Positions 1 to 64,000 of a stretch of DNA of 64,000 nt are shown in pieces. Made by a program: the position numbers and the translations under genes. How positions within the stretch are numbered: position 1 is the first letter of the stretch; the number at the start of each line of letters is the position of its first letter. Location of the stretch: the NCBI RefSeq assembly GCF_056746865.1, contig NZ_CM163382.1; one strand, given 5' to 3'. The notes below the pieces were generated by a model. The model saw nothing but the letters and a program-made list of their open reading frames with translations. It had not been told where the DNA came from and searched no databases.

Positions 1-54
1 CGGCAAACTCACCGGCGCAATTAACTTGCAGGATTTCTATCAGGCCGGGATTAT

Positions 55-1569
55 TTAATCCTTCAATCCCAGACGTTTCGCCAGCCGATGCAGGTTGGCG
101 ACGTCAGTTTCCAGCATTCGCGCGCAGGCAGCCCAGTTGTGATGATTTTGTGCCAGTGCCTGGCGAATGGTTTCACGCTGGAACGCTTCTGTCGCTTCAC
201 GAAGATTTTGCTTAACAACGGGCACCGCCGCTGCTTCTGGCGGCGGCAACGTCACATCAGGAAAAGCAAAATGTTGCGCCTCAAGAATCACTTCATCGCC
301 GCTGCGGGTTGCTCTCGCCAGCACTACCGCCCGATGAATAGCATGTTCCAGTTCACGAACGTTCCCTGGAAAATTGTAGTGTTGCAGTAAATTTCGCGCT
401 CCGGCACTTAATACCACGCGGGAGAGCCCCAGCCGCAAACGACACTGCTCGCAGAAATACCCCGCCAGCAGAATGACATCATCGCCCCGCTCACGCAGCG
501 GCGGCACTGAAAGTGGAAACACGCTCAGGCGATGAAACAAATCGGCGCGAAATCGCCCTGCCAGTACCTCTTCCCGTAAGTCACGGTTAGTCGCCGCCAG
601 CACGCGCACATCGACCCGCAAACTGCGGTCATCGCCAACACGCTGAATATCGCCATACTGCAACACTCGCAGCAACTTGGCCTGCAATGCCAACGACAAC
701 TCGCCGATCTCATCGAGAAACAGTGTGCCGTTATCCGCCATTTCAAACTTCCCGCTGCGGTTACTGATAGCGCCAGTAAACGCCCCTTTCACATGCCCGA
801 ACAGTTCACTTTCCGCCACACTTTCCGGCAGTGCGGCACAGTTGAGATAGACCAGCGGATTCACCGCCCGTGGCGAGGCTTCATGAATCGCTTTCGCCAC
901 CAGCTCCTTACCGGTTCCCGTCTCACCGCTGATCAGGACGTTGAGATCGGACGCCGCCACAATCTCAATCTCTTTTTTCAATTGCGTCATGCCTGGCGAC
1001 AAGCCAATCATCTGCGTCTGTTTCACCGCTTCAAACGGCGCGGCATCGCCCGGCAGCATATTCTGGCTTTCCAGTTGCTCAATCAGCAACGCATTGCTTA
1101 ACGCTCCCGCCGCCAGCGCGGCAATCAGGCGTAACTCTTCGTCGCTGAAAACATCGAACTGATCGGGCTGCATCCCGTCGAGCGTCAATGCGCCGATCAG
1201 GTTTTGCCCGGCAAACAATGGCAGACCAACGCAGGCGTGAACCTTCAGACTCTCCTGCCCGGGAATCAAACCGTCATAGGGATCGGGCAATTCGCTGTCT
1301 GCGGGAAAGCGCACCACGTCCCCGGCGCGGGCAATCGCTTCCAGCCGTGGATGCCCTTCCAGCGCAAAGCGTCTACCGAGTACATCCTTTGCCAGCCCGT
1401 CGATGGCAAGCGGAATAAACTGCCGCGAGTCGTAACGCAGCAATGCAGACGCATCGCACTCCAGCACCTGACGCAGCGTGGTGATCAGGCGCTGAAAACG
1501 ATCCTGATGACCAATCCCACGCTGCAATTCGATGGCGATATTCGCCAGCACATCAACGGAAAAACTCAT
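55..1569 (-). CDS. norR: NorR, sigma54-dependent NO-responsive transcriptional activator
   Basis: 504-aa ORF; AAA+ sigma54-activator motifs GETGTGKE and GAFTGA; divergent from norVW; matches E. coli NorR by recall. Confidence 0.95.
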
Positions 1570-1581
1570 CTTTGCCTCACT

Positions 1582-1637
1582 GTCAATTTGACTATAGATA
1601 TTGTCATATCGACCATTTGATTAATAGTCATTTTGAC
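1582..1637. promoter_or_regulatory. three NorR enhancer sites (GT-N7-AC)
   Basis: gtcaatttgac 1582-1592, gtcatatcgac 1603-1613, gtcattttgac 1627-1637 in the norR-norV intergenic region. Confidence 0.7.
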
Positions 1638-1692
1638 TACTCATTAATGAGCATGAATTAATTTACACGTAAAAATCAATCAGATAAAAAAC

Positions 1693-1708
1693 TGGCACGC
1701 AATCTGCA
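1693..1708 (+). promoter_or_regulatory. sigma54 promoter (-24/-12) for norVW
   Basis: TGGCAC-gcaat-CTGCA about 48 bp upstream of the norV ATG. Confidence 0.7.
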
Positions 1709-1755
1709 ATTAGCAAGACATCTTTTTAGAACACGCTGAATAAATTGAGGTTGCT

Positions 1756-3195
1756 ATGTCTATTGTGGTGAAAAATAACATTCATTGGGTTGGTCAACGT
1801 GACTGGGAAGTGCGTGATTTTCACGGCACAGAATATAAAACGCTGCGCGGCAGCAGCTACAACAGCTACCTCATTCGCGAAGAAAAAAACGTACTGATCG
1901 ACACCGTCGACCATAAATTCAGCCGCGAATTTGTGCAGAACCTGCGTAATGAAATCGATCTGGCGGATATCGATTACATCGTGATTAACCATGCAGAAGA
2001 GGACCACGCCGGGGCGCTGACCGAACTGATGGCACAAATTCCCGATACGCCGATCTACTGTACAGCCAACGCTATCGACTCGATAAATGGTCATCACCAT
2101 CATCCGGAGTGGAATTTTAATGTGGTGAAAACTGGCGACACGCTGGGTATCGGCAACGGCAAACAGCTCATTTTTGTCGAAACACCAATGCTGCACTGGC
2201 CGGACAGCATGATGACTTACCTGACAGGCGACGCGGTGCTGTTCAGTAACGATGCTTTCGGTCAGCACTACTGCGACGAGCATCTGTTCAACGATGAAGT
2301 GGATCAGACGGAGCTTTTTGAGCAGTGCCAGCGTTACTACGCCAATATCCTTACGCCGTTCAGCCGCCTGGTAACGCCGAAAATTACCGAGATCCTGGGC
2401 TTTAACTTACCAGTCGATATGATAGCGACCTCTCACGGCGTGGTATGGCGCGATAACCCAACGCAAATTGTCGAGCTGTACCTGAAATGGGCGGCTGATT
2501 ATCAGGAAGACAGAATCACCATTTTCTACGACACCATGTCGAATAACACCCGCATGATGGCTGACGCTATCGCCCAGGGGATTGCGGAAACCGACCCACG
2601 CGTGGCGGTGAAAATTTTCAACGTCGCCCGAAGCGATAAAAACGAAATCCTGACCAATGTCTTCCGCTCAAAAGGCGTGCTGGTCGGCACTTCGACGATG
2701 AATAACGTGATGATGCCGAAAATCGCCGGGCTGGTGGAGGAGATGACCGGATTACGCTTTCGTAACAAACGCGCCAGTGCTTTCGGCTCTCACGGCTGGA
2801 GCGGCGGTGCGGTGGATCGTCTTTCCACGCGCCTGCAGGATGCGGGTTTCGAAATGTCGCTTAGCCTGAAAGCCAAATGGCGACCGGACCAGGACGCTCT
2901 GGAGCTATGTCGTGAACACGGTCGCGAAATCGCCCGTCAGTGGGCGCTCGCGCCGCTGCCGCAGAGCACGGTGAATACGGTGGTTAAAGAAGAAACCTCT
3001 GCCACCACGACGGCTGACCTCGGCCCACGGATGCAGTGCAGCGTCTGCCAGTGGATTTACGATCCGGCAAAAGGCGAGCCAATGCAGGACGTTGCGCCAG
3101 GAACGCCGTGGAGTGAAGTCCCGGATAACTTCCTGTGCCCGGAATGCTCCCTTGGCAAAGACGTCTTTGACGAACTGGCATCGGAGGCAAAATGA
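1756..3195 (+). CDS. norV: anaerobic nitric oxide reductase flavorubredoxin
   Basis: 479-aa ORF; flavodiiron-type N-terminus plus C-terminal rubredoxin CxxC...CPxC (CSVCQWIYD...CPECS). Confidence 0.95.
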
Positions 3196-4325
3196 GCAAC
3201 GGCATTGTGATCATTGGTTCGGGCTTCGCCGCCCGCCAACTGGTGAAAAATATTCGCAAACAGGACGCCTGTATTCCATTAACCCTGATTGCCGCCGACA
3301 GCATGGATGAGTACAACAAACCGGACCTCAGCCATGTTATCAGCCAGAGGCAACGTGCCGATGACCTTACCCGCCAGACGGCGGGTGAATTTGCCGAGCA
3401 GTTTAATCTGCACCTGTTTCCGCACACCTGGATAATGGATATCGATGCCGAAGCCCATGTGGTGAAAAGCCAGAATAATCAGTGGCAATACGACAAGCTG
3501 GTGCTGGCAACTGGTGCCAGTGCCTTTGTCCCGCCAGTGCCTGGGCGTGAGTTAATGCTGACGTTAAATAGTCAGCAAGAGTATCGCGCCTGTGAAACGC
3601 AACTGCGGGATGCCCGACGCGTGTTGATTGTTGGCGGTGGCTTGATTGGTAGCGAACTGGCGATGGATTTTTGTCGTGCAGGCAAAGCGGTCACGCTAAT
3701 CGACAACGCTGCCAGTATTCTGGCGTCGTTAATGCCACCGGAAGTAAGCAGCCGCTTGCAGCATCGGTTGACGGAGATGGGCGTTCATCTGCTGTTGAAA
3801 TCTCAGTTGCAGGGGCTGGAAAAAACGGATTCTGGCATTCTGGCAACGCTGGACCGCCAGCGCAGCATCGAAGTGGATGCGGTAATTGCCGCCACCGGAC
3901 TGCGCCCGGAAACCGCCCTGGCACGACGCGCCGGGCTGACGATTAATCGCGGCGTTTGCGTCGATAGTTATCTGCAAACCAGTAATGCCGATATTTATGC
4001 GCTGGGCGATTGCACGGAAATTAACGGTCAGGTATTGCCGTTCCTCCAGCCGATTCAACTTAGCGCGATGGTGCTGGCAAAAAATCTTCTCGGCAATAAC
4101 ACGCCGCTGAAACTCCCTGCGATGCTGGTGAAAATCAAAACGCCAGAATTACCGCTGCATCTGGCAGGCGAAACCCAGCGTCAGGATTTACGCTGGCAAA
4201 TTAATACCGAACGCCAGGGAATGGTGGCGCGCGGTGTTGATGATGCCGACCAGCTTCGCGCCTTTGTGGTCAGTGAGGATCGGATGAAAGAGGCGTTTGG
4301 ATTGTTGAAAACGTTGCCGGTGTAG
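3192..4325 (+). CDS. norW: NADH:flavorubredoxin oxidoreductase
   Basis: 377-aa ORF overlapping the norV stop; N-terminal FAD/NAD fold GSGFAA, second dinucleotide motif GGGLIGSE. Confidence 0.95.
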
Positions 4326-4337
4326 GCATGGTTTTCT

Positions 4338-4358
4338 CCCTCGCCCAAAGGGCGAGGG
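4338..4358. terminator. hairpin between convergent norW and hypF
   Basis: ccctcgccc-aaa-gggcgaggg perfect 9-bp stem; T-run 4372-4376 is displaced, so strength uncertain. Confidence 0.4.
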
Positions 4359-4402
4359 GACTGTCCGCGCTCTTTTTACGCTTAGTTACGCCACATCCGC
4401 CA

Positions 4403-6643
4403 CTATGCAGCATGCAGGATGCGCGCCGCAGCAATAACCCCCTGCCCCAGAGACAAGCCGCCATCACCCGCCGGTAAACTCTGCGGAAAGAGTAATGTGA
4501 AATCAGCGAGATAATGCGCCAGGCGTGTACGCAGCAATCGGTTATGAGTAACCCCACCGCTAAATACCAGCGTAGTGATACCGCGCATCGTGGCCTGCTC
4601 ACGCATCAACGCGGCAAAACCCTGCGCCAGCGCATCATGAAACGCCCACGCGCGTTGATTAACCGGTGCCTGCCAGTTCAGCCACTGCTGCCAGAAAGTG
4701 ACGAGATCCAGTTGATTGTCCACCTGCGGCATCGTCACCGGATGCGTCACTCCGTCGCATGAGGCTGCGAGCGCCTCCAGAGCACAAGCCGCTTCACCTT
4801 CATAACTTAACGTGGCTGGCGCACAGCCCAGTGCCGCCGCCACAGCATCGAACAAACGTCCACACGATGACGCCAGCGGCGCGTTAATTCCACGCTCAAT
4901 GGCCCGCGCCAGCACGCTCCAGTTTTGCTGTTGCACACTTGCCGTTTCAGGGTAATTCTGCCACTCCGGCACAAAGCGCAGGCACTGCGCCAGCAGGTTA
5001 CGCCACGGCTGCTTTGCAGCCAAATCGCCCCCCGGAAGCGCCACCGCAGGCAAGCCGCCCAGGTGCTCACATTCGCGATAGTTCACCCGCAGGCATTCGC
5101 CGCCCCATAAAGCGCCGTTCTCCCCCATACCGATACCGTCGAGCGTCAACGCAATGACATCACCGCCATCCAGTGGCCAGTGATGTTCTGCCAGACACGC
5201 CGCCGCATGAGCATGATGATGCAGCACCGTTTGTGTCGGCAGATTCATTTCGCGCGCCCACTGGCTGGAGACATAGCCCGGGTGCGCGTCATGCACAACG
5301 TATTGCGGGGTGAAATCGTAGATGTTTTGCATCAGGCGTAACGCTTCGCGCCACTGCATCTGGATGCCATCGTCACTTAAATCGCCCAGATGCTGACTCA
5401 ACACCGCTTGTTCGCCGCGCACCAGGCAGAAGGTGTTTTTCAGATCCGCACCGAGACACAGCACAGGCGGAACATTTTTAAAGCCCGGAGGCAAAGCCAG
5501 CGCATCCGGCACATACCCCCGCGAACGGCGCAGCATTTCGCCGCTTTCGCGCACCACCGAATCATCCATCCGCTGCACGATGTCGCGGTTATGTAGCAAG
5601 AATCCGTCGGCAATGCCCTGCAAATCCGCCAGCGCCTGTTCGTTGCTGATAGCCGGTGGTTTACCGCTCAGGTTGCCGGAGGTCATCACCAGCGGACATT
5701 GCAGTTCCTGTAACAGCAAATGCTGAAGCGGGTTCGCAGGCAACATTACCCCGACTTCGTTAAGGCCAGGGGCGATATCATCACAAAGCTCAGGTACGTA
5801 TTTTTTATCCACCAGCACAATCGGCGCGGCGGGCGTGGTAAGCAACTGGCGCGCAGCGTCTGGTAAACCTTCTGCCACTGGCAACATGACCGCCAGCGGT
5901 TTCGCCGGGCGATGTTTGCGCGCCCGAAGTGTCGCCACCGCGTTACTGTTACACGCATCGCAGGCGAGATGAAATCCGCCAATCCCTTTGATGGCGACAA
6001 TGTTGCCCATTTTTAACTGTGCGATAGCCGCCTGTAATGCCGCCTCTTGTTCTGCATGTTCACCATGACTTACCCATTCAAGATGTGGGCCACACTCCGG
6101 GCAGGCCACCGGCTGGGCGTGGAAGCGACGATCGAGCGGGTCGCGATATTCTTTGTCACAGGCCGGACACAGCGGAAACGCCGCCATCACGGTAAACGGG
6201 CGGTCGTAAGGCATCGCGCGAATAATGGTGAAACGTGGGCCGCAGTGGGTACAGTTGATAAACGGATAACGATAACGCCGCTCGCCCGGGGTATTCATTT
6301 CGGCAAGACAGGCAGGGCAAGTAGCGGCATCGGGAACAATTTGCGTATTCATGGTGCCGCCTGTGCTCTGGCGTATAGTGAACTCGGTGGGCAGTTGTGA
6401 CCAGATAAACGGCTCACGCTCGACGCTATCAATACGCGCCAGCGGCGGGCAGTGCTGATGCAACTGCACAAGAAACGTTTCCGGGTCTTCCAGCAGCCGG
6501 ACTTCCACTCCATCGCCGTCATTACAGACATCGCCGTGAAGATTTAATTGCTGTGCCAGCTGCCAGACAAACGGACGAAAACCGACGCCCTGCACTTTGC
6601 CACGAATACGCAGTTGGACACCGCAAGATGTGTTTTTTGCCAT
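4403..6643 (-). CDS. hypF: [NiFe]-hydrogenase maturation carbamoyltransferase HypF
   Basis: long ORF (open to 6715); start taken at [25 protein letters not shown]; acylphosphatase N-terminus and zinc-finger CxxC pairs. Confidence 0.9.
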
Positions 6644-6795
6644 TGAGTTATTCCCGCCATCATGAATTGCGTAACCCGCCCTGCCGGACACGACAGCGTC
6701 GTATCCGGCAATCACAGGTCGGCGATACCGCCCGCTCCGTATTCTACGAATATTTCCGGGAATTCCTTTGATGCCAGAACAGTTCAGTAAGATTT

Positions 6796-7323
6796 TTAGA
6801 ACATCAGCGCCGTACGGCGACGTTTTTCTGCACTCAGTTGTTCAAGTTTATTACGATCGACACAAATCAGCGCATGGGTCGGGCAAGCCGCCATACACGC
6901 CGGGCCGTCTTCACGATGGTTACAGAGGTCGCATTTATTGGCTTCGGCTTTGTCAGCCCGTACATTCAGCCCCGCGCCGCTGTTGCGAATCACCGGACGT
7001 ACCACCACTTCCATCGCGCCATACGGGCAAGCCACAACGCAGGTTTTGCAACCAATGCAACGTTCCTGCATCACATGAACAAACCCTTTATCACGGCTGA
7101 TAGCACCATTCGGGCAGACGTTAGCGCACGGTGCATCTTCACACTGACGGCAAACTGTCGCCGTGGAAATGTTCACACCTTTAATGACATGGATACGCGG
7201 TAAAAATGTTTCCGGGGTCAGCGATGCACAGTCCTGATTTTCCTGATGAGAAACCACGCACGCCACTTCACAGGTACGGCAACCAATACATTTACTCGCG
7301 TCAGCAATGATGAAACGGTTCAT
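6796..7323 (-). CDS. hydN: 4Fe-4S ferredoxin-type electron transport protein HydN
   Basis: 175 aa from [22 protein letters not shown]; multiple CxxCxxCxxxCP clusters. Confidence 0.9.
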
Positions 7324-7471
7324 CAAATTCTCCAGCAATGACAGTTAATGCGCCGATACATTCACAAATCATGCCAGTTTTTAATACACTGTTATTTAAG
7401 GAAATTAATTTCTGTAATGCAGGAAAAACGATGTCATCGACACTAGTGACGATGACATGTGATGACAATGT

Positions 7472-8482
7472 TTATCGCGAAAGAGCAATGAGGGAGCCGC
7501 GGCGGATCAGTTTTCCGCTGAAGGTTTTCGGCGGTGAGAAATCCCCGCCATCGAGCATAAAAATCAGCCGTCCAATAATTTCCTGAATCATCTCAGTCAC
7601 CGGAATTTTTACGCTGGAGAGCGCCGGAACGGTGTAGGGGGCAATTGCGATATCATCGAATCCGATAACTGACACCTGCTCTGGCACCGCTACGCCGCGC
7701 TCGTGCAACGCTTTCATCGCACCTATCGCCATATCGTCGTTACTGGCAACTAACGCGCTAAATTTAGCCCCACGTTCGAGCAACGTTTCTACCCCTTCGG
7801 CCCCGCTGGCGGGCGTCCATTTACCGATAGCGATAAGTTTTTCATTGAGCGCAATACCATGCTGCGACAGCGCGTCTTTATACCCGGCAAGACGTTCAAT
7901 GCTGGTGGGGGAATCCATCGAGCCGGTAAGGAAAGCAATCTCCTGATGTCCGGCGTTTATCAACTCTGCCACGGCGTTAAAGCTGGTCTGTTTATGATCG
8001 CACCAGACGCTATGGCTGCTATTTTTGCGCAGGCGGCGATTAAGCACCATTATCGGCTGACTGTGTGCGTCAATGATGTCATCAATCTCATCCACGCTTA
8101 AAAAACGCGGGTAAATCATAATGGCGTCGCAGCGCAAATCCAGCAGATACTGAATCGCCTGGCGCTCTTCTTCGGCGCTGTGTTTACCATCTGCCAATAG
8201 CAACTGTCGCCCTTTCTCTTCCGCCATTCGCGCGGCATGAAAGAGTAATTCACTAAAATAAATGCCGTGGTAAAGTGTGTTGGTCACTACCAGCCCCAGC
8301 GTCTGAGTACTCTTCGCCGACAGATTGCGCGCCAGCAAGTTTGGACGGTAACCGCTCTCTTCTACCGCCTGAAACACGCGATCTTTAGTCTCCTGGCTGA
8401 CGTAGCCATTACCTGAAAGCACGCGGGAAACGGTCGCTTTTGAAACCCCGGCGCGCTTCGCCACTTCCAGCATCGTCGTCAT
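7472..8482 (-). CDS. ascG: LacI-family repressor of the asc operon
   Basis: 336 aa from MTTMLEVAKRAGVSKATVSRVLSG (HTH) plus periplasmic-binding-like effector domain; divergent from ascFB. Confidence 0.85.
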   Translation of the reverse strand: MTTMLEVAKRAGVSKATVSRVLSGNGYVSQETKDRVFQAVEESGYRPNLLARNLSAKSTQTLGLVVTNTLYHGIYFSELLFHAARMAEEKGRQLLLADGKHSAEEERQAIQYLLDLRCDAIMIYPRFLSVDEIDDIIDAHSQPIMVLNRRLRKNSSHSVWCDHKQTSFNAVAELINAGHQEIAFLTGSMDSPTSIERLAGYKDALSQHGIALNEKLIAIGKWTPASGAEGVETLLERGAKFSALVASNDDMAIGAMKALHERGVAVPEQVSVIGFDDIAIAPYTVPALSSVKIPVTEMIQEIIGRLIFMLDGGDFSPPKTFSGKLIRRGSLIALSR

Positions 8483-8741
8483 CATTTTCATCCCTTTACA
8501 CGCAATTAACGCAGTGTACTGCACCGTTTGCCGATTGTCCTTGCGCAATCGGCGGGAAAAATATTCAGGTGACCGGTTTCACAAATATAAAAAATGAACA
8601 ATTAACTCTCTTGCTTATTTAGTGACAACTATTCATGATTTTGTGAAACCGGTTTCTTAATTCCGTTTCAGCATCGGCATTTTTCCGTCACGTCGACTGA
8701 TAACAACTACATCTACCCTACTGATAACAGGATAAAATCCG

Positions 8742-11632
<2,891 letters not shown>

Positions 11633-11640
11633 GTAACAGT

Positions 11641-11720
11641 GCCGGATGCGGCGTGAACGCCTTATCCGGCCTACATGTCGCACGAACCAGGTAGGCCCGA
11701 TAAGCGCAGCGCATCGGGCA
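11641..11720. repeat. BIME: two inverted REP elements
   Basis: gccggatgcggcgtgaacgccttatccggcctac (11641-11674) and gtaggcccgataagcgcagcgcatcgggca (11691-11720) downstream of ascB. Confidence 0.6.
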
Positions 11721-11789
11721 ATCTGGCGTTTGCTATCAGTTCTGATTCCCTCATCAAGAACATCCCTGTCCTGATTCCTTACTGAAAAA

Positions 11790-12260
11790 CTACTCTTCTT
11801 CCACCGCTAACTGTGCGAAGCCGCCATTCCCTTCCCAGCCTTCCAGCCGTTGATAAACGGTTTCTACGGCGTCTTTAATCGGCTGGGTCATCGGGTAGTA
11901 AAAGCCGACGATATCCGGCTGGATGCCGAGGAAAATCACTTCGCCAATATCTTCTTTTAACTGGTCGATAAGGTAGTTCAGCGGCATGTTATGGGTAGTC
12001 ATCATAAACATCTCGGCGATGTCATCCGGGTCGATGATGCGGATCTCGCCGGGGTTTAGCCCCATATCCGTGGCGTCGACAATCAGCAGTCGTGTCGGGC
12101 GCAGTTCGCGGATAGCGACAATGTCGTTTTCCGGTGCGCTACCGCCGTCAATCACCACCCAGTTACCTTTCGGCGCGGCGGCGCACTTTTCCGCCAGCAG
12201 CGGGCCTGCGCCATCATCGCCCATCATGCTATTGCCAACACAGAGTAAAACGTCAGTCAC
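11790..12260 (-). CDS. hycI: hydrogenase 3 maturation endopeptidase
   Basis: 156-aa ORF at the distal end of the hyc operon. Confidence 0.9.
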   Translation of the reverse strand: MTDVLLCVGNSMMGDDGAGPLLAEKCAAAPKGNWVVIDGGSAPENDIVAIRELRPTRLLIVDATDMGLNPGEIRIIDPDDIAEMFMMTTHNMPLNYLIDQLKEDIGEVIFLGIQPDIVGFYYPMTQPIKDAVETVYQRLEGWEGNGGFAQLAVEEE

Positions 12261-12663
12261 GCAATCTCCTCACCATCAAATAGATGGCGTTTTCCTGATG
12301 AATATCATGCAGCATACTTAACAGCATTGTACTCCATTCTTTCTGCTGCGAAGTTTGCGTTGCCCGGGCTTTATCGAATGCGTTGGCCAGCATCGGCACA
12401 TGGTTAATGTCGATGACGATCTCACCATATTTCGGCACGCCTTCCATTTTGCGGCGGGCTTCGCTGCCCGCCTCCAGAGTGGCAATCCATGCCAGATATT
12501 CATCCCACGGGCAGGTGAGCGCCGCTTCCAGGCAATCGATAACCCCAAGGTGGTGACCAATCGCCAGGCTGTAATAGACCACCTGCTGCGCCTCGGCGGG
12601 CGTGGCATCGTTCTCATCAATAAATTTACGGCTCAGTTGACTGAACACCACCTTTTCACTCAT
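12253..12663 (-). CDS. hycH: formate hydrogenlyase maturation protein
   Basis: 136-aa ORF overlapping hycI and hycG. Confidence 0.9.
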
Positions 12664-13427
12664 CGGATACGCGCCTCTTCAACAACATGATTCAGATGGC
12701 TGACAATCTCGTTCAGACGCGGATCGTTTTCCGCTTCCAGCCAGCGTGCAACCTGCTCTTCGCCCTGCCCTAACTGTGTCAGGAAGTCATCGGCAATCTG
12801 GCGACCGTAACGGTAACCCGCCAGGCGGCGTGCTTCGCGATCTACTTTCACACGCAGCGGCTGCACCATATCGCCATGCAGGATCTCCGCCGGTTGTTCA
12901 TCCTGCTCACCCGGCCCACGGGCGTGAATTTTCTGCTCCAGCAGGCCGAGCGCCATTGCAAAGCCGTATAGCGTAGCGGCAGGCGTTGGCGGGCAGCCCG
13001 GAATGTAGACATCCACCGGGACGATTTTATCCGTACCGCCCCACACGCAGTAGAGATCGTGGAAAATGCCACCGCTGTTACCGCAGGCACCGTAGGAGAT
13101 ACAGATTTTCGGGTCCGGCGCGGACTGCCACGCACGCAGCGCAGGGGATCGCATTGCACGGGTGACCGCGCCGGTAAACAGTAAAATATCCGCATGACGC
13201 GGTGAAGGAACGACTTTAATGCCGAAGCGTTCTGCATCGAACAGCGGCGACAAAGTGGCGAAAATTTCGATTTCGCAGCCGTTGCAGCCGCCGCAGTCCA
13301 CGCGGTAAACGTAGGCAGAACGTTTGATTTTTTTCAGTAACGACGCCTTCATGCTGGCGATGGATTCATCCACCGTCATCGGGACCGGAATGCCGTTGGC
13401 GTCACGGGGGCCTAATAAATTGCTCAT
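12660..13427 (-). CDS. hycG: hydrogenase 3 small subunit (NuoB-like)
   Basis: 255-aa ORF; conserved Cys ligands ([14 protein letters not shown]). Confidence 0.9.
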
Positions 13428-13969
13428 CAGATGGCCTCTTTCATATGGCGAGTCAGTTCAATACGGTCGGACGGCACCAGGCATTTCTGGCGCTTACATT
13501 CCGGGCAAGTCTCAAAGCTTTCGCGGTGGTTTTCCGCGCGACTGTCACCATTGTGCTTAAGCAGTGCAATGGCGTAGTCGATCTCTTTCTGGACGGCGAA
13601 AGGACGATTACAGATGCGGCAGTTACACAGCGCGAAACGGGACTGTTGCAGGAAGTCTTCTTTCTTCCACACCGCCAGTTCGTACTCTTGCGACAGTTTG
13701 ATCGCCGCCGTCGGGCAGACTTCTTCGCAGCGTCCACAGAAGATGCAGCGTCCAAGATTGAACTCCCAGGCAAGCTCTCCTGTGGCGAGGTCGGTTTCAA
13801 CCGTTAAGGCGTTTGACGGGCAGGCATTGACGCAGGCCGCGCAGCCGATGCACTGCTGCGGGTTCTGCTCTGGCTTACCACGGAAGTTTTTATCAACCGC
13901 AATCGGCTCCAGCGGATAAGACGAGGTCGCCGTGCCGGTTTTGATGACTTTTTTGATAAAGGTAAACAT
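13427..13969 (-). CDS. hycF: formate hydrogenlyase iron-sulfur subunit
   Basis: 180-aa ORF with two CxxCxxCxxxCP motifs. Confidence 0.9.
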
Positions 13970-13978
13970 GGCGATTCC

Positions 13979-15688
13979 TTATTTCAGCGGCGAGTTTTTA
14001 CGCTCAATGCTGTAACGCTCGAGTTCTTTGTACGGCACCACTTTGCTCTTCTTCTTACGTACATCGACCACGGTCATGCGGTCGGTACAGGAGTAGCAAG
14101 GGTCCAGGCTACCGATAATCAGCGGCGCATCGGAAACAGTGTTGCCACGCAGCATGTAGCGCAGGGTCGGCCAGTTCGCGTAGGTCGCGGCACGGCAGCG
14201 CCAGCGGTACAGCTTCTGGTTGTCGCCGGTCATGCTCCAGTGGATATCGTCGCCGCGCGGCGCTTCGGCAAAGCCCAGCGCAAAACGGTGCGGAATATAG
14301 GTAAAGCCTTCCACCATCAGCGGACCGCCCGGCAGGTTATCCAGACCGTAGTCGATCATGTTCAGCGCGGTATAGACTTCGTTGATACGAACTTTCAGAC
14401 GGGAAATAACGTCGCAGCCCTGCTCGCTGTGGACTTCCATTGGCAGCAGGCCATAACCAACAAACGGGTGATCGGCGCGGGTATCGCGAGCGTGTCCGCT
14501 GGCGCGGACCATCGGGCCAACGTTACTGAAGTCGCGGGCAATTTCCGGGTCCAGACGACCAATGCCGACGGTGCGCTGTTCCATGTTCGGTGTGCTCAGC
14601 AGCACATCCACCAGCTCCTGCACTTCACGACGCATCTGTTGTGCCAGCTGGCGGGTCTGGATCATGTCGTCTTTCAGCAGATCGCGACGAATCCCGCCGA
14701 TCAGGTTCAGGCCGTAGGTTTTACGTGCACCGGTAAGGATCTCTGCCATTTTCATGGAGGTTTCACGCACGCGGAAGAACTGCATAAAGCCGGAGTCGAA
14801 GCCGGTAAAGTGACAGGCGAGGCCGAGGTTGAGCAGATGCGAGTGCAGGCGTTCTACCTCCAGCAGAATGGCGCGGATCATCTGCGCACGTTCTGGTACC
14901 TGAATACCCATCGCGTTTTCCACCGACGTGGTGTAGGCGGTGCTGTGAGCAAAGCCGCAGATCCCGCACACACGGTCAGAGAGGAAGGTCACTTCGTTGT
15001 AACCCATGCGGGTTTCCGCCAGTTTTTCCATGCCGCGATGGACATAGAACAGGCGGTAGTCGGCGTCGATAATGTTTTCGCCATCGACGAACAGACGGAA
15101 GTGGCCCGGTTCGTCAGAAGTGACGTGCAGCGGACCAATCGGAACGACGTTGTTTTTCTTGTCGCCCAGTTCGTTGATGAACTCGTAGGTTTCAGCATCG
15201 GTAGTCGGTGCCGGACGTTGACGATAATCCATGCTGTCTTTACGCAGCGGATAAAGTTCATCCGGCCAGTCATCCGGCAGCACCAGACGACGTTCATCCG
15301 GCAGCCCTACCGGAATCAAACCGTACATATCGCGCACTTCACGCTCGCCCCATACCGCCGCCGGAACGCGCGGCGTTACGGACGGATATTCCTGTTTGTT
15401 GGCGTCAACTTCAACGCGCACGGTTATCCAGCATTTGGTGCCCTTCTCCATCGACAGCACGTAATAAACGGCGTAATGACCATTCAGTTTGCGTTCGTCG
15501 TTACCAAACAGCACCGACAGCCAGCCACCCTGCTTGTAATAGAGAAACTCCACTACTTCCGGCAGATAGTTCACCTTTACGGTGACAGTCAGCTGATCTT
15601 TGGTCTGCCAGGCGTGGTCCAGCACGACGCCCGGAAATGCCTCATTCAGCGCGGCGAGATAATGTTGACCTAATTTTTCTTCAGACAT
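13979..15688 (-). CDS. hycE: hydrogenase 3 large subunit
   Basis: 569 aa from MSEEKLGQHY; NuoCD-like; C-terminal DPCYSCTDR Ni-binding motif. Confidence 0.9.
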   Translation of the reverse strand: MSEEKLGQHYLAALNEAFPGVVLDHAWQTKDQLTVTVKVNYLPEVVEFLYYKQGGWLSVLFGNDERKLNGHYAVYYVLSMEKGTKCWITVRVEVDANKQEYPSVTPRVPAAVWGEREVRDMYGLIPVGLPDERRLVLPDDWPDELYPLRKDSMDYRQRPAPTTDAETYEFINELGDKKNNVVPIGPLHVTSDEPGHFRLFVDGENIIDADYRLFYVHRGMEKLAETRMGYNEVTFLSDRVCGICGFAHSTAYTTSVENAMGIQVPERAQMIRAILLEVERLHSHLLNLGLACHFTGFDSGFMQFFRVRETSMKMAEILTGARKTYGLNLIGGIRRDLLKDDMIQTRQLAQQMRREVQELVDVLLSTPNMEQRTVGIGRLDPEIARDFSNVGPMVRASGHARDTRADHPFVGYGLLPMEVHSEQGCDVISRLKVRINEVYTALNMIDYGLDNLPGGPLMVEGFTYIPHRFALGFAEAPRGDDIHWSMTGDNQKLYRWRCRAATYANWPTLRYMLRGNTVSDAPLIIGSLDPCYSCTDRMTVVDVRKKKSKVVPYKELERYSIERKNSPLK

Positions 15689-15705
15689 GCTCAAACTCTC
15701 TTTAA

Positions 15706-16629
15706 TCACGCCGCCAGCAAGGAGACGAACGCTAAAAATGCAAAGCCAAACCCAGCCCAGGTAATGCGCGGAGTAATATCAAGACGCAGACGGGCCATGC
15801 TGTTTTCGAACAGCGCGATAACCAGGACGCCAACCACCAGTTTGACGATGGCAATCACCAGCGCCAGCAGCAACCCACCGACGGTGAAGGTTTCCATTTG
15901 TCCCCACGGAATAAACACCCCGACGAACATCTGCAACACCACCAGCTGTTTCAGGCTGATACCCCATTTCATGACGCCAAAGCCGCTGCCGCTATACTCA
16001 GAGAGCGGACCTTCCTGCAACTCCTGCTCGGCTTCCGCCAGGTCGAACGGCAGTTTGCCCATTTCGATAAAGGTGGCGAATGCACAGGCACAAAGCGCCA
16101 GCACCAGCGGGATGCTCTGGCTCAGCGGCCAGTGATAAACGGTGTCGGTGATGTTGCTGATGTTGGTGGAACCGGCAACCTGCGCCGCAACCCACAGACC
16201 AAGCAGCAGCATCGGTTCGACCAGCACGCCAAGCATCGCTTCACGGCTCGCGCCGATAGCGGTAAACGGGCTACCGGTATCCAGACCAGAAATGGCAAAG
16301 AAGAAACGCGCGATGGCAAAGAGATACAGTAAGGTGATCAAATCGCCCAGCTGCGGCAGCGGAGAACCAACGGTCACCACCGGCAGCGCAGTAGCGATAG
16401 TCAGCATGACGCCCACCATCACATACGGCGTCAGGCGGAACACCCAGCCGGAGGCATCCGGGCCAACGCTCTGGCGGCCCAGCAGTTTGATAATGTCGCG
16501 ATACTCCTGCAACACGCCCGGCCCGCGACGGTTATGCAAGCGGGCGCGCGCCACGCGGGTTATACCGGAGAGCAGCGGCGCAACGGCAAATAACACCAGC
16601 GCCTGAATTAACGGATATAAAACACTCAT
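15706..16629 (-). CDS. hycD: formate hydrogenlyase membrane subunit (NuoH-like)
   Basis: 307-aa hydrophobic ORF. Confidence 0.9.
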   Translation of the reverse strand: MSVLYPLIQALVLFAVAPLLSGITRVARARLHNRRGPGVLQEYRDIIKLLGRQSVGPDASGWVFRLTPYVMVGVMLTIATALPVVTVGSPLPQLGDLITLLYLFAIARFFFAISGLDTGSPFTAIGASREAMLGVLVEPMLLLGLWVAAQVAGSTNISNITDTVYHWPLSQSIPLVLALCACAFATFIEMGKLPFDLAEAEQELQEGPLSEYSGSGFGVMKWGISLKQLVVLQMFVGVFIPWGQMETFTVGGLLLALVIAIVKLVVGVLVIALFENSMARLRLDITPRITWAGFGFAFLAFVSLLAA

Positions 16630-16631
16630 TC

Positions 16632-18458
16632 TCAGGCTCCTCGTGAAACAATAATCACCACCAGTACCGCCAGTTCAACCAGCGCCATCCGGCGGAACAG
16701 CAACGCACTCCCCTCGCACTGCCAGCCCGGTACCAGCGACACCGGATTCAGCCATTTGCGCAGTTTCAGCACCGGCGCAAACGCCTGTTTCACCGGCATG
16801 GCAAAACCGTGAGCAGTAATCACCATTGATTTTTCATGGTCGTAGCCGCACACCCAGGCCGCGCCGCGGGAACGCGACGGCAAACGATCGCCTTTGCAAA
16901 TCGCCATAATGATGAATGGCAGCAGCGGGCAGGCAATCAGCAGCAACGTGATCATTGGTTGAGAAACGGTGGTGTTAGCAGGCTCCAGCGGCAGAGGTAC
17001 AGCAGCAGAGAGCATCGGCAGCAGCCACGGCGCAGCAACACCGCCAATTACGCAGCAAATCGCCAGTGCCACTACGCTTACGCTCATCAGGAGCGGCGCA
17101 CAGGTGGCGTTTTCGGCTTCTTTGGTACGCGGCGCGCCGAGGAACGTGACGCCATAGACTTTCGCCATACACATCACCGCCAGCGCACCGGTAATTGCCA
17201 GACCCACTGCGAGCAGCGGCCCCAGCAGACGGGCAACAAACGCGCCACTATTGCTCAGTTTGAAGAAGGATTGATAGATAACCCATTCCCCGGCAAACCC
17301 GTTCAGCGGCGGCAGCGCCGCCATTGCCATCAGCCCGACTAACATGGCGATGGAGATAACCGGCATTTTCTTGCCAATGCCACCGAGTTTTTCGATATCG
17401 CGATGACCGGTACGGAACCAGACGCTCCCCGCCCCGAGGAACAGTACGCTTTTGAACAGGCTATGGTTAAGCAGATGGTACAGACCACCGACCAGACCAA
17501 GGGCAATCAGCGTCGGTTGTTCGAGCGCGATACCCGTTACGCCAGCGCCCAGCCCCAGCAGGATAATGCCGATATTCTCCAGGGTGTGGTAAGCCAGCAA
17601 ACGTTGGATATTATGTTCCATCAACGCATACAGACCGCCGACAAACGCGGTGATCATACCGAGCACCAGCAGCGCGATCCCCCACCACAGCGGTGCATTA
17701 CCGCCCAGCAGTGACAGGGTTAAAATGCCCAGCAGGCCAATTTTCATGACTACCGTGGAAAACAACGCGGCAGCTGGCGCAGAGGCGTTAGCATGTGCCT
17801 GCGGCACCCAGCCGTGCAGCGGAATAATCCCGGCCAGCAGGCCAAAACCAATCACACCGAGCAGCCAGATATCGGAACCGAGCGGCAGCTGTTGCATACG
17901 CATATCCAGCAGGCGCAGATCCAGCGTGCCGTAACGCTGCCACAGCAGCCAACAGGCAATCGCCAGCAGCAGAGTGCCAAGACGCCCCAGCGCAAACCAC
18001 AGTTTGCCCTCTTTGCTGTTGCTGGTAAGGAACACCGCGCACAGGGCCATGATTTCGGCCATTACCACGAACATGCCGAGGTTGCTGGCAATGACGGCGC
18101 AGACGGCGGCAGCCATCAACATATTGATCTGCAAGCCGTTGCACTTCACCTGCGCGTGGCGATGCCAGTCAATGTTATAGAGGCTGACAAACAGACCGCA
18201 CAGACCGAGCGTAATCAGCCAAATCGCGTTAAGCGGAGAGATTTGCACATCGTAGCTTACCAGCGATAGCGCACCGCTCACGCCAACCGCGCCAGTCAGT
18301 ACAGTGAAGCCCGCGGCTGCCGTATACAGACTACCCACCGCGCCGCCAATTCCGGCTATCCAGCCGCTTAGCGCCTTTTGAAAAGAAAAGAGAAATGCCA
18401 GAACAGCGGCGGCGACAAACCACGCCACGCCGCTATTGATCAGGGAAATTGCGCTCAT
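16632..18458 (-). CDS. hycC: formate hydrogenlyase membrane subunit (NuoL/antiporter-like)
   Basis: 608-aa polytopic ORF. Confidence 0.9.
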   Translation of the reverse strand: MSAISLINSGVAWFVAAAVLAFLFSFQKALSGWIAGIGGAVGSLYTAAAGFTVLTGAVGVSGALSLVSYDVQISPLNAIWLITLGLCGLFVSLYNIDWHRHAQVKCNGLQINMLMAAAVCAVIASNLGMFVVMAEIMALCAVFLTSNSKEGKLWFALGRLGTLLLAIACWLLWQRYGTLDLRLLDMRMQQLPLGSDIWLLGVIGFGLLAGIIPLHGWVPQAHANASAPAAALFSTVVMKIGLLGILTLSLLGGNAPLWWGIALLVLGMITAFVGGLYALMEHNIQRLLAYHTLENIGIILLGLGAGVTGIALEQPTLIALGLVGGLYHLLNHSLFKSVLFLGAGSVWFRTGHRDIEKLGGIGKKMPVISIAMLVGLMAMAALPPLNGFAGEWVIYQSFFKLSNSGAFVARLLGPLLAVGLAITGALAVMCMAKVYGVTFLGAPRTKEAENATCAPLLMSVSVVALAICCVIGGVAAPWLLPMLSAAVPLPLEPANTTVSQPMITLLLIACPLLPFIIMAICKGDRLPSRSRGAAWVCGYDHEKSMVITAHGFAMPVKQAFAPVLKLRKWLNPVSLVPGWQCEGSALLFRRMALVELAVLVVIIVSRGA

Positions 18459-19066
18459 TTAGCCTCTCCACTTTGAGCCTGCTGAAACAAGGTGAGATCG
18501 CCAAAGTCCGTGTTAAAGGTCAGCTCACGCTTACGTTTGCTAACGCGGGCGATATCGGTGTTATCCACCAGATGCAGGGCTTTAGTAGGGCACATCCGCA
18601 CGCAGGCCGGACCTTGTTCATCAAAACTACAAAGGTCACATTTGACGGCGATCGCGCGAATACCTGGCACCCAGTCAAGCAATGTGCTGACACGCGCCGG
18701 AGCAGGCGGTGCCGGTGGCGCTTTCGGGGTATTGGCGTTTGCCGGAATATCCAGCGGACGGCTGCCGGAAAATTCAATTGCGCCAAACGGGCAGGCGATG
18801 CCGCACAGTTTGCAGCTTACGCACAGACTTTCATTCAACTGCACGGCCCCATCAACGCGGGTGATGGCGTTAACCGGGCAGACCACCGCACAAGGCGCAT
18901 CTTCACAGTGGTGACAGAGCTGCGGCGCAGATTCTTTTTCATTGAGCATCACTCGCAGGCGCGGCATTGATTGCAGGCCGTGCTGGCGATGCGTCTCTGA
19001 ACAGGCGGCCTCACAGGTGTGGCAGCCGATACAGAGCGTGGAGTCAGCAATTACAAAACGATTCAC
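18455..19066 (-). CDS. hycB: formate hydrogenlyase 4Fe-4S subunit
   Basis: 203-aa ORF with four ferredoxin Cys clusters (CIGCHTCEAAC). Confidence 0.9.
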   Translation of the reverse strand: MNRFVIADSTLCIGCHTCEAACSETHRQHGLQSMPRLRVMLNEKESAPQLCHHCEDAPCAVVCPVNAITRVDGAVQLNESLCVSCKLCGIACPFGAIEFSGSRPLDIPANANTPKAPPAPPAPARVSTLLDWVPGIRAIAVKCDLCSFDEQGPACVRMCPTKALHLVDNTDIARVSKRKRELTFNTDFGDLTLFQQAQSGEAK

Positions 19067-19190
19067 CAGGCATTCCTCAGGTGATTGTCATTTTTGACGA
19101 AAACATGCCGATGAAATGTCATTTTCGACACTCATCGACACGCCCATCCCCAAACAGGCGTAACGCCTGCAAAACGGGCAAAGCCTCAGC

Positions 19191-19652
19191 TCATGCTGCC
19201 GGGCTTTGTCCCTTTACCAGTTGGCTTAAATTCACCGGCACATTGTTTTCAATGGCGGTGTATAAGCTGTCGTAAACGCCAGCGATTTTTTCGAGATAGT
19301 GTTCCAGAACCTGTTCGCGATCGCGGATGTTGACCTTGCCATCAATCATGCCGTCAATGCTCAGTTGCGCCTGCGCAATCCGCTGTTTGTCTTCGCCATC
19401 TTTTGTTTCGACGTAATACTCGATGGTGTGGCTGTTAAAGCCATCCGCCAGGGTGACGTAAATGCGAAAATGTTCAAAAAGGACGAAACAGAGTTCTTTG
19501 TCCGGCGCGCAGCTCATGGCGTGATGCAGGCGCGCTTTCGATAACGTGATCCCCTGAACCAGCGAATTGCAGTAGATGTGCCACTGGTCCTGTAGGCGAC
19601 GATGCCGCTGTGCGATGTAATCGGCTTTCTCGCTTATTTCCCAAATAGTCAT
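19191..19652 (-). CDS. hycA: formate hydrogenlyase regulatory protein
   Basis: 153-aa ORF, first gene of the hyc operon, divergent from hypA. Confidence 0.9.
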   Translation of the reverse strand: MTIWEISEKADYIAQRHRRLQDQWHIYCNSLVQGITLSKARLHHAMSCAPDKELCFVLFEHFRIYVTLADGFNSHTIEYYVETKDGEDKQRIAQAQLSIDGMIDGKVNIRDREQVLEHYLEKIAGVYDSLYTAIENNVPVNLSQLVKGQSPAA

Positions 19653-19689
19653 TGTCAGGTTACCCGTTTAACAGAGATGCCAGCCTTAA

Positions 19690-19704
19690 GCATTTTCTGT
19701 GCCA
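19690..19704 (-). promoter_or_regulatory. sigma54 promoter for hyc operon
   Basis: minus strand reads TGGCAC-agaaa-ATGC (plus-strand gcattttctgtgcca). Confidence 0.55.
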
Positions 19705-19751
19705 ACTTTTAATTCATTGTTATGAAACAGATTTTTAAGATAAAGATGAAT

Positions 19752-19793
19752 TTCGTCGCCGTGTCGACGTGTCATTTCGACATCATCGACATT
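19752..19793. promoter_or_regulatory. FhlA upstream activating sequence (repeated GTCGACA / TCGACAT half-sites)
   Basis: gtgtcgacgtgtcatttcgacatcatcgacatt between divergent sigma54 promoters. Confidence 0.5.
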
Positions 19794-19817
19794 ATTCACC
19801 GCAGGGATAATCAACAC

Positions 19818-19833
19818 TGGCACAATTATTGCT
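19818..19833 (+). promoter_or_regulatory. sigma54 promoter for hyp operon
   Basis: TGGCAC-aatta-TTGCT about 30 bp upstream of hypA ATG. Confidence 0.6.
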
Positions 19834-19863
19834 TATGGCTGGTAATAGTTAATGGGAGGCGAT

Positions 19864-20214
19864 ATGCACGAAATAACCCTCTGCCAACGGGCACTGGAAT
19901 TGATCGAACAGCAGGCCGCAAAACACGGCGCAAAACGCGTAACTGGGGTCTGGCTCAAAATTGGCGCATTTTCTTGTGTCGAAACCAGCTCTCTTGCCTT
20001 TTGTTTTGATCTGGTTTGCCGCGGCAGCGTGGCGGAAGGTTGTAAACTGCACCTCGAAGAACAAGAGGCCGAATGCTGGTGTGAAACATGCCAACAGTAT
20101 GTGACGCTACTGACCCAGCGCGTCCGCCGCTGTCCACAGTGTCATGGTGACATGCTACAGATTGTGGCAGACGACGGTTTACAGATTCGGCGGATAGAAA
20201 TAGACCAGGAGTGA
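19864..20214 (+). CDS. hypA: hydrogenase nickel incorporation protein HypA
   Basis: 116 aa from MHEITLC; RBS gggagg; zinc motifs CETC...CPQCH. Confidence 0.9.
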   Translation: MHEITLCQRALELIEQQAAKHGAKRVTGVWLKIGAFSCVETSSLAFCFDLVCRGSVAEGCKLHLEEQEAECWCETCQQYVTLLTQRVRRCPQCHGDMLQIVADDGLQIRRIEIDQE

Positions 20215-20217
20215 GCG

Positions 20218-21090
20218 ATGTGTACAACATGCGGTTGCGGTGAAGGCAACCTGTATATCGAGGGTGATGAACATAACCCTCATTCCGCGTTTCGTAGCGC
20301 GCCATTTGCCCCGGCGGCACGCCCGAAGATGAAAATCACCGGCATTAAAACGCCTGAATTTACCCCCAGCCAGACTGAAGAAGGCGACCTGCATTACGGT
20401 CATGGCGAAGCGGGCACTCACGCGCCGGGCATGAGCCAGCGCCGGATGCTGGAAGTTGAAATTGACGTGCTGGACAAAAACAACCGTCTGGCTGAACGCA
20501 ACCGCGCGCGCTTTGCTGCCCGCAAGCAACTGGTGCTCAACCTGGTTTCCAGCCCTGGTTCCGGTAAAACCACCCTGCTGACGGAAACCTTAATGCGCCT
20601 GAAAGACAGCGTTCCGTGCGCGGTTATTGAAGGCGACCAGCAAACCGTGAACGATGCCGCACGCATTCGCGCTACCGGCACACCAGCGATTCAGGTGAAC
20701 ACCGGTAAAGGCTGCCATCTTGACGCACAGATGATTGCCGACGCCGCGCCGCGCCTGCCACTGGACGATAACGGTATTCTGTTTATCGAAAACGTTGGCA
20801 ACCTTGTATGCCCGGCGAGCTTCGATCTCGGTGAAAAACACAAAGTGGCGGTGCTTTCCGTTACCGAAGGTGAAGACAAACCGCTGAAATATCCCCATAT
20901 GTTTGCCGCCGCCTCGCTGATGCTGCTCAACAAAGTTGACCTGCTGCCGTATCTCAACTTTGACGTTGAGAAGTGCATCGCCTGCGCCCGCGAAGTCAAT
21001 CCAGAAATTGAAATCATCCTTATTTCCGCCACCAGCGGCGAAGGGATGGACCAGTGGCTGAACTGGCTGGAGACACAGCGATGTGCATAG
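20218..21090 (+). CDS. hypB: hydrogenase nickel incorporation GTPase HypB
   Basis: 290 aa; N-terminal [10 protein letters not shown] metal site; P-loop SPGSGKTT. Confidence 0.9.
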
Positions 21091-21353
21091 GCGTTCCCGG
21101 CCAGATCCGCACCATTGACGGCAACCAGGCGAAAGTCGACGTCTGCGGCATTCAGCGCGACGTCGATTTAACGTTAGTCGGCAGCTGCGATGAAAACGGT
21201 CAGCCACGCGTGGGCCAGTGGGTACTGGTTCACGTTGGCTTTGCCATGAGCGTAATTAATGAAGCCGAAGCACGCGACACTCTCGACGCCTTACAAAACA
21301 TGTTTGACGTTGAGCCGGATGTCGGTGCGCTGTTGTATGGCGAGGAAAAATAA
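21081..21353 (+). CDS. hypC: hydrogenase maturation factor HypC
   Basis: 90 aa starting MCIGVPGQI; overlaps hypB end. Confidence 0.85.
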
Positions 21354-22474
21354 TGCGTTTTGTTGATGAATATCGCGCGCCGGAACAGGTGATGCAGTTA
21401 ATTGAGCATCTGCGCGAACGTGCTTCACATCTCTCTTACACCGCCGAACGCCCTCTGCGGATTATGGAGGTGTGTGGCGGTCATACCCACGCCATTTTTA
21501 AATTCGGCCTCGACCAGTTGCTGCCGGAAAACGTTGAGTTTATCCACGGTCCCGGTTGCCCGGTGTGCGTACTGCCGATGGGCAGAATCGACACCTGCGT
21601 GGAGATTGCCAGCCATCCGGAAGTCATCTTCTGTACCTTTGGCGACGCCATGCGCGTACCAGGGAAACAGGGTTCGCTGTTACAGGCAAAGGCACGCGGT
21701 GCCGATGTGCGCATCGTTTACTCGCCGATGGATGCGTTGAAACTGGCGCAGGAGAATCCAACCCGCAAAGTGGTGTTCTTCGGCTTAGGTTTTGAAACCA
21801 CCATGCCGACGACGGCCATCACTCTGCAACAGGCGAAAGCGCGTGATGTGCAGAATTTTTACTTCTTCTGCCAGCATATTACGCTTATCCCGACGCTGCG
21901 CAGTTTGCTGGAAGAGCCGGATAACGGTATCGACGCGTTTCTTGCGCCCGGTCACGTTAGTATGGTTATCGGCACTGATGCCTATAATTTTATCGCCAGC
22001 GATTTTCATCGTCCGCTGGTGGTCGCTGGTTTCGAACCCCTTGATCTACTGCAAGGCGTGGTGATGCTGGTGGAGCAGAAAATAGCGGCCCACAGCAAGG
22101 TAGAGAATCAGTATCGTCGGGTGGTGCCGGATGCCGGTAACCTGCTGGCGCAACAGGCGATTGCCGATGTGTTCTGTGTCAACGGCGACAGCGAATGGCG
22201 CGGCTTAGGCGTGATTGAATCTTCTGGTGTACACCTGACGCCGGATTATCAACGATTCGATGCCGAAGCGCATTTCCGCCCGGCACCGCAGCAGGTCTGC
22301 GATGACCCGCGCGCACGTTGTGGCGAAGTATTAACGGGCAAATGTAAGCCGCATCAATGCCCGCTGTTTGGTAACACCTGTAATCCTCAAACCGCGTTTG
22401 GTGCGCTGATGGTTTCCTCCGAAGGAGCGTGCGCCGCGTGGTATCAGTATCGTCAGCAGGAGAGTGAAGCGTGA
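21353..22474 (+). CDS. hypD: hydrogenase maturation factor HypD
   Basis: 373 aa; CGGHTHAI and GPGCPVC motifs; taATG overlap with hypC. Confidence 0.9.
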   Translation: MRFVDEYRAPEQVMQLIEHLRERASHLSYTAERPLRIMEVCGGHTHAIFKFGLDQLLPENVEFIHGPGCPVCVLPMGRIDTCVEIASHPEVIFCTFGDAMRVPGKQGSLLQAKARGADVRIVYSPMDALKLAQENPTRKVVFFGLGFETTMPTTAITLQQAKARDVQNFYFFCQHITLIPTLRSLLEEPDNGIDAFLAPGHVSMVIGTDAYNFIASDFHRPLVVAGFEPLDLLQGVVMLVEQKIAAHSKVENQYRRVVPDAGNLLAQQAIADVFCVNGDSEWRGLGVIESSGVHLTPDYQRFDAEAHFRPAPQQVCDDPRARCGEVLTGKCKPHQCPLFGNTCNPQTAFGALMVSSEGACAAWYQYRQQESEA

Positions 22475-23481
22475 ATAATATCCAACTCGCCCACGGTAGC
22501 GGCGGCCAGGCGATGCAGCAATTAATCAACAGCCTGTTTATGGAAGCCTTTGCCAACCCGTGGCTGGCAGAGCAGGAAGATCAGGCACGTCTTGATCTGG
22601 CGCAGCTGGTAGCGGAAGGCGACCGTCTGGCGTTCTCCACCGACAGTTACGTCATTGACCCGCTGTTCTTTCCTGGCGGTAATATCGGCAAGCTGGCGAT
22701 TTGCGGCACCGCGAATGACGTTGCGGTCAGTGGCGCTATTCCGCGCTATCTCTCCTGTGGCTTTATCCTCGAAGAAGGATTGCCGATGGAGACACTGAAA
22801 GCCGTAGTGACCAGCATGGCAGAAACCGCCCGCGCGGCAGGCATTGCCATCGTCACTGGCGATACTAAAGTGGTGCAGCGCGGCGCGGCAGATAAACTGT
22901 TTATCAACACCGCTGGCATGGGCGCAATTCCGGCGAATATTCACTGGGGCGCACAGACGCTAACCGCAGGCGATGTATTGCTGGTTAGCGGTACACTCGG
23001 CGACCATGGGGCGACTATCCTTAACCTGCGTGAGCAGCTGGGGCTGGATGGCGAACTGGTCAGCGACTGTGCGGTACTAACGCCGCTTATTCAGACGCTG
23101 CGTGACATTCCCGGCGTGAAAGCGCTGCGTGATGCCACCCGTGGTGGTGTAAACGCGGTGGTACATGAGTTCGCGGCAGCCTGCGGTTGTGGTATTGAAA
23201 TTTCAGAAGCGGCACTGCCGGTTAAACCAGCCGTGCGCGGCGTTTGCGAACTGCTGGGACTGGACGCCCTTAACTTTGCCAACGAAGGCAAACTGGTGAT
23301 CGCCGTTGAACGCAACGCGGCAGAGCAAGTGCTGGCAGCGTTACATTCCCATCCACTGGGGAAAGACGCGGCGCTGATTGGTGAAGTGGTGGAACGTAAA
23401 GGTGTTCGTCTTGCCGGTCTGTATGGCGTGAAACGAACCCTCGATTTACCACACGCCGAACCGTTACCGCGTATATGCTAA
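22471..23481 (+). CDS. hypE: hydrogenase maturation carbamoyl dehydratase HypE
   Basis: 336 aa; GTG start overlapping hypD stop; AIR-synthase-like fold. Confidence 0.9.
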   Translation: MNNIQLAHGSGGQAMQQLINSLFMEAFANPWLAEQEDQARLDLAQLVAEGDRLAFSTDSYVIDPLFFPGGNIGKLAICGTANDVAVSGAIPRYLSCGFILEEGLPMETLKAVVTSMAETARAAGIAIVTGDTKVVQRGAADKLFINTAGMGAIPANIHWGAQTLTAGDVLLVSGTLGDHGATILNLREQLGLDGELVSDCAVLTPLIQTLRDIPGVKALRDATRGGVNAVVHEFAAACGCGIEISEAALPVKPAVRGVCELLGLDALNFANEGKLVIAVERNAAEQVLAALHSHPLGKDAALIGEVVERKGVRLAGLYGVKRTLDLPHAEPLPRIC

Positions 23482-23554
23482 TAAAATTCTAAATCTCCTA
23501 TAGTTAGTCAATGACCTTTTGCACCGCTTTGCGGTGCTTTCCTGGAAGAACAAA

Positions 23555-25633
23555 ATGTCATATACACCGATGAGTGATCTCGGACAACAAGGTTTGTTCG
23601 ACATCACTCGGACACTATTGCAGCAGCCCGATCTGGCCTCGCTGTGTGAGGCTCTTTCGCTACTGGTAAAGCGTTCTGCGCTCGCCGACAACGCGGCTAT
23701 TGTGTTGTGGCAAGCGCAGACTCAACGTGCGTCTTATTACGCGTCGCGTGAAAAAGACACCCCCATTAAATATGAAGACGAAACTGTTCTGGCACACGGT
23801 CCGGTACGCAGCATTTTGTCGCGCCCTGATACGCTGCATTGCAGTTACGAAGAATTTTGTGAAACCTGGCCGCAGCTGGCCGCAGGTGGGCTATACCCAA
23901 AATTTGGTCACTATTGCCTGATGCCACTGGCGGCAGAAGGGCATATTTTTGGTGGCTGTGAATTTATTCGTTATGACGATCGCCCCTGGAGCGAAAAAGA
24001 GTTCAATCGTCTGCAAACATTTACGCAGATCGTTTCTGTCGTCACCGAACAAATCCAGAGTCGAGTCGTTAACAATGTTGACTATGAGTTGTTATGCCGG
24101 GAACGCGATAACTTCCGCATCCTGGTCGCCATCACCAACGCGGTGCTTTCCCGCCTGGATATGGACGAACTGGTCAGCGAAGTCGCCAAAGAAATCCATT
24201 ACTATTTCGACATTGACGATATCAGCATTGTCTTACGCAGCCACCGTAAAAACAAACTCAACATCTACTCCACTCACTATCTTGATAAACAACATCCCGC
24301 CCACGAACAGAGCGAAGTCGATGAAGCCGGAACCCTCACCGAACGCGTGTTCAAAAGCAAAGAGATGCTGCTGATTAATCTCCACGAGCGGGACGATTTA
24401 GCCCCCTATGAACGCATGTTGTTCGACACCTGGGGCAACCAGATTCAAACCTTGTGCCTGTTACCGCTGATGTCTGGCGATACCATGCTGGGCGTGCTGA
24501 AACTGGCGCAATGCGAAGAGAAAGTGTTTACCACTACCAATTTGAATTTACTGCGCCAGATTGCCGAACGTGTGGCAATCGCTGTCGATAACGCCCTCGC
24601 CTATCAGGAAATCCATCGTCTGAAAGAACGGCTGGTTGATGAAAACCTCGCCCTGACCGAGCAGCTCAACAATGTTGATAGTGAATTTGGCGAGATTATT
24701 GGCCGCAGCGAAGCCATGTACAGCGTACTTAAACAAGTTGAAATGGTGGCGCAAAGTGACAGTACTGTTCTGATCCTCGGTGAAACTGGTACAGGTAAAG
24801 AGCTGATTGCCCGCGCGATCCATAATCTCAGTGGGCGTAATAATCGCCGCATGGTCAAAATGAACTGCGCGGCGATGCCTGCCGGATTGCTGGAGAGCGA
24901 TCTGTTTGGTCATGAGCGTGGGGCTTTTACCGGTGCCAGCGCCCAGCGTATCGGTCGTTTTGAACTGGCGGATAAAAGCTCCCTGTTCCTCGACGAAGTG
25001 GGCGATATGCCACTGGAGTTACAGCCGAAGTTGCTGCGTGTATTACAGGAACAGGAGTTTGAACGTCTCGGCAGCAACAAAATCATTCAGACGGACGTGC
25101 GTCTAATCGCCGCAACTAACCGCGATCTGAAAAAAATGGTCGCCGACCGAGAGTTCCGTAGCGATCTCTATTACCGCCTGAACGTATTCCCGATCCACCT
25201 GCCGCCACTACGCGAGCGTCCGGAAGATATTCCGCTGCTGGCGAAAGCCTTTACCTTCAAAATTGCCCGTCGTCTGGGGCGTAATATCGACAGCATTCCT
25301 GCCGAGACGCTGCGCACCTTGAGCAACATGGAGTGGCCGGGTAACGTACGCGAACTGGAAAACGTCATTGAGCGCGCAGTATTGCTGACACGCGGCAACG
25401 TGCTGCAGCTGTCATTGCCAGATATTGTTTTACCGGAACCAGAAACGCCGCCTGCCGCAACAGTTGTCGCTCAGGAGGGCGAAGATGAATATCAGTTGAT
25501 TGTTCGCGTGCTGAAAGAAACTAACGGCGTGGTTGCCGGGCCTAAAGGCGCTGCGCAACGTCTGGGGCTGAAACGCACGACCCTGCTGTCACGGATGAAG
25601 CGGCTTGGAATTGATAAATCGGCATTGATTTAA
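23555..25633 (+). CDS. fhlA: formate hydrogenlyase transcriptional activator FhlA
   Basis: 692 aa from MSYTPMSDLG; sigma54-activator AAA+ motifs GETGTGKE and GAFTGA; C-terminal HTH. Confidence 0.9.
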   Translation: MSYTPMSDLGQQGLFDITRTLLQQPDLASLCEALSLLVKRSALADNAAIVLWQAQTQRASYYASREKDTPIKYEDETVLAHGPVRSILSRPDTLHCSYEEFCETWPQLAAGGLYPKFGHYCLMPLAAEGHIFGGCEFIRYDDRPWSEKEFNRLQTFTQIVSVVTEQIQSRVVNNVDYELLCRERDNFRILVAITNAVLSRLDMDELVSEVAKEIHYYFDIDDISIVLRSHRKNKLNIYSTHYLDKQHPAHEQSEVDEAGTLTERVFKSKEMLLINLHERDDLAPYERMLFDTWGNQIQTLCLLPLMSGDTMLGVLKLAQCEEKVFTTTNLNLLRQIAERVAIAVDNALAYQEIHRLKERLVDENLALTEQLNNVDSEFGEIIGRSEAMYSVLKQVEMVAQSDSTVLILGETGTGKELIARAIHNLSGRNNRRMVKMNCAAMPAGLLESDLFGHERGAFTGASAQRIGRFELADKSSLFLDEVGDMPLELQPKLLRVLQEQEFERLGSNKIIQTDVRLIAATNRDLKKMVADREFRSDLYYRLNVFPIHLPPLRERPEDIPLLAKAFTFKIARRLGRNIDSIPAETLRTLSNMEWPGNVRELENVIERAVLLTRGNVLQLSLPDIVLPEPETPPAATVVAQEGEDEYQLIVRVLKETNGVVAGPKGAAQRLGLKRTTLLSRMKRLGIDKSALI

Positions 25634-25677
25634 CAGATGTGGTTATACTCGATCAACATTCAATGAAAGGAGGCAGT

Positions 25678-26106
25678 ATGGCAGTTTCAGCAAGAAATCA
25701 ATTAACCGGAACGGTTAGCGCAGTAGCAATGGGCGCTGTGAATGATGAAGTAGAACTGACGCTGGCAGGTGGTGCAAAACTGGTGGCAATTGTGACTCAC
25801 AGCAGCCAGCAGGCTCTTGGTCTGGCAAAAGGGAAAGAAGCGATTGCCCTGATTAAAGCCCCGTGGGTCACGCTGGCAACGGAAGACTGTGGACTGAAAT
25901 TCTCTGCTCGCAACCAATTTGCTGGCAGCGTGTCGACAATCACCGAAGGCGCAGTGAACGCCACTGTCCATATCAAAACGGATGCGGGTTTTGAAATTGT
26001 GGCAGTGGTAACAAATGAAAGTCAGGATGAAATGAAACTCACCACTGGCTCGCGCGTTATTGCATTGATCAAAGCATCAGCCATCCTGATTGCCACCAAA
26101 GCGTAA
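25678..26106 (+). CDS. molybdate-binding protein with two tandem Mop/TOBE domains
   Basis: 142 aa from MAVSARNQLTGTV with RBS aaaggagg; two ~70-aa repeats (SARNQ...ALIKA). Confidence 0.7.
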   Translation: MAVSARNQLTGTVSAVAMGAVNDEVELTLAGGAKLVAIVTHSSQQALGLAKGKEAIALIKAPWVTLATEDCGLKFSARNQFAGSVSTITEGAVNATVHIKTDAGFEIVAVVTNESQDEMKLTTGSRVIALIKASAILIATKA

Positions 26107-26144
26107 ACGCCTTATTTGCCGGAGAGTATGGCTCTCCGGCAGAT

Positions 26145-26489
26145 TTATTTCTTTGGACGATATTTTTCTGGCAACTCCGGCACCGGACGCTTGTCATCGA
26201 TGAGATGACGCACGGTTAAGATCGGATGACGCCACAGCATTCTCGGCCCGGCCCAACGCATAATCTGTTTCATCTCTTCACGCTTTGCAGGCTGGTAACA
26301 GTGCACCGGACACTGCTTACAGGCTGGTTTCTCTTCGCCGAACACACATTTATCCAGCCGCTTTTGCGCGTAGGCAAACAGCGCGTCGTAATGCTCCGGC
26401 TCCGCTGACGCCTGCGGGCATTTCGCTTGATAAAGATCGATCATTTTTTTAATCGTCAGTTTTTCACGAGAGATACGCTTGCCGGACAT
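26145..26489 (-). CDS. ygbA: YgbA family protein (NsrR-regulon member)
   Basis: 114-aa Cys-rich ORF (CPQASAEPEH...CKQCPVHCY) at the position of E. coli ygbA. Confidence 0.8.
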   Translation of the reverse strand: MSGKRISREKLTIKKMIDLYQAKCPQASAEPEHYDALFAYAQKRLDKCVFGEEKPACKQCPVHCYQPAKREEMKQIMRWAGPRMLWRHPILTVRHLIDDKRPVPELPEKYRPKK

Positions 26490-26506
26490 GCTGCCTCCAT
26501 CTCATT

Positions 26507-26535
26507 AAGATGCATTTATATTACAACTTAATCTT
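26507..26535. promoter_or_regulatory. NsrR-box-like imperfect inverted repeat upstream of ygbA
   Basis: aagatgcatttatattacaacttaatctt about 20 bp upstream of the ygbA start. Confidence 0.4.
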
Positions 26536-26775
26536 AAAGGGCACTATGACTCTAAAGAAGAAGGGTTAGCCAACCGATACAATTTTGCGTACTTGCTTCA
26601 TAAGCATCACGCAAAAGCTGCAAAACAGCATCTTTCCCGGAATCACCATCAAGAACTCGCCGTTCGCTTCTTCCCCTGAAATGATTAACTCCGGTATCAT
26701 GTGCGCCTTATGTGATTACAACGAAAATAAAAACCATCACACCCCATTTAATATCAGGGAACCGGACATAACCCC

Positions 26776-29337
26776 ATGAGTGCAATAGAAAATTTCGATG
26801 CCCATACGCCCATGATGCAGCAGTATCTCAAGCTGAAAGCCCAGCATCCCGAGATCCTGCTGTTTTACCGGATGGGTGATTTTTATGAACTGTTTTATGA
26901 CGACGCAAAACGCGCGTCGCAACTGCTGGATATTTCACTGACCAAACGCGGTGCTTCGGCGGGAGAGCCGATCCCGATGGCGGGGATCCCCTACCATGCG
27001 GTGGAAAACTACCTCGCCAAACTGGTGAATCAGGGCGAGTCCGTTGCCATCTGCGAACAAATTGGCGATCCGGCGACCAGCAAAGGTCCGGTTGAGCGCA
27101 AAGTTGTGCGTATCGTTACGCCGGGCACCATCAGCGATGAAGCCCTGTTACAAGAGCGCCAGGACAATCTGCTGGCGGCTATCTGGCAGGACAGCAAAGG
27201 TTTCGGCTACGCGACGCTGGATATCAGTTCCGGTCGTTTTCGCCTGAGCGAACCGGCTGACCGGGAAACGATGGCGGCAGAACTGCAACGCACTAATCCG
27301 GCGGAACTGCTATATGCAGAAGATTTTGCTGAAATGTCGTTAATTGAAGGTCGTCGCGGTCTGCGCCGTCGTCCGCTGTGGGAGTTTGAAATCGACACCG
27401 CGCGCCAGCAGTTGAATCTGCAATTTGGCACCCGCGATCTGGTCGGTTTTGGCGTCGAGAACGCGCCGCGCGGACTTTGTGCTGCCGGTTGTCTGTTGCA
27501 GTATGCGAAAGATACTCAACGCACGACCCTGCCGCATATTCGTTCTATCACCATGGAACGTGAGCAGGACAGCATCATTATGGATGCCGCGACACGTCGT
27601 AACCTGGAAATTACTCAGAACCTGGCGGGCGGTGCGGAAAACACGCTGGCTTCAGTGCTCGACTGCACTGTAACGCCAATGGGTAGTCGTATGCTGAAAC
27701 GCTGGCTGCATATGCCAGTGCGCGATACCCGCGTGTTGCTTGAGCGCCAGCAAACTATTGGCGCATTGCAGGATTTCACCGCCGAGCTACAGCCGGTGCT
27801 GCGTCAGGTCGGCGACCTGGAACGTATTCTGGCACGTCTGGCTTTACGAACTGCTCGCCCACGCGATCTGGCCCGTATGCGTCACGCTTTCCAGCAACTG
27901 CCGGAGCTGCGTGCGCAGTTAGAAAATGTCGATAGCGCTCCGGTACAGGCGCTGCGTGAGAAGATGGGTGAGTTTGCCGAACTGCGCGATCTGCTGGAGC
28001 GGGCCATTATCGACACACCGCCGGTACTGGTGCGCGACGGTGGTGTTATCGCATCGGGCTATAACGAAGAGCTGGATGAGTGGCGCGCGCTGGCTGACGG
28101 CGCGACCGATTATCTGGAGCGTCTGGAAGTCCGCGAGCGTGAACGTACCGGCCTGGACACGCTGAAAGTCGGATTTAACGCGGTGCATGGTTATTACATT
28201 CAGATCAGCCGTGGACAAAGCCATCTGGCACCGATTAACTACATGCGCCGCCAGACGCTGAAAAACGCCGAACGCTACATTATTCCAGAGCTAAAAGAGT
28301 ACGAAGATAAAGTTCTCACCTCAAAAGGCAAAGCACTGGCACTGGAAAAACAGCTTTATGAAGAGCTGTTCGACCTGCTGTTGCCGCATCTGGAAGCGTT
28401 GCAACAGAGCGCAAGCGCACTGGCAGAACTTGATGTGCTGGTTAACCTGGCGGAGCGGGCCTATACCCTGAACTACACCTGCCCGACCTTCATTGATAAA
28501 CCGGGTATTCGCATCACCGAAGGCCGCCATCCGGTGGTTGAACAGGTACTGAACGAGCCATTTATCGCCAACCCGCTGAACCTGTCGCCGCAGCGTCGCA
28601 TGTTGATCATTACCGGTCCGAATATGGGCGGTAAAAGTACCTATATGCGCCAGACCGCACTGATTGCGCTGATGGCCTACATCGGCAGCTATGTACCGGC
28701 ACAAAAAGTCGAGATTGGACCTATCGATCGCATCTTTACCCGCGTAGGGGCAGCGGATGATCTGGCATCCGGGCGTTCAACCTTTATGGTGGAAATGACC
28801 GAAACCGCCAATATTTTACATAACGCCACCGAGTACAGTCTGGTGCTGATGGATGAGATTGGGCGTGGAACGTCCACTTACGATGGTCTGTCGCTGGCGT
28901 GGGCGTGCGCTGAAAATCTGGCGAATAAGATTAAGGCATTGACGTTGTTTGCTACCCATTATTTCGAGCTGACCCAGTTACCGGAGAAAATGGAAGGCGT
29001 GGCTAACGTGCATCTCGATGCACTGGAGCACGGCGACACCATTGCCTTTATGCACAGCGTGCAGGATGGCGCGGCGAGCAAAAGCTACGGCCTGGCGGTT
29101 GCAGCTCTGGCGGGCGTGCCAAAAGAGGTTATTAAGCGCGCACGGCAAAAACTGCGTGAGCTGGAAAGCATTTCGCCGAACGCCGCCGCTACGCAAGTAG
29201 ATGGTACGCAAATGTCTTTGCTGTCAGTGCCAGAAGAAACGTCGCCTGCGGTCGAAGCACTGGAAAATCTCGACCCGGATTCACTGACTCCGCGTCAGGC
29301 GCTGGAGTGGATTTATCGCTTGAAGAGTCTGGTGTAA
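26776..29337 (+). CDS. mutS: DNA mismatch repair protein MutS
   Basis: 853-aa ORF; Walker [10 protein letters not shown]. Confidence 0.95.
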
Positions 29338-29343
29338 TATTAA

Positions 29344-29370
29344 TGAGCCCCGATTAAACTTCGGGGCTCA
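29344..29370 (+). terminator. stem-loop after mutS
   Basis: tgagccccg-attaaactt-cggggctca perfect 9-bp stem; no clean T-tract. Confidence 0.45.
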
Positions 29371-29441
29371 TATATCTCTTATCCGATAGATAAAAAAGGA
29401 GTAAAATAAACACTATTAAGAACAAAACATTCAAGAAAAAA

Positions 29442-30305
29442 ATGAGAATAACGATTGCATCAATAATTTTAATAATTAGCGCCACTGCAATAGGCGCCGA
29501 AGATACCCCTTCACATTTTGATATTCCCGAGCAAGTATTAAATAATATTACGAAGGAATCACGAAATAAACTGCAGGATATCATTGCCAAGGCTCAACAT
29601 GGCGATAAAGCCTCACAAACGGTGATGGGACTCATATACCTGAATGGTCTATCTGAAAGTCCTTCAGTGAAGGATATAAACAAAGCATTTTATTGGCTCA
29701 ACCTTGCAGCAAAGCAAAATTATGATGAAGCTGAATTTTACTTAGGACAGATTTATCATTACGGATATGATAATACGGGGCCTAACTATCGTATTGCGAT
29801 ATACTGGTATGAGAAAGCGGCAGAAAAAGGGAATGAACAAGCTCAAATAAACTGTGCGAATATTTATCAATTTGGCCCACAGGAATTCCAAAACATTAAC
29901 AAAGCCAAGTATTGGCTTCAGAAAGCAGTACAGAAGGACAATCCTATTGCACATGCAAACTTAGGGATTATCGGAATTCAAGAGAATAAGTATGCTGAAG
30001 CTATCCCTCACTTAAAAATAGCGGCAGAAAAGGGTCAGCGACTCGGCCAATATAATTACGGGACACTTTTTTTTAATGGTCAGGGCGTTCCCAAAGATAT
30101 ACGACAGGCTAAATACTGGTTTGAGAAAGCTGCTACTCAAAACTTACCTATTGCACAAATTACTTTAGGACAAATTTATGCCTGGGGGCTTGATGGAAAT
30201 GGCATAAATAAAGAAGAAGCGTTGCTCTGGTTAAATAAAGCCAAAGCCCAAGGTCAATTTACTGATAAACAGATCAACGCCATTATTTCAAAAAAAATAG
30301 ACTAA
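29442..30305 (+). CDS. secreted Sel1-repeat (TPR-like) protein
   Basis: 287 aa; signal-peptide-like N-terminus MRITIASIILIISATAIGA; at least four repeats of KA.YW..KAA..G...AQ..LG.IY; AT-rich. Confidence 0.75.
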   Translation: MRITIASIILIISATAIGAEDTPSHFDIPEQVLNNITKESRNKLQDIIAKAQHGDKASQTVMGLIYLNGLSESPSVKDINKAFYWLNLAAKQNYDEAEFYLGQIYHYGYDNTGPNYRIAIYWYEKAAEKGNEQAQINCANIYQFGPQEFQNINKAKYWLQKAVQKDNPIAHANLGIIGIQENKYAEAIPHLKIAAEKGQRLGQYNYGTLFFNGQGVPKDIRQAKYWFEKAATQNLPIAQITLGQIYAWGLDGNGINKEEALLWLNKAKAQGQFTDKQINAIISKKID

Positions 30306-30329
30306 CTCCAAACCAAAATGCTCAAATCA

Positions 30330-30986
30330 ATGCCATCTATTCGCTATCACAAAATAGAATCATTTAATTATCGCCATATATGGGCCGTTGGTGATATTCA
30401 TGGCGATTATCAATTATTACAATCCCGCTTACACCAACTCTCTTTTTGCCCCGAAACTGACTTACTTATTTCCGTAGGCGATAATATTGATCGTGGGCCG
30501 GATAGTCTTAACGTGCTACGCCTGTTAAACCAGCCCTGGTTTACATCGGTTAAAGGCAACCACGAGGCAATGGCGCTTGATGCCTTCGCGACTGGCGATG
30601 GCAATATGTGGCTTGCCAGTGGCGGTGACTGGTTCTTTGAGTTAAATGATTCAGAACAAAAAGAAGCAATAGACCTGTTGCTTCGCTTTCATCATCTTCC
30701 GCATATTATAGAAATCACCAACGATATTATAAAATATGTTATCGCACATGCAGATTATCCGGGTGATGAATATCAGTTTGGCAAGGAAGTAGCGGAAAGA
30801 GAGGTACTCTGGCCTGTTGATCGCGTGCAGAAATCACTCAAAGGCGAGTTAAAAGAAATAAACGGTGCCGACTGTTTTATCTTCGGGCATATGATGTTTA
30901 CAAATATCCAGACATTTGCCAATCAGGTTTATATTGATACCGGCTCGCCGGAAAGCGGGCGGTTATCGTTTTATAAAATAAAATGA
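30330..30986 (+). CDS. pphB: serine/threonine protein phosphatase 2
   Basis: 218 aa from MPSIRYHKI; metallophosphatase motifs GDIHG, GDNIDRG, GNHE. Confidence 0.85.
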   Translation: MPSIRYHKIESFNYRHIWAVGDIHGDYQLLQSRLHQLSFCPETDLLISVGDNIDRGPDSLNVLRLLNQPWFTSVKGNHEAMALDAFATGDGNMWLASGGDWFFELNDSEQKEAIDLLLRFHHLPHIIEITNDIIKYVIAHADYPGDEYQFGKEVAEREVLWPVDRVQKSLKGELKEINGADCFIFGHMMFTNIQTFANQVYIDTGSPESGRLSFYKIK

Positions 30987-31027
30987 CAAGACCGGGTAAG
31001 GCAAAGCCTCTACCCGGCACTTTTTTA

Positions 31028-31264
31028 TTAACGCTTATCTGCCACCAGCAGTGGCGGAATGCTCGGCACCATTGGCGCGTCATCAATATCTTTCTGCGTC
31101 ATGCGGAACGCTTCGGGATAATGTTCGCGGCTGGTGCGGCGCAGCGGTTCGGTATCGCGCCAGGTATAGAGGCAATGCTGGCACTGGTAGACCGTCCAGA
31201 CATCTTTTACCGGCGATTTCGCCATCACTTCAATCTGTTCATCGGCACAACGTGGACAAATCAT
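31028..31264 (-). CDS. small zinc-ribbon subunit of UbiD/UbiX-type decarboxylase system
   Basis: 78 aa with CPRC...CQHC; immediately downstream of the UbiD-like gene in the same operon. Confidence 0.55.
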   Translation of the reverse strand: MICPRCADEQIEVMAKSPVKDVWTVYQCQHCLYTWRDTEPLRRTSREHYPEAFRMTQKDIDDAPMVPSIPPLLVADKR

Positions 31265-31274
31265 CTTGTTCTCC

Positions 31275-32702
31275 TTATTTACGTGCGGCCAGCATAGCGG
31301 TCAGTTTTTCAGCCCAGGCTTTGGTTTCCGGTAAATCCACCACCGGCTGGCTGTAGTGACCACGGTTGTCCGGGGCGACAGGCGTGGTGGCGTCGATAAT
31401 CAGCTTGTCGGTGATACCGGCCGGGCTTGAGCCGGGGTCGAGTTCCAGCACGGACATATTCGGCAACTGCACCAAATCCCCTGCCGGGTTCACTTTCGAG
31501 GAGAGCGCCCACATCACCTGCGGCAGGTTGAACGGATCAACGTCTTCATCGACCATAATCACCATCTTCACGTAGCCCAGACCGTGTGGCGTGGTCATCG
31601 CACGCAGGCCCACCGCGCGGGCAAAGCCACCGTAGCGTTTTTTGGTGGAGATAATCGCCAGCAGGCCGTGGGTGTACATGGCGTTCACCGCCTGCACTTC
31701 CGGGAACTCGGCTTTCAGTTGCTGATACAGCGGCACGCAGGTGGCTGGCCCCATCAGGTAGTCGATTTCCGTCCACGGCATCCCGAGATAGAGCGATTCA
31801 AAAATGGGTTTGCTGCGATAAGAGACTTTATCAATGCGCACGACGGTCATATTGCGCCCGCCTGAGTAGTGGCCGGTAAACTCACCGAATGGCCCTTCAA
31901 TCTCGCGTTTGCGGCTTTCGATGACTCCTTCGAGGATCACTTCCGAGCCCCAGGGTACATCAAAACCGGTCAGTGGGGCGGTGGCAATCGGGTACGGACT
32001 TTCGCGCAGCGCGCCCGCCATTTCGTACTCGGACTGATCATATTTCAGCGGCGTGGCCCCCATCAGCGTGATGATCGGATCGTTACCGAGCGTGATCGCA
32101 ATCGGCAGATCTTCACCGCGCTCTTCCGCTTTATGCAGATGCAGGGCAATATCGTGCATCGGCACCGGTTGCAGGCCGAGCTTACGTTTGCCTTTCACTT
32201 CCATACGATAGATACCGACGTTCTGCTTGCCGAAGTTATCCGGGTCGAGCGGATCGCGGGAAACTACGCACGCTTTGTCGAGATAGAAACCGCCATCACC
32301 GTCGTTTAAACGAAACAGTGGCAGAATATCGAACAGGTTAATCTCGTCGCCATCGACGGTGTTCTGCGCCCAGGCTGGATTGGCGCGGCGCTCCGGGGCA
32401 ATGGGGAAGTTATCCCAGCGGCGGATAAACTCATCAATCTGTTTTTTAACCGGGGTGTTTGGCGGCAGGCCGAGGGAAATCGCGTGGTTCTGCCAGGAAC
32501 CGATGGTGTTCATTGCCACGCGGGCATCGATAAAGCCGCGAATATTATCAAACCAAAGCGCGGGCGCGCCGTCGCCGATACGCCCGGTGGCGTTGGCTGC
32601 GGCTGCCAGATCCGGTTCCGCGTTCACCTCTTCGCTGATTTTCAGTAACTGGCCGTGGTCATCAAGCGCCTGTAAAAAGCTGCGTAAATCATCAAATGCC
32701 AT
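31275..32702 (-). CDS. UbiD-family (prFMN-dependent) aromatic acid decarboxylase
   Basis: 475-aa ORF with UbiD-family length and architecture; operon with UbiX-like gene. Confidence 0.8.
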   Translation of the reverse strand: MAFDDLRSFLQALDDHGQLLKISEEVNAEPDLAAAANATGRIGDGAPALWFDNIRGFIDARVAMNTIGSWQNHAISLGLPPNTPVKKQIDEFIRRWDNFPIAPERRANPAWAQNTVDGDEINLFDILPLFRLNDGDGGFYLDKACVVSRDPLDPDNFGKQNVGIYRMEVKGKRKLGLQPVPMHDIALHLHKAEERGEDLPIAITLGNDPIITLMGATPLKYDQSEYEMAGALRESPYPIATAPLTGFDVPWGSEVILEGVIESRKREIEGPFGEFTGHYSGGRNMTVVRIDKVSYRSKPIFESLYLGMPWTEIDYLMGPATCVPLYQQLKAEFPEVQAVNAMYTHGLLAIISTKKRYGGFARAVGLRAMTTPHGLGYVKMVIMVDEDVDPFNLPQVMWALSSKVNPAGDLVQLPNMSVLELDPGSSPAGITDKLIIDATTPVAPDNRGHYSQPVVDLPETKAWAEKLTAMLAARK

Positions 32703-33295
32703 TATTCATTCTCCTGAGAAAAATTCCGGGCCTGCGGCAATCCTTGCCAGCGCCTGGCGTGAGGATGTTCGAGGCCAAATTGATCCAGCACGCGGGCTAC
32801 CACATGGTGGACAATGTCATCTACCGTTTCGGGATGGTTATAAAAGGCAGGCATCGGCGGCACCATCGCCACACCCATGCGCGAAAGTGCGAGCATATTT
32901 TCGAGATGGATTGTGCTAAGCGGCATTTCACGCGGCACCAGCACCAGTTTGCGGCCTTCTTTGAGCACGACGTCCGCCGCGCGCCCTACGAGACCATCGG
33001 CGTAACCAGCGCGGATACCGGCGAGCGTTTTCATACTGCATGGAATAACGATCATGCCGTCGGTACGAAAGGAGCCGGAAGAGATAGTCGCAGCCTGATC
33101 CGCCGGGTTATGGCTGAAGTCTGCGAGGGCGGCAACATCGCGAGCGCTGTAAGGCGTTTCCAGTTCAATGGTGGTTTTCGCCCACTTCGACATCACCAGA
33201 TGAGTCTCGACATTCGGCATCTCCCGCAGCGCTTGCAGTAATGCCACCCCAAGAGGCGCACCGGTAGCCCCTGTCATCCCGACGATCAGTCTCAT
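32702..33295 (-). CDS. UbiX/Pad1-family flavin prenyltransferase
   Basis: 197 aa; N-terminal MRLIVGMTGATGA flavoprotein fold; overlaps UbiD-like start. Confidence 0.8.
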   Translation of the reverse strand: MRLIVGMTGATGAPLGVALLQALREMPNVETHLVMSKWAKTTIELETPYSARDVAALADFSHNPADQAATISSGSFRTDGMIVIPCSMKTLAGIRAGYADGLVGRAADVVLKEGRKLVLVPREMPLSTIHLENMLALSRMGVAMVPPMPAFYNHPETVDDIVHHVVARVLDQFGLEHPHARRWQGLPQARNFSQENE

Positions 33296-33408
33296 TGTTT
33301 ATTCTCTTAATTGTTCGTATACGAACGTTATTATTAAAATACGCCTCTGTTTTCATCGCGGCAAGCACTGAAAAGTAACAACATCTTCTTCGTCACTGAA
33401 AAACCGCT

Positions 33409-33849
33409 ATGATAGCGGCAGATAGTTTGCCCGGAGTTTACATGGCGTTACGAAATAAAGCGTTCCATCAGTTACGACAGCTTTTTCAGCAGCACACGGC
33501 TCGCTGGCAGCACGAGTTACCTGACCTCACCAAACCACAGTACGCGGTGATGCGCGCCATTGCTGATAAGCCTGGTATTGAACAGGTGGCACTGATAGAA
33601 GCAGCAGTCAGCACCAAAGCAACGCTGGCAGAAATGTTGGCAAGAATGGAAAATCGTGGCTTAGTCAGACGTGAACATGACGCCGCTGACAAGCGGCGAC
33701 GCTTTGTCTGGCTGACTGCCGAAGGAGAAAAGGTACTTGCTGCGGCGATACCGATTGGTGACAGTGTGGATGCGGAATTTTTGGGGCGTTTGAGTGGAGA
33801 AGAGCAGGAGCTGTTTATGCAGCTGGTGCGCAAGATGATGAGCAAATAG
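33409..33849 (+). CDS. MarR/SlyA-family transcriptional regulator
   Basis: 146 aa with winged-HTH pattern; divergent from decarboxylase operon. Confidence 0.75.
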   Translation: MIAADSLPGVYMALRNKAFHQLRQLFQQHTARWQHELPDLTKPQYAVMRAIADKPGIEQVALIEAAVSTKATLAEMLARMENRGLVRREHDAADKRRRFVWLTAEGEKVLAAAIPIGDSVDAEFLGRLSGEEQELFMQLVRKMMSK

Positions 33850-33925
33850 GATGCTGATTGCCGGGTAGGACGCTGACGAGTCTTATCCAGGCGACAAAAC
33901 ACACCGACTTCCCAAACAAAAGAAA

Positions 33926-33953
33926 AAGGCCAGCCTCGCTTGAGACTGGCCTT
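33926..33953 (-). terminator. rho-independent terminator of rpoS
   Basis: aaggccag...ctggcctt stem; on the minus strand followed by ttttcttttgtttggg (plus 33910-33925). Confidence 0.55.
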
Positions 33954-33969
33954 TCTGACAGATGCTTAC

Positions 33970-34962
33970 TTACTCGCGGAACAGCGCTTCGATATTCAGC
34001 CCCTGCGTTTGCAGGATTTCGCGCAAACGGCGCAGGCCTTCAACCTGAATCTGGCGAACACGTTCACGGGTGAGGCCAATTTCACGACCTACATCTTCCA
34101 GTGTTGCCGCTTCGTACCCCAGCAAACCGAATCGACGTGCCAGCACTTCACGCTGTTTGGCGTTCAGCTCGAACAGCCATTTGACGATGCTCTGCTTCAT
34201 ATCGTCATCTTGCGTGGTATCTTCCGGACCGTTCTCTTTTTCATCGGCCAGGATGTCCAGCAACGCTTTTTCGGAATCACCACCCAGCGGGGTGTCTACC
34301 GAGGTAATGCGCTCGTTAAGACGAAGCATACGGCTGACGTCATCAACTGGCTTATCCAGTTGCTCTGCGATCTCTTCCGCACTTGGTTCGTGGTCCAGTT
34401 TATGGGACAACTCGCGTGCGGTTCGCAGGTAAACGTTCAGCTCCTTTACGATGTGAATCGGCAAACGAATAGTACGGGTTTGGTTCATAATCGCCCGTTC
34501 GATCGTCTGGCGGATCCACCAGGTTGCGTATGTTGAGAAGCGGAAACCACGTTCCGGGTCAAACTTCTCTACCGCGCGGATCAGCCCCAGGTTGCCCTCT
34601 TCGATCAGGTCCAACAGCGCCAGACCACGATTGCCATAACGGCGGGCAATCTTCACGACCAGACGCAGGTTACTTTCAATCATCCGGCGACGTGAAGCGA
34701 CATCTCCACGCAGTGCGCGACGCGCGAAATAAACTTCTTCTTCGGCCGTTAACAGTGGCGAATAACCAATCTCACCAAGGTAAAGCTGAGTCGCGTCCAA
34801 CACACGCTGTGTGGCCCCTTGCGATAACAGCTCCTCTTCAGCCAAATCGTTATCACTGGGTTCCTCTTCAACTAAGGCTTTCTCGTCAAAAACCTCAACT
34901 CCGTTCTCATCAAATTCCGCGTCTTCATTTAAATCATGAACTTTCAGCGTATTCTGACTCAT
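33970..34962 (-). CDS. rpoS: RNA polymerase sigma factor sigma-S
   Basis: 330-aa full-length ORF with sigma70-family regions 2-4; codon 33 is GAG (Glu). Confidence 0.95.
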
Positions 34963-35024
34963 AAGGTGGCTCCTACCCGTGATCCCTTGACGGAACTAGC
35001 AAGCAAAAGCCTGGTTCCGCCGAA

Positions 35025-36164
35025 TTATCGCTGCGGTAAATAACGCAGCGGGTTTACGGATTTCCCCTTGTAACGAATTTCAAAATGCAAGCGTGTTGAA
35101 CTGGTTCCGGTGCTACCCATGGTTGCTATTTTTTGCCCCGCCTTCACTTCTTGTTGTTCCCGGACCAGCATTGTGTCGTTATGGGCGTAGGCACTCAGGT
35201 AATCATCATTATGTTTGATGATAATCAGATTACCGTAGCCGCGCAGCGCGTTACCGGCATAAACAACGCGGCCATCTGCGGTCGCGATAATTGCCTGTCC
35301 TTTGCTGCCTGCGATATCAATCCCCTTGTTGCCCCCCTCAGAAGCGCCAAAGGTTTCGATCACTTTGCCCTCAGTCGGCCAGCGCCAGGTGGAGATAGGC
35401 GTACTGGTTGATGTACTGCTGACAGTCGGCTCGGTTGTGCTTGCTGTTGGTACCGTTACAGGCGCTGTGACCGTGGTCGCAGTTGGCTTGTTGTTCGGCA
35501 ACATTTTGTTAGCACTCTGTTCACCCGAAGACTCAGAATACGTAATTGTCGGTTGCGACGCAACAGCAACGGTGGAATTTTGTGCAGGCTTGATCACAAC
35601 TCCTTGCTCTGCTGCGTCGGCCTGGGTAATGGCATTTCCGCCAGTGATTGGCGTACCGGAAGCATTACCCACCTGTAAGGTCTGACCGACGTTCAGCGCG
35701 TATGGTGCCTGAATATTGTTGCGCTGAGCAAGGTCACGGAAATCGTTGCCAGTAATCCAGGCGATATAGAAAAGTGTGTCGCCTTTTTTCACGGTATAGG
35801 TACTGCCGCTATAACTGCCTTTCGGAATGTTCCCATACTGACGGTTATAGACGATGCGTCCGTTTTCCATCTGTACCGGCTGCTGAGCTACTGGCTGTAC
35901 TGGCTGGATTTGCGGTTGTTGAGTAGCCTGAATTTGTGGCTGCTGTACCGGCTGAATTTGCGGTTGCTGCGCTGTAGACGTCGTTCCCATTTTCGGCGGT
36001 GGCGTAATCAACATACCAGAATTGGTATTTGCAGGCGCATTGCCATTAACGGAGCTTACCGGTGCCGGTGGATTTGAAGTGTCAGAACAGCCTGCCAGCC
36101 ATAGCGAAACCAGTGACAAAGCCGCAATGCGGCGAACGGTGAATTTTGGGCTTCCCGCGCTCAT
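35025..36164 (-). CDS. nlpD: murein hydrolase activator lipoprotein NlpD
   Basis: 379 aa; lipoprotein signal (LAGCS), LysM, Q/P-rich repeat, C-terminal M23 peptidase-like domain. Confidence 0.9.
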
Positions 36165-36303
36165 TTATCCCCCAGGAAAAATTGGTTAATAACCAGTGAC
36201 ATAATTACCGTGCAAGGCACCATACTGAACACTGGAAAAGATGTTCACGATACGCTGACCTGCGGCAAAATAACCAGGAAAAATCCAGGTATTTCCTCAC
36301 GTT

Positions 36304-37665
<1,362 letters not shown>

Positions 37666-37685
<20 letters not shown>

Positions 37686-38715
37686 AATCACCTGTTGTGT
37701 TGATAAGTTCCCTGACAACGCTGGTTGCAAAACTACCCGCCGGAAGCCAGAAACGGATTTCTACGGTGACGTCATCCCACCAGTTCCAGCTTAATTGTTG
37801 CGGATACAGCAGCATCGCTCTGCGCGCGGCTTCAACTTTTTCGCGCACCAGTAAGGCTTGTAATTCAGTTTCTGCGGCGACAGCTGCTTGTTCGAATGCC
37901 AACGCTTCACGCTGAGTTCCCCATTCGCCACTGCCCGGCAATGCGGCGGTTATCATCAGCTCTTTATCGTTGACGCGACGCTGTAATTCCGCCAGTTCTT
38001 CGGTGGTTGCGACAAACCAGCTACCACGTCCGGCTAATTGTAGCGCATCGCCGTCAACAACTTGATTAACGTCTGCTTTTTTGAGGCGCTCAGCAACAAT
38101 CTGATTAAACAACGCACTGCGGGCTGCCGACAACCAAAAACTCCGTTTATTGCGATCGCGCACCGGAGTATTGGTTTGCGCCCAGCGCAGCGCGCCCTGC
38201 AAGTTGCTACCGCCAATCCCGAAACGTTGGGCACCGAAGTAGTTCGGTACACCTTTTACGCAAATATCGATCAGACGTTGTTCAACGTCATCGCGATTGC
38301 TCACTTCGCGCAGAACCAGGGTAAAGGCGTTACCTTTCAGCGCCCCTAAACGCAGCTTGCGCTTGTGCCGCACATACTCCAGCACCTGGCAGCCTTCCAG
38401 TTGAAAGGCGCTCAGATCGGGCATTTCCTTGCCCGGCACGCGAGCACATAACCACTGTTCCGTTACAGCATGTTTGTCTTTTTGCCCAGCGAAGCTGACT
38501 TCACGGGCATGAATTTTCAGGAATTTCGCCAGTGCATCCGCCACAAAACGGGTATTGCAGCCGTTTTTGAGGATTCTAACCAGAATATGCTCACCTTCAC
38601 CATCAGGCTCAAAGCCCAAATCTTCCACCACCACAAAGTCTTCCGGATTGGCTTTCAGCAACCCGGTGCCTTGCGGTTTACCGTGGAGGTAAGTGAGATT
38701 ATCAAACTCAATCAT
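37666..38715 (-). CDS. truD: tRNA pseudouridine(13) synthase
   Basis: 349-aa ORF between ispF and surE. Confidence 0.9.
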
Positions 38716-39191
38716 TTTGTTGCCTTAATGAGTAGCGCCACCGCTTCACAGGCAATCCCTTCCCCACGTCCGGTAAATCCAAGTTTTTCCGTAGTAGTGG
38801 CTTTCACGTTAACATCATCCATATGGCAGCCGAGATCTTCGGCAATAAACACGCGCATTTGTGGTATGTGCGGCAACATCTTCGGTGCCTGAGCGATGAT
38901 AGTGACATCGACGTTGCCCAGCGTATAACCCTTCGCCTGAATACGACGCCAGGCTTCGCGTAGCAGCTCGCGGCTGTCGGCACCTTTAAATGCCGGATCG
39001 GTATCCGGGAACAGCTTGCCGATATCCCCCAGCGCCGCCGCGCCAAGCAATGCATCGGTCAACGCATGGAGCGCCACGTCGCCATCAGAATGCGCCAGCA
39101 ATCCTTTTTCGTAAGGAATGCGTACGCCACCAATGATAATTGGGCCTTCACCGCCAAAGGCGTGTACGTCAAAACCGTGTCCAATTCGCAT
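38712..39191 (-). CDS. ispF: 2-C-methyl-D-erythritol 2,4-cyclodiphosphate synthase
   Basis: 159 aa; [13 protein letters not shown] start typical of IspF. Confidence 0.9.
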
Positions 39192-39901
39192 TATGTATTC
39201 TCCTGATGGATGGTTCGGGTGAGGTAAAACTCGGCCAGTGCCAAATCTTCCGGGCGCGTGACTTTAATGTTATCCGCGCGGCCTTCGACCAACTGCGGAT
39301 GAAATCCGCAATATTCCAGCGCCGAGGCTTCGTCGGTAATGGTAGCGCCTTCATTTAGAGCGCGCGTCAGGCAGTCATGTAACAGCTCACGAGGGAAAAA
39401 TTGCGGCGTCAGCGCGTGCCATAAGCCGTTGCGATCAACGGTATGAGCAATAGCATTTTTGCCCGGTTCGGCACGTTTCATCGTATCGCGCACTGGTGCG
39501 GCGAGGATCCCCCCCGTGCGGCTGGTTTCGCTCAACGTCAACAATCGCGCGAGGTCATCCTGATGCAGACAAGGACGAGCGGCGTCATGCACCAATACCC
39601 ACTGCGCGTCGCCAGCGGCTTTCAGACCTGCCAGCACCGAATCGGCACGCTCATCACCGCCATCTACAACGGTGATTTGCGGATGATTCGCCAGAGGAAG
39701 TTGTGCAAAACGGCTATCGCCAGGACTTATGGCAATGACGACACGTTTCACCCGGGGATGCGCCAGCAGCGCATGCACCGAGTGTTCAAGAATGGTTTGA
39801 TTACCGATTGAGAGATATTGCTTAGGACATTCCGTTTGCATTCGACGGCCAAATCCGGCCGCCGGAACCACGGCGCAAACATCCAAATGAGTGGTTGCCA
39901 T
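39191..39901 (-). CDS. ispD: 2-C-methyl-D-erythritol 4-phosphate cytidylyltransferase
   Basis: 236 aa; N-terminal [11 protein letters not shown] nucleotidyltransferase motif. Confidence 0.9.
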
Positions 39902-39919
39902 GTTAATTCCCGGGCTGAT

Positions 39920-40231
39920 TTATCGATTGTTTTGCCCCGCAGACTGTGCGCGCTTCGACGCGTCAGGCACCAGACGATAAAAAGTTTCGCCCGGCCTGGT
40001 CATGCTGAGTTCATTACGCGCACGCTCTTCGAGCGCCTCCTGGCCGCCATTGAGATCGTCAATTTCGGCAAAAAGTTGATCGTTTCGCGCTTTAAGTTTC
40101 GCGTTTGTAGCTTGCTGTGCCGCCACATCATCATTGACGCGGGTATAGTCATGTATACCGTTCTTACCGAACCACAGCGAATACTGTAGCCAGACCAGAA
40201 TAGCCAGCAACAGCAGCGTTAGTTTACCCAT
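39920..40231 (-). CDS. ftsB: cell division protein FtsB
   Basis: 103 aa; N-terminal TM helix plus coiled coil. Confidence 0.9.
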
Positions 40232-40424
40232 CCTGCCCCCTGAAAAACGGCATCATCATCCCATGCATCCGAAGACGACTCTACATCCTCTGTTGGGGAT
40301 ACCGCGACAACGCGGGCAAATGTACCACATTTGTCCATTGTTACGTATACCCAGGGCGTGCAGAACATAATCTCATTATTAGTTACGGTTTGAATTATGA
40401 ACAGAGGAGACAAGAAAGTACAAA

Positions 40425-40748
40425 TTAGCCCAGTAGCCACATAAACAGTGCGCCAAACATAATGCCTACTGTCATCAGGGTGAAAACAATACTGTAGCGT
40501 AGCTTTCCGTCCATCAATGAATGCAGCGCAATCCCCACCACTACTGCGACAGGCATCAGTGCCAGAAAGAAAGGCCAGGTGTAGATAAAGAAGAACAGCG
40601 TGTTAGAGCCATAAATCAACATCGGCATCGCCAGCGCAAATAACCAGGAGATAAAACCGACCACGGCACCAGGCAGTGACCATGTGGTTTCTTCATCCTC
40701 AGTAAGGCTGTCGTTATTTGTTAGTGTAATGTTATGGCTATTACGCAT
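40425..40748 (-). CDS. ygbE: small inner-membrane protein YgbE
   Basis: 107-aa hydrophobic ORF between cysC and ftsB. Confidence 0.8.
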   Translation of the reverse strand: MRNSHNITLTNNDSLTEDEETTWSLPGAVVGFISWLFALAMPMLIYGSNTLFFFIYTWPFFLALMPVAVVVGIALHSLMDGKLRYSIVFTLMTVGIMFGALFMWLLG

Positions 40749-40797
40749 ATTTGATCCTGTTACTTTGACGAACCGGGCATGGAAACCCGGTGGTGTC

Positions 40798-41403
40798 TCA
40801 GGATCTGATAATATCGTTCTGTCTCAACAGATCTAATAATTGCTGTACCAAATTTGTTACTAATTGTTCACCATTGAGATGAATTTCTGCCGATTCAGGC
40901 GCTTCGTAAACGGAATCTATTCCCGTAAAGTTGCGCAGTTCACCGGCACGCGCTTTCTTATATAAGCCTTTTGGATCGCGGGCTTCGCAAATCGCCAGCG
41001 GCGTATCGACAAATACTTCGATAAAGCGCCCTTCTCCTACGCGTTCACGAACCATCTGGCGTTCGGCGCGGTGTGGCGAGATGAATGCGGTCAGCACCAC
41101 CAGTCCGGCTTCAACCATCAAATTCGCCACTTCACCGACGCGACGGATATTCTCTTTACGATCGGCATCGCTAAAACCGAGATCGCTGCATAATCCGTGG
41201 CGAACATTGTCGCCATCCAGCAGATACGTACTGACGCCGAGTTTATGTAACGCCTCCTCCAGCGCCCCGGCGACCGTTGATTTACCGGACCCGGAGAGGC
41301 CGGTAAACCACAGCACTACACCACGATGACCGTGGTGTAGCTCGCGTTGTTGTACAGTGACTGGATGGCTATGCCAGACGACGTTTTCGTCATGCAGCGC
41401 CAT
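40798..41403 (-). CDS. cysC: adenylylsulfate kinase
   Basis: 201 aa; P-loop GLSGSGKST. Confidence 0.9.
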
Positions 41404-42830
41404 TATTTATCCCCCAGCAAATCGCGTGCGCCCCAGTGCGGAAAGTGGCGACGAACCAGGGCATTCAATTCCAGTTCAAATGCACTGAATTCAGATGGCG
41501 CAGCAGTTGCCTGGCTAACTGGCTCGTGCACCATACCGGCACCCACGGTCACATTGCTCAGGCGATCGATAAAAATCAGCCCACCGGTAACCGGATTTTG
41601 CTGATAACGATCTAACACCAGTGGCTCGTCAAAAGTGAGATCCACCAGGCCGATGCCGTTCAGCGGCAGGTTTTCAACTTCGCGTTGGGTAAGGTTATTA
41701 ATATCAACCTGATAACGAATACCATCAACACGAGCACGCGTCTTCTTACCGGCAATTTTGATGTCATAACTCTGGCCCGCGGAAAGCGGCTGTTCCGCCA
41801 TCCATACCACATCCACCGACGCGCTCTGCACAGCCGGTAACGCTTCGTCTGCCGCCAGCAGCAGATCGCCACGGCTGATGTCGATCTCATCCGTCAGCAC
41901 TAGGGTGATCGCTTCTCCGGCAAAGGCTTCTTCGCGATCGCCATCAAAAGTCACGATCCGCGCGACGTTTGATTCCACACCAGAGGGCAGCACTTTGACA
42001 CGTTGCCCGACTTCCACTCGACCGGATGCCAGCGTTCCGGCGTAGCCACGAAAATCGAGATTCGGGCGATTAACGTACTGCACCGGGAAGCGCATTGGCT
42101 GGGCATCCACCACTCGCTGGATCTCCACGGTTTCCAGCACTTCGAGCAGTGTCGGACCGCTGTACCACGGCATACTTTCACTTTGCGAAGCCACGTTGTC
42201 GCCTTCCAGTGCAGAGAGCGGCACAAAGCGGATATCCAGATTACCCGGCAGCTGCCCGGCAAACGTCAGATAATCTTCGCGAATACGGGTGAACGTCTCT
42301 TCACTGTAACCCACCAGATCCATTTTGTTGATCGCCACGACCAGATGTTTGATCCCCAACAGTGTGGAGATAAAACTGTGACGACGGGTTTGATCGAGCA
42401 CGCCTTTACGGGCATCGATCAGTAAGATCGCCAGTTCACATGTCGATGCGCCAGTCGCCATATTGCGAGTGTACTGCTCGTGCCCTGGGGTATCGGCGAT
42501 AATAAATTTACGCTTCTCGGTAGAGAAATAACGGTAAGCCACGTCAATGGTGATGCCCTGTTCGCGCTCAGCTTGCAGGCCGTCCACCAGCAGAGCCAGA
42601 TCCAGCTTTTCGCCCTGGGTGCCGTGACGCTTACTGTCGTTATGCAGCGATGAGAGCTGATCTTCGTAGATTTGGCGGGTATCGTGCAGCAGACGACCAA
42701 TCAGGGTACTTTTTCCGTCATCGACGCTACCACAAGTCAGAAAACGCAGCAGGCTTTTATGTTGTTGCGCAATCATCCAGGCTTCGACGCCGCCTTCATT
42801 GGCGATTTGTTGTGCAAGTGCGGTGTTCAT
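41403..42830 (-). CDS. cysN: sulfate adenylyltransferase subunit 1 (GTPase)
   Basis: 475 aa; GTPase motifs GSVDDGKST and DTPGH. Confidence 0.9.
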
Positions 42831-42831
42831 C

Positions 42832-43740
42832 TTAAAAATACCCCTGACGTTTTTTCAACTCCATGGATCCCGCCTGGTCGCGGTCAATCACGCGACCCTG
42901 ACGTTCACTGGTGGTGGAAACCAGCATCTCTTCGATGATTTCCGGCAGTGTTTGTGCATTTGACTCCACCGCACCGGTCAGCGGCCAGCAGCCCAGCGTA
43001 CGGAAACGCACCATCCGTTTTTTAATCACTTCTCCCGGTTGCAGGTCGATACGGTTGTCATCAATCATCATCAACATACCGTCGCGTTCCAGAACCGGTC
43101 GTTCCGCAGCGAGATACAGTGGAACAATGTCAATATTTTCCAGCCAGATGTATTGCCAGATATCCTGCTCGGTCCAGTTAGAGAGCGGGAAGACGCGGAT
43201 GCTTTCGCCTTTGTTAATTTGCCCGTTGTAGTTGTGCCACAGCTCCGGGCGCTGATTTTTCGGATCCCAGCGATGGAAGCGGTCACGGAAAGAGTAGATT
43301 CGCTCTTTAGCGCGGGATTTCTCTTCGTCGCGGCGCGCACCACCGAAGGCGGCATCAAAACCGTATTTGTTCAGCGCCTGTTTCAGGCCTTCAGTTTTCA
43401 TAATATCGGTATGTTTCGCGCTGCCATGAACGAATGGATTAATCCCCATCGCTACGCCTTCCGGGTTTTTATGCACCAGCAGCTCGCAGCCGTAGGCTTT
43501 AGCCGTACGATCGCGGAACTCATACATCTCGCGGAATTTCCAGCCGGTATCGACATGCAGCAACGGGAAAGGCAGCGTACCTGGATAAAACGCCTTGCGC
43601 GCCAGATGCAGCATGACGCTGGAATCTTTACCGATAGAGTAGAGCATCACCGGATTTGAGAATTCTGCCGCCACCTCGCGAATAATGTGGATGCTTTCCG
43701 CCTCCAGTTGCCGCAGGTGAGTAAGTCGTTTTTGATCCAT
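42832..43740 (-). CDS. cysD: sulfate adenylyltransferase subunit 2
   Basis: 302 aa; PAPS-reductase-like fold; first gene of cysDNC. Confidence 0.9.
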
Positions 43741-43991
43741 AACCGTTCCTTTGCAATACCGCTATTTTCTTGCCATCAGATGTTTCGACTATAGGGAGCG
43801 CAGGAGAACGAATGAAATTACCAATTAGAATGAGTAGTTCCTTAACGGAATAACGATTTGGCAAAGCTAATATCAAAAAGTGCTTAAGGCACCGGATTTC
43901 GGGCGTTTAGGAAGATTTGAAATTGTTTTAGCGCATCGGCAGTTTCATACTATGGCGGTAAAAAAATTTGCATGGTATTTAAGGACTCACT

Positions 43992-45029
43992 ATGTTTTCC
44001 GCATTGCGCCACCGTACCGCTGCCCTGGCGCTCGGCGTATGCTTTATTCTCCCCGTACACGCCTCGTCATCTAAACCTGGCGATTTTGCTAATACTCAGG
44101 CACGACATATTGCTACTTTCTTTCCGGGACGCATGACCGGAACTCCAGCAGAAATGTTATCTGCCGATTATATTCGCCAACAGTTTCAGCAAATGGGTTA
44201 TCGCAGTGATATTCGGACATTTAATAGTCGGTATATTTATACCGCCCGCGATAATCGCAAGAGCTGGCATAACGTGACGGGAAGTACGGTGATTGCCGCT
44301 CATGAAGGCAAAGCGCCGCAGCAGATCATCATTATGGCGCATCTGGATACTTACGCCCCGCTGAGCGATGCTGACGCCGATGCCAATCTCGGCGGGCTGA
44401 CGTTACAAGGAATGGATGATAACGCCGCAGGTTTAGGTGTCATGCTGGAATTGGCAGAACGCCTGAAAAATACGCCTACCGAGTATGGTATTCGATTTGT
44501 GGCGACCAGTGGTGAAGAGGAAGGGAAATTAGGTGCTGAGAATTTACTCAAGCGGATGAGTGACACCGAAAAGAAAAATACGCTGCTGGTGATTAATCTC
44601 GATAACTTAATTGTTGGCGATAAATTGTATTTCAACAGCGGCGTAAAAACCCCTGAAGCAGTAAGGAAATTAACGCGCGACAGGGCGCTGGCAATTGCGC
44701 GTAGTCATGGAATTGCCGCAACGACCAATCCGGGTTTGAATAAAAATTATCCGAAGGGTACTGGCTGTTGTAATGACGCCGAAGTTTTCGACAAAGCCGG
44801 TATTGCCGTACTTTCGGTAGAAGCAACAAATTGGAATCTTGGGAATAAGGATGGTTATCAGCAACGCGCAAAAACAGCTGCATTCCCTGCGGGAAATAGC
44901 TGGCATGACGTAAGACTGGATAATCAACAACATATTGATAAGGCACTTCCAGGAAGAATAGAACGTCGCTGCCGTGATGTTATGCGGATAATGCTACCGC
45001 TGGTGAAGGAGCTGGCGAAGGCGTCTTGA
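43992..45029 (+). CDS. iap: alkaline phosphatase isozyme conversion aminopeptidase
   Basis: 345 aa with signal peptide and M28-type peptidase features; classic neighbour of the E. coli CRISPR array. Confidence 0.9.
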   Translation: MFSALRHRTAALALGVCFILPVHASSSKPGDFANTQARHIATFFPGRMTGTPAEMLSADYIRQQFQQMGYRSDIRTFNSRYIYTARDNRKSWHNVTGSTVIAAHEGKAPQQIIIMAHLDTYAPLSDADADANLGGLTLQGMDDNAAGLGVMLELAERLKNTPTEYGIRFVATSGEEEGKLGAENLLKRMSDTEKKNTLLVINLDNLIVGDKLYFNSGVKTPEAVRKLTRDRALAIARSHGIAATTNPGLNKNYPKGTGCCNDAEVFDKAGIAVLSVEATNWNLGNKDGYQQRAKTAAFPAGNSWHDVRLDNQQHIDKALPGRIERRCRDVMRIMLPLVKELAKAS

Positions 45030-45049
45030 TGGGTTTGAAAATAGGAGCT

Positions 45050-46176
45050 GGGAGTTCTACCGCAGGGGCGGGGAACTCCAAGTGATGTCCATCATCGCAT
45101 CCAGTGCGTCCGGTTTATCCCCGCTGACGCGGGGAACACACATGAATGTCGGTTCAGACCGTGTTTTTACCCGGTTTATCCCCGCTGGCGCGGGGAACAC
45201 TGCCTCGGCGGCGGCTCTGCGCAACCGCGAAACGGTTTATCCCCGCTGGCGCGGGGAACACGTTAAACCGTGATGATCAGCAAAAGCTATTTCCGGTTTA
45301 TCTCCGCTGACGCGGGGAACACGTCAATAGGCGGCGTCCCGTAGCCGTCCCCTTCGGTTTATCCCCGCTGGCGCGGGGAACACTTGAAATGGTCCAGCAC
45401 TGCGACCGTCGGCCCCGGTTTATCCCCGCTGGCGCGGGGAACACGCTGGTGGCGCGGGCAAACGGAACAATCCCGCCGGTTTATCCCCGCTGGCGCGGGG
45501 AACACGCTAACCTATAACACGGAAAATCACACGCTAACGGTTTATCCCCGCTGGCGCGGGGAACACGGCCATTCCCCCAAGCAGACGCAGGAAGTTAACG
45601 GTTTATCCCCGCTGGCGCGGGGAACACCTGGATTTCACCTCAGCAAATGCTGGATGTGGCGGTTTATCCCCGCTGGCGCGGGGAACACCACCCCTGATAT
45701 TTTTGCCACCGTGGTTACTCCGGTTTATCCCCGCTGGCGCGGGGAACACAGAAATCAAACTCAGCGTGCAAATGGGGTAGCCGGTTTATCCCCGCTGGCG
45801 CGGGGAACACTTGCGTTATTTCTATCTGGTGAGTCGCGGCACCGGTTTATCCCCGCTGGCGCGGGGAACACGTATTTTTTATCGTCGCATGAGTCGCGGT
45901 AACCGGTTTATCCCCGCTGGCGCGGGGAACACTTCTGCCGCGCCAGCAAACGTATCGGCGGTCACGGTTTATCCCCGCTGGCGCGGGGAACACCCCAGGC
46001 CAAGCATTATATCCTGTGCGTCGTTCGGTTTATCCCCGCTGGCGCGGGGAACACACCAAGAAGCTGACGAATCAGCCCGACACGCACGGTTTATCCCCGC
46101 TGGCGCGGGGAACACCCAGTTTCATATGAGCCGCCGCGCTGGATCATCGGTTTATCCCCGCTGGCGCGGGGAACAC
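45050..46176 (-). CRISPR. type I-E CRISPR array: 18 full 29-bp repeats plus one degenerate terminal repeat, 18 spacers of 32 bp
   Basis: repeat cggtttatccccgctggcgcggggaacac at exact 61-bp period starting 45111 through 46148; variants at 45111 and 45294; degenerate copy 45050-45078; leader on the cas2 side. Confidence 0.97.
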
Positions 46177-46272
46177 ACTAAGCATACATAACTGTTTTTA
46201 AACAAATTTATTCCGCATCAACAATCTACCAACTAAATTAAAACATTTCCTTATTTTTAAAGAACAGATAAC
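46177..46272 (-). promoter_or_regulatory. CRISPR leader
   Basis: AT-rich ~95 bp between last repeat and cas2 stop. Confidence 0.6.
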
Positions 46273-47482
<1,210 letters not shown>

Positions 47483-47486
<4 letters not shown>

Positions 47487-48133
47487 GCCTCTGCTCCGGG
47501 TTTGATCAGCATCAGACCACAGCCGAACGCGCGGCTTTTGCCATACCCCTGGCTCAGACGTTGCAGAAATAACCCGGGATCGGTGACCGTAAGCATCCCC
47601 GTATAATCCACGCTACTGAACTGGATCAGTTGCCGGGAGTTTTCCCGCCACAGTTGCTGTTGTCGGTAGGCATCAACCGAGGTATCCAGCAGTGTAAAAC
47701 CGCTTCTCTCCCCCTGCGCTGCCAGCCAGTCCAGCGCCGCCTGTTGTTGATGCAACCAGACATCACTTCCTTCCGCCTGCCCCCTCACCTGCCGTTTCGC
47801 CTCCATCAGCAGATCGTGGCGCTTGCCCGCTTTACAGATTGTTGGATTCGCCCGCAGGTTGAAACAAAGTTGTTGTCCGGTACGCAGCTCGGGCACAAAT
47901 GACCGGCATTCGATGGTGAACGTTTCACTTTCTGCCGGGCGTTCCTGCGACAGTACAAAAAAGCGAAACGCGCCCTGGAGTTCTTCCCGACGATAAAGAA
48001 ATTGCCTTTCTTTGCCGCCAGGGAAGAGATCCCACAGCCACTGATGCATCACATATTCCCCGCGATCCACCAGATGCAGCAACTGCGCAGGCGAAAGCTG
48101 GCCGGTATGTAAGGTTATTCTTGAGAGGTACAT
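47483..48133 (-). CDS. cas6e: Cas6e (CasE) crRNA endoribonuclease, divergent I-E variant
   Basis: 216 aa from MYLSRITLHTG with RBS GGAGGA; conserved MYLS N-terminus, FNLRANP and C-terminal GKSRAFGCGL. Confidence 0.8.
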
Positions 48134-48837
48134 GGTTCCTCCTTGCTGAGCCACGGCCCCTGATTGACGGTGCGTTCCCCAAACAACCATTGCTGACGAT
48201 TTAAAGGAACATCCCGGCGGCGCAATATTTTGCTCGCGACCAGGCCGTCGTGCTCCCCTTCCCACCAGCATTCATCCTGAAGTTTCGGGAGTGCGATTTT
48301 CAGGTCGTGGAAATGCTCCTGATACTGGTGATATGCGTTACGTAAAACATCAGACGCGTTGCCTTCAAGCAGTAACGGCGCAAGTGGTAATGCCAGCGGA
48401 TGACTTTTTCGCCCCAGATAAAGCGGAAAAACTGGATGGCGTAAACCGCCCTGCAACTGTTCGAGGCTGTAAGGCGCATCGGCTGTTGTTGCCACCGCCA
48501 CCATCCACCAGGCGTCGGTGTAGTAGTCGCGCCGGGAGATAATCGCGCTCAGAAGATCAGGGTCGCTCAACTCTTCGCGACGGCTGAAATAACGCGCTTT
48601 ACGCACCTCTTTTGGCATCTGGATTGTGTGATAATCCCGTGCCCAGCGCGGGTTACGGCTGGCGCAAACCACCAGTGAATAGTGGCGGTTAAACACGTTT
48701 AATCGTTCGGTATCATCACGCCGAATCCCTACCCCGGCAGCCAGCAGCCCCAGCAATGCTGAGCGCGAAGGCAGTTCATGGGTATGACGCACTTCGCCCG
48801 CTCCAAACAAACATTTCTCAACGTCTACTGAAGTCCA
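48115..48837 (-). pseudogene. cas5e: cas5e (casD) lacking its 5-prime end
   Basis: frame reads ...HELPSRSALLGLLAAGVGIRRDD (Cas5 glycine-rich motif) but hits a stop at 48838-48840 with no ATG; upstream is AT-rich island DNA. Confidence 0.65.
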
Positions 48838-48969
48838 TCAAATCCACGAATATCAAGCCTTTCAGCCATTTTCATAGCTTATTAACGTCTACTCACAACT
48901 ACCAGAATCTACACACAGAAGTGTATAGTAATGCGTATAGGACAAAATTTATTTTTTGGAGCTATACAC

Positions 48970-50184
48970 ATGCTGCTTTCAGACCTTGCTATCAGGCGCG
49001 CGAAGCCGAAAGAAAAGGCTTATACACTCAATGACGGTAACGGGCTTTCGTTACTCATTGAGCCGAACGGCTCGAAAGGGTGGCGACTACGTTACAGATT
49101 TGCAGGAAAGCCCAAAATGTTGTCGTTGGGCGTGTACCCTGATGTGTCTCTGTCTGATGCCAGAGCGGCAAGGGATGAGGCTAAAAGGCTTCTTGCTGGT
49201 GGTATAAATCCAAGTGAGGCCAGAAAAGCTCAAAAGCGAGAACAGGCGAGCAAATTTGGCAATACTTTTGAGGGTATCGCTCGCGAATGGTATGAAAAGC
49301 GGATCGACAGGTGGTCATCGTCATACGCCGAGGAAATGATCGAGACGTTTGAAAAAGACGTTTTTCCGTACATTGGCGGCAGGCCGATCGCAGAAATTAA
49401 GCCAATGGAGTTGCTTGCGGTTCTCTCCCGTCTTAATGACCGTGGGGCGACCGAAAAATTGCGTAAGGTTCGCCAGCGATGCGGCGAGGTGTTCCGGTAC
49501 GCAATCATCACCGGACGCGCTGAATATAACCCCGCACCAGATCTGGCAAGCGCATTTGCTCCACACAAAAAAGAGCATTATGCCTATTTGAAGGCCGACG
49601 AACTGCCGGAATTTTTCCGCGTTCTTAATACGTACACCGGAAGCCAGATCGTCAAGCTGGGTATGCGATTATTGATTCTGACAGGGCTCCGGCCAGGGGA
49701 ATTACGACAGGCAGAATGGCAGGAGATCGATTTTGATAATCGTTTGTGGGAAGTGCCTAAAGAACGAATGAAGATGCGCCGTCCTCATTGTGTGCCGCTT
49801 TCAGAACAGGCGATCGCTATTCTGGAACAGTTAAAACACATGACGGGGCAGTATCAGTTTATTTTCCCTGGTCGAATCCAGCACAGTAAGCCGATGAGTG
49901 AAATGGCGATGAACGTGCTTATTCGTCGTATTGGCTATTCTGGGCGCGTTACTGGTCATGGGTTCCGGCACACGATGAGCACGATTTTACATGAGCAGGG
50001 CTATAACACCGCGTGGATAGAAACGCAGCTTGCACACGTTGATAAGAACTCAATTCGTGGCACGTACAATCATGCGCAATATCTGGACGGGCGGCGCGAG
50101 ATGCTCCAGTGGTACGCCGACTATATGGACTCACTGGAACAGGGCGGCAACGTGGTGCATGGCAAGTTCGGAAAATGTGGATGA
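48970..50184 (+). CDS. int: tyrosine recombinase, P4/CP4-57-type integrase
   Basis: 404 aa from MLLSDLAIRRAK; N-terminal arm-binding-like domain; C-terminal catalytic GHGFRHT and RGTYNHAQY. Confidence 0.9.
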   Translation: MLLSDLAIRRAKPKEKAYTLNDGNGLSLLIEPNGSKGWRLRYRFAGKPKMLSLGVYPDVSLSDARAARDEAKRLLAGGINPSEARKAQKREQASKFGNTFEGIAREWYEKRIDRWSSSYAEEMIETFEKDVFPYIGGRPIAEIKPMELLAVLSRLNDRGATEKLRKVRQRCGEVFRYAIITGRAEYNPAPDLASAFAPHKKEHYAYLKADELPEFFRVLNTYTGSQIVKLGMRLLILTGLRPGELRQAEWQEIDFDNRLWEVPKERMKMRRPHCVPLSEQAIAILEQLKHMTGQYQFIFPGRIQHSKPMSEMAMNVLIRRIGYSGRVTGHGFRHTMSTILHEQGYNTAWIETQLAHVDKNSIRGTYNHAQYLDGRREMLQWYADYMDSLEQGGNVVHGKFGKCG

Positions 50185-50312
50185 CTGGTTGAGTATACAG
50201 TAGTAGACTTTGAGCGACGAAAGAAAAAGCTGTGTCTAGGGTCGCTCCCGAAAAACCGTATACCTCGACGGGCTGGCACAGCCACTACAGTAGAGGACGC
50301 TGAGGTGTGCGT

Positions 50313-51110
50313 ATGATTGATATTCATGCCGAATTAAACGAATACAAAAAAGATTTTATTTCTTTACGTGAATTTCTTGAGGTCGTGCTTAAGGTCGCTG
50401 GTGATGATTATGATGTTTCAGATCTCATAACTTGGATACTCAGGAGAATAAGCGGAGAACATATCCGCCTGTACACAGTAAATGAATTTAAGCTGTTGGA
50501 ATCTTTTTGTAACCCGTATCGGGATGAATTTGATTATGATGTTCTTTATAGAAATCTGGATGCGGTTCGGAAACATGGTTGTTTACCTGGTGAGAGGGAT
50601 GAAAATGGTTTTCTGGTGTCCGGTTATTGGGAAGATCCCGAATTTGAGAACATTGGATTTATAAGGGGTGAAATTTTCGCAATTTTTCCCGATGTCCTTG
50701 ACGCGTTAACGAAGCTGGAAGGCGCTAACTCTTCTGAAAATGACGAGGTACAAGGACGCGATATTGAAAAGAAAGAGTTGCGTACAGAGGATGATTTATT
50801 ATCCCAAATCGCAATGCTGGAAAGAGAAAACGCAGAGTTAAGGGCAAGGATAGAGCAGTTAGAGCAAGAGCGCCCGATACACTTATATAAATACTGGGAT
50901 AAAGACCCATTAGCTAAGGCTATTGAGATTAGAAACAGAGAGTGGGCCAATTACGATCCAGAAAATGATTTTGCCACCAGGGGAAATCAAGAAGCGATAA
51001 CTAGGGAGCTTAAGCAGTGGGGGGCAAGTAATGCTCTTGCAACGCTCATAGAGAGGACTGCCTGCCCTATTAACCGAGACAACAGCCAAAAGAACGCAAA
51101 GCCGGATTAA
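50313..51110 (+). CDS. hypothetical protein (island cargo, unknown function)
   Basis: 265 aa from MIDIHAELNEYKK with RBS gagg; acidic, central coiled-coil-like segment (AMLERENAELRARIEQLEQE); no recognisable motifs. Confidence 0.6.
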   Translation: MIDIHAELNEYKKDFISLREFLEVVLKVAGDDYDVSDLITWILRRISGEHIRLYTVNEFKLLESFCNPYRDEFDYDVLYRNLDAVRKHGCLPGERDENGFLVSGYWEDPEFENIGFIRGEIFAIFPDVLDALTKLEGANSSENDEVQGRDIEKKELRTEDDLLSQIAMLERENAELRARIEQLEQERPIHLYKYWDKDPLAKAIEIRNREWANYDPENDFATRGNQEAITRELKQWGASNALATLIERTACPINRDNSQKNAKPD

Positions 51111-51125
51111 CGCACCATACCGCAT

Positions 51126-51270
51126 ACCCTGAGGGTGATTTACTGTTACCCTGAGGGTATTTTTTTATCTTCCCCGTCAATTTTACCATCACCCTTAGGG
51201 TAGATTTCCTCCCGATTACCATCACCCTTAGGGTTAATTTCCTTCCGGTAACCATTAGGCCTGAGGGTAT
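51126..51270. repeat. five copies of palindrome CCCT(G/T)AGGG within ~33-bp tandem repeats
   Basis: ccctgaggg 51127-51135 and 51149-51157; cccttaggg 51192-51200 and 51225-51233; cctgaggg 51260-51267; 33-bp units at 51184 and 51217. Confidence 0.6.
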
Positions 51271-51337
51271 GAAAATATTCGTTATTTCTGTGCCATGATT
51301 ACCTCGTCAAATTGAGTAGACGTTATGAGGTAAATAG

Positions 51338-51535
51338 ATGTCAAATACGCTTATTCGTTTAACAGAAGTTCAGCGTAGAACTGGATATAGCAAGGCATGG
51401 ATTTATCGCCTTATGGGGCAAGGTAAATTTCCTGCATCAGTTAAAATTGGCTCGCGAGCGATTGCTTTCGTTGAAAGTGAAATTGACGAATGGATCAATC
51501 AGCGTATTGCCGAATCACGCGGAACGGCTGCCTGA
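51338..51535 (+). CDS. alpA: AlpA/Vis-family HTH regulator (excisionase-like)
   Basis: 65 aa MSNTLIRLTEVQRRTGYSKAWIYRLMGQGKFPASVKIGSRAIAFVESEIDEWI; classic AlpA pattern. Confidence 0.8.
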   Translation: MSNTLIRLTEVQRRTGYSKAWIYRLMGQGKFPASVKIGSRAIAFVESEIDEWINQRIAESRGTAA

Positions 51536-51610
51536 TTAAATAGCTACGGGTTATTGCCCAAGCTATCCACTAGCAAATAAAAAGTAACTTAATTCGATAG
51601 CGGAGTTTTT

Positions 51611-52435
51611 ATGAAACTGCGAAAAACGCCCGTACAGGGGCAGGGCTTTGTTCGGCCTGAAAACCAGAATCTGCAAAATTTCGGCGAAATTATCCCGGTT
51701 ATTTCCGGCGTTATTGGCGGGCGTGAAGCCGCTGTTGTTAGCGCAAAAGCGTTACACAAAGCGTTGGGCGTGGGAAAAGACTTCTCTACATGGATCACTG
51801 ATCGTATCTCTGAATATGACTTCACCATTGGGTACGATTACTCAGTCCATAAAACAATTTCCCCAAATTTGGGGAAAAGCCCGAATGGCGAGGCTTACAG
51901 CAAGATTAAGCACTCTGGCAGACCCGGTAAAGACTATCTGTTAAGTGTCGGAATGGCGAAAGAACTGGCAATGATCGAACGCACCGAACAGGGCCGCGCC
52001 GTTCGTCAGTACTTCATCAAATGCGAGGAGGAGCTACACAAGGTAGCGCCTGTACGTTCCGCAGCGTTACGCCGGGAACTGAAAGCCCGTATCACCGTAG
52101 CCAGCTACTTTAAGCCAATGTGTGCCGCGCTGGAGGCGTACCGGGCTGAACTGGGTAAAAACACGCTCCAGCACCACTACACCACGGAAGCCAATATGCT
52201 GGCGCGTATCGTGCTGGGTGGCATGAATGCAAAACAGTGGGCGCAGGCGAACGGCATCACAGGCGAACCACGCGACCACATGAGCACGCTGCAGCTTGAG
52301 CACCTTTCTTACCTTGAGCAGAGCAATATCACGCTGATTGAGTTAGGCCAGGACTACCACCAGCGGAAAGCTGAATTAATTCGTCTTTCGCAACGCTGGT
52401 TAGCCCGCCGCATGGAGGTGAGCAGCCATGCGTAA
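51611..52435 (+). CDS. phage antirepressor-like protein (AntA/Rha-type)
   Basis: 274 aa; motif DFSTWITDRISEYDF...DYLLSVGMAKELAMI...RQYFI resembles antirepressor N-terminal domains. Confidence 0.55.
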   Translation: MKLRKTPVQGQGFVRPENQNLQNFGEIIPVISGVIGGREAAVVSAKALHKALGVGKDFSTWITDRISEYDFTIGYDYSVHKTISPNLGKSPNGEAYSKIKHSGRPGKDYLLSVGMAKELAMIERTEQGRAVRQYFIKCEEELHKVAPVRSAALRRELKARITVASYFKPMCAALEAYRAELGKNTLQHHYTTEANMLARIVLGGMNAKQWAQANGITGEPRDHMSTLQLEHLSYLEQSNITLIELGQDYHQRKAELIRLSQRWLARRMEVSSHA

Positions 52436-52985
52436 ACCTGTCTTTTATGCCGGTCGCACTGAAATCTCTGTCATTAAATTCGATGACATTCAGGTGCGCA
52501 TAGTGAGTATCAACGGCGAGCCGTGGTTTGTTGGCGCTGATGTGTGTGCCGCGCTGGAAATCAGCAATGTTACTGATGCCGTTTCAGTTCTGGATAACGA
52601 TGAGGTAATGACCCTAGCTTTAACCGAGGGTCATTCCGGTAAGCGTGGTGGTGCCAGAAGCTGGAATGTTGTCTCTGAATCAGGTTTCTACAAACTGATC
52701 GCCCGCAGCCGTAAAGCTTCCACACCAGGCACATTTGCGCACCGTTTCAGTAACTGGGTATTCCGCGAGGTGATTCCTTCAATCCGCAAAACGGGGGGTT
52801 ATGGTGTTCCGTTTGCCATGCTGAATGATTTCAGTAAACGTCAGGCTGCATATCAACAGGAAGCCAGCAAACGCGGTTACAGGTTACAGCAATGCAAAGA
52901 GGCAAAAGATGCACTGGAACGAGAAGAGCGGGCGCTATGGCGTAAATATCAGCCTGATTTTCTGGAGGGTGAAAGCAATGTGTAA
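52428..52985 (+). CDS. Bro-N domain protein (antirepressor family)
   Basis: 185 aa; VIKFDDIQVRIVSINGEPWFVGADVCAALEISNVTDAVSVLDNDE matches Bro-N signature; overlaps upstream gene. Confidence 0.7.
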   Translation: MRKPVFYAGRTEISVIKFDDIQVRIVSINGEPWFVGADVCAALEISNVTDAVSVLDNDEVMTLALTEGHSGKRGGARSWNVVSESGFYKLIARSRKASTPGTFAHRFSNWVFREVIPSIRKTGGYGVPFAMLNDFSKRQAAYQQEASKRGYRLQQCKEAKDALEREERALWRKYQPDFLEGESNV

Positions 52986-53153
52986 CGATCCGAACGTTAC
53001 AGAAAGAAAAAGCGCCCCGTTGCTGGATAACAGGCAAAACAAAGGCGACCGGGATAGGTCGCCAGTGGGAACAAAGGAAATCAAACGCATCGCCAACAAT
53101 GCCAGATTTGCGGCTGGTGGGCAATGTGATCAGTGTGCTGGCTTGCTGGTGGG

Positions 53154-53351
53154 CTATTCCTGCTCTTTAGCATCGCCATACTGCGATGTTTTCCAGGTAT
53201 GCGATTCCATTTTTGTGCGCCTGTACTCTTTTAAGAACTTCTCAAGGACAAACGCACATGGCGCAAATCTTTCCTGTTCTTGTTCGCTTACCGCATTTTT
53301 GCGTTGTTTTTTCCTGGATGAGGATAATTTCTTTAATGATTTGTCAGTCAT
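53154..53351 (-). CDS. small basic protein, paralog of the adjacent 65-aa ORF
   Basis: 65 aa; shares C-terminal ...AFVLEKF...AKEQE pattern with neighbour; weak RBS. Confidence 0.4.
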   Translation of the reverse strand: MTDKSLKKLSSSRKKQRKNAVSEQEQERFAPCAFVLEKFLKEYRRTKMESHTWKTSQYGDAKEQE

Positions 53352-53408
53352 CGTAGATACCTGTAACCCTGTGCGCCACAGTTCACCGCACCACGGCGCT
53401 GGTGATGG

Positions 53409-53606
53409 TTACTCCTGCTCTTTGGCCTTCCGGCGCTGTTCATATTTTAATTTGCGTCCACAGGCATCTAAGACCCATGCGGAAAAATTAGCACTAGGAT
53501 TAGTTAATTTTTCTTGTTCAACACTGGCATCAATCCCATCTATAAGCTCGTGCGGGAATCGAATATTTTTCTTTGCTGATTTGTTGTTTGTGTTTCCGCT
53601 AGACAT
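53409..53606 (-). CDS. small ribbon-helix-helix-like DNA-binding protein
   Basis: 65 aa; RBS gaggtg; KKNIRFPHELIDGIDASV resembles Arc/CopG beta-strand plus helix. Confidence 0.5.
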   Translation of the reverse strand: MSSGNTNNKSAKKNIRFPHELIDGIDASVEQEKLTNPSANFSAWVLDACGRKLKYEQRRKAKEQE

Positions 53607-53635
53607 TGGTACACCTCACTTAAATGGATTTGATG

Positions 53636-53711
53636 GGCGCACACAATACAGCAAAAAAAGTGAGAAGTTAAGTATTGACATGTGCGCACACATGATTTTA
53701 ATCTGTGCGCA
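53636..53711. promoter_or_regulatory. divergent promoter/operator region with three GTGCGCA(C) palindromes
   Basis: ggcgcac 53636-53642, gtgcgcac 53682-53689, gtgcgca 53705-53711; TTGACA 53675-53680 with TTTAAT 53697-53702. Confidence 0.45.
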
Positions 53712-53810
53712 AGTTTGGGTTGCATTGCTCAAATTAAGCAACGCCCCGCAGTGCTCGCAACACATGCAGGGCGTCTAACCACCAACGATAGAAAGCGTAT
53801 CGAGGTAGCT

Positions 53811-54014
53811 ATGTTAAATCATACCACACACCCGCAAGGGCGGGACTCGCACAACCTGAATAAATACATCTGGCGTTTTATCGCCCTGAGCACCGCACAA
53901 CCACGCGTAATACACATCGAGGCCGCCAGCGAACAGGAAGCCCGTCAGCAATCCCCGGCTGGCTGCGTGATGGTATTTACTGCCCGCATCCGTCAGGGGG
54001 AATACTATGCGTGA
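53811..54014 (+). CDS. small hypothetical protein (possibly Icd-like)
   Basis: 67 aa from MLNHTTHPQG with RBS gagg; YIWRFIALSTAQPRVIHIEAASEQEARQQ; assignment by weak recall. Confidence 0.4.
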   Translation: MLNHTTHPQGRDSHNLNKYIWRFIALSTAQPRVIHIEAASEQEARQQSPAGCVMVFTARIRQGEYYA

Positions 54015-54264
54015 TGAACGATTTATTCTTCTGGAGCAAAAATTCAGTGAAGCGCCAAAAAATGAAATTGATGCTCTTTTGCATATCGCGAATATGCTAA
54101 AAGTAGCAACGTTCCTTATAGTTTCGAATCTGGAGCATGAAACGGCGTTAGATATACTGAACAGTGCTGTCGATTATTCTGAATATATTGCCGAGGATAA
54201 ATACAGGCAATTACCAGATTTGTTAGCCCATAAATATAAAGAAGAACCTCACACCGGGAAATAA
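54007..54264 (+). CDS. hypothetical protein
   Basis: 85-aa ORF overlapping neighbours on both sides (translational coupling). Confidence 0.5.
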   Translation: MRDERFILLEQKFSEAPKNEIDALLHIANMLKVATFLIVSNLEHETALDILNSAVDYSEYIAEDKYRQLPDLLAHKYKEEPHTGK

Positions 54265-54266
54265 AC

Positions 54267-54569
54267 ATGAAGAAGATTAAATTTACTGGCTTAAATGCCA
54301 GCGGACAGACTCACCCGAAAATCAGGATCGGGGATATTTTCCGGGATAAATATGGTGACAGCGTGGTTATTAATTCCGTGTATGAACGGCACATTACATA
54401 CCGCCGCGCAGGGTACGACTATGACTGTGTGATGCCCGTTCATCAGTTCCGGCGTGATTTTTCACTGGTATGTGCAGCACCACGCAGTAAGCCCACCAGT
54501 AAAGAGAAAGCACGGGCAAATATTCAGGTAATAAAGAACATGATTAACGCATTCAGGGGCAAGAAATGA
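54267..54569 (+). CDS. hypothetical protein
   Basis: 100-aa ORF; stop overlaps start of the 708-aa gene. Confidence 0.5.
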   Translation: MKKIKFTGLNASGQTHPKIRIGDIFRDKYGDSVVINSVYERHITYRRAGYDYDCVMPVHQFRRDFSLVCAAPRSKPTSKEKARANIQVIKNMINAFRGKK

Positions 54570-56692
54570 AACGCGCACCGAATTTAAAGCACCAGCCGAA
54601 AGACAAAATGACGGAGGTGATTATCTTTGCGGGTAGTGATGCCTGGGCACATGCGAAAGAGTGGAGCGAATGGGCCGGAAAGCATATTGCGGCAGATGAT
54701 ACACATCCAGTTATTCTTGGACCGGAACAACTGGCGAGTCTGGCAGACACGCAAATCATCGACAAAGGGCGCTATTACGTGCGCGTTTATCGTGCTGGTG
54801 AAATATCAGAGCAGCACCTTACACAGATAGCGACACTGCTTGCAGTGGCGGGTGTGAAGGAGGCGCGTTGCTACCGCAGCTTTGTTGATCAGCAGCCGGA
54901 GGACTGGACACCGCGCATGGCTGGACTGAAGGATGATGCGGAACGCGGTAACAGTCTGGTGATCAACCTTCCGGCGAAGACAAATTTCACCGGAAATTAT
55001 GATGACGAATTAAAGCCTCGTGTTGAAAGTCGCGTCGATGGTGTTTTCTGGGTAACGCCCAAAGTGGACAAGCAGTCAGGCGAAATTATCCGGCCTGAGA
55101 CGTGGTTATGTTCTCCGCTTGAACTACTGGGAACAGGAACAATCGGCAAAGAGCATTACCGCGTGATGCGCTGGAAAAAACCAGCAAACCATGAGGTCAT
55201 TACAATGGCGGTCCCGTGCGGAGGCATTGGTGACCGTGACGGCTGGCGGTTGCTGAAAGACCACGGCCTTAACGTGACGACCAACGGCAAATACAGGGCT
55301 ATCTTGGCTGACTGGATGCAGTTAAGCGGAAACCATGAGGAATGGCAGTTAAGCACAACAACGGGGTGGCATTTTGGTGCGTACATCATGCCGGATGGTT
55401 CGATCATCGGTGAATCAGAGAAACCCATCCTGTTTACCGGAAAAACTGCCGCTGTTAATGGCTATTCCGTGGCGGGAACAGCGGAGGGCTGGCGCGATAC
55501 CGTGGCACGGCTGGCTGGTGGTAATCCGTCCATGATGCTGGGTGTGGCGGTATCGCTATCTGCACCATTAATCGGGCTGGTGGGTGCTGACGGCTTCGGG
55601 GTTCATCTTTTTGAGCAATCATCAGCAGGTAAAACCACCACACAGAACATTGCATCAAGTTTATGGGGAGAGCCGGACGCGCAACGGCTGACCTGGTACG
55701 GAACGGCGTTAGGTATCGCCAACGAGGCCGAAGCACATAATGACGGGCTGTTACCCCTGGATGAAATAGGCCAGGCCGGAAACGCACGGGAGGTGTCCAC
55801 GTCAGCCTATACGCTGTTTAACGGTTCCGGGAAATTACAGGGGGCGAAGGACGGCGGCAACAGGGAGATAAAACACTGGCGTACGGTGGCAATCAGCACC
55901 GGAGAAATGGACGTTGAAACATTCCTCAAAACGGAAGGGATAAAAATTAAAGCGGGACAGCTTGTCCGTCTGCTTAACGTACCGATGGAAAAGGCCTCGC
56001 AGTTTCACGAATACAGCACCGGAAAGGCGCACGCAGACGCGTTAAAAGATGCCTGGACAGAAAATCACGGGGCGGCAGGTCGTGAGTGGGTTAAATGGCT
56101 GGCAGGCCACCAGCAGGAGGCAAAGGACGCGGTAAGGGCATGTCGCGAGCGGTGGCGCAACCTGATACCGGAGAGCTACGGCGAGCAGGTTCACCGTGTG
56201 GGGGAAAGATTCGCCGTACTGGAGGCCGCGCTTGTGCTTTCCGGTCATGTTACAGGCTGGGATGTTCAGGCGTGCCGTGATGCAGTTCAGCATAACTTTA
56301 ATGCCTGGGTGAAGGAATTCGGCACGGGCAACAGGGAATTTAAACAGATGGTTGAACAGGCTGAGGCGTTTTTGTCGTCGTTCGGGTTCAGTCGATACCT
56401 TCCCTATCCAAACAGCGACGAGCGTGATTTACCGATTAAAGACCTTGCCGGATACAGAAAGGGGAGTATCAGAAACGAAGATGACGAGTTCCGTTTTTAC
56501 ACGTTCCCGCATGTGTTTGAGGGTGAGATAGCACAGGGATTTAATCCGTCTCACTTTGCCCGCGCGTTGAGTGCAGCCGGAATGCTGGAAGCGGGAGGCG
56601 ACCGCCGTTACAAGAAAAAGGCGCTCGGCAGGATTGGCGGGAAGCAACATATTTTTTACGTGCTGATGTTCCAGCCTGAAGCAGAAGATTAA
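54566..56692 (+). CDS. putative replication initiator (primase/helicase-like P-loop protein)
   Basis: 708 aa; Walker-A-like FEQSSAGKTT; directly upstream of iteron cluster and SSB gene. Confidence 0.65.
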   Translation: MKRAPNLKHQPKDKMTEVIIFAGSDAWAHAKEWSEWAGKHIAADDTHPVILGPEQLASLADTQIIDKGRYYVRVYRAGEISEQHLTQIATLLAVAGVKEARCYRSFVDQQPEDWTPRMAGLKDDAERGNSLVINLPAKTNFTGNYDDELKPRVESRVDGVFWVTPKVDKQSGEIIRPETWLCSPLELLGTGTIGKEHYRVMRWKKPANHEVITMAVPCGGIGDRDGWRLLKDHGLNVTTNGKYRAILADWMQLSGNHEEWQLSTTTGWHFGAYIMPDGSIIGESEKPILFTGKTAAVNGYSVAGTAEGWRDTVARLAGGNPSMMLGVAVSLSAPLIGLVGADGFGVHLFEQSSAGKTTTQNIASSLWGEPDAQRLTWYGTALGIANEAEAHNDGLLPLDEIGQAGNAREVSTSAYTLFNGSGKLQGAKDGGNREIKHWRTVAISTGEMDVETFLKTEGIKIKAGQLVRLLNVPMEKASQFHEYSTGKAHADALKDAWTENHGAAGREWVKWLAGHQQEAKDAVRACRERWRNLIPESYGEQVHRVGERFAVLEAALVLSGHVTGWDVQACRDAVQHNFNAWVKEFGTGNREFKQMVEQAEAFLSSFGFSRYLPYPNSDERDLPIKDLAGYRKGSIRNEDDEFRFYTFPHVFEGEIAQGFNPSHFARALSAAGMLEAGGDRRYKKKALGRIGGKQHIFYVLMFQPEAED

Positions 56693-56715
56693 CTTCCCTG
56701 TGTGAGGTAAAAAGT

Positions 56716-56840
56716 TGCGGGTTATGCGGGTTATCCTGTGCATAAGTTAATTAACTGAATGATTAAAAAGGAAATTAATAACCCGCACGTAACCCGCAAA
56801 ACGGCAGTTATAACCCGCAAATGTGCGATTGTAACCCGCA
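56716..56840. repeat. iteron cluster TAACCCGCA (putative island origin of replication)
   Basis: direct copies at 56779, 56790, 56811, 56832 (spacing 11/21/21 bp) plus inverted tandem gcgggttat at 56717-56734. Confidence 0.65.
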
Positions 56841-56902
56841 AAATTTCACTGTAAGAGTGTAAACAAGCGTAACTATCACGTTAAAACCGGAGAACAAACA
56901 GC

Positions 56903-57328
56903 ATGACGGCGCAAATATCAGCTTACGGGCGGCTGGTGGCTGACCCGCAGTTAAAGACCACCAGCAAGGGCACACAAATGGCGATGGCGAGTATGGCGGT
57001 CCCCCTTCCATGCAATCAGACAGATGACGGAACGGCGACGATGTGGTTATCCGTCCTGGCGTTTGGCAGACAGGCTGACGCACTGGCAAAACACCACAAA
57101 GGCGAACTGGTGAGCGTGGCCGGTAACATGCAGGTGAGCTGGTGGACGGGCCAGAACGGCGAAACGAGGCAGGGATGGCAGGTTATCGCAGACAGCGTAA
57201 TCAGTGCGCGAACGGCGCGACCGGGCGGCAAAAAAGGCCAGCAGGGGCAGGCTACTGATGCACTGAACAGGGCAAAGCAACAGACAGGCCAGCACGATGA
57301 TCCGTACGGGGACGGGATACCGTTTTAA
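56903..57328 (+). CDS. ssb: single-stranded DNA-binding protein (SSB-like)
   Basis: 141 aa; OB-fold-like N-terminus, Gly/Gln-rich linker, C-terminal acidic tail DDPYGDGIPF. Confidence 0.7.
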   Translation: MTAQISAYGRLVADPQLKTTSKGTQMAMASMAVPLPCNQTDDGTATMWLSVLAFGRQADALAKHHKGELVSVAGNMQVSWWTGQNGETRQGWQVIADSVISARTARPGGKKGQQGQATDALNRAKQQTGQHDDPYGDGIPF

Positions 57329-57411
57329 TTCACAACAGCGAACAGAGTAATTACCCAGTGCGCCGTAAAGCCCCGTCCTTCAGGTCGGGGATATAAGGCG
57401 CGGTTTTCCAC

Positions 57412-57828
57412 CTAACTAGGTGTTTGCTGTTGTTCAATGTATTGGCGGATGATGGATATTGGCGCACCTCCGCAGCTACTGGCAAAATAGCTGGGACTCC
57501 ATAAAACGCCTTTGTAGTAATACCTGACTGCAATATCTGGTCGATCTCGTCGCAATAATCTACTCGATACGCCCTTGAGACTGTTCACCAGGGTGGATAT
57601 CGCCAATTTGGGAGGATAGTTAATTAGCAGGTGAACGTGATCTCGTTCTCCATCCATTTCAACCAGTTCAGCTTCAAAATCAGCACATACACTTGAAAAG
57701 TAAGTGCGTAGTTTTTCTATTGCGTCATGGTCAAAAATCTGGCGTCGGTACTTGGTAACAAAGACCAGGTGAACGTGCATCAGGAAGACACAGTGCCTTC
57801 CACGTCGGATATCGGTTTCTTTTTTCAT
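57412..57828 (-). CDS. tnpA: IS200/IS605 Y1 (HUH) transposase TnpA
   Basis: 138 aa from MKKETDIRRG; HUH motif HVHLL and catalytic Tyr region VLWSPSYFASSCGG. Confidence 0.85.
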   Translation of the reverse strand: MKKETDIRRGRHCVFLMHVHLVFVTKYRRQIFDHDAIEKLRTYFSSVCADFEAELVEMDGERDHVHLLINYPPKLAISTLVNSLKGVSSRLLRRDRPDIAVRYYYKGVLWSPSYFASSCGGAPISIIRQYIEQQQTPS

Positions 57829-57850
57829 AGGCCAAAGTATAATTTGGCAT

Positions 57851-59059
57851 ATGAAACGACTACAAGCTTTCAAATTCCAGTTAAGACCAAATGGAAAACA
57901 GGAGCGTGAAATGAGGCGCTTCGCGGGCGCATGTCGTTTCGTTTTCAATCGTGCTCTGGCGCTTCAGAATGAGAATCATGAGGCCGGGAACAAATATATT
58001 TCTTATGCAAAGATGACTTCCTGGCTGGTTGAATGGAAAAATGCTACTGAAACGCAATGGCTTAAAGATTCTCCCTCACAGCCATTGCAGCAGTCACTGA
58101 AAGACCTTGAGCGAGCCTACAAAAATTTCTTTCAGAAGCGTGCCGCTTTTCCCCGATTCAAAAAGCGGGGACAGCATGATGCATTCCGCTATCCGCAGGG
58201 TGTTAAGCTCGATCAGGAAAACAGCCGTATTTTTCTGCCGAAACTGGGCTGGATGCGCTACCGGAACAGCCGTCAGGTCACGGGTGTTGTGAAAAATGTC
58301 ACTGTCAGCCAGTCCTGCGGTAAGTGGTACATCAGTATTCAGACAGAAAGTGAAGTATCAACTCCGGTTCACCCTTCAGCATTAATGGTCGGGCTGGATG
58401 CTGGCGTGGCTAAACTCGCCACGCTGTCAGATGGCACGGTCTTTGAGCCTGTAAACAGTTTTCATAAAAACCAGAAGAAGCTGGCGAGACTTCAGCGCCA
58501 GTTAAGCCGCAAGGTTAAATTCAGCAACAACTGGCAGAAGCAGAAACGCAAAATACAGCGACTGCATTCCCGTATCGCAAATATCCGCAGGGACTACCTT
58601 CACAAAGTCACAACGACCATCAGCAAAAACCACGCAATGATAGTCATTGAGGATTTGAAGGTCAGCAACATGTCAAAGTCAGCCTCGGGTACGGTCAGCC
58701 AGCCGGGGCGCAATGTCCGGGCAAAATCAGGTTTAAACCGTTCGATACTGGATCAGGGCTGGTATGAAATGCGCCGTCAGCTTGAGTACAAGCAGCTCTG
58801 GTGTGGCGGTCAGGTGCTTGCTGTTCCGCCAGCGTACACAAGCCAGCGTTGCGCGTGCTGTGGTCATACAGCGAAAGAAAATCGCCTGTCACAAAGTCAA
58901 TTCAGATGCCAGGTATGTGGATATACAGCGAACGCCGATGTAAACGGCGCTCGTAACATTTTAGCGGCGGGGCACGCCGTTCTTGCCTGTGGAGGGATGG
59001 TGCAGTCAGGCCGCCCGTTGAAGCAGGAACCCACCGAAATGATTCAGGCGACAGCCTGA
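57851..59059 (+). CDS. tnpB: TnpB (OrfB) RuvC-like RNA-guided nuclease
   Basis: 402 aa; N-terminus [17 protein letters not shown]; RuvC region [15 protein letters not shown]; zinc finger [12 protein letters not shown]...CQVCG; [10 protein letters not shown]. Confidence 0.85.
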
Positions 59060-59118
59060 ACGTAGCAGGAATCCACGTCCTTCAGGGCGTGGAGGATGTC
59101 AAATATCAATGCGACGAC
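58900..59118 (+). ncRNA. predicted TnpB omega-RNA (tnpB 3-prime end, right-end hairpin, flanking guide)
   Basis: inferred from IS200/IS605 architecture only; right-end hairpin 59073-59092; guide would be about 16 nt from 59103. Confidence 0.3.
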
Positions 59119-59258
59119 TGGAATGTTCCAGGAAGGCACAGAGGCCACCGAAGCAACCGGATAATTTAGAAGACCTGAAACGGTCGCTTAAACGCACTGA
59201 AAAAGAAATGGGGATAGATGGGATCGGGAAATCAGTATGGCGTAACTACCAGAAGTAA
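59109..59258 (+). CDS. possible small basic protein (49 aa)
   Basis: ATG at 59109 just right of the inferred IS end; MRRLECSRKAQRPPKQPDNLEDLKR...; followed by strong terminator; no clear RBS. Confidence 0.25.
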   Translation: MRRLECSRKAQRPPKQPDNLEDLKRSLKRTEKEMGIDGIGKSVWRNYQK

Positions 59259-59264
59259 GCACAG

Positions 59265-59289
59265 AGCCGGAGCAATCCGGCTTTTTTTT
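59265..59289 (+). terminator. rho-independent terminator
   Basis: agccgga-gcaa-tccggct stem followed by T8. Confidence 0.7.
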
Positions 59290-59389
59290 GGCTGAAATCA
59301 ATCAATCTGTTTTTGTGATAGAAATATATTTATCTACCACTTTTTTCGATCAATAATGTGCATAATTTAGTCATTAAGAGGAAATTGCT

Positions 59390-59596
59390 GTGAATTGTAT
59401 TAACGACCTGAACACAGGCGATGTCAGAGGTGGTTCCGTTCATCTGGATGCACAGACCGTGATGCGCCTTAAGCAGTACAGAATCGACCATGTGAACAAT
59501 CACCCTGATCAGCCATTACCAGGCGTGGCGCAGATTGTCAGACATGCCGTAAACGCCTGGCTTAATCAGAATGGTTTTGCATCGGGGGGTGAGTAA
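59390..59596 (+). CDS. small hypothetical protein, first gene of cargo operon
   Basis: 68 aa; GTG start with RBS aagagg 8 nt upstream; AT-rich promoter-like region upstream. Confidence 0.45.
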   Translation: MNCINDLNTGDVRGGSVHLDAQTVMRLKQYRIDHVNNHPDQPLPGVAQIVRHAVNAWLNQNGFASGGE

Positions 59597-59692
59597 TGAA
59601 TCGCTGGTACAGCATCAAAGCAGAGGGACGCCAATGTTATCTAACTCAGGTTTTATGAATTCTGACTCCCGATTCAAAATAGGAGGTTACTA

Positions 59693-62224
59693 ATGCCAGT
59701 CGTACCAACAGTATCCGGACGTCAGGTTGAGAGCCGTGGAGTTCAGTCAGCAGGCTTGCAGACGTTTTCTCAGCCAGGTATTGGTGATGCTTTTGTTCGG
59801 GCAGGGGCAGAGGCAATTGATGTTTTTGGTCAGGCAAAACAGCGTGCCAATATTGCCTTGATTCAGGAGGCATCCCTTAAACTCAGTCAGATAGGCAGTG
59901 ATCTGCTGAATAATCCTGAAACAGGATTGCTTAACCTGAAAGGGAAAAATGCTATTGGAAAAGGCCATGAGTATACACAGCAGTTTGATGCTCAGATCGA
60001 ACAACTGGCTATGTCGCTGCCGGATGAACAGGCTCGTAATGCTTTCATGCAGCAGGCGCAGCAGCAGCGTATTCAGTTCGCTACGCAGGCCGGGAGGTAC
60101 GAGATAGGGCAAATAAATGCCTACGAAGAAGGCCAGTTTCAGGCGACACTGCTGAATAATGGTAAAAATGCCTCAGCATTATATGGCGACAACGCAGCAT
60201 ACATATTGGCTAATACGCAAACTTTCCAGCAAATTGAGGATTACGGTATTGCGCATGGCTGGAGCGACGAGCAAATCCAGGCCAAGAAAATCGAGTTTAA
60301 AGAAGCAACAGCAAAAGCAACTGCTCAAAATGCTATTGGAGCAAACTATCTTCAGGTAAGACAGCAAAATGGCGAGTTAAGCGATACTGCTGCTGGATCT
60401 CGCCGTGCTGTAGCAGATAGTGGCTCTTCCGATCGTACCCGCGGTATACGCAACAATAACCCCGGCAATCTTGAATACAGCAAAACTAATCCGTGGATTG
60501 GGCAGACTGGTGATGATGGTCGCTTTGCCAAATTCGAAACCCCTGAACACGGTATTCGCGCGCTTGGTCGCAATTTGCTGTCGTATCAGCGTCAGGGTTA
60601 TGACACCATCAGCGAAATAATTAATCGCTGGGCACCGGCCAGTGATGATAATAAAACTGATGCTTATATACGGGCAGTATGTGCTCAGCTCGGTGTAACT
60701 CCTGACCAGCCGCTTGACGCATCAAATCCTGACACACTGAAATCTCTGTGCAAAGCAATTATTCATCATGAGCAAGGCAGTCAGCCGTACAGTGATCAGC
60801 AATTGGCCGCTGGCGTTAGTGCCGCACTGGGGCTTTCTCAGCTACCGACAAAAAATAAACGTTATACCGGTGTAGCCTGGTTCGATGCTTTAAGTGAATC
60901 AGATCAGGCCAGCGTGTTGCGACAGACGGATGCATTAGCCAGACAGCAGCAGGCTGAATATAGAACGATGCTCGAAAGCCGGGTTCGCGATGCAACGGCT
61001 GCGTATATGCGTGGCGTTGAATTTCCTAACCCGCCTGGTGAGGGTGAGTTCATTGCTGCTTATGGTGTCAGAGAAGGAAACCTGCGATATACCGAGTTCA
61101 GAAATTTGCAGATCGCCGGACAGTATATAGGCTCTTTCCGCAACATGCCGACAAGCAGCATTACCGCATATGTTGAGCAATTACGCCCGGATACTGGTGA
61201 GACAGGGGAGGGGTATGCGTCTCGTGCGGAGTTATTCGACCGGGTATCGGCGGCAGCCACGAAGGTAATAACCCAGAGGCAGAATAATCCGTTTAGTGCA
61301 GCGGTGGAAATCGGAGCCTATAAGCCGATCACCAGCAACAACCCTGACGACATCACTGCCGAGGTGGCTAACCGTTTCTCGTCGCAGGAAAGCTTACGCG
61401 CGTTGGGAATTAATGCCCCACTCCTCAACAGTGAAGAGGCGGCTGCGCTGGCACAGCAGGTGCGCGGCACTCAGAACGTTGACCAGACAATTAAACTGTT
61501 GCAGAGCATGGGGGAGAAGCTGCCTGCGCCAGCAATACGGCAGGTGGCATCTGTAATTGCTCCGAACAGTGCGGCAACAGCCTATTCTGCGCTGCTGCTG
61601 GGCACGCCGGATAACCAGTACGACAACACCAGGCCGACGATCCCATATAGTCAGTTCATCGGGTATAAGCCGACGATGAACAAGTACGACGTTGCAAAGG
61701 TTATTCTTTCCGGCGACCAACTACTGAATCCGACGAAGGCCATGAAGAATGCGGGCATAACTCCGGTACAGTTGCCGAGCGAAGATAAGATGAAAGACGC
61801 TTTCGACGAACAGGTAGGTAATGCATTTGCCCGTAACCCGCAGTTACGCCAGATCAGTTATAGCCTTTTCAAAGCCGCTTACGCAGGAATAGCTTATCAA
61901 TCTGGTGATGCCTCTACGGTAAGAACCAGTATGCCTGATACAGACATTGTAGCTGATGCCGTGAAGTATGCTACTGGCGGTATATACAATGGTTTTAATG
62001 GCGGCGACGTTGTAATGCCTTTTGGCATGGATAAATCTACTTTCAAAGATCGCTATACCACATCTGCGAAACAAGCACTGAAAGATGCCGGACTTAACGT
62101 AAATGCAGTGTCAAATTTCACGCCAGTTAATATCGGCAATAACCGGTATCGGCTTGTAAATGGTAGCGGACGCTGGGCAACAGATCCCAGAACCAATAAA
62201 GCTATTGTCGTGAGGGTTGAATAA
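59693..62224 (+). CDS. large hypothetical protein (843 aa), Q/A-rich
   Basis: strong RBS aggagg; conserved-looking central block IRNNNPGNLEYSKTNPWIGQ...FAKFETPEHGIRALGRNLLSYQRQGYDTISEIINRWAP; no P-loop; function unknown. Confidence 0.7.
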   Translation: MPVVPTVSGRQVESRGVQSAGLQTFSQPGIGDAFVRAGAEAIDVFGQAKQRANIALIQEASLKLSQIGSDLLNNPETGLLNLKGKNAIGKGHEYTQQFDAQIEQLAMSLPDEQARNAFMQQAQQQRIQFATQAGRYEIGQINAYEEGQFQATLLNNGKNASALYGDNAAYILANTQTFQQIEDYGIAHGWSDEQIQAKKIEFKEATAKATAQNAIGANYLQVRQQNGELSDTAAGSRRAVADSGSSDRTRGIRNNNPGNLEYSKTNPWIGQTGDDGRFAKFETPEHGIRALGRNLLSYQRQGYDTISEIINRWAPASDDNKTDAYIRAVCAQLGVTPDQPLDASNPDTLKSLCKAIIHHEQGSQPYSDQQLAAGVSAALGLSQLPTKNKRYTGVAWFDALSESDQASVLRQTDALARQQQAEYRTMLESRVRDATAAYMRGVEFPNPPGEGEFIAAYGVREGNLRYTEFRNLQIAGQYIGSFRNMPTSSITAYVEQLRPDTGETGEGYASRAELFDRVSAAATKVITQRQNNPFSAAVEIGAYKPITSNNPDDITAEVANRFSSQESLRALGINAPLLNSEEAAALAQQVRGTQNVDQTIKLLQSMGEKLPAPAIRQVASVIAPNSAATAYSALLLGTPDNQYDNTRPTIPYSQFIGYKPTMNKYDVAKVILSGDQLLNPTKAMKNAGITPVQLPSEDKMKDAFDEQVGNAFARNPQLRQISYSLFKAAYAGIAYQSGDASTVRTSMPDTDIVADAVKYATGGIYNGFNGGDVVMPFGMDKSTFKDRYTTSAKQALKDAGLNVNAVSNFTPVNIGNNRYRLVNGSGRWATDPRTNKAIVVRVE

Positions 62225-64000
62225 TGTCTGATGTTTTTTCTTTGGCTCCAGAAGGTCAGGCATGGATTGACGACAAAACAGTTGCCAACCCAGCAAGGCC
62301 AGAAGACTACGATCCGACTCCCTTCCAGGGTTCAGGTACTGCACTTTTGAGCGGCGTGGCGGAGGGGGCTCTCGGTCTCGCGCAGTCTGCCGTCGGATTC
62401 AGCAAGCGTCTGATTAGCGATCCGGCATTTACCGCAGACGTGGCACCGACAGTTAATATTTTTCGGGAGATGTTCCCTGATGCTGACAAAACACTGAATG
62501 ATACATACGACACGATCGGAAAACAGTTACAGGATGCCCGCAGCTATGTGAAGCCTGATGCAGGCAGCCAGGGAATGGCGGCTGAGGTATTAAATGAGCT
62601 TGGTAAATTTGTTCCTGCAATCGGAACAACTATGTTTGGTGGTCCGCTCATCGGCGCTGCTACAGCCTTCAGTTCTACGTATGAGCAGTCCTATCAGGAT
62701 TTTAAAGGGAAGGGAGTAGACGAGGCTACAGCGCGTAACCTGGCAACGCAGCAGAGCCTTTTCAATGCTGTGGGTATGGCCTTACCCGCTGCCGTCGGCA
62801 CCACACTGGCAACGCGCATTGCCTCAGGTGTGGCAATCAACACCGGATTCGGTGGACTGAACCGTTACTCAGTAGGCGCAACACTGGAGGAAAAAGGCTA
62901 CACGGAGATGGCAAAACAGTATCGGGTATTTGACGGTCAGGCGATGTTAGTCGATGCCGTTTTAGGCGGGGTCTTTGGTGGCGTTCATCACCTGACTACC
63001 CATAATAACCATGATGGTACAGAGTCGAACATTTCTGCAGAAGAAATAAAATCAACTTTTGGTGAACATTATCAGCAATCTCCTGATGGTAACATTGAGT
63101 CAATGGTTCGTGATTTATCTGATTCAGGAGTAATAGAACTTATTAATGAACCAGCAATAAAAAATAGTGATGGAGAAATACTTCTGAATAAAGGTCATGT
63201 GACAGTAGCTTCCGGAAAAGAACCAATAATAAGAATAAATATTAATGGATTAAAAGACCATGAAGAACTGTTAGAAACCCTTCATCACGAGGCGCTTCAT
63301 CTTGAGCAGCGCCATTACCCTGACTGGAAGGCCAGAAAGCTAGCTAATGCTGTACTTAAATCTGCAAACAAGCATTCTGACTATCCTGAATTTGCATATG
63401 GGATGTCACAATATTATGAATATAAGAAAAGGGGTGAGTACCCTGAAACATATCCTGAGTGGTTGTACGCTGAAGAAGTTGCCGCACATGCAGTAAATCC
63501 ATCTCTAAAGACAAGCGTTTCATCATGGGAAAAAATTATTTCAGGTTTTAAAGCCTATATATTCAGATACAGTGGTATTCAGGTTGGAACCGTTACACCT
63601 GAGCAGTTACGGTTACTCGTAAGTATGCGTCTTCGCAATATGAAACTGGAAGCCGCAGTAGAAAAAGTTTTTGGTATCCGGGCGAGGGAAAGAATAAAAC
63701 CAAGCGATATTGATGCAGCCCACATTTTGAATGAGGGGCTTCATTACGATATTGAATCGTCACCAGTGCTTCATACCAGCAATGAGAGCATCAACAGCCA
63801 TGTTGACGCCATGGATGAAGCATACAGGCAACTTAATGATGGTCAGCCTGTAAATGTTGGGGGGATGGCGCGAGGGCTTGATGGTCCATTGCGATCAGAT
63901 ATATCTGATACTTACCAAGAGCAATACCATGAAATACAAAAGGTTTTTGAAGAAAATGGTGTCAGATACGAAACATCATCAGAGCCAATTAGTGAATCGC
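62224..64000 (+). CDS. large hypothetical protein (partial, at least 592 aa), HExxH motif
   Basis: taATG overlap with previous gene; frame open to window end by manual translation; Gly-zipper hydrophobic segments; LHHEALHLE. Confidence 0.65.
   Translation, partial: MSDVFSLAPEGQAWIDDKTVANPARPEDYDPTPFQGSGTALLSGVAEGALGLAQSAVGFSKRLISDPAFTADVAPTVNIFREMFPDADKTLNDTYDTIGKQLQDARSYVKPDAGSQGMAAEVLNELGKFVPAIGTTMFGGPLIGAATAFSSTYEQSYQDFKGKGVDEATARNLATQQSLFNAVGMALPAAVGTTLATRIASGVAINTGFGGLNRYSVGATLEEKGYTEMAKQYRVFDGQAMLVDAVLGGVFGGVHHLTTHNNHDGTESNISAEEIKSTFGEHYQQSPDGNIESMVRDLSDSGVIELINEPAIKNSDGEILLNKGHVTVASGKEPIIRININGLKDHEELLETLHHEALHLEQRHYPDWKARKLANAVLKSANKHSDYPEFAYGMSQYYEYKKRGEYPETYPEWLYAEEVAAHAVNPSLKTSVSSWEKIISGFKAYIFRYSGIQVGTVTPEQLRLLVSMRLRNMKLEAAVEKVFGIRARERIKPSDIDAAHILNEGLHYDIESSPVLHTSNESINSHVDAMDEAYRQLNDGQPVNVGGMARGLDGPLRSDISDTYQEQYHEIQKVFEENGVRYETSSEPISES

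Follow-up and report, generated by a model that had tools for sequence, protein, structure and literature searches.

A conserved palindrome in the hydN-ascG spacer of Escherichia coli as the probable FhlA enhancer of the sigma-54-dependent hydN-hypF promoter

The palindromic element at positions 7431–7467, upstream of hydN, is very likely to be the enhancer (UAS) of the sigma-54-dependent hydN-hypF promoter and to be bound by FhlA. Positions refer throughout to the window, the whole 64,000-nucleotide stretch of DNA that was analysed, which corresponds to the hypF-hydN-ascGFB-hyc-hyp-fhlA region of E. coli. A 2 kb stretch around the motif matches E. coli chromosomes at 100% identity and occurs as a single copy in 5425 of 5426 complete genomes, and the K-12 MG1655 sequence over 7431–7470 is identical to that of the window. 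The motif lies in the 148 bp spacer between hydN and ascG, 4 nt past the ascG stop codon and 108–147 nt 5′ of the hydN start codon. The initial annotation had proposed FhlA control of hydN-hypF on the basis of two strings in this spacer, which are indeed present at 7432–7443 (tgtcatcgacac) and 7451–7467 (gatgacatgtgatgaca). The proposal is supported by the position of a sigma-54 promoter, the CGTCA-N4-TG(A/T)CG core of the fdhF UAS, a 9-mer shared with the hyc and hyp sites, conservation across 80 species and the published literature. The coordinates of the relevant features are collected in Table 1.

Table 1. Features of the hydN upstream region and related features elsewhere in the window
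Feature	Position	Strand	Basis
Sigma-54 promoter of hydN, TGGCATGATTTGTGAA	7361–7376	−	PWM, 11.1 bits; ChIP-seq motif identity; conserved in 81 of 81 sequences (80 fetched loci and the window)
IHF-like box, TAACAGTGTATTA, two mismatches to WATCAANNNNTTR, approximately −44 to −32	7382–7394	−	Consensus match; conserved offset
T5 run located 2 nt beyond the palindrome; CGTTTTTCC when read along hydN/ascG	7424–7428	−	Possible intrinsic terminator with the hairpin
Near-perfect 28 bp palindrome, ATGTCATCGACACT/AGTGACGATGACAT, proposed FhlA UAS core	7431–7458	.	Inverted repeat, 13 of 14 pairs, no spacer
Third upstream half-site; GATGACA on the + strand, which reads TGTCATC towards hydN	7461–7467	−	Consensus GTCGTCAnnTGTCATCGTCA..., 1.0–1.7 bits per position
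hydN CDS, Fe-S electron transport protein, first gene of the operon	6796–7323	−	RefSeq; NCBIfam NF007658, 383 bits
hypF, second operon gene, [NiFe] hydrogenase maturation carbamoyltransferase	4403–6643	−	RefSeq
ascG, LacI/GalR-family repressor; stop codon 4 nt from the outer half-site	7472–8482	−	RefSeq; family scan
hycA-hycB spacer, second FhlA-type UAS, TGTCATTTTTGACG ... TGTCATTTTCGACACTCATCGACAC	19086–19141	.	FhlA matrix hits, rank 1 and rank 5/10
hycA-hypA intergenic UAS, −74 to −115 from the inferred hyc start	19752–19793	.	FhlA matrix hit TGTCGATGATGTCG at 19778–19791, rank 2
fhlA, sigma-54-dependent formate-responsive activator	23555–25633	+	NCBIfam NF011958 equivalog, 1545 bits, ORF residues 13–704

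The hydN promoter was located with a matrix derived from 186 sigma-54 promoters (PMC7658346, Table 2). The initial annotation had reported no convincing −24/−12 element downstream of the motif; this was incorrect, as TGGCAT-N5-GTGA is present on the minus strand (7376→7361) and points towards hydN. It is the sole hit in the spacer and ranks 20th of approximately 128,000 positions, with a score of 11.1 of a maximum of 21.4 bits. Compared with the GG-N10-GC motif (TGGCAC-N5-TTGC), the element is only partly canonical, with GG at 7375–7374 (−25/−24) and GA at −13/−12 (TGA rather than TGC). The TGA at −12 accounts for the moderate score, and this atypical −12 is probably also why the promoter was overlooked previously. 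The −12 region carries TGCA in other genera. With the second G of the GG (7374) taken as −24, transcription would start near 7350 and give a leader of 27 nt. A sigma-70 scan returned one weak promoter-like site on the + strand (7361–7390), which is below shuffle expectation.

Published data place sigma-54 at this promoter. The 17-mer CTGGCATGATTTGTGAA (7377→7361) is the exact motif under the sigma-54 ChIP-seq peak that Bonocora 2015 (PMC4591121) attributed to hydN in E. coli, in which study the site is classed as previously confirmed and lies 27 nt from the gene. The orthologous TGGCACGATTCGTGTA of Salmonella is bound by sigma-54, and expression of Salmonella hydN-hypF is 13-fold rpoN-dependent, with FhlA as the listed bEBP (PMC3844500). 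Genomic SELEX has also detected binding of the RpoN holoenzyme in the hydN-ascG spacer (PMC8743547). The same matrix also gives high scores elsewhere in the window. The element TGGCACGCAATCTGCA at 1693–1708 (+ strand; 16.3 bits, rank 2) matches the published norV sigma-54 promoter motif, OS25 (Bonocora 2015, PMC4591121), which shows that the norR-norVW region also falls within the window. A strong sigma-54-like sequence, TGGCACATCTACTGCA (15.0 bits, window rank 5), is located at 19568–19583 on the minus strand within hycA (19191–19652), in the orientation of hyc, and may belong to the intragenic sigma-54 sites that have been described genome-wide.

The IHF-like box lies between the enhancer and the promoter. 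The best match to WATCAANNNNTTR is found at the same offset, with 0–2 mismatches, in 52 loci, 13 of which match perfectly. A near-identical block, ATAACAATGAATTAAAAGTTGGCAC, precedes the hyc promoter, such that the hydN (7380–7396, minus strand) and hyc (19705–19723, minus strand) promoters have in common a proximal ATAACA(A/G)TG(A/T)ATTAAAA-N2-TGGCA segment that contains the WATCAANNNNTTR-like box. From this sequence match, IHF would be expected to bind the −44 to −32 box of hydN. Between the box and the enhancer is an A+T-rich palindrome, TTAAGGAAATT/AATTTCTGTAA (7396–7417), which is moderately conserved in other genera as an A/T-rich stretch and may simply be bendable spacer DNA.

The 28 bp palindrome reads ATGTCATCGTCACTAGTGTCGATGACAT in the direction of hydN and spans −81 to −108 relative to the inferred start, with its centre at approximately −94.5; the third half-site follows at −111 to −117. 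The half-site spacing of the hydN element is TGTCA-TCGTCA-N4-TGACGA-TGACA, and GATGACA (7461–7467) is the counterpart of a moderately conserved TCGTCA/TCGACA unit found 5′ of the palindrome in other genera. No other 28 bp palindrome with at least 13 of 14 pairs occurs in the 64 kb window, and none was obtained in 30 dinucleotide-preserving shuffles. Readings of the palindrome as a CRP-, FNR- or LacI-type operator were considered by eye and rejected, as the second half-site is missing in each case. An Rfam scan of 7200–7600 matched no RNA family.

Conservation was assessed with 80 hydN loci from Enterobacteriaceae and relatives, one genome per species, the upstream regions of which were aligned on the −24/−12 element (n = 81 with the window). 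The sequence GTCATCGTCA-N4-TGACGATGAC is exact in 52 of the 81 sequences and has at most one mismatch in 74. The information content is approximately 2 bits per position in both arms, compared with approximately 0.1 bit over the 15 nt that adjoin them towards the promoter. In five divergent E. coli strains, polymorphisms are almost all located outside the palindrome and the promoter. The distance to the promoter falls into two classes with no intermediates: the palindrome is centred at −94.5 ± 2 in 49 fetched loci, and likewise in the window, and at −84.5 ± 2 in 31. The first class includes Escherichia, Salmonella, Citrobacter and Kluyvera and the second includes the Klebsiella oxytoca group, Enterobacter, Lelliottia and Trabulsiella, while Raoultella species fall in both. 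The classes differ by about 10 bp, approximately one turn of the helix, as expected of an enhancer that must face its promoter across a DNA loop.

Retention of the palindrome does not depend on ascG. In most genera ascG is the 5′ neighbour of hydN, and the palindrome is kept where hycI or another gene takes this place (Salmonella L009 and L011, Cedecea L056 and L065, the Pantoea MAG L053, E. albertii L006, E. whittamii L002 and the E. coli strain L1PEag1). As regards the neighbourhood itself, ascG is not the 5′ neighbour at L002, L006, L008, L009, L011, L025, L030, L051, L053, L056, L065 and L086. In Salmonella, Cedecea and some others, the hyc operon ends with hycI directly next to hydN, and E. 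whittamii and some Escherichia retain only a remnant of the 3′ end of ascG. Such remnants suggest that the asc genes either were an insertion into the hyc-hydN interval or have been deleted from it.

Comparison with known FhlA sites reveals both shared units and a different arrangement. The likeness to the hycA-hypA half-sites that was claimed in the initial annotation holds for TCGACAT, which occurs there twice (19777–19783 and 19786–19792); the other quoted half-site, GTCGACA, is in fact GTCGACG (19763–19769). The 9-mer TCATCGACA is present in five copies in the window, compared with 0.64 expected, and three of these are located upstream of hydN (7434–7442), in the hycA-hycB spacer (19132–19140) and in the hycA-hypA spacer (19783–19791). 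The site in the hycA-hycB spacer is presumably the hyp UAS, an assignment attributed to Schlensog 1994 and Leonhartsberger 2000. The hyc/hyp UASs and the hydN element have in common TCATCGACA(C/T) and TGTCAT...CGACA units, and the distance of the hyc UAS from its own sigma-54 promoter (−74 to −115; −83 to −107) is similar to that of hydN. However, the hyc/hyp sites consist of TGTC-N5/6-GACA or direct TGTCG repeats, an arrangement that differs from that of hydN, and form two separated sites, whereas hydN has one compact palindrome.

The core of the hydN element is shared with the fdhF UAS. In MG1655 this UAS, GTCACGTCAAAACTGACGACAG, is centred at −104.5 from the TGGCATAAAAGATGCA promoter, compared with −94.5 for hydN, so that each element sits approximately 100 bp ahead of a sigma-54 promoter of the TGGCAT type. 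The fdhF core, CGTCA-N4-TGACG (CGTCAAAACTGACG), is the hydN core in most genera; in E. coli hydN it is CGTCACTAGTGTCG, with one arm TGTCG. Both elements have flanking GTCA/GACA units, although the outer half-sites of hydN are 1–2 bp farther out than those of fdhF (GTCATCGTCA compared with GTCACGTCA). The central 4 nt are CTAG-like in hydN and A-rich in fdhF, and the hydN palindrome (28 bp) is longer and more symmetric.

A motif scan with FhlA and sigma-54 matrices, as suggested in the initial annotation, yielded the sigma-54 hit at 7376→7361 and a weak FhlA hit on the centre of the palindrome. With the published 14 nt FhlA matrix (PMC7658346), the best match in the hydN region scores 7.1 bits (rank 187) and coincides exactly with the palindrome centre (7438–7451), whereas the hyc/hyp UASs score 12–17 bits; weak hits of this matrix are numerous throughout the window. 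Taken alone, the weak matrix hit at hydN argues neither for nor against an FhlA site. When hydN 14-mers were checked for column compatibility with the 13 source sites of the matrix, many unrelated 14-mers proved to be compatible as well. The matrix, described as palindromic, is really a TGWC-N5-TGWC direct repeat (PMC7658346, Table 2). The consensus CATTTCGTACGAAATG of Leonhartsberger 2000, in the form quoted in Table 1 of PMC4987338, has at least seven mismatches in the hydN region and 5–7 at the accepted UASs. As so quoted, it is poor even at accepted E. coli UASs and is therefore not discriminating and unusable as a test. The published matrix and this consensus, as quoted, thus describe FhlA sites poorly.

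An nhmmer profile of 61 distinct orthologous hydN palindromes was searched against 68.5 kb and recovered its own site with E = 1e-11, in an alignment (7467–7432) that includes the third half-site. There were 18 non-self hits with E < 10, and known UASs account for four of them (one in fdhF, two in hycA-hycB and one in hycA-hypA); these four are individually non-significant (E = 0.8–7). The known UASs total approximately 175 bp of the 68.5 kb, so only about 0.05 hits would be expected there, compared with the four observed. The best non-self hit (E = 0.12) is TCGTCAGAAGTGACG at 15111–15125 within hycE (13979–15709, minus strand), which is also the only exact CGTCA-N4-TGACG in the window (approximately 0.06 expected). 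Weaker hits are found in hycH (12405–12417) and hycB (18635–18647). Judged by sequence, the hycE, hycH and hycB hits could be due to chance or codon bias, or could mark FhlA-type sites internal to the hyc operon.

The hydN element thus lies where a UAS is to be expected, as the sigma-54 promoter of its transcription unit is located approximately 80–120 bp downstream, and it is conserved alongside the regulated gene and its sigma-54 promoter. The hydN-hypF operon is reported to be enhanced by formate and FhlA and to belong to the formate regulon (review, PMC11841067), and FhlA is listed as its bEBP (PMC3844500; PMC4987338). A search of the literature for genome-wide FhlA ChIP-exo, ChIP-seq or gSELEX data found none, nor were FhlA ChIP, SELEX or footprint data at hydN found in the literature searched, the reach of which did not extend to the primary papers Maier 1996 and Leonhartsberger 2000. 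The exact bases that FhlA contacts are predicted to be 7431–7467. We propose that formate-activated FhlA, encoded approximately 16 kb away in the window, would bind GTCA/TGAC half-sites as an oligomer, with two half-sites in each arm of the 28 bp palindrome and one more upstream. The sigma-54 holoenzyme would wait as a closed complex at TGGCAT-N5-GTGA, an IHF-type bend at approximately −40 would bring FhlA to it, and ATP hydrolysis by FhlA would then open the complex, with transcription beginning near 7350. This architecture, with an enhancer approximately 80–120 bp upstream, an IHF-like bend site, a −24/−12 element and a distance constrained by helical phase, is shared with nifH/NifA and glnHp2/NtrC. 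Compared with the generic sigma-54 layout, the IHF-like box of hydN is unusually near the promoter (approximately −44 to −32) and the −12 of E. coli is noncanonical (GA instead of GC).

The palindrome might alternatively be the operator of a regulator other than FhlA, such as its paralogue HyfR, AscG or an unknown factor, which we consider to be unlikely. The weak score with the published FhlA matrix and a half-site spacing unlike the TGTC-N5/6-GACA of hyc/hyp would be in keeping with such a regulator, and a link to HyfR is conceivable given that HydN has been reported as a component of FHL-2 in Trabulsiella (PMC11841067). HyfR is, however, a close paralogue that might share the site, and this would extend control by FhlA rather than replace it. 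An AscG operator is at odds with retention of the palindrome in taxa without an adjacent ascG, and the palindrome does not resemble LacI/GalR-type operators. Moreover, its core is that of the fdhF UAS, a classic FhlA target (with one arm TGTCG in E. coli hydN), and FhlA is the activator named for hydN-hypF in published work (PMC3844500, PMC4987338, PMC11841067).

It is very unlikely that the main role of the palindrome is to form the hairpin of an intrinsic terminator for ascG transcription (or, in Salmonella, for that of the hyc operon) and so to protect hydN from read-through, with its likeness to FhlA sites being incidental. The location is suitable, in that the element begins just after the ascG stop codon and on the same strand, and as RNA the palindrome is predicted to form a 9 bp stem (centroid −13.7 kcal/mol, z = −1.9) that is followed by CGUUUUUCC; T-runs after the palindrome are also found in Salmonella, where the upstream gene is hycI. 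However, a run of at least four T residues is present in just 17 of the 81 sequences and is lacking in the other 64, while the sequence of the palindrome itself is nearly invariant. What is conserved is base sequence and not pairing ability, although a terminator would allow compensatory changes, and a terminator has no need of a spacing to the sigma-54 promoter that is conserved in helical phase. Only four of the nine stem pairs are G-C, and a simple terminator scan made no call at the palindrome. The G+C-rich hairpin directly before a U-tract, with conserved structure, that characterizes a rho-independent terminator is therefore not what is seen here, and termination cannot be the conserved function of the palindrome. 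A secondary, lineage-specific role as a terminator in Escherichia and Salmonella is a tentative possibility. More doubtful is a fully dual-purpose module in these two genera, which as DNA would be the FhlA enhancer of hydN-hypF and as RNA would provide the hairpin and U-run that end the ascG or hyc transcript. Such a module, with a layout of five half-sites that the published matrix fails to describe, would also imply a revised model of FhlA binding, with (T/C)GTCA units at 6–8 bp steps and a higher oligomer.

Finally, although short TGTC/GACA half-sites are common and weak matrix hits occur window-wide, a functionless chance likeness of short GTCA/TGAC-rich strings is effectively refuted by the uniqueness of the palindrome in the window and its absence from the shuffles, and by its near-invariance in 80 species between flanks of approximately 0.1 bit.

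That hydN-hypF belongs to the FhlA/sigma-54 formate regulon was known before, and as this regulatory relationship is long established, the identification of an FhlA enhancer upstream of hydN is correct but not new. The additions are modest: placement of the likely FhlA site at 7431–7467, its strong and phase-constrained conservation, the conserved IHF-like box, and the finding that the published FhlA matrix and consensus under-describe the hydN site. A genuine enhancer was thus recoverable from raw sequence, and the accepted picture of the formate regulon is unchanged.

Follow-up and report, generated by a model that had tools for sequence, protein, structure and literature searches.

The closest described relative of the protein examined here is ModG of Azotobacter vinelandii (PDB 1H9J, 1H9K and 1H9M), a cytoplasmic protein of ~14 kDa that consists of two Mop/TOBE domains only and forms a trimer with eight molybdates. 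Its gene belongs to the mod locus, and the protein serves nitrogenase. The same tandem-Mop fold occurs as the C-terminal di-Mop domain of E. coli ModE (1H9R/1H9S, 1O7L and 1B9M), a protein that also has an HTH DNA-binding domain. Mop/MopII (Clostridium pasteurianum, 1GUG; Sporomusa ovata, 1FR3) and the 'tungbindin' Tub (Eubacterium limosum, 9BEB) are 7-kDa single-domain chains that form hexamers. Across Tub, Mop and ModG, the oxyanion ligands are the backbone of Ala20-Val21-Asn22 at the type-1 site and Ser4, Arg6, Ser40, Lys60 and Ala61 at the type-2 site (PMC11980592).

A gene for a protein of this family, hereafter molbindin, lies between fhlA and ygbA in the stretch of E. coli DNA analyzed here (64,000 nt from contig NZ_CM163382.1 of RefSeq assembly GCF_056746865.1, referred to as the window). 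The gene itself is already known: about 1,900 RefSeq E. coli genomes carry an annotation for it, and it was noted in a 2020 study of SPI-1 evolution and of the fhlA/-/mutS island hotspot, which listed it as the transcriptional regulator modE and counted it among the single-gene insertions at this locus (Lerminiaux et al. 2020, PMC7232297). Literature searches returned no functional study of enterobacterial molbindin covering expression, binding or phenotype, and the protein has apparently not been characterized by anyone so far. What we add is the correct family assignment, the polarity of the difference between strains (an ancestral gene, deleted in the K-12 lineage) and the frequencies of the two alleles.

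A gene for a 142-aa protein directly downstream of fhlA

The genes at this locus and the ribosome-binding site of molbindin are arranged as follows in the window:

23555–25633, + strand: fhlA (formate hydrogenlyase activator), located upstream of molbindin and probably co-transcribed with it
25667–25673, + strand: Shine-Dalgarno sequence AAGGAGG, 4 nt 5′ of the ATG at 25678
25678–26106, + strand: molbindin CDS (142 aa, di-Mop, ModG-like; stop codon included), from the ORF list, the sequence, the RefSeq CDS and Pfam/NCBIfam
26145–26489, − strand: ygbA (YgbA_NO family), the convergent downstream gene, 114 aa in the window and 117 aa in K-12

The initial annotation placed a 142-aa product at 25639–26106. 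Both the ORF and the protein length are borne out, but the start is not: 25639 is the GTG of the maximal frame in the six-frame ORF list (155 aa, 25639–26106, + strand), whereas the sequence places the start at the ATG at 25678, giving 142 aa and a 429-nt CDS. We assign this start because it is that of the RefSeq CDS of E. coli 118UI and yields the 142-aa length of nearly all orthologues. Strain 118UI is 100% identical to the window over 25300–26500, and its CDS (WP_000301062.1, 'TOBE domain-containing protein') occupies the same position in CFT073. A strong ribosome-binding site shortly past fhlA, also claimed at the outset, is indeed present. Since the fhlA stop codon ends at 25633, the AAGGAGG falls within a spacer of 44 bp, and its GGAG is conserved in place across 46 distinct upstream sequences.

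Comparison with 50 orthologous CDSs yielded dN/dS values of 0.02–0.09, and the CFT073 allele differs from the window by seven synonymous and no non-synonymous changes. The length of 142 aa is near-universal among orthologues across genera. These comparisons indicate that molbindin is under strong purifying selection. A chance ORF or a pseudogene was rejected on the basis of the dN/dS range and of the 1,889 of 1,892 E. coli carriers with at least 80% of the gene segment. The ORF is therefore a real gene.

Beyond ygbA, the ygbA–mutS interval contains a 44-aa ORF (26566–26700, − strand), which RefSeq lists as 'hypothetical protein' in 118UI (WP_000611938.1) and K-12 (WP_000611932.1).

Two Mop domains with intact ligand positions

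Two TOBE domains are detected in molbindin by Pfam (E 8.8e-35) and two Mop domains by NCBIfam (TIGR00638, E 4.1e-42; 142 bits against a cut-off of 55), while Pfam finds no N-terminal HTH DNA-binding domain. The architecture is exactly two tandem Mop/TOBE domains (PF03459/TIGR00638), and 142 aa leaves no room for a third. Alignment to ModG, ModE and Tub places the domains and their predicted ligand residues as follows:

25678–25881, + strand: Mop/TOBE domain 1 (about residues 1–68), with S4, R6, A20-V21-N22, T40, K60 and A61
25894–26103, + strand: Mop/TOBE domain 2 (about residues 73–142), with S76, R78, A92-V93-N94, T112, K132 and A133

The best PDB sequence match is A. vinelandii ModG (1H9J; phmmer E 5e-33, residues 1–140), followed by the di-Mop domain of E. 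coli ModE and then by the single-domain proteins Tub, MopII and Mop. In a joint alignment, molbindin is 49% identical to ModG over its full length and 37% identical to the ModE di-Mop domain. Its AlphaFold2 monomer model (mean pLDDT 95.5) likewise has ModG 1H9J as the top PDB match by Foldseek, with a TM score of 0.95 and an rmsd of 1.3 Å. Pfam, NCBIfam and the ModG match thus agree with the first description of the product as a 142-aa di-Mop molbindin with two TOBE/Mop repeats.

Both domains of molbindin retain every ligand position known from Tub, Mop and ModG, and these positions are invariant or nearly so among its orthologues. By contrast, the alignment of ModE with molbindin and ModG shows that the ligand motifs of the second ModE Mop domain are gone (NADN, VPVN and FNAD at these places). 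Because ModE has lost the second set and molbindin retains both, we consider molbindin ModG-like rather than ModE-like. In architecture, modeled fold and the ligand motifs of both domains, it has the features expected of a ModG-type di-Mop protein.

This assignment bears on the names 'modE', used in PMC7232297, and 'molybdate transport system regulatory protein', used in some source annotations, which would make the gene a truncated or degenerate modE encoding a transcriptional regulator. Molbindin is homologous to the C-terminal half of ModE, matching the ModE model NF007957 over profile positions 124–261 of 263 only. The match scores 88 bits, however, far under the equivalog cut-off of 369; the N-terminal HTH is absent, the protein is nearer to ModG than to ModE, and its 142-aa length has been kept across genera under strong purifying selection. 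We rejected a truncated modE on these grounds and regard it as scarcely credible. The misnaming in the literature and in some annotations is thereby put right.

Conserved position and congruent divergence across Enterobacterales

An orthologue scan with one genome per species gave 46 Enterobacterales loci with molbindin. In 36 of these, fhlA lies 36–104 bp upstream on the same strand, with hypE before it. The fhlA-linked loci include E. albertii, a cryptic Escherichia, seven Citrobacter, Klebsiella, Raoultella, Kluyvera, Pluralibacter, Yokenella, Lelliottia, Enterobacter and Kosakonia, and fhlA and molbindin are never separated among them. The other side of the gene is less constant: ygbA adjoins molbindin in only 19 of the 46 loci, the junction being interrupted or rearranged in the remaining 27. 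E. fergusonii has the order hypBCDE-fhlA-molbindin-ygbA.

Synonymous divergence from the window was compared between molbindin and its neighbors:

E. albertii: dS of molbindin 0.36; of hypE/fhlA/ygbA 0.55/0.66/0.33
Cryptic Escherichia: dS of molbindin 0.23; of hypE/fhlA/ygbA 0.18/0.20/0.39
Citrobacter: dS of molbindin ~1.0; of hypE/fhlA/ygbA 1.05 to saturation

In all three, the dS of molbindin tracks that of hypE, fhlA and ygbA. The GC content of the gene is 50.1%, against 52.4% for the window, and its borders carry no repeats or mobility genes. The conserved position in outgroups, together with the congruent dS, indicates that molbindin is ancestral at this site and that the K-12 state is a loss. 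Molbindin is thus an old enterobacterial gene and the K-12 allele a net loss of ~465 bp.

The initial annotation had described the gene as inserted between fhlA and ygbA. The polarity of that statement is wrong, as the same gene order is found in outgroups and dS is congruent with the flanks. A recent horizontal insertion into some E. coli lineages would account for the absence of the gene from K-12 and O157, the fhlA–mutS interval is a known hotspot of island gain (PMC7232297), and one Salmonella copy has a mobile-looking context beside an IS21 fragment. Yet the gene stands at this place and in this orientation in E. albertii, E. fergusonii, the cryptic Escherichia and more than 10 other genera, its dS is congruent with that of the flanking genes, its GC content is host-typical, and neither repeats nor mobility genes mark its borders, making such an insertion very improbable. 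A genomic island or insertion at fhlA/-/mutS was accordingly rejected, given the occupied site in outgroups, the host-like GC and the borders free of mobility signatures.

The E. fergusonii loci (L055/L056, 2879–5812) show a pattern of their own. Here hypE has a dS of 0.25 against the window, while fhlA, molbindin and ygbA have values of 1.0–3.6; FhlA is 696 aa and YgbA 120 aa long, and sugar-transport genes follow ygbA. The fhlA–ygbA segment of this species looks as if recombination had replaced it with a foreign allele.

Orthologues in other genomic contexts

In Serratia, Cedecea, Edwardsiella and some Salmonella, the molbindin orthologue sits elsewhere, in unrelated contexts. The Salmonella enterica orthologue (L053 6001–6429, L054 4025–4453) is 89% identical at the amino acid level and lies away from fhlA, flanked by an IS21 IstB fragment or a YdgH-like gene on one side and by a CaiF/GrlA-like regulator with a fimbrial usher cluster on the other. 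Its nucleotide homology to the window begins only ~40–60 nt upstream of the ATG, a stretch in which the GGCTATACT box and the ribosome-binding site are kept. This looks like a relocated or acquired copy; being away from fhlA, the Salmonella copy examined says nothing about the fhlA locus itself.

Klebsiella, Raoultella and Enterobacter-like species carry a four-gene sitABCD-type metal ABC transporter between molbindin and ygbA (L017 5618–9049; also L012, L015, L019, L022 and L033), consisting of a ZnuA-family binding protein, an ABC ATPase and two ABC-3 permeases. Its placement agrees with the published view of the interval as an island hotspot. In Phytobacter and Kosakonia sp. S29 (L036, L041 and L048; ~3858–5803), hypE, molbindin and ygbA follow one another in this order. 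There, no fhlA is detectable within the 10-kb locus, and molbindin still ends the hyp cluster. None of the 46 loci has mod genes near molbindin.

Two alleles in E. coli

The 477-bp molbindin segment is present in 1,892 of 5,426 complete E. coli genomes (1,889 at ≥80% coverage), and a K-12-type fhlA/ygbA junction in 3,506 of them (≥80% coverage, 97–100% identity). Together these account for 5,398 of the 5,426, indicating that two alleles cover essentially all strains. In K-12, ygbA follows fhlA after 36 bp with no gene between, as the initial annotation had stated.

Molbindin is carried by CFT073, APEC O1, EC958 and other ST131 strains, ATCC 25922 and 118UI, and is absent from K-12 and O157:H7. 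All of these carriers except 118UI are strains that we take to belong to phylogroup B2. Carrier 118UI is ST69, phylogroup D (PMC8900328), and IAI39 is a further carrier (PMC7232297). On the basis of these named strains (CFT073, APEC O1, EC958, ATCC 25922, 118UI and IAI39 on one side, K-12 and O157 on the other), strains of phylogroups B2, D and F keep the gene, including the ST69-like phylogroup D strain of the window. About 35% of complete E. coli, among them the ExPEC lineages ST131, ST69, CFT073 and APEC O1, thus encode a predicted cytoplasmic molybdate-binding protein that is missing from the laboratory model.

Rare disrupted carrier alleles were noted among H11 (NZ_OU701449.1) and H130 (NZ_CP070152.1): an IS26 is present at the locus in one genome, and in another just 36% of the segment is left. 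In the same E. coli genome search, one plasmid record matched the fhlA/ygbA junction region.

The difference between the alleles can be placed from the junction and the allele counts:

25635–26108 (approximate limits), no strand assigned: segment missing from K-12-type E. coli, net difference ~465 bp

Identity between K-12 and the window extends through the fhlA stop codon plus one base (...TTTAAC, window 25634), and the alignment resumes at about the molbindin stop codon (TAAAC). The next ~45 bp (26109–26154, compared with K-12 locus L001, 1836–1889), which cover the terminator and the ygbA 3′ end, are far more divergent between the alleles than the flanks. Within them, compensatory changes distinguish the hairpin stems of the two E. 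coli alleles (GGAGAG/CTCTCC versus GGACAG/CTGTCC), and an 8-bp indel makes K-12 YgbA three residues longer (…KKPHE; 117 versus 114 aa). The hairpin after molbindin in Citrobacter amalonaticus (L011) has exactly the same 3′ arm as the K-12 hairpin (CCTGTCCGGCATACT).

The K-12/O157:H7 lineage lost molbindin, most likely by one small deletion. No E. coli genome has both molbindin and a K-12-type hairpin, all carriers matching a chimeric query at only 84%. As there is no intermediate allele among these genomes, the K-12 allele did not arise from an extant carrier allele in a single simple step; its source may be another ancestral haplotype, or recombination may have brought it in. Either way, K-12 does not represent the ancestral state of the fhlA–ygbA junction.

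Transcription signals around molbindin

Two candidate signals flank the gene:

25644–25649, + strand: TATACT, a −10-like box within a conserved GG(T/C)TATA(C/A) motif, spotted by eye
26114–26154, + strand: intrinsic terminator from the terminator scan, with a 14-bp stem (26114–26144) and a T-rich tail, between the convergent molbindin and ygbA

The terminator has a predicted folding energy of −23.1 kcal/mol (z = −5.6), and in K-12 the equivalent hairpin directly follows fhlA. Between fhlA and molbindin, the same scan detects no terminator, and the spacer folds like shuffled sequence (z = 0.2). With a terminator only after molbindin and none before it, read-through from fhlA is the simplest expectation. 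The gene arrangement suggests that molbindin belongs to the hyp-fhlA transcription unit, and would be made when the Mo-enzyme FdhF is made, because its linkage to fhlA is unbroken in 36 species loci while its junction with ygbA is broken in 27 of 46.

The TATACT-type box is kept in Escherichia, Citrobacter, Kluyvera and Pluralibacter, as well as in the Salmonella copy no longer beside fhlA. A two-hexamer consensus scan of 25200–26800 returned no sigma-70 promoter, and by eye there is no ModE-type palindromic operator or inverted repeat around the box. A promoter of molbindin's own at this position is possible, the box being only a hint of one.

Proposed role in molybdate buffering

By analogy with ModG, molbindin is most likely a molybdate (or tungstate) buffer that is read through from hyp-fhlA. 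As a free-standing small cytoplasmic protein, it would assemble as a ModG-like trimer, with its Mop domains arranged as a pseudo-hexamer, and could take up as many as eight MoO4(2-) or WO4(2-) ions. The sites on the three-fold axis would use the backbone NH of the A-V-N loops, and those between domains the S-A-R-N, T and K-A motifs. Molbindin would in this way buffer or store the oxyanion in the cytoplasm. Probably transcribed by read-through from fhlA, to which a weak promoter of its own may add, the molybdate store would accompany Mo-dependent FdhF under anaerobic, formate-inducing conditions. Oligomeric state, ligand binding, co-transcription and Mo supply to FDH-H are all properties that we infer for molbindin.

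Maximal expression of hyc and fdhF needs molybdate and ModE along with FhlA and formate (PMC3149613). Because formate hydrogenlyase (FHL) expression has this requirement and molbindin ends the hyp-fhlA unit, a role in Mo supply or sensing is plausible, including the supply of molybdenum to FHL, in keeping with the functional link that the initial annotation had put forward. If molbindin buffers Mo for FDH-H or other molybdoenzymes, it could add to strain differences in how formate and hydrogen are metabolized anaerobically when metal is limiting.

A more specific proposal is that molbindin is a working ancestral component of FHL, which holds molybdate for FdhF maturation or feeds the FHL molybdate signal. 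We consider this unlikely. If true, the K-12/B/O157 lineage, where FHL was studied, would be a natural deletion mutant of an FHL component, and carriers (B2, D and F, with many extraintestinal pathogens) would have better FDH-H/H2 metabolism under molybdate shortage or in the presence of tungstate. The buffer model, too, has points against it. Molbindin is missing from two thirds of E. coli and from the Salmonella fhlA locus, indicating that it is dispensable. Its linkage to fhlA could be positional inertia, the orthologue being found elsewhere in Serratia, Cedecea, Edwardsiella and some Salmonella.

The fixed linkage would instead be explained if molbindin were a regulatory molybdate sensor, passing molybdate to ModE or FhlA or contacting them, and so tuning FHL and the hyc and fdhF regulon. 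The strict association with fhlA in 36 species loci, the need of FHL expression for molybdate and ModE besides FhlA and formate (PMC3149613), and a fold identical to that of the ModE sensing domain are all in line with such a sensor. Molbindin, however, has no DNA-binding or interaction domain; both of its domains keep full ligand sites, like the storage protein ModG, whereas the second domain of ModE has lost them. Moreover, K-12 regulates FHL normally without the gene, and the 10-kb locus of Phytobacter, in which molbindin comes after hypE, has no fhlA. We therefore give the sensor a low probability.

Alternatively, molbindin may prefer tungstate (a 'TudG'-type protein) and sequester tungstate that poisons molybdoenzymes such as FDH-H. 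To our knowledge, E. coli has no dedicated tungstate transporter (TupABC), which speaks against this preference, and the sequence does not distinguish Mo from W specificity. On the other hand, the single-domain tungstate store Tub has every ligand position in common with molbindin, Mop-family sites bind both oxyanions, and predictions often associate di-Mop proteins of gut microbes with tungsten (PMC11980592). A preference for tungstate seems improbable to us, and a ModG-type buffer remains our preferred reading.

Comparison with known systems

Molbindin resembles ModG in its domain content, in sequence (49% identity), in fold (TM 0.95) and in the S-A-R-N, A-V-N, T and K-A motifs of both domains. 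It differs in genomic setting, standing at the end of hyp-fhlA rather than in a mod locus under ModE control; we regard the mod-locus setting as belonging to the A. vinelandii gene, not to the protein family as such. In addition, the host of molbindin does not fix nitrogen and so has no nitrogenase for it to supply. And whereas ModG forms a trimer with eight molybdates, molbindin is known here from its sequence and a monomer model.

With the di-Mop domain of E. coli ModE, molbindin shares the tandem-Mop fold (TM 0.88–0.90, 37% identity) and the ligand motifs of the first domain; those of the second are kept in molbindin only. Unlike ModE, it has no HTH and scores under the ModE equivalog cut-off. 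Each of its domains is 30–40% identical to Mop, MopII and Tub, with the same ligand numbering (Ser4, Arg6, Ala20-Val21-Asn22, Ser/Thr40, Lys60 and Ala61). Those proteins are hexamers of single-domain chains, while molbindin consists of two fused domains, and a trimer of it would give the same six-domain particle. Finally, in contrast to the reading of Lerminiaux et al. 2020, in which this gene is modE and an insertion, our comparisons point to a ModG-like gene that is ancestral at this position and was lost in the K-12 lineage.

Follow-up and report, generated by a model that had tools for sequence, protein, structure and literature searches.

The response of NsrR to NO through its Fe-S cluster, as well as the 23-bp architecture of the sites it recognises, has been summarised previously (PMC10783083). 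The operators of ytfE, hcp and hmp are promoter-proximal, are derepressed by NO and share with the box upstream of ygbA the consensus AAGATGYATTT-N-AAATRCATCTT (PMC5320621, PMC10783083). With respect to ygbA itself, the gene is under NsrR control in E. coli (PMC5320621), binding of NsrR in K-12 was detected by ChIP-chip (Partridge 2009, as cited in PMC5320621), and the ygbA result of the Spiro laboratory was already mentioned in Rodionov et al. 2005. In an nsrR mutant of Salmonella, ygbA mRNA was found to be increased 31.8-fold (PMC2884951). For E. coli CFT073 a ygbA site, AAGGTGCATTTATATTACAACTT, was predicted (PMC5320621 Table 4). The text of the same paper names ygbA as a gene strongly upregulated by nitrate-derived NO in CFT073; the gene is not named in its Table 1, and NsrR ChIP-seq in this strain gave no peak at ygbA, which the authors regard as a probable false negative (PMC5320621). 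The NsrR site of ygbA is already known in the literature, and the initial annotation of the DNA analysed here, which had named ygbA as a known NsrR target, agrees with both the published site in CFT073 and the ChIP-chip in K-12 (PMC5320621).

For the present analysis, the literature was the source for the binding of NsrR in K-12, for the derepression caused by nsrR mutation and by NO or nitrate, and for the Fe-S/NO chemistry. The identity and significance of the motif, its conservation, the TAnnnT element within it and the presence of nsrR were computed here.

The ygbA locus and its surroundings

The window, i.e., the whole stretch of 64,000 nucleotides that was analysed, was found to be E. 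coli chromosome, and the 1.2-kb segment around the site is 100% identical to strain 118UI as well as to others. The annotation of 118UI was transferred 1:1 to window coordinates and gave the following gene map:

55–1569, minus strand: norR
1756–4325, plus strand: norV and norW
listed between norVW and hycI-A: hypF, hydN and ascGFB
11790–19652, minus strand: hycI-A
19864–23481, plus strand: hypA-E
listed between hypA-E and the TOBE-domain gene: fhlA
25678–26106, plus strand: TOBE-domain gene
26145–26489, minus strand: ygbA, the regulated gene, coding for a Cys-rich protein of 114 aa of the YgbA_NO family (from the list of open reading frames and PF11756; annotated as ygbA in strain 118UI)
26776–29337, plus strand: mutS

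The YgbA protein matches the YgbA_NO family (PF11756) over residues 4–106 of its 114, with E = 4.2e-41 and 140 bits, which is above the gathering score (cut-off 25). The gene located between fhlA and ygbA (25678–26106, plus strand) encodes two TOBE domains (PF03459, molybdate-binding type) and is missing from K-12. Coverage of the segment 25600–26800 reaches 80% or more in no more than 1888 of the 5420 complete E. coli genomes. The YgbA found beside the TOBE gene has 114 aa, compared with 117 aa in K-12 (ending ...KKPHE).

The intergenic region between ygbA and mutS (26470–26775) is unevenly conserved. Its ygbA-proximal 131 bp fall to 85% identity within E. coli, with about 45% of genomes in the 80–90% band, and its mutS-proximal part (26640–26775) is nearly invariant, even in comparison with E. 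albertii, presumably because of the promoter and leader of mutS. The same region holds an open reading frame of 44 aa (26566–26700, minus strand), which PGAP annotates as "hypothetical protein". No Pfam family matches its product, strains differ in its length (44 or 59 aa), some of them have it frameshifted or lack an annotation for it, and a genuine gene is improbable here. Within this frame, a perfect inverted repeat of 8 bp (TTTTGCGT/ACGCAAAA, at 26583–26590 and 26609–26616) and a terminator-like hairpin (26629–26617, minus strand) were also noted.

Strength and register of the NsrR box

The initial annotation had described positions 26507–26535 as an NsrR-box-like imperfect inverted repeat about 20 bp upstream of ygbA. 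The 29 bases quoted there match the window exactly, the distance to the start codon of ygbA on the minus strand was measured as 17 nt, and the inverted repeat is indeed present. A repeat search returned arms at 26505–26520 and 26522–26537 with 75% complementarity, and 10 of the 14 pairs of the 29-mer are complementary. Palindromy alone is near chance level, with at least 10 of 14 pairs at 34 positions of the window; at least 12 of 16 pairs occur at 8 positions, vs 2.6 expected from simulations. The features assigned to the site and its vicinity are as follows:

26507–26529, no strand: very probable NsrR operator, a 23-bp 11-1-11 inverted repeat, AAGATGCATTT-A-TATTACAACTT (from the matrix, the consensus, the published site and conservation in 80 loci)
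26507–26517, no strand: promoter-proximal half-site AAGATGCATTT, 11/11 consensus, 16.1 bits
26519–26529, no strand: promoter-distal half-site TATTACAACTT, reverse complement AAGTTGTAATA, 7/11 consensus, 7.4 bits
26518–26523, minus strand: likely sigma-70 -10 hexamer TAATAT, box positions 7–12 on the ygbA coding strand (from conservation)
26541–26546, minus strand: putative weak -35 hexamer TAGTGC, 17 bp upstream of the -10 (from a small conserved patch)
26511, minus strand: predicted transcription start, an A, 7 nt past the -10 (placed by geometry from the position of the -10 only)
26494–26498, minus strand: Shine-Dalgarno sequence GGAGG of ygbA, 4 nt ahead of the ATG (read directly from the sequence)

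An NsrR motif scan, which had been proposed as a check in the initial annotation, was performed with a symmetric weight matrix built from 24 published 11-1-11 sites (PMC5320621 Table 4), from which the ygbA and hycB sites were excluded. The ygbA site ranked first among the ~64,000 positions of the window with 23.7 bits, and the 24 sites used to build the matrix score themselves between 12.4 and 32.4 bits. The exact tail probability at 23.7 bits is P = 5e-9 per position, or 0.0003 expected matches per 64 kb and 0.03 per genome. Furthermore, in 200 simulated windows (first-order Markov) the top score was 20.8 bits and none reached 23.7. Positions 26507–26529 deviate from the NsrR consensus by 3 mismatches at the 22 specified positions, a match that is unique in the window, and the 23-bp site exceeds the published 11-1-11 threshold. 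Position 5 is T in both half-sites (AAGATGCATTT and the reverse-complemented AAGTTGTAATA), and T5 of NsrR half-sites has been reported to be important (PMC10783083).

The runner-up of the matrix scan, with 13.6 bits, is positioned at 19102–19124 in the gap between hycA and hycB, 36 nt upstream of the hycB start, and its sequence is that of the published, ChIP-seq-positive hycB site (reverse complement AAATGACATTTCATCGGCATGTT). Both published NsrR sites are the top two matches of a matrix that was not trained on them, which constitutes a clean positive control for motif scanning. The hycB site has its motif family in common with the ygbA box, but it is a much weaker match and, unlike ygbA, hycB is down-regulated and not induced under nitrate/NO conditions (PMC5320621). 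NsrR ChIP peaks have been described in CFT073 at hycB and at hycA/hypA, and under nitrate the expression of those hyc/hyp genes goes down to 0.01-fold and 0.05-fold (PMC5320621). The initial annotation had placed three NO-responsive units in the first half of the window. All three (norR/norVW, ygbA and hyc/hyp) are located there; however, hyc/hyp is bound by NsrR but lowered by nitrate, so its NO responsiveness is based on binding, and "NO-responsive" is a weaker description for this unit.

In the intergenic region between norR and norV (1570–1755), three NorR-type boxes of the form GTCA-N3-TGAC (GT-N7-AC) were observed at 1582–1592, 1603–1613 and 1627–1637, together with the sigma-54 promoter of norV (TGGCAC-N5-CTGCA) at 1693–1708. 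A weak matrix match at 1690–1712 (9.9 bits) was rejected as an NsrR site, as it corresponds to this sigma-54 promoter.

The register of the ygbA box was also considered. The NsrR register is centred on 26518, which is 3 bp to the left of the centre implied by the initial annotation (26521). The six bases AATCTT at 26530–26535 carry 0.28 bits per column across genera, and other lineages of E. coli have AATTTG or AATTTT in this arm. Since they are unconserved, these bases fall outside the site and the coordinates were trimmed to 26507–26529. Thus, the NsrR reading of the initial annotation stands, while its boundaries were 6 bp too long and its symmetry axis was not that of NsrR. The register of the 29-nt palindrome was rejected as a functional unit, given its chance-level palindromy without conservation. 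A palindrome of 29–31 nt centred on 26521 (TTAAGAT...ATCTTAA) might nevertheless be the site of some other dimeric regulator (Fur, FNR, IscR or NarL/P) or form an RNA/DNA hairpin, as it reaches 12 of 16 pairs in the window vs 10 of 16 for the NsrR register. This register falls to 5.2 of 14 pairs in the orthologues, however, and its outer arm, with the 0.28 bits mentioned above, varies even within E. coli, which makes such a reading barely conceivable. Candidate sites for Fur, FNR, IscR type 1 and 2 and NarL/P over the same DNA were rejected, their consensus matches being at chance level. Likewise rejected were an RNA hairpin or attenuator, for which the fold has -10.4 kcal/mol (z = -1.95), a stability also reached by 12 of 200 shuffles, and a known RNA family, with no Rfam match in 26000–27000.

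Conservation across enterobacteria and the promoter embedded in the box

A scan with the YgbA protein, limited to one genome per species, provided 80 loci from about 25 genera, including Escherichia, Citrobacter, Salmonella, Enterobacter, Klebsiella, Raoultella, Kluyvera, Lelliottia, Leclercia, Pluralibacter, Hafnia, Rahnella and others. In all 80 loci the top matrix match within 200 nt upstream of ygbA was found at the homologous position, 12–22 nt ahead of the ATG, with one at 41 nt. The orthologous boxes score at least 14 bits in 72 and at least 18 bits in 60 of the 80 loci. In addition, the box is the top match of the entire ~3.3-kb locus in 79 of 80, with a mean of 20.2 bits vs 7.0 bits for the next best. 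When the 120 nt upstream of ygbA were aligned with MAFFT, the box stood out sharply with 1.40 bits per column, compared with 0.29 for the upstream flank and 0.49 for the stretch between box and ATG.

On the coding strand the orthologous boxes take the form AAGnTG-TAttAT-nAATGCAnCTT. Positions 15–19 and 22–23, which belong to the proximal half, carry 1.4–2.0 bits across genera, and in the distal half positions 1, 2, 6 and 8 (A, A, G, A) are 97–100% conserved. The mean half-site scores across genera are 11.8 bits for the proximal and 7.6 bits for the distal half. Concerning the regulator, nsrR itself lies outside the window, and of 5426 complete E. coli genomes, 5425 have a match to the K-12 gene with at least 95% identity. 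The three bases past the box on the coding strand (26504–26506, consensus CTT-AAT) are moderately conserved across genera and lie outside the 23-bp NsrR motif; their conservation may reflect the initial transcribed sequence or an extended contact of the repressor.

A second signal appears to be embedded in the box. The pattern TAnnnT is present at box positions 7–12 in 80 of 80 orthologues, with A at position 11 in 99% of them, vs T in the NsrR consensus, and T at position 12, an unconstrained spacer for NsrR, in 100%. The invariants at positions 11 and 12 are not explained by NsrR and are explained by a sigma-70 hexamer, thus pointing to a -10 element TAATAT at 26523–26518. Judging from the sequence, the TAnnnT of the distal half-site is likely the -10 element of ygbA. 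The end of the site lies the same 17 nt upstream of the ATG, and the invariant TAnnnT suggests that the box overlaps the core promoter elements. The degenerate distal half, and with it the asymmetry of the ygbA box, would be due to this half doubling as the -10 hexamer. A candidate -35 is seen as a small patch at 26546–26541, where the consensus is TTG, the third-position G is best conserved and the 17-bp spacing is fixed. A simple promoter scan returned no consensus sigma-70 promoter in 26400–26800, and therefore the promoter assignment rests on conservation. A search of the full-text literature and of the ROSE supplement yielded no experimental transcription start for ygbA.

Given the invariant TAnnnT, and given the CFT073 ChIP-seq data without an NsrR peak at ygbA (PMC5320621), it could be proposed that the conserved island is nothing else than the core sigma-70 promoter of ygbA (-10, discriminator and start site), its likeness to an NsrR box being coincidental. 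Such a promoter would leave unexplained the AATGCAnCTT downstream and the AA and G upstream of the -10. The 23-mer fits a matrix learned from unrelated loci at the P = 5e-9 given above, and both NsrR-dependent regulation and ChIP-chip binding have been reported (PMC5320621, PMC2884951). We therefore regard coincidence as highly improbable. High conservation is seen on both sides of the hexamer, at positions 1, 2 and 6 (upstream) and 15–23 (downstream), which fit the NsrR motif, not promoter function.

A different view would be that NsrR recognises essentially the proximal 11-bp half-site only (26507–26517), and that the distal half is a -10 with little role in binding. Single 11-bp motifs have been accepted as functional (PMC5320621; proposed by Partridge et al. 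2009), and the proximal half is the stronger one both in the window (16.1 vs 7.4 bits) and on average across genera (11.8 vs 7.6 bits). Yet the A, A and G at positions 1, 2 and 6 of the distal half lie outside the -10 and are not needed by sigma-70, and they show the 97–100% conservation already mentioned; moreover, it is the 23-bp site as a whole that lies above the published 11-1-11 threshold. Recognition of the proximal half alone thus seems unlikely to us, although it is the more serious objection to a full 11-1-11 operator.

Operator alleles and the regulation of ygbA by nitric oxide

Taken as a whole, the evidence makes it very probable that 26507–26529 is the operator through which NsrR controls ygbA, with a likely -10 element embedded in it. 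A dimer of holo-NsrR, an Rrf2-family iron-sulfur repressor that senses NO, would bind the 11-1-11 inverted repeat. With the start of transcription predicted near 26511, the box would extend from about -18 to +5, and the bound repressor would be expected to occlude the -10 and the start site, so that RNA polymerase could form no open complex. NO would then nitrosylate the Fe-S cluster, NsrR would lose its affinity for DNA, and its release would allow ygbA to be transcribed. In comparison with the other NsrR operators, the ytfE site is a perfect palindrome (32.4 bits), whereas the two halves at ygbA are unequal (16.1 + 7.4 bits).

The ygbA sites of CFT073 and K-12 are found at the same locus and agree with the one in the window in their 23-bp architecture and in their placement with respect to ygbA (Bodenmiller & Spiro 2006; Partridge et al. 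2009; Mehta et al. 2015, PMC5320621). The CFT073 site differs from the window allele, AAGATGCATTTATATTACAACTT, by one base, namely at position 4 (A here, G in CFT073), and the K-12 site, AAGATGTATTTATATTACATCTT, differs from it by two, at positions 7 and 20. Among E. coli records, identity over the 131 bp spanning the box lies between 100% and 84.8%, and 2459 of 5393 records are in the 80–90% band. Four E. coli alleles of the box were distinguished, which differ from one another at degenerate positions alone (4, 7 and 20) and score 23.7 (window), 23.3, 22.3 and 21.6 bits. The window allele is common to O157:H7 and has the perfect-consensus proximal half; its box sequence is printed in no paper found by a literature search for box sequences.

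The locus indicates that a reader of the sequence alone is able to recognise a textbook NO-stress operator, and in this respect it adds little that is new. The modest additions are the evidence from many genera for a dual role of the distal half, as half-site and as likely -10, and the catalogue of the four E. coli operator alleles. Finally, the alleles could set lineage-specific NsrR occupancy and, with it, NO thresholds for the induction of ygbA, a suggestion that we consider speculative and rather unlikely. If it were true, the "false negative" of the CFT073 ChIP-seq would be a real biological difference, related to the CFT073-type allele with G at position 4.

Follow-up and report, generated by a model that had tools for sequence, protein, structure and literature searches.

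The mutS-rpoS interval of the analysed DNA (the window, a 64,000-nucleotide stretch of contig NZ_CM163382.1) carries, between its two conserved flanking genes, a Sel1-repeat gene, pphB, a decarboxylase operon in the order B-C-D and a divergently transcribed gene of the MarR family. All genes named for the interval were found as open reading frames in the window, and all were intact. The features are as follows, in window coordinates:

26776-29337, plus strand: mutS, the left conserved flank
29343-29371, plus strand: terminator-like hairpin just 3' of the mutS stop codon, at the start of the polymorphic tract
29442-30305, plus strand: Sel1-repeat gene, 864 bp, encoding a Sel1-like repeat (SLR) protein of 287 aa
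30330-30986, plus strand: pphB, encoding serine/threonine protein phosphatase 2 (PrpB), 218 aa
31028-31264, minus strand: ecdD/vdcD, subunit D, a zinc ribbon of 78 aa with two CXXC pairs
31275-32702, minus strand: ecdC/vdcC, subunit C, a UbiD-family (prFMN-dependent) decarboxylase of 475 aa
32702-33295, minus strand: ecdB (Pad1), subunit B, a UbiX-family flavin prenyltransferase of 197 aa
33313-33326, no strand assigned: HosA operator upstream of ecdB, a perfect 14-bp palindrome (GTTCGTATACGAAC) 17 nt from the start codon of that gene
33442-33849, plus strand: hosA, encoding a MarR/SlyA-family repressor of 135 aa, divergent from ecdBCD
33923-33956, minus strand: rpoS terminator hairpin, a 15-bp stem followed by a run of T
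33970-34962, minus strand: rpoS, the right conserved flank, intact, 330 aa

Comparison of the window with MG1655 showed that homology to K-12 stops at 29339 and restarts at 33924, so that the variable tract spans 29340-33923 and the rpoS terminator hairpin forms its right edge. These limits are almost exactly those from which the original prediction had started (29338-33960). In MG1655 the order is mutS-pphB-ygbIJKLMN-rpoS; the ygbI-N block had zero matches across the entire window, and pphB was the only part of the tract shared with K-12 (30324-30982, 84.4% nucleotide identity). The gene set is thus unlike that of K-12, as predicted, and K-12 itself was found to carry ygbI-N at this position rather than identical content. 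The accompanying claim that mutS-rpoS is a polymorphic hotspot agrees with published work (PMC4209514). On the left, the mutS allele is unusually divergent from that of K-12 (95.9% nucleotide identity, dS 0.18), and the hairpin behind it differs among K-12, the O157 type, Citrobacter and E600003, each of which has its own version. An Rfam scan of 25000-37000 returned no RNA family at the gathering threshold.

The Sel1-repeat gene has a GC content of 38% compared with 52.4% for the window, which bears out its description as AT-rich. Its product scored 135.7 bits against Pfam Sel1 PF08238 (cut-off 30.7), with four stretches passing individually and six repeats counted by reading the sequence. 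Together with PDB matches to SLR proteins, the Pfam result settles the fold class at the level of sequence; the RefSeq name of the product is "tetratricopeptide repeat protein". By reading alone, the N-terminus (MRITIASIILIISATAIG-AE, with a putative cleavage site between MRITIASIILIISATAIG and AE) resembles a Sec signal peptide, and it contains no lipobox cysteine. By analogy with orthologues, we take the protein to be, with some probability, a repeat scaffold destined for export, its gene probably co-transcribed with pphB, which starts 24 nt past it. The best PDB match was EsiB (c5321 of CFT073, 4BWR; 2e-49 over three stretches), which has the same repeat type. However, the EsiB chain is longer, with 467 residues compared with 287 for this protein, and the match runs repeat to repeat rather than end to end. 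We therefore rejected the EsiB label and orthology for this protein on the grounds of length and the three separate repeat-level stretches, nothing having pointed to a common function, although the UniRef name of the homologue in Pseudocitrobacter corydidari borrows that label. The EsiB gene lies at a locus other than mutS-rpoS. PphB was assigned by NCBIfam NF007425 (456.6, cut-off 332) and Pfam Metallophos (5.2e-15). It is 85.3% identical in amino acids to the K-12 allele (dS 0.72) and 87.6% identical to the O157-type allele; its dS against the two alleles (approximately 0.70-0.72) is far above that of neighbouring genes, and its GC content is 42% against 52% for the window.

Among 5,426 complete E. 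coli genomes, the sample used for all carriage counts, the full gene set was present in 181-192 (approximately 3.4%), including 042 and an ST69 strain, both of which we take to belong to phylogroup D. The decarboxylase occurs in 44% of the same genomes and ygbI-N in 84%. Four mutS-rpoS patterns have been described, of which the o454-less one matches EDL933, with kpdDCB and "slyA" next to rpoS (PMC4209514). Of this pattern (pattern I), the window shows the absence of o454/ygbN and the adjacency of kpdDCB and slyA/hosA to rpoS; pphB does not directly follow mutS. We conclude with high confidence that the window carries a known E. coli haplotype, o454/ygbN-negative and like the pattern I of O157:H7, in which one extra Sel1-repeat gene and a pphB allele of divergent sequence stand next to mutS. 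Nothing in it is new: the alternative gene set is already annotated in RefSeq for 042, and is real but ordinary.

Whether such a gene set identifies a lineage is a separate matter. The original prediction had called it a lineage marker, and its restriction to a minority of genomes is in keeping with that term; "locus haplotype marker" is the better one, because even carriers differ from one another in a mosaic fashion across the region. Against 042, the Sel1-repeat gene, pphB, subunit B and hosA are 99.5-100% identical, whereas identity falls to 97.1% in mutS and to 89% in a patch of the subunit C gene (31750-32000). This mosaicism could also indicate that the gene set travels as a recombining cassette among unrelated backgrounds instead of marking a clonal lineage, its presence then saying little about ancestry. 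Consistent with such movement, patterns I, II and IV are scattered among the non-B2 phylogroups (PMC4209514), an E. coli-like tract is present in another genus (P. corydidari), and some carriers bear IS insertions. Nonetheless, at least 20 complete genomes, ST69 strain EF5-18-41 among them, share the surrounding 24-kb stretch with the window at 100% identity, and 118 genomes match it at 99% or more, in agreement with a gene set inherited clonally in one sequence type at least; the full configuration is also rare rather than widely scattered. We therefore regard a freely moving cassette as a possible but rather doubtful account.

The least-described part of the known haplotype is the pair formed by the Sel1-repeat gene and the divergent pphB. 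Among the papers searched, we found none that mentions mutS, pphB and Sel1 together, and none on this Sel1-repeat gene at mutS-rpoS. A recent arrival of the pair as a foreign islet, instead of long residence of the haplotype at the locus, might be argued from the low GC content of both genes, the small number of carriers, the high dS of pphB relative to its neighbours, and the location of the closest relatives of the two genes in one P. corydidari genome (92.9% and 91.0% nucleotide identity, respectively). Several observations speak against recent import. In Citrobacter spp. and P. corydidari, too, mutS is followed directly by a Sel1-repeat gene in exactly this position, and the gene is very divergent in Citrobacter and Pseudocitrobacter, a 55%-identical version being named in other Pseudocitrobacter. 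A second allele, 54% identical, exists in E. coli, cryptic Escherichia and E. fergusonii, and neither mobility genes nor flanking repeats accompany the Sel1-repeat gene and pphB. Moreover, in P. corydidari the resemblance to E. coli is confined to the stretch between the mutS stop codon and the C/B junction, the background lying at 80-85%, and P. corydidari is the exception within its genus in having this stretch, so P. corydidari was more likely the recipient in a transfer from an Escherichia-like donor. Import of a foreign islet thus appears unlikely.

The tract seen in P. corydidari, with its likeness to E. coli, suggests that the Sel1-repeat gene may be exchanged between genera. The alleles of this gene are only 52-55% identical, compared with 97.7-99.6% for the neighbouring EcdC. 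We tentatively raise, as speculation with a low likelihood of being correct in full, that the Sel1-repeat protein may be a position-locked, fast-diverging exported protein that forms a two-gene unit with pphB across Escherichia, Citrobacter and Pseudocitrobacter, is exchanged between genera by homologous recombination, and may act in interaction with the host or the envelope, selection maintaining its deeply split alleles.

The predicted UbiX/UbiD-type decarboxylase operon with a small zinc-ribbon subunit was confirmed by family models, all three subunits scoring above cut-off: VdcB for subunit B (NF041206, 312.8; cut-off 290), VdcC for subunit C (NF041204, 788.5; cut-off 650) and VdcD for subunit D (NF041205, 121.2; cut-off 30). 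The genes lie in the order B-C-D on the minus strand, the ecdB stop codon overlapping the ecdC start codon, and we assign the operon by sequence as EcdBCD, a non-oxidative hydroxyarylic acid decarboxylase. Subunit B matched PDB 1SBZ ("probable aromatic acid decarboxylase") over its full length (3.6e-129). Subunit C contains all three UbiD Pfam domains and matched PDB 7AE4_A over residues 3-471 (1.2e-159). In alignment it retains EGPFGEF and the YR arginine of ShVdcC, the arginine correspondence being our own reading; VdcC and Fdc1 are stated to share the catalytic Glu-Arg-Glu motif (PMC8379154). Residues C3, C6, C28 and C31 of subunit D align with the cysteines of ShdD in 7AE4, where four cysteines bind zinc and a role of the D subunit has been shown (PMC8379154). 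Amino-acid identities to the O157-type proteins are 99.4% for C, 99.0% for B and 96.2% for D.

The divergent MarR regulator was likewise as predicted, lying on the strand opposite to ecdBCD (Pfam MarR, 7.2e-12). With 94.8% amino-acid identity to the O157-type protein, it is assigned as HosA, a repressor that would be released by 4-hydroxybenzoate; a longer open reading frame for hosA begins at 33409. The palindrome upstream of ecdB is the sole site in the window within two mismatches of GTTCGTATACGAAC, window positions 33306-33334 are found verbatim inside the published HosA probe T_H, and the operator is kept at four other loci (042, the O157 type, E600003 and P. corydidari). Release by 4-hydroxybenzoate has been reported for HosA of UMN026 (KD 4.7 uM) and of O157:H7 (PMC13355054, PMC6261655), the match to the operator probe being the single tie between the HosA system of the window and the protein of PMC6261655. 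A simple consensus-based promoter scan placed no sigma-70 site in the hosA-ecdB spacer, and the total number of its sites did not exceed that in shuffled sequence.

The substrate of the decarboxylase, which the original prediction called untested, can be predicted from published work. In a review table, 4-hydroxybenzoate is listed as the best substrate of recombinant O157:H7 EcdCD, which also takes vanillate, the sole substrate of vanillate decarboxylase (PMC6644310); the work of Lupa et al. (2005) and that of Herbelin et al. (2000) are cited here through PMC6644310, PMC6424909 and PMC4209514. Given this listing, the 99.4% identity of subunit C to the O157-type protein and the release of HosA by 4-hydroxybenzoate, 4-hydroxybenzoate and vanillate are the predicted substrates, and the question is not an open one. 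A different role for B-C-D, either as a UbiX/UbiD backup for ubiquinone synthesis or in decarboxylation of protocatechuate or gallate, is highly improbable: B and C are members of two broad superfamilies, UbiX and UbiD, and substrates vary widely within the family (AroY, Fdc1, HudA and others), but subunit C fits the VdcC model and not the UbiD equivalog (just 173.5, cut-off 788), its AroY match in the PDB is weak (approximately 1e-25 to 1e-27), and both the near-identical O157 enzyme and the specific response of the adjoining repressor point to 4-hydroxybenzoate.

By analogy with these orthologues, EcdB, as a UbiX-type enzyme, would make prenylated FMN, with which the UbiD-type EcdC would decarboxylate 4-hydroxybenzoate to phenol, and vanillate as well, while the zinc ribbon of EcdD would bind EcdC and activate it allosterically. 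HosA would bind GTTCGTATACGAAC just upstream of ecdB and repress ecdBCD, and 4-hydroxybenzoate would lift this repression. The haplotype has little import beyond strain typing, in which it sets 042 and ST69-like strains apart from the K-12 and O157 types. Where the function of the operon carries over, the haplotype would also tell which E. coli can convert 4-hydroxybenzoate to phenol, a precursor of the uraemic toxin phenyl sulfate, an operon for this conversion being carried by close to half of the complete E. coli genomes (approximately 44%). The locus adjoins mutS and rpoS, which shape mutation rate and stress response.

Compared with known systems, the arrangement is closest to that of 042 (EC042_RS15675-RS15710, NC_017626.1), which has the same order and orientation: mutS, the TPR/Sel1-repeat gene, pphB, D, C, B, MarR and rpoS. 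Both 042 and the window also have a TOBE-domain gene between flhA/fhlA and ygbA. The O157:H7-type pattern I, as far as it is described in the accounts of Herbelin 2000 and LeClerc 1999 given in PMC4209514, lacks ygbI-N like the window, and the two are further alike in having pphB followed by D-C-B, "slyA"/hosA next to rpoS and the same breakpoint at the rpoS terminator. However, the O157 type is without the Sel1-repeat gene and has pphB 105 bp past mutS, whereas in the window that gene lies between the two, so that the window departs in this respect from the O157 type as the literature describes it. The operon itself shares with the VdcBCD, ShdBCD, BsdBCD and EcdBCD systems (7AE4, 1SBZ) the B-C-D order, the UbiX prenyltransferase, the UbiD subunit with its ERE motif and the four-cysteine zinc ribbon. 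We found no structural difference from systems of the VdcBCD/ShdBCD type; the HosA repressor, encoded divergently, is an addition of the enterobacterial version.

Homology to E. coli K-12 (MG1655) ends at position 29339, two bases beyond the mutS stop codon, and restarts at 33924, at the base of the hairpin that forms the rpoS terminator (33956-33923); the polymorphic tract therefore spans 29340-33923. The MG1655 order is mutS-pphB-ygbI-ygbJ-ygbK-ygbL-ygbM-ygbN-rpoS. We detected zero matches to the ygbI-N block across the entire 64-kb window, and pphB, at 84.4% nucleotide identity, is the sole part of the tract shared with K-12, bearing out the original prediction of a gene set unlike that of K-12. 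The terminator-like hairpin immediately 3' of mutS is different and unrelated in each lineage.

Genes from mutS to rpoS (ORF map; window coordinates, strand, gene, product length)
26776-29337, +, mutS, 853 aa
29442-30305, +, Sel1-repeat gene, 287 aa
30330-30986, +, pphB, 218 aa
31028-31264, -, decarboxylase subunit D, 78 aa
31275-32702, -, decarboxylase subunit C (UbiD-like), 475 aa
32702-33295, -, decarboxylase subunit B (UbiX-like), 197 aa
33442-33849, +, MarR gene (hosA), 135 aa
33970-34962, -, rpoS, 330 aa

All of these assignments are backed by Pfam and NCBIfam. The pphB ORF could start at 30318, while NCBIfam and RefSeq place the start at 30330, and the stop codon of the B gene overlaps the start codon of the C gene. 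The window as a whole has 52.4% GC and the B-C-D genes 57%; the Sel1-repeat gene, at 38%, and pphB, at 42%, are AT-rich. The earlier description of an AT-rich Sel1-repeat gene, pphB, a decarboxylase operon and a divergent MarR gene was thus accurate on ORF map, domain and GC evidence.

The MarR protein is HosA. In O157:H7, this regulator responds specifically and strongly (up to 38-fold) to 4-hydroxybenzoate in vivo (PMC13355054), and repression of the decarboxylase operon is credited to Roy and Ranjan 2016, as cited in that paper. HosA of strain UMN026 recognizes a 14-bp palindromic site and binds 4-hydroxybenzoate with a KD of 4.7 uM (PMC6261655). A perfect palindrome, GTTCGTATACGAAC, lies in the hosA-ecdB spacer at 33313-33326, 17 nt 5' of the ecdB start codon, and window positions 33306-33334 occur verbatim within T_H, the published HosA probe. 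The palindrome is the single such site in the window, even with two mismatches permitted, and is kept in E. coli 042, the O157 type, E. coli E600003 and Pseudocitrobacter corydidari. A consensus promoter scan placed no promoter in the spacer.

Subunit C scored 788.5 bits against NCBIfam VdcC (cut-off 650) and only 173.5 against the UbiD equivalog (cut-off 788). Its residues 3-471 align with the Sedimentibacter enzyme (PDB 7AE4; 1.2e-159), with the EGPFGE and YR motifs kept. B gives a full-length match to PDB 1SBZ (3.6e-129), and D aligns with ShdD, including C3, C6, C28 and C31. As a zinc ribbon bound tightly to C, the D subunit is strictly needed for activity, probably because it fixes the catalytic Glu-Arg-Glu loops (PMC8379154). 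A review table places recombinant O157:H7 EcdCD with the 4-hydroxybenzoate decarboxylases; the enzyme works best on the compound common to that whole group, and it also takes the one compound that the Streptomyces vanillate decarboxylase uses (PMC6644310). When expressed in E. coli, kpdBCD is reported to convert 4-hydroxybenzoate to phenol (PMC6424909, citing Lupa 2005). The substrate question raised in the original prediction is already answered for near-identical orthologues, because the O157-type proteins (C 99.4%, B 99.0% and D 96.2% identical) have listed substrates and kpdBCD yields phenol. Within the C gene, identity to 042, the O157 type and P. corydidari drops to 87-95% over positions 31750-32250, from 96-100% in the flanks; the changes are almost all synonymous, given 99.4-99.6% protein identity, and this looks like a patch of intragenic recombination.

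To the gene content, family membership, operator identity and operon layout established in the window, orthologues add a probable mode of action, in which HosA bound to its operator would block ecdBCD until 4-hydroxybenzoate released it. EcdB would prenylate FMN, and EcdC, held in shape by EcdD and using the cofactor made by EcdB, would remove CO2 from 4-hydroxybenzoate to give phenol and decarboxylate vanillate likewise.

The Sel1-repeat gene and pphB are the least-described part of the region. Read from sequence, the N-terminus of the Sel1-repeat protein resembles a signal peptide, and six repeats can be counted. Generic SLR proteins are what it matches in the PDB, the best being EsiB, which we do not regard as an orthologue because the match is repeat-to-repeat. 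The protein has few close relatives: an E. coli cluster of 439 members, and a P. corydidari protein at 92% identity. Others, at 52-55%, come from Citrobacter, other Pseudocitrobacter (a 55%-identical allele) and a second Escherichia cluster, frequently annotated as fragments, whose members include E. fergusonii and a cryptic Escherichia. This second allele (54% amino acid identity) is found at the same position in a subset of E. coli, among them E600003 (3649-4503 of that locus), and in cryptic Escherichia and E. fergusonii; many of its database entries are only partial (87-170 aa), a hint of frequent pseudogenisation.

In Citrobacter and P. corydidari, a Sel1-repeat gene occupies the same place, right after mutS and ahead of the D-C-B genes, so it seems to be a long-established, fast-diverging occupant of the locus (dN/dS against P. 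corydidari is 0.19, where the C gene has 0.006). In Citrobacter, pphB is replaced by another ORF. At three loci (8982-9608, minus strand), this is an unrelated ORF of 153-208 aa with a signal-peptide-like start and no Pfam match, and tblastn found no pphB-like sequence there. A deep split (dS about 0.70-0.72) separates the window's pphB allele from those of K-12 and O157; the window's allele is nearer to pphB alleles linked with a Sel1-repeat gene.

P. corydidari CP087880 is 92-99% identical at the nucleotide level to the window from 29340 to about 32650, with about 80-85% on both sides. The tract (7897-11260 of the extracted locus; ~3.3 kb) covers the Sel1-repeat gene, pphB, D and C, and its edges are the mutS stop codon and the C/B junction. 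On the simplest reading, Escherichia-like DNA homologously replaced ~3.3 kb of P. corydidari, in what looks like recombination between genera; dS of 0.18-0.34 indicates that the exchange was not recent.

The window's mutS allele is unusually divergent for a single species, at 95-96% identity to most E. coli, 97.1% to 042 and at least 99% to just 142 genomes; compared with K-12 and the O157 type, its dS is 0.18-0.22. This agrees with reports that mutS alleles have been transferred horizontally. Between fhlA and ygbA, a gene with two TOBE/molybdopterin-binding (Mop) domains (25639-26106, +) is shared with 042 but missing from both K-12 and the O157-type locus. The longer fhlA-mutS amplicon (c3292), described as confined to strains of pattern III (B2) (PMC4209514), nevertheless occurs in the window, which has a non-B2-type haplotype. 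Some carriers have IS elements in the mutS-rpoS interval, including an IS4-like ISVsa5 and an IS3-family element within the tract (related loci in CE0007a and M7424), and E600003 has an IS200/IS605 transposase gene between hosA and rpoS (8229-8687).

Over 24 kb around the tract, at least 20 complete genomes are 100% identical and 118 are at least 99% identical. EF5-18-41, among the 100% matches, is listed as ST69, which we take, like 042, to be phylogroup D. Of the 5,426 complete E. coli genomes surveyed, 181-192 (about 3.4%) have the full set (Sel1-repeat gene, pphB, D-C-B and hosA), the second Sel1-repeat allele by inference accounting for about 11 (192 minus 181). The decarboxylase with hosA is found in 2,380 (44%) and ygbI-N in 4,577 (84%); many genomes therefore have both, the arrangement that the literature calls pattern IV. 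The 'DH5alpha'-labelled record NZ_CM135829.1 (4.83 Mb) has the decarboxylase-hosA block, which K-12 lacks, and its label or assembly is probably wrong.

The interval's standing as a polymorphic hotspot agrees with published typing of 510 strains, in which o454-nlpD falls into four patterns (PMC4209514): pattern I, the O157:H7/EHEC 1 group, is missing o454 (ygbN), while pattern IV combines o454 with kpdD, kpdC, kpdB and 'slyA'. That paper credits the original descriptions to LeClerc 1999, Herbelin 2000, Culham and Wood 2000, and Kotewicz 2003. The analysis confirms the observation and supports its interpretation; what was seen is a known polymorphism, with enzymes and a regulator that have been characterised before. 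Compared with reference lineages, the window differs in content from K-12 and matches the gene order of 042, where RefSeq names a 'tetratricopeptide repeat protein', pphB, 'non-oxidative hydroxyarylic acid decarboxylases subunit D/C/B' and a 'MarR family ... regulator'. An O157-type genome has the confirmed order mutS-pphB-D-C-B-MarR-rpoS, the same arrangement as the window, except that in the window a Sel1-repeat gene lies between mutS and pphB.

Follow-up and report, generated by a model that had tools for sequence, protein, structure and literature searches.

The rpoS gene of the window, the whole 64,000-nucleotide stretch of DNA that was analysed, is very probably the ordinary, intact chromosomal rpoS of a natural, non-K-12 Escherichia coli, and its sequence would specify the canonical 330-residue σS (σ38) with the ancestral glutamate at position 33. 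From this we conclude that the source of the window was a natural isolate and not a K-12 laboratory strain. An intact natural-isolate rpoS with Glu33 is already known and is textbook material. The leader and 5' part of the gene lie within a divergent tract of ca. 525 bp whose coding changes are all synonymous; this tract adds a little to the mosaic structure already described for the mutS-rpoS region, and it could be used as a lineage marker.

Integrity of rpoS, its product and its operon context

A single open reading frame of 330 codons followed by TAA occupies positions 33970..34962 on the minus strand. It starts with ATG, contains no internal stop codon, and is identified as rpoS by the open reading frame list, by homology, and by the RefSeq annotation of EF5-18-41, which differs from window positions 1-48798 by one mismatch and carries rpoS at identical coordinates (protein WP_000081550.1). 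The first-pass annotation had described rpoS as full length over 330 codons, with ctc on the plus strand at 34864-34866 specifying Glu at codon 33. Both statements were confirmed: the frame is uninterrupted from ATG to TAA, and direct reading of the minus strand gave gaa gag gaa for codons 32-34, with codon 33 (GAG, as opposed to TAG, CAG, or TAT) running from 34866 to 34864. The alignment with reference rpoS alleles that had been proposed as a check was carried out, and identified Glu33 as the common natural state and Q33E as the sole amino acid change relative to MG1655 RpoS (329 of 330 residues identical).

Profile searches assigned the product to σS. The NCBIfam RpoS equivalog model NF004207 scored 604.6 bits (cut-off 394) and TIGR02394 scored 480.7 (cut-off 378.7), while the NCBIfam RpoD and RpoH models all stayed below their own cut-offs. 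All four σ70 regions were found in order by Pfam, each above its gathering score: Sigma70 r1_2 (PF00140, residues 56-88), r2 (PF04542, 94-163), r3 (PF04539, 174-248), and r4 (PF04545, 262-315). Residue 33 lies before region 1.2, in an acidic N-terminal segment with 17 Asp or Glu among the first 55 residues. The σS chains of solved holoenzyme structures align with the window protein over its full length; position 33 is Glu in the 5IPL family and Gln in 6KJ6, and the 5IPL-family chain differs from the window protein solely at its residues 2 and 329. Lys173, which we take to be the residue needed for RssB-mediated ClpXP degradation of σS, is present in the context HIVKELN.

The protein is annotated under the same accession, WP_000081550.1, in 118UI, EF5-18-41, AR_0137, Ecol_AZ153, ABU 83972, H10407, and O157:H7 611, and the index of the assembly collection has the exact sequence in 102,853 blocks. 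Since the window RpoS is this common natural form, a hidden defect in the gene (a frameshift, an I128-type substitution, or loss of K173) was considered and rejected. An in-frame GTG is present at codon 54 and is irrelevant with an intact reading frame.

The gene lies directly downstream of nlpD (35025..36164, minus strand; from the open reading frame list and the annotation of 118UI and EF5-18-41) in the surE-pcm-nlpD-rpoS cluster recognised from open reading frames and annotation, and the stretch between the rpoS terminator and ispD, both included, is collinear with K-12. The rpoS 5' leader (34963..35529, minus strand) begins inside nlpD; for its length (567 nt) and for the rpoSp start site we follow published work (Takayanagi 1994, as cited in PMC5405132). 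A scan of 33800-35700 for a consensus σ70 promoter gave no match, so that rpoSp was not confirmed by pattern, and the promoter was placed instead by the sequence at the reported start site (around -567), which is 100% identical in K-12. The leader is also identical to K-12 at -130..-95, the sRNA-pairing upstream strand of the translation-inhibitory stem (about 35057-35092), and at -30..-1, the Shine-Dalgarno region. No Rfam family covers the rpoS leader, the sole Rfam match in the window being an int-alpA RNA far from rpoS. Fourteen nucleotides past the rpoS stop codon, a terminator scan revealed an intrinsic-terminator-like hairpin with a 15-bp stem and a T-run (33923..33956, minus strand). 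The hairpin matches K-12 except at its outermost base, 33923, where K-12 homology stops; the K-12 alignment ends at window position ~33924, just past the terminator.

By analogy with what is established for E. coli rpoS, the window gene would be controlled in the usual manner. Its product, a group-2 factor of the σ70 family, would bind core RNA polymerase and direct the general stress regulon. The long leader, transcribed from within nlpD, would fold over the ribosome-binding site and hold σS synthesis down, Hfq-dependent small RNAs would open this inhibitory structure, and the stability of σS would be set by RssB/ClpXP through Lys173. The activity of rpoS also hinges on trans factors encoded outside the window, including rssB, hfq, crl, and the small RNAs. 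We infer from the sequence that σS would be expressed and active. As the gene for the general stress sigma factor is intact in sequence, σS-dependent phenotypes (acid, oxidative, and starvation tolerance, and biofilm formation) are expected in the source lineage.

The state of codon 33 across genomes

To count alleles of codon 33, three 30-mers spanning rpoS nt 94-123 and differing solely at the first base of the codon were searched against 5,426 complete E. coli genomes. The variable base was at query position 4 and megablast was run with a 28-nt word, so that a match demands the allele in question. GAG (Glu) was found in 5,050 of the 5,426 genomes (93.1%), CAG (Gln) in 174 (3.2%), and TAG (amber) in 121 (2.2%); ca. 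69 genomes with rpoS that matched none of the three probes, and 12 without any rpoS match, lie outside these counts. The counts quantify a point that is usually stated anecdotally.

All of the 60 CAG matches listed (of 174) look K-12-derived, as judged from strain name, source label, or genome size, with MG1655, BW25113, MC4100, and DH10B among them. The 60 TAG matches listed (of 121) include W3110, EMG2, WG1, J53, NCM3722, HMS174, and the K-12/B hybrid BLR(DE3), and the remaining TAG genomes among the matches listed are likewise apparent K-12 derivatives or hybrids. The earlier statement that K-12 lineages carry Gln or an amber codon at this position is thereby supported. Six diverse natural isolates were fetched, namely H10407 (phylogroup A), ABU 83972 (B2), O157:H7, and three more; every one has GAG and encodes the same protein accession as the relatives of the window. 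When the K-12 allele was compared over nt 42-573 with that of H10407, its nearest natural allele, codon 33 was the sole difference.

A codon-degenerate scan of metagenomes for Escherichia-type rpoS N-termini, with codon 33 left open, yielded 73 loci, of which 72 covered the codon. GAG was present in 71 of these 72 Enterobacteriaceae genes, and the single CAG gene is K-12-like. The loci with GAG extend to other genera, where nlpD is merely 77-83% identical to that of the window. Because GAG prevails in the metagenomic genes, other genera included, we take GAG (Glu33) to be the ancestral state, and TAG and CAG to be specific to K-12. The literature agrees: every VTEC strain examined, and natural isolates too, had GAG at codon 33 (PMC2700278), and the part of PMC5379014 that quotes Hayashi 2006 gives rpoS(Am) as the K-12 wild type and the Gln33 of MG1655 as a pseudorevertant. 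The K-12 variants arose from GAG by single-base steps: the original K-12 stock acquired the amber codon (GAG to TAG), which pseudoreverted to Gln (TAG to CAG) in strains of the MG1655 type. The reading of the window gene as a wild-type allele holds at the level of sequence, with the genome census, the metagenomic genes, and the published record in accord.

The equivalence of Glu33 and Gln33 is not universally assumed, since PMC6892915, a transcriptome paper in wide use, links a non-MG1655 residue at this position to lower RpoS activity. In that work, the residue found in BL21(DE3), HS, and Crooks is called a 'divergent mutation' and is offered as a possible cause of lower activity of the RpoS regulon, the RpoS i-modulon being less active in strains that have it. 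The observation favours a reading in which Glu33 is a derived variant of reduced activity and the Gln33 of MG1655 is the true reference state. We consider this very improbable. Such a polarity conflicts with the predominance of GAG (93% of complete genomes; 71 of 72 homologues, other genera included), as well as with the confinement of CAG to K-12 laboratory derivatives among the matches listed; moreover, TAG in the archival K-12 stocks EMG2 and WG1 fits CAG as the pseudorevertant. As judged from these allele distributions, the polarity that takes Gln33 as reference is already contradicted, and the Gln33 of MG1655 that is used as a 'reference' is the derived state. The polarity given in PMC6892915 deserves caution; if its divergent residue is Glu, it would be the ancestral one. 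The same paper gives CFT073 and EDL933 as amber at rpoS codon 33. For EDL933 this conflicts with PMC2700278, where the codon is GAG, and O157:H7 611 also has GAG in the present data.

A divergent tract in the leader and 5' part of rpoS

Alignment of eight rpoS alleles with their flanks yielded a map of sites private to the lineage of the window, and 26 private substitutions were concentrated in a tract of ca. 525 bp at 34513..35037 (minus strand), a putative imported recombination patch. The tract corresponds to -75..+450 of rpoS; it takes in the final 13 nt of nlpD, the leader between the two genes, and rpoS nt 1-450 (codons 1-150), with codon 33 inside. Against 26 private sites in these 525 bp (5.0%), the upstream 2,383 bp contain 8 (0.34%) and the downstream 590 bp contain none, and the probability of such clustering is 2e-15. 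Five of the changes fall in the leader, at -74, -61, and -36..-34 (AAT to CTA at 34999..34997). All 21 changes in the coding part are synonymous, with P = 7e-14 for random mutation. Over the whole gene the window DNA has 28 differences from K-12 (27 synonymous), all within nt 42-573, and the last 420 nt are identical.

The distribution of the tract among genomes is bimodal. At least 99% identity to the window over rpoS and the tract was observed in 156 of 5,414 genomes, and the next best identity sampled was 95.9%; no intermediates were seen among the sampled E. coli genomes, and every top-listed genome match to the window rpoS allele was at 100%. A look-up of the exact protein sequence returned ten places, of which one, an ENA metagenome contig (L010), has an allele identical to that of the window; the others are ordinary, again with no intermediates. 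Among the closest relatives of the window is 118UI, which PMC8900328 lists as ST69/phylogroup D, and the 156 genomes that share the tract look like ST69/phylogroup D-like relatives.

The window diverges from ordinary E. coli by 5.5% in this interval, more than the 2.7-2.9% that separates E. coli here from L058 and L022, two more divergent metagenome contigs of Escherichia-like type. As many as 17 of the 26 private states are also found in more distant genera, and one metagenome locus from another genus (L036) has the same five leader states as the window. In its 3' part the window gene differs from the other alleles by 0.7-1.1% and is an ordinary E. coli one. These sequence comparisons are best explained by homologous recombination, with a short segment imported from the functional rpoS of a putative donor outside the sampled Escherichia clade.

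A donor with the same tract and divergent flanks was not found in the GTDB species representatives or in the metagenome scans. For the species representatives, a 30-mer from the tract containing six private sites was used as the probe. Its sole match was the rpoS of Marinospirillum perlucidum (Oceanospirillales), where rpoS nt 283-312 of the window are identical over exactly 30 nt to positions 7017-7046 of the M. perlucidum contig, in a conserved region-2 motif. This gene was rejected as the donor: as overall identity is just 77% over 347 nt, we regard the shared 30 nt, on the sequences compared, as a coincidence of codon choice and not as a sign of transfer. A tract-specific 30-mer from the leader had zero matches in metagenomes. 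Among the 73 metagenome loci, none was nearer to the tract than ordinary E. coli is, with the exception of one (L035) at 97.5%. This locus, a human gut metagenome contig of 1,554 bp at 1.65x coverage, has the states of the window solely at nt 237-450 and those of ordinary E. coli at nt 42-204. Either the tract is shorter here or was overwritten in part, or two strains were joined in a chimeric assembly.

The tract might also matter for regulation. It covers -75..+450 of the rpoS mRNA, including the block change of three nucleotides at -36..-34, and it is fixed in a successful lineage of 156 complete genomes; both points are consistent with a full-length gene whose RpoS set-point is altered, the 5 leader and 21 synonymous changes shifting mRNA folding, sRNA activation, stability, or translation rate. 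This we consider unlikely. Minimum free energy folding of -150..+30 gave essentially the same structure for the window and for K-12 (-54.7 versus -54.3 kcal/mol), with the CTA block predicted to lie in an internal loop. The sRNA-pairing strand and the Shine-Dalgarno region are identical to those of K-12, the coding changes are synonymous throughout, and the same leader states in another genus are compatible with a working rpoS. In neither the predicted fold nor the known regulatory stretches was there any sign of a regulatory change, and the five leader substitutions are predicted from the fold to be neutral. The wider proposal, that the lineage took its leader (-75..-1) and codons 1-150 from an enterobacterial donor outside the sampled Escherichia and that the result may be a natural regulatory allele with a heritably different σS set-point, is likewise improbable, slightly more so.

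It is very improbable that errors in sequencing or assembly, or a local burst of mutation, gave rise to the divergent 5' part of rpoS: the short, low-coverage contig with part of the tract alone could be a chimeric assembly, but the allele is replicated at 99% identity or more in 156 complete genomes and identically in the ENA metagenome contig, which refutes an artefact, and a burst of mutation is at odds with coding changes that are synonymous at 21 of 21 sites and, like an artefact, with the recurrence of up to 17 private states in other genera. No published description of a 525-bp intragenic tract was found in a limited literature search.

Neighbouring features and comparison with known alleles and mosaic patterns

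Further along the window, positions 48792-64000 are occupied by a P4-like integrative element that adjoins a truncated type I-E cas5e. The element encodes a tyrosine integrase (48931-50184) and a DUF927 primase-like protein (54566-56692), has the int-alpA RNA detected by Rfam at 50229-50296, and also encodes large hypothetical proteins, an SSB, and antA/BRO antirepressors. Other strains have this element, with 99.7% identity, at a tRNA-Gly gene next to actS. Seven nucleotides (48792-48798) are common to both alignments at the junction of the element with cas5e, and among 5,426 complete genomes just one, ETEC1747, has this junction. The arrangement suggests a rare integration event at a secondary site, by which the cas operon was disrupted. 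A type I-E cas1e (46563-47486, minus strand) is annotated as a pseudogene with an internal stop in EF5-18-41 and 118UI, both of which are nearly identical to the window in this part, and a CRISPR array of ~1.07 kb persists at 45111-46176. The cas1e pseudogene and the disruption of cas5e suggest decay of CRISPR-Cas in the lineage.

When rpoS of the window is set against named alleles, the natural Glu33 form represented by WP_000081550.1 (O157:H7, ABU 83972, and H10407) is 100% identical in protein and has the same position in the nlpD-rpoS operon, the same leader elements, and the same terminator; at nt 42-573 these three alleles have 23-29 synonymous differences from the window, which derive from the lineage-specific tract. 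The MG1655 gene (b2741, NP_417221.1) shares 329 of 330 residues, the last 420 nt, and identical promoter and sRNA-pairing regions with the window, but has CAG (Gln33) where the window has GAG, plus 27 synonymous differences. The K-12 rpoS(Am) allele of W3110, EMG2, WG1, and J53 has TAG at codon 33, one base from the GAG of the window, whereas the window has no stop there. The amber allele affects σS synthesis, to judge by the title of Subbarayan & Sarkar 2004 and by citations of that work.

Downstream of rpoS, annotation of EF5-18-41 and 118UI identifies a MarR/slyA-like regulator (33442-33849, plus strand), hydroxyarylic acid decarboxylase genes B (32702-33295), C (31275-32702), and D (31028-31264), all on the minus strand, and, on the plus strand, pphB (30330-30986), a TPR protein gene (29442-30305), and mutS (26776-29337). 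In K-12, ygbI-ygbN lies downstream of rpoS, whereas in the window this place is taken by the MarR and decarboxylase cassette. The interval from mutS to the regulator (26776..33849) is accordingly the short polymorphic form, ygbN/o454-negative and without ygbI-ygbN. Mosaicism is known to be concentrated in the mutS-rpoS region, and earlier studies of it were reportedly made by LeClerc, Herbelin, Culham, and Kotewicz.

Four o454-nlpD patterns (I-IV) of the mosaic region are described in PMC4209514, pattern I being the O157-type that occurs in phylogroup D and ABD strains. The interval of the window, with a slyA-like gene and kpdBCD and negative for ygbN/o454, corresponds to 'pattern I' of that scheme. 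In that scheme the patterns refer to which genes lie between rpoS and mutS, whereas the tract of the window is intragenic and lies in the leader and 5' part of rpoS. Given the mosaic nature of the region and the pattern I interval of the window, the tract is one more case of the recombination already known at this locus.

Follow-up and report, generated by a model that had tools for sequence, protein, structure and literature searches.

A chromosomal type I-E CRISPR2.1 array of an Escherichia coli lineage including ST69, beside a cas1e pseudogene and an island-interrupted cas5e

The sequence analyzed here is a 64,000-nt stretch, referred to as the window, of contig NZ_CM163382.1 in NCBI RefSeq assembly GCF_056746865.1. 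A CRISPR array lies between iap (43992-45029) and cas2e, and is followed by cas1e, cas6e and the 3' part of cas5e, at which a prophage-like island begins (Table 1). Repeat finding and direct parsing located 19 copies of a 29-nt repeat at 45050-46176, with starts at 45050, 45111 and so on to 46148 and a start-to-start spacing of exactly 61 nt throughout. The parse yielded 18 spacers of 32 nt, all distinct; the closest pair, spacers 13 and 14, has only short blocks in common. The consensus repeat CGGTTTATCCCCGCTGGCGCGGGGAACAC, read on the minus strand as transcribed GTGTTCCCCGCGCCAGCGGGGATAAACCG, is matched exactly by 16 of the 19 copies. Two others carry point variants (G17A at 45111; C10T plus G17A at 45294), and the terminal copy is degenerate. 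Sixteen exact and two near-exact copies of a 29-mer, all of them in register, rule out chance, and no further copy was found in the window even at up to 8 mismatches.

Table 1. Features of the array, the adjacent cas genes and the island (window coordinates).
Feature	Position	Strand	Remarks
Degenerate terminal (oldest) repeat	45050..45078	-	19/29 matches to consensus; conserved anchor by iap; nearly the same sequence follows the K-12 iap stop
Spacer 1, ancestral anchor	45079..45110	-	30/32 to oldest K-12 CRISPR I spacer; 3 mismatches in ETEC1747
18 repeats (29 nt, type A, ...GGAACAC on + strand) with spacers 2-18	45111..46176	-	Annotated 'CRISPR' at equivalent NZ_CP102488.1 coordinates
Spacer 2	45140..45171	-	32/32 in P7, P1, SJ46 and many ~90-110-kb plasmids (upf94.2 / 'DNA-binding protein'); flank CAG, non-canonical
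Spacer 4	45262..45293	-	30/32, capsid scaffold gene of P2-family prophage in NZ_CP145694.1; flank CAT
Repeat 5, C10T+G17A	45294..45322	-	C-G stem pair lost, stability lowered
Spacer 5	45323..45354	-	30/32, portal gene of the same NZ_CP145694.1 P2-family prophage as spacer 4; flank CAT
Spacer 7	45445..45476	-	32/32 in P1-like phage vB_EcoM-813R1; 31/32 in P1 darB; flank CAT
Spacer 10	45628..45659	-	32/32, portal / head-tail connector gene of Cyrano, CMS-2020a and pLF82; PAM CAT
Spacer 12	45750..45781	-	32/32, baseplate assembly protein J gene of vB_EcoM-569R10 and relatives and of chromosomal P2-like prophages; PAM CAT
Spacer 18, newest, leader-proximal	46116..46147	-	
Leader, A+T-rich	46177..46272	-	Between newest repeat and cas2e stop codon; 74% identity to K-12 CRISPR I leader region
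cas2e, intact, 97 aa	46273..46566	-	WP_000063172.1 in identical DNA
cas1e pseudogene	46563..47486	-	TAA at codon 200 (46887-46889), Tyr in K-12
cas6e, intact, 216 aa	47483..48133	-	Open frame; annotated in identical DNA
cas5e 3' part	48115..48798	-	Start codon and 21 codons (63 nt) at the 5' end absent; aligns to positions 21-228 of 230 in the Cas5e model TIGR01868
Probable 7-bp crossover core CTTCGCC	48792..48798		Occurs in cas5e and in the island att site at the 3' end of tRNA-Gly (three-way comparison)
Prophage-like integrative island	48799..64000	+	Continues past window end; collinear with NZ_CP066839.1 tRNA-Gly island
P4-type tyrosine integrase, first island gene	48931-50184		
int-alpA RNA motif	50229-50296		Rfam
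AlpA-like excisionase/regulator	51338-51535		
Primase	54566-56692		
IS200/IS605 insertion with tnpA and tnpB, inside island	57412-59059		

A preliminary description of this DNA had reported 18 spacers of 32 bp between 29-bp repeats at a perfect 61-bp period, the same point variants, a terminal repeat matching at about 19/29 and the leader-proximal spacer sequence, all of which our parse reproduced. Two details needed adjustment. Its range, 45050-46272, covers the array and also the 96-nt leader (46177-46272), the array proper stopping at 46176. The variant repeats, which it described as the two leader-distal ones, are real, but they are the second and fifth from the old end, with consensus repeats at 45172 and 45233 between them. 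RefSeq CRISPR annotation in identical genomes covers 45111-46176 only. An Rfam search of 40-60 kb at the gathering threshold returned the int-alpA RNA alone and no CRISPR-repeat family, a result that is uninformative for the array.

RNA folding of the consensus repeat predicts a 7-bp stem closed by a GCCA tetraloop (-15.2 kcal/mol, z = -3.2). The plus-strand change G17A corresponds to C13U in the hairpin loop and leaves the fold unchanged. C10T corresponds to G20A in the stem, where it breaks a C-G pair and raises the folding energy from -15.2 to -8.3 kcal/mol. The second repeat of the K-12 array, at the same array position as 45111, has a related variant (G17A plus C18T), which makes the 45111 change a long-standing polymorphism close to the anchor end rather than recent decay. 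The suggestion that the repeat variants mark the old end of the array is thus too simple, as G17A is neutral for folding and has a K-12 counterpart, and C10T alone weakens the stem.

At least 30 complete E. coli chromosomes, some from strains named ST69, carry a 100% identical copy of the 3.5-kb region around the array, annotated there as iap, CRISPR, cas2e, cas1e and cas6e. Over positions 24000-48798 the window differs from the ST69 chromosome NZ_CP102488.1 by 3 substitutions. Its position between iap and cas2 and its identity to annotated chromosomes identify the array as the chromosomal type I-E CRISPR2.1 array (CRISPR I, iap-cas2) of an E. coli lineage to which ST69 belongs. The arrays of those genomes, NZ_CP102488.1 among them, agree with it in locus, in the lengths of repeat (29 nt) and spacers (32 nt), in the leader and in the CWT motif, and the sequence from the array through cas6e, including the cas1e stop, is 100% identical. 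What sets the studied strain apart from the genomes sharing its array is the island-interrupted cas5e, present in this strain alone.

The array belongs to the second known type I-E variant of E. coli, with type A repeat, leader-A and cas-EO genes. Its repeat ends in ...AACAC and that of K-12 in ...AACTC. Cas1 and Cas2 are ~84% identical to their K-12 counterparts, and Cas6e and Cas5e only ~30%. The protospacer motif of leader-A/cas-EO systems is CWT, mostly CAT, whereas it is CTT in K-12 (Diez-Villasenor et al., 2013; PMC3737337). The A-type repeat, the non-K-12 cas genes and the presence of CAT at five of the six protospacers identified below all fit the cas-EO variant. Compared with K-12 CRISPR I (cas-EK), the locus is alike in position, degenerate terminal repeat, oldest spacer, leader and Cas1/Cas2. 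It differs in repeat end, spacer content (K-12 has 12 different spacers), PAM (CTT only in K-12) and Cas6e/Cas5e, and K-12 has intact cas1 and cas5 genes.

The array is oriented on the minus strand, with the leader at 46272-46177, the newest spacer at 46147-46116 and the oldest at 45110-45079. This polarity follows from four independent observations: from the 74% identity of the leader to that of K-12, from the degenerate terminal repeat that K-12 also has beside iap, from the 30/32 match of the oldest spacer to the oldest one in K-12, and from protospacer motifs lying on the side predicted by that orientation. The identity and polarity first proposed for this CRISPR were thus borne out by the iap-cas2e position, RefSeq annotation, K-12 homology and motif side, and the proposed comparison of spacer order with other E. 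coli arrays ended in 100% identity with at least 30 complete genomes, strains named ST69 among them. By homology with K-12, the array may be transcribed from the leader. A simple scan of array and leader detected no consensus sigma-70 promoter in the leader, and terminator-like matches were at chance level.

The 18 spacers were concatenated with runs of N between them and searched against 50,697 phage records (E up to 10) and 72,556 plasmid records; 13 of them (spacers 3-18 except 7, 10 and 12) were also searched against 5,426 complete E. coli genomes. Targets in phages or phage-plasmids could be assigned to one third of the spacers (2, 4, 5, 7, 10 and 12; 6/18). The phage search matched spacers 2, 7, 10 and 12 only. 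Spacers 2, 7 and 10 alone match ~700 plasmid records, and spacer 10 is found at 32/32 in dozens of ~100-115-kb plasmids labeled 'non-mobilizable'. The protospacers of spacers 4 and 5 in the NZ_CP145694.1 prophage are 2.3 kb apart on one strand. The protospacer flank is CAT in five of six cases and CAG in one, far from chance. Two surveys of E. coli from animals (PMC8868466, PMC9732669) had already listed targets for spacers 2, 4, 7 and 10; the former includes spacer 2, and the latter gives spacer 4 as 'phage capsid scaffolding protein'. The spacer targets, initially considered unknown, are therefore known for six spacers, four of which were already in literature tables. The phage and plasmid search advised at that stage has now covered all 18 spacers and pointed to P1/P7-like, pLF82/Cyrano-type and P2-family elements. 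As to self-targeting, also raised then, no spacer matches elsewhere within the 64-kb window at up to 9 mismatches.

For the other 12 of 18 spacers, no target was found in the phage, plasmid or E. coli genome collections searched. Against plasmids, the 14 spacers other than those with phage matches returned mislabeled array-bearing chromosomes, one chance match and one match to spacer 1. The latter is a 32/32 match in unannotated sequence of a 293-kb E. coli plasmid (NZ_LC542972.1), and is the sole non-chance match outside recognizable arrays among the 12. In the 13-spacer search of E. coli genomes, 60 rows sampled from 353 matching records placed the matches under CRISPR annotation, in unannotated sequence or in a 'hypothetical protein', the one exception being the P2-family prophage that spacers 4 and 5 match. 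Spacers 13, 14 and 18 had no exact 24-nt match in IMG/VR viral contigs. Two weak matches were rejected as chance: spacer 4 to Anabaena/Nostoc phages (27/30, E = 0.9) and spacer 6 to the P2-family prophage of NZ_CP145694.1 (23/32).

The cas genes were described at the outset as a crippled locus, and this proved correct twice over, cas1e having an internal TAA and cas5e being truncated at 48798 by a foreign island. In the Cas1-Cas2 module, cas2e is intact and cas1e is stopped. The TAA precedes the active-site residues H208, D218 and D221, so that only E141 remains, and four genomes sharing the array have this 'internal stop' in their annotation. Because this nonsense mutation removes three of the four active-site residues, spacer acquisition was probably lost in the lineage and the array frozen, unless the TAA is read through in translation or an intact second cas1 lies outside the 64-kb window. 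About 105 of the 5,426 complete genomes have at least 80% of the 13 spacers queried. Those array-sharing relatives that were compared differ internally only, and spacer 18 is adjacent to the leader in all of them. One relative, NZ_CP159170.1, has 21 spacers, as spacer 5 occurs twice and two additional units stand between 7 and 8, but its newest spacer is the same; in two other relatives the array ends at spacer 18, followed by one repeat. Internal loss and duplication with no gain at the leader end is as predicted for a dead adaptation module.

Collinearity with the ST69 chromosome ends at 48798, inside cas5e and 63 nt before its start. The last seven collinear nucleotides, CTTCGCC, are preceded in cas5e by GACGCA and followed by GGGGGC, and belong equally to the 3' end of tRNA-Gly, CTTCGCCCGCTCCA. 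From 48792 onward the window is collinear with an island of NZ_CP066839.1, at 99.4-99.8% identity in three blocks. In that genome and about a dozen others the island lies in its normal place, right after tRNA-Gly (glyU, beside actS). Besides the genes listed in Table 1, it encodes Ant and BRO proteins, SSB and, up to the window end, virion proteins. With these virion-protein genes of its own, and with integrase, AlpA and primase as its only P4 hallmarks, the idea that the island is a P4-like, P2-dependent satellite, which would have linked it to the anti-P2 spacers, was dropped. The hallmarks of integration seen in the window are an integrase beside the junction, the same boundary as at tRNA-Gly and a short core identity; the core at both ends is seen only in the porcine strain discussed below. 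The genes cas7e, casB, casA and cas3 are absent from the 64-kb window and probably lie beyond the island. The single operon required for Cascade and Cas3 is thus not found in the window, cas5e being truncated and the other four genes lying outside.

A junction-specific search of the 5,426 complete genomes found the cas5e insertion junction in exactly one, the porcine strain ETEC1747 (NZ_CP122722.1). The two junction strings of the insertion read GACGCACTTCGCCCGCTCCAAACAAAC and TTCCCTTCGCCGGGGGCATCGACG. In ETEC1747 a decayed, ~10.1-kb relative of the island interrupts cas5e and is bounded at either end by CTTCGCC; beyond it come the cas5e 5' fragment, cas7e, casB, casA and a frameshifted cas3. 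The two strains have in common the exact insertion point, the core, the island family and the island orientation. In contrast to the studied strain, ETEC1747 has a decayed integrase, an intact cas1 and the cas3 frameshift. It also represents another lineage, with flanks 96% identical and an unrelated array sharing the anchor spacer alone. In the ST69 reference NZ_CP102488.1, which has the same array as the window, cas5e is intact. Since the ETEC1747 lineage and array differ, cas5e is intact in an array-sharing genome and no other complete genome has the junction, the two insertions most plausibly arose independently at a single secondary attachment site.

With ETEC1747 as a guide, the junction in the window is most likely the left end of a simple insertion made by the integrase, whose right end would be joined through CTTCGCC to the cas5e 5' end, GGGGGCATCGACG. 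The same left junction would be expected if the break in cas5e were instead one end of a large inversion, in which an island resident at glyU, ~130 kb away, recombined through its attL with the look-alike in cas5e and inverted cas7e to cas3 together with cysH. tRNA-Gly and cas5e are ~135 kb apart in the ST69 reference, the island right end falls beyond 64000, and an island at glyU would have the orientation opposite to that seen in the window, which an inversion would turn into the observed one. However, the ST69 reference has no island at glyU, and ETEC1747 provides a plain insertion at this exact site and orientation, with the 7-bp core on both sides. In addition, recombination of attL with a pseudo-attB is less usual for tyrosine integrases than that of attP with a pseudo-attB. 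We therefore regard an inversion as unlikely and retain the simple insertion.

Whatever the form of the rearrangement, one may ask whether the array still serves as a working immune memory that has lost adaptation alone, with Cascade assembled from the displaced cas genes and some source of Cas5e. The intact cas6e and cas2e, and the several spacers that perfectly match circulating phage-plasmids with a proper PAM, would be in line with this. Yet the cas5e fragment, deprived of its start and first 21 codons, faces the integrase region of the island instead of the operon promoter. Cascade cannot do without Cas5e, the subunit that holds the 5' handle of the crRNA, and under laboratory conditions H-NS silences the type I-E operons of E. 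coli. A working memory is consequently very improbable, and interference appears to be abolished in the studied strain, a prediction made from gene content that presupposes no intact second cas5 outside the 64-kb window. An assembly chimera hiding a cas operon as continuous as in other ST69 genomes is likewise very improbable: the junction is indeed found in ETEC1747 only among the 5,426 complete E. coli genomes and in no genome sharing the array, but it coincides precisely with the 7 bp that cas5e and the att core have in common, at an island boundary known from tRNA-Gly, assemblers do not join contigs on 7 bp, and ETEC1747 as an independent complete genome has the same junction together with the matching second one.

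It is thus reasonable to regard the locus as the cas-EO CRISPR2.1 array of the ST69 lineage, frozen by the cas1e stop and deprived of interference by the island in cas5e; we would give this account as a whole a probability of about 90%. In the history that it implies, Cas1-Cas2 would once have added spacers at the leader end from CAT-flanked DNA (5'-ATG-3' on the crRNA-sense strand), the identifiable donors being P1-like phages, phage-plasmids of the pLF82/Cyrano type and P2-family temperate phages. The nonsense mutation in cas1e would then have ended acquisition and left the array as a frozen record. An island with a P4-type integrase would have entered cas5e by recombining at a 7-bp site that mimics its tRNA-Gly core, thereby separating the array and cas6e-cas1-cas2 from the cas5e 5' end, cas7e-casB-casA-cas3 and the operon promoter. 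Transcription of the array from its leader would still be possible, as would cleavage by Cas6e if cas6e is expressed. The resulting crRNAs would be left without an effector, because no Cascade forms without Cas5e.

The array itself is already known, being identical to annotated public arrays and containing several published spacers. It is the one that this widespread extraintestinal pathogenic lineage normally carries, and is of use mainly as a typing marker. The locus illustrates a stepwise decay of type I-E systems, in which adaptation would have been lost lineage-wide through the cas1 nonsense codon and interference subsequently in one strain through the split cas5e, with the array unchanged through both losses. 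The identified spacers aim at P1-like and pLF82/Cyrano-type phage-plasmids and at P2-family phages, the very elements that move resistance and virulence genes from one E. coli strain to another.

The sole point that may be mildly new is that disruption of cas5e, probably by an integrase, has recurred at a single secondary attachment site. Our literature search for integrase-mediated insertion into cas5 found only cas inactivation mediated by insertion sequences, as in the cas genes inactivated by IS transposition in PMC10359306. Those cases are similar in that a mobile element lies within a cas gene and loss of interference is predicted. They differ from the present one, where a prophage-like island exceeding 15 kb would have been placed by a tyrosine integrase acting at a mimic of the tRNA-Gly core, not by a transposase. 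It is a tentative and rather doubtful proposal that cas5e of the cas-EO variant is a recurrent secondary site for islands targeting the 3' end of tRNA-Gly (glyU), and so a repeated, site-specific route to loss of interference in E. coli lineages, which might be favored for disarming immune memory against temperate elements. If so, the same 7 bp of cas5e having been hit twice would add site-specific integration to the routes by which cas genes are inactivated.

The 7-bp sequence CTTCGCC (window 48792-48798), found in cas5e of the cas-EO system, a non-K-12 type I-E variant in E. coli, resembles the tRNA-Gly att core. It is at exactly this point of cas5e that related integrase islands are inserted in the window strain and in ETEC1747 (NZ_CP122722.1), which represent two unrelated E. 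coli lineages. Both island junctions are seen in ETEC1747, at 20093 and 30203 of its locus extract L014. In that strain cas3 is also frameshifted (L014 33543-36241) and cas1 is intact, and compared to the lineage carrying the array of the window the order of cas decay is reversed.

The inserted element in the window is a prophage-like island, usually located at glyU, that occupies 48799-64000 and continues past the window end. In comparison with the glyU copy in NZ_CP066839.1, it is divergent at segment 53135-53743. An IS200/IS605-family element lies within the island at 57355-59102, whereas the glyU copy carries ProQ/FinO-family and other small genes at this place.

Features of the island inserted in cas5e (window coordinates)
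Feature	Position	Strand	Part of
P4-type integrase			Island
int-alpA RNA motif	50229-50296		Island
AlpA-like gene	51338-51535		Island
Ant/BRO			Island
Primase	54566-56692		Island
SSB	56903-57328		Island
tnpA	about 57412-57810	minus	IS200/IS605-family element
TnpB, RNA-guided nuclease	57851-59059	plus	IS200/IS605-family element
Virion/transglycosylase protein, 843 aa	59693-62224		Island

Among the spacers of the array, numbered from the oldest (iap side), the adjacent spacers 13 and 14 (45811-45903) have the blocks TTATC and TGAGTCGCGG in common, shifted by 1-2 bases, as if one sequence, in two related versions, had been the source of both. These common blocks are the reason why Tandem Repeats Finder flagged the region. 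Searches of phages, plasmids, E. coli genomes and IMG/VR found no target for either spacer. Adjacent spacers 4 and 5 (45262-45354) both match a single P2-family prophage, which in NZ_CP145694.1 is flanked by mipA and yeaE. The two matches are on the same strand, 2.3 kb apart, each with a CAT flank, a pattern expected from primed adaptation or from a single infection episode. Spacer 2 (45140-45171) perfectly matches P1/P7-type elements, and its protospacer is flanked by CAG instead of CAT or CTT, with AAG occurring 3 nt beyond this flank on the crRNA-sense strand. The CAG flank could mean that the spacer was acquired off-register, or that a PAM escape has become fixed in P1/P7-type phages.
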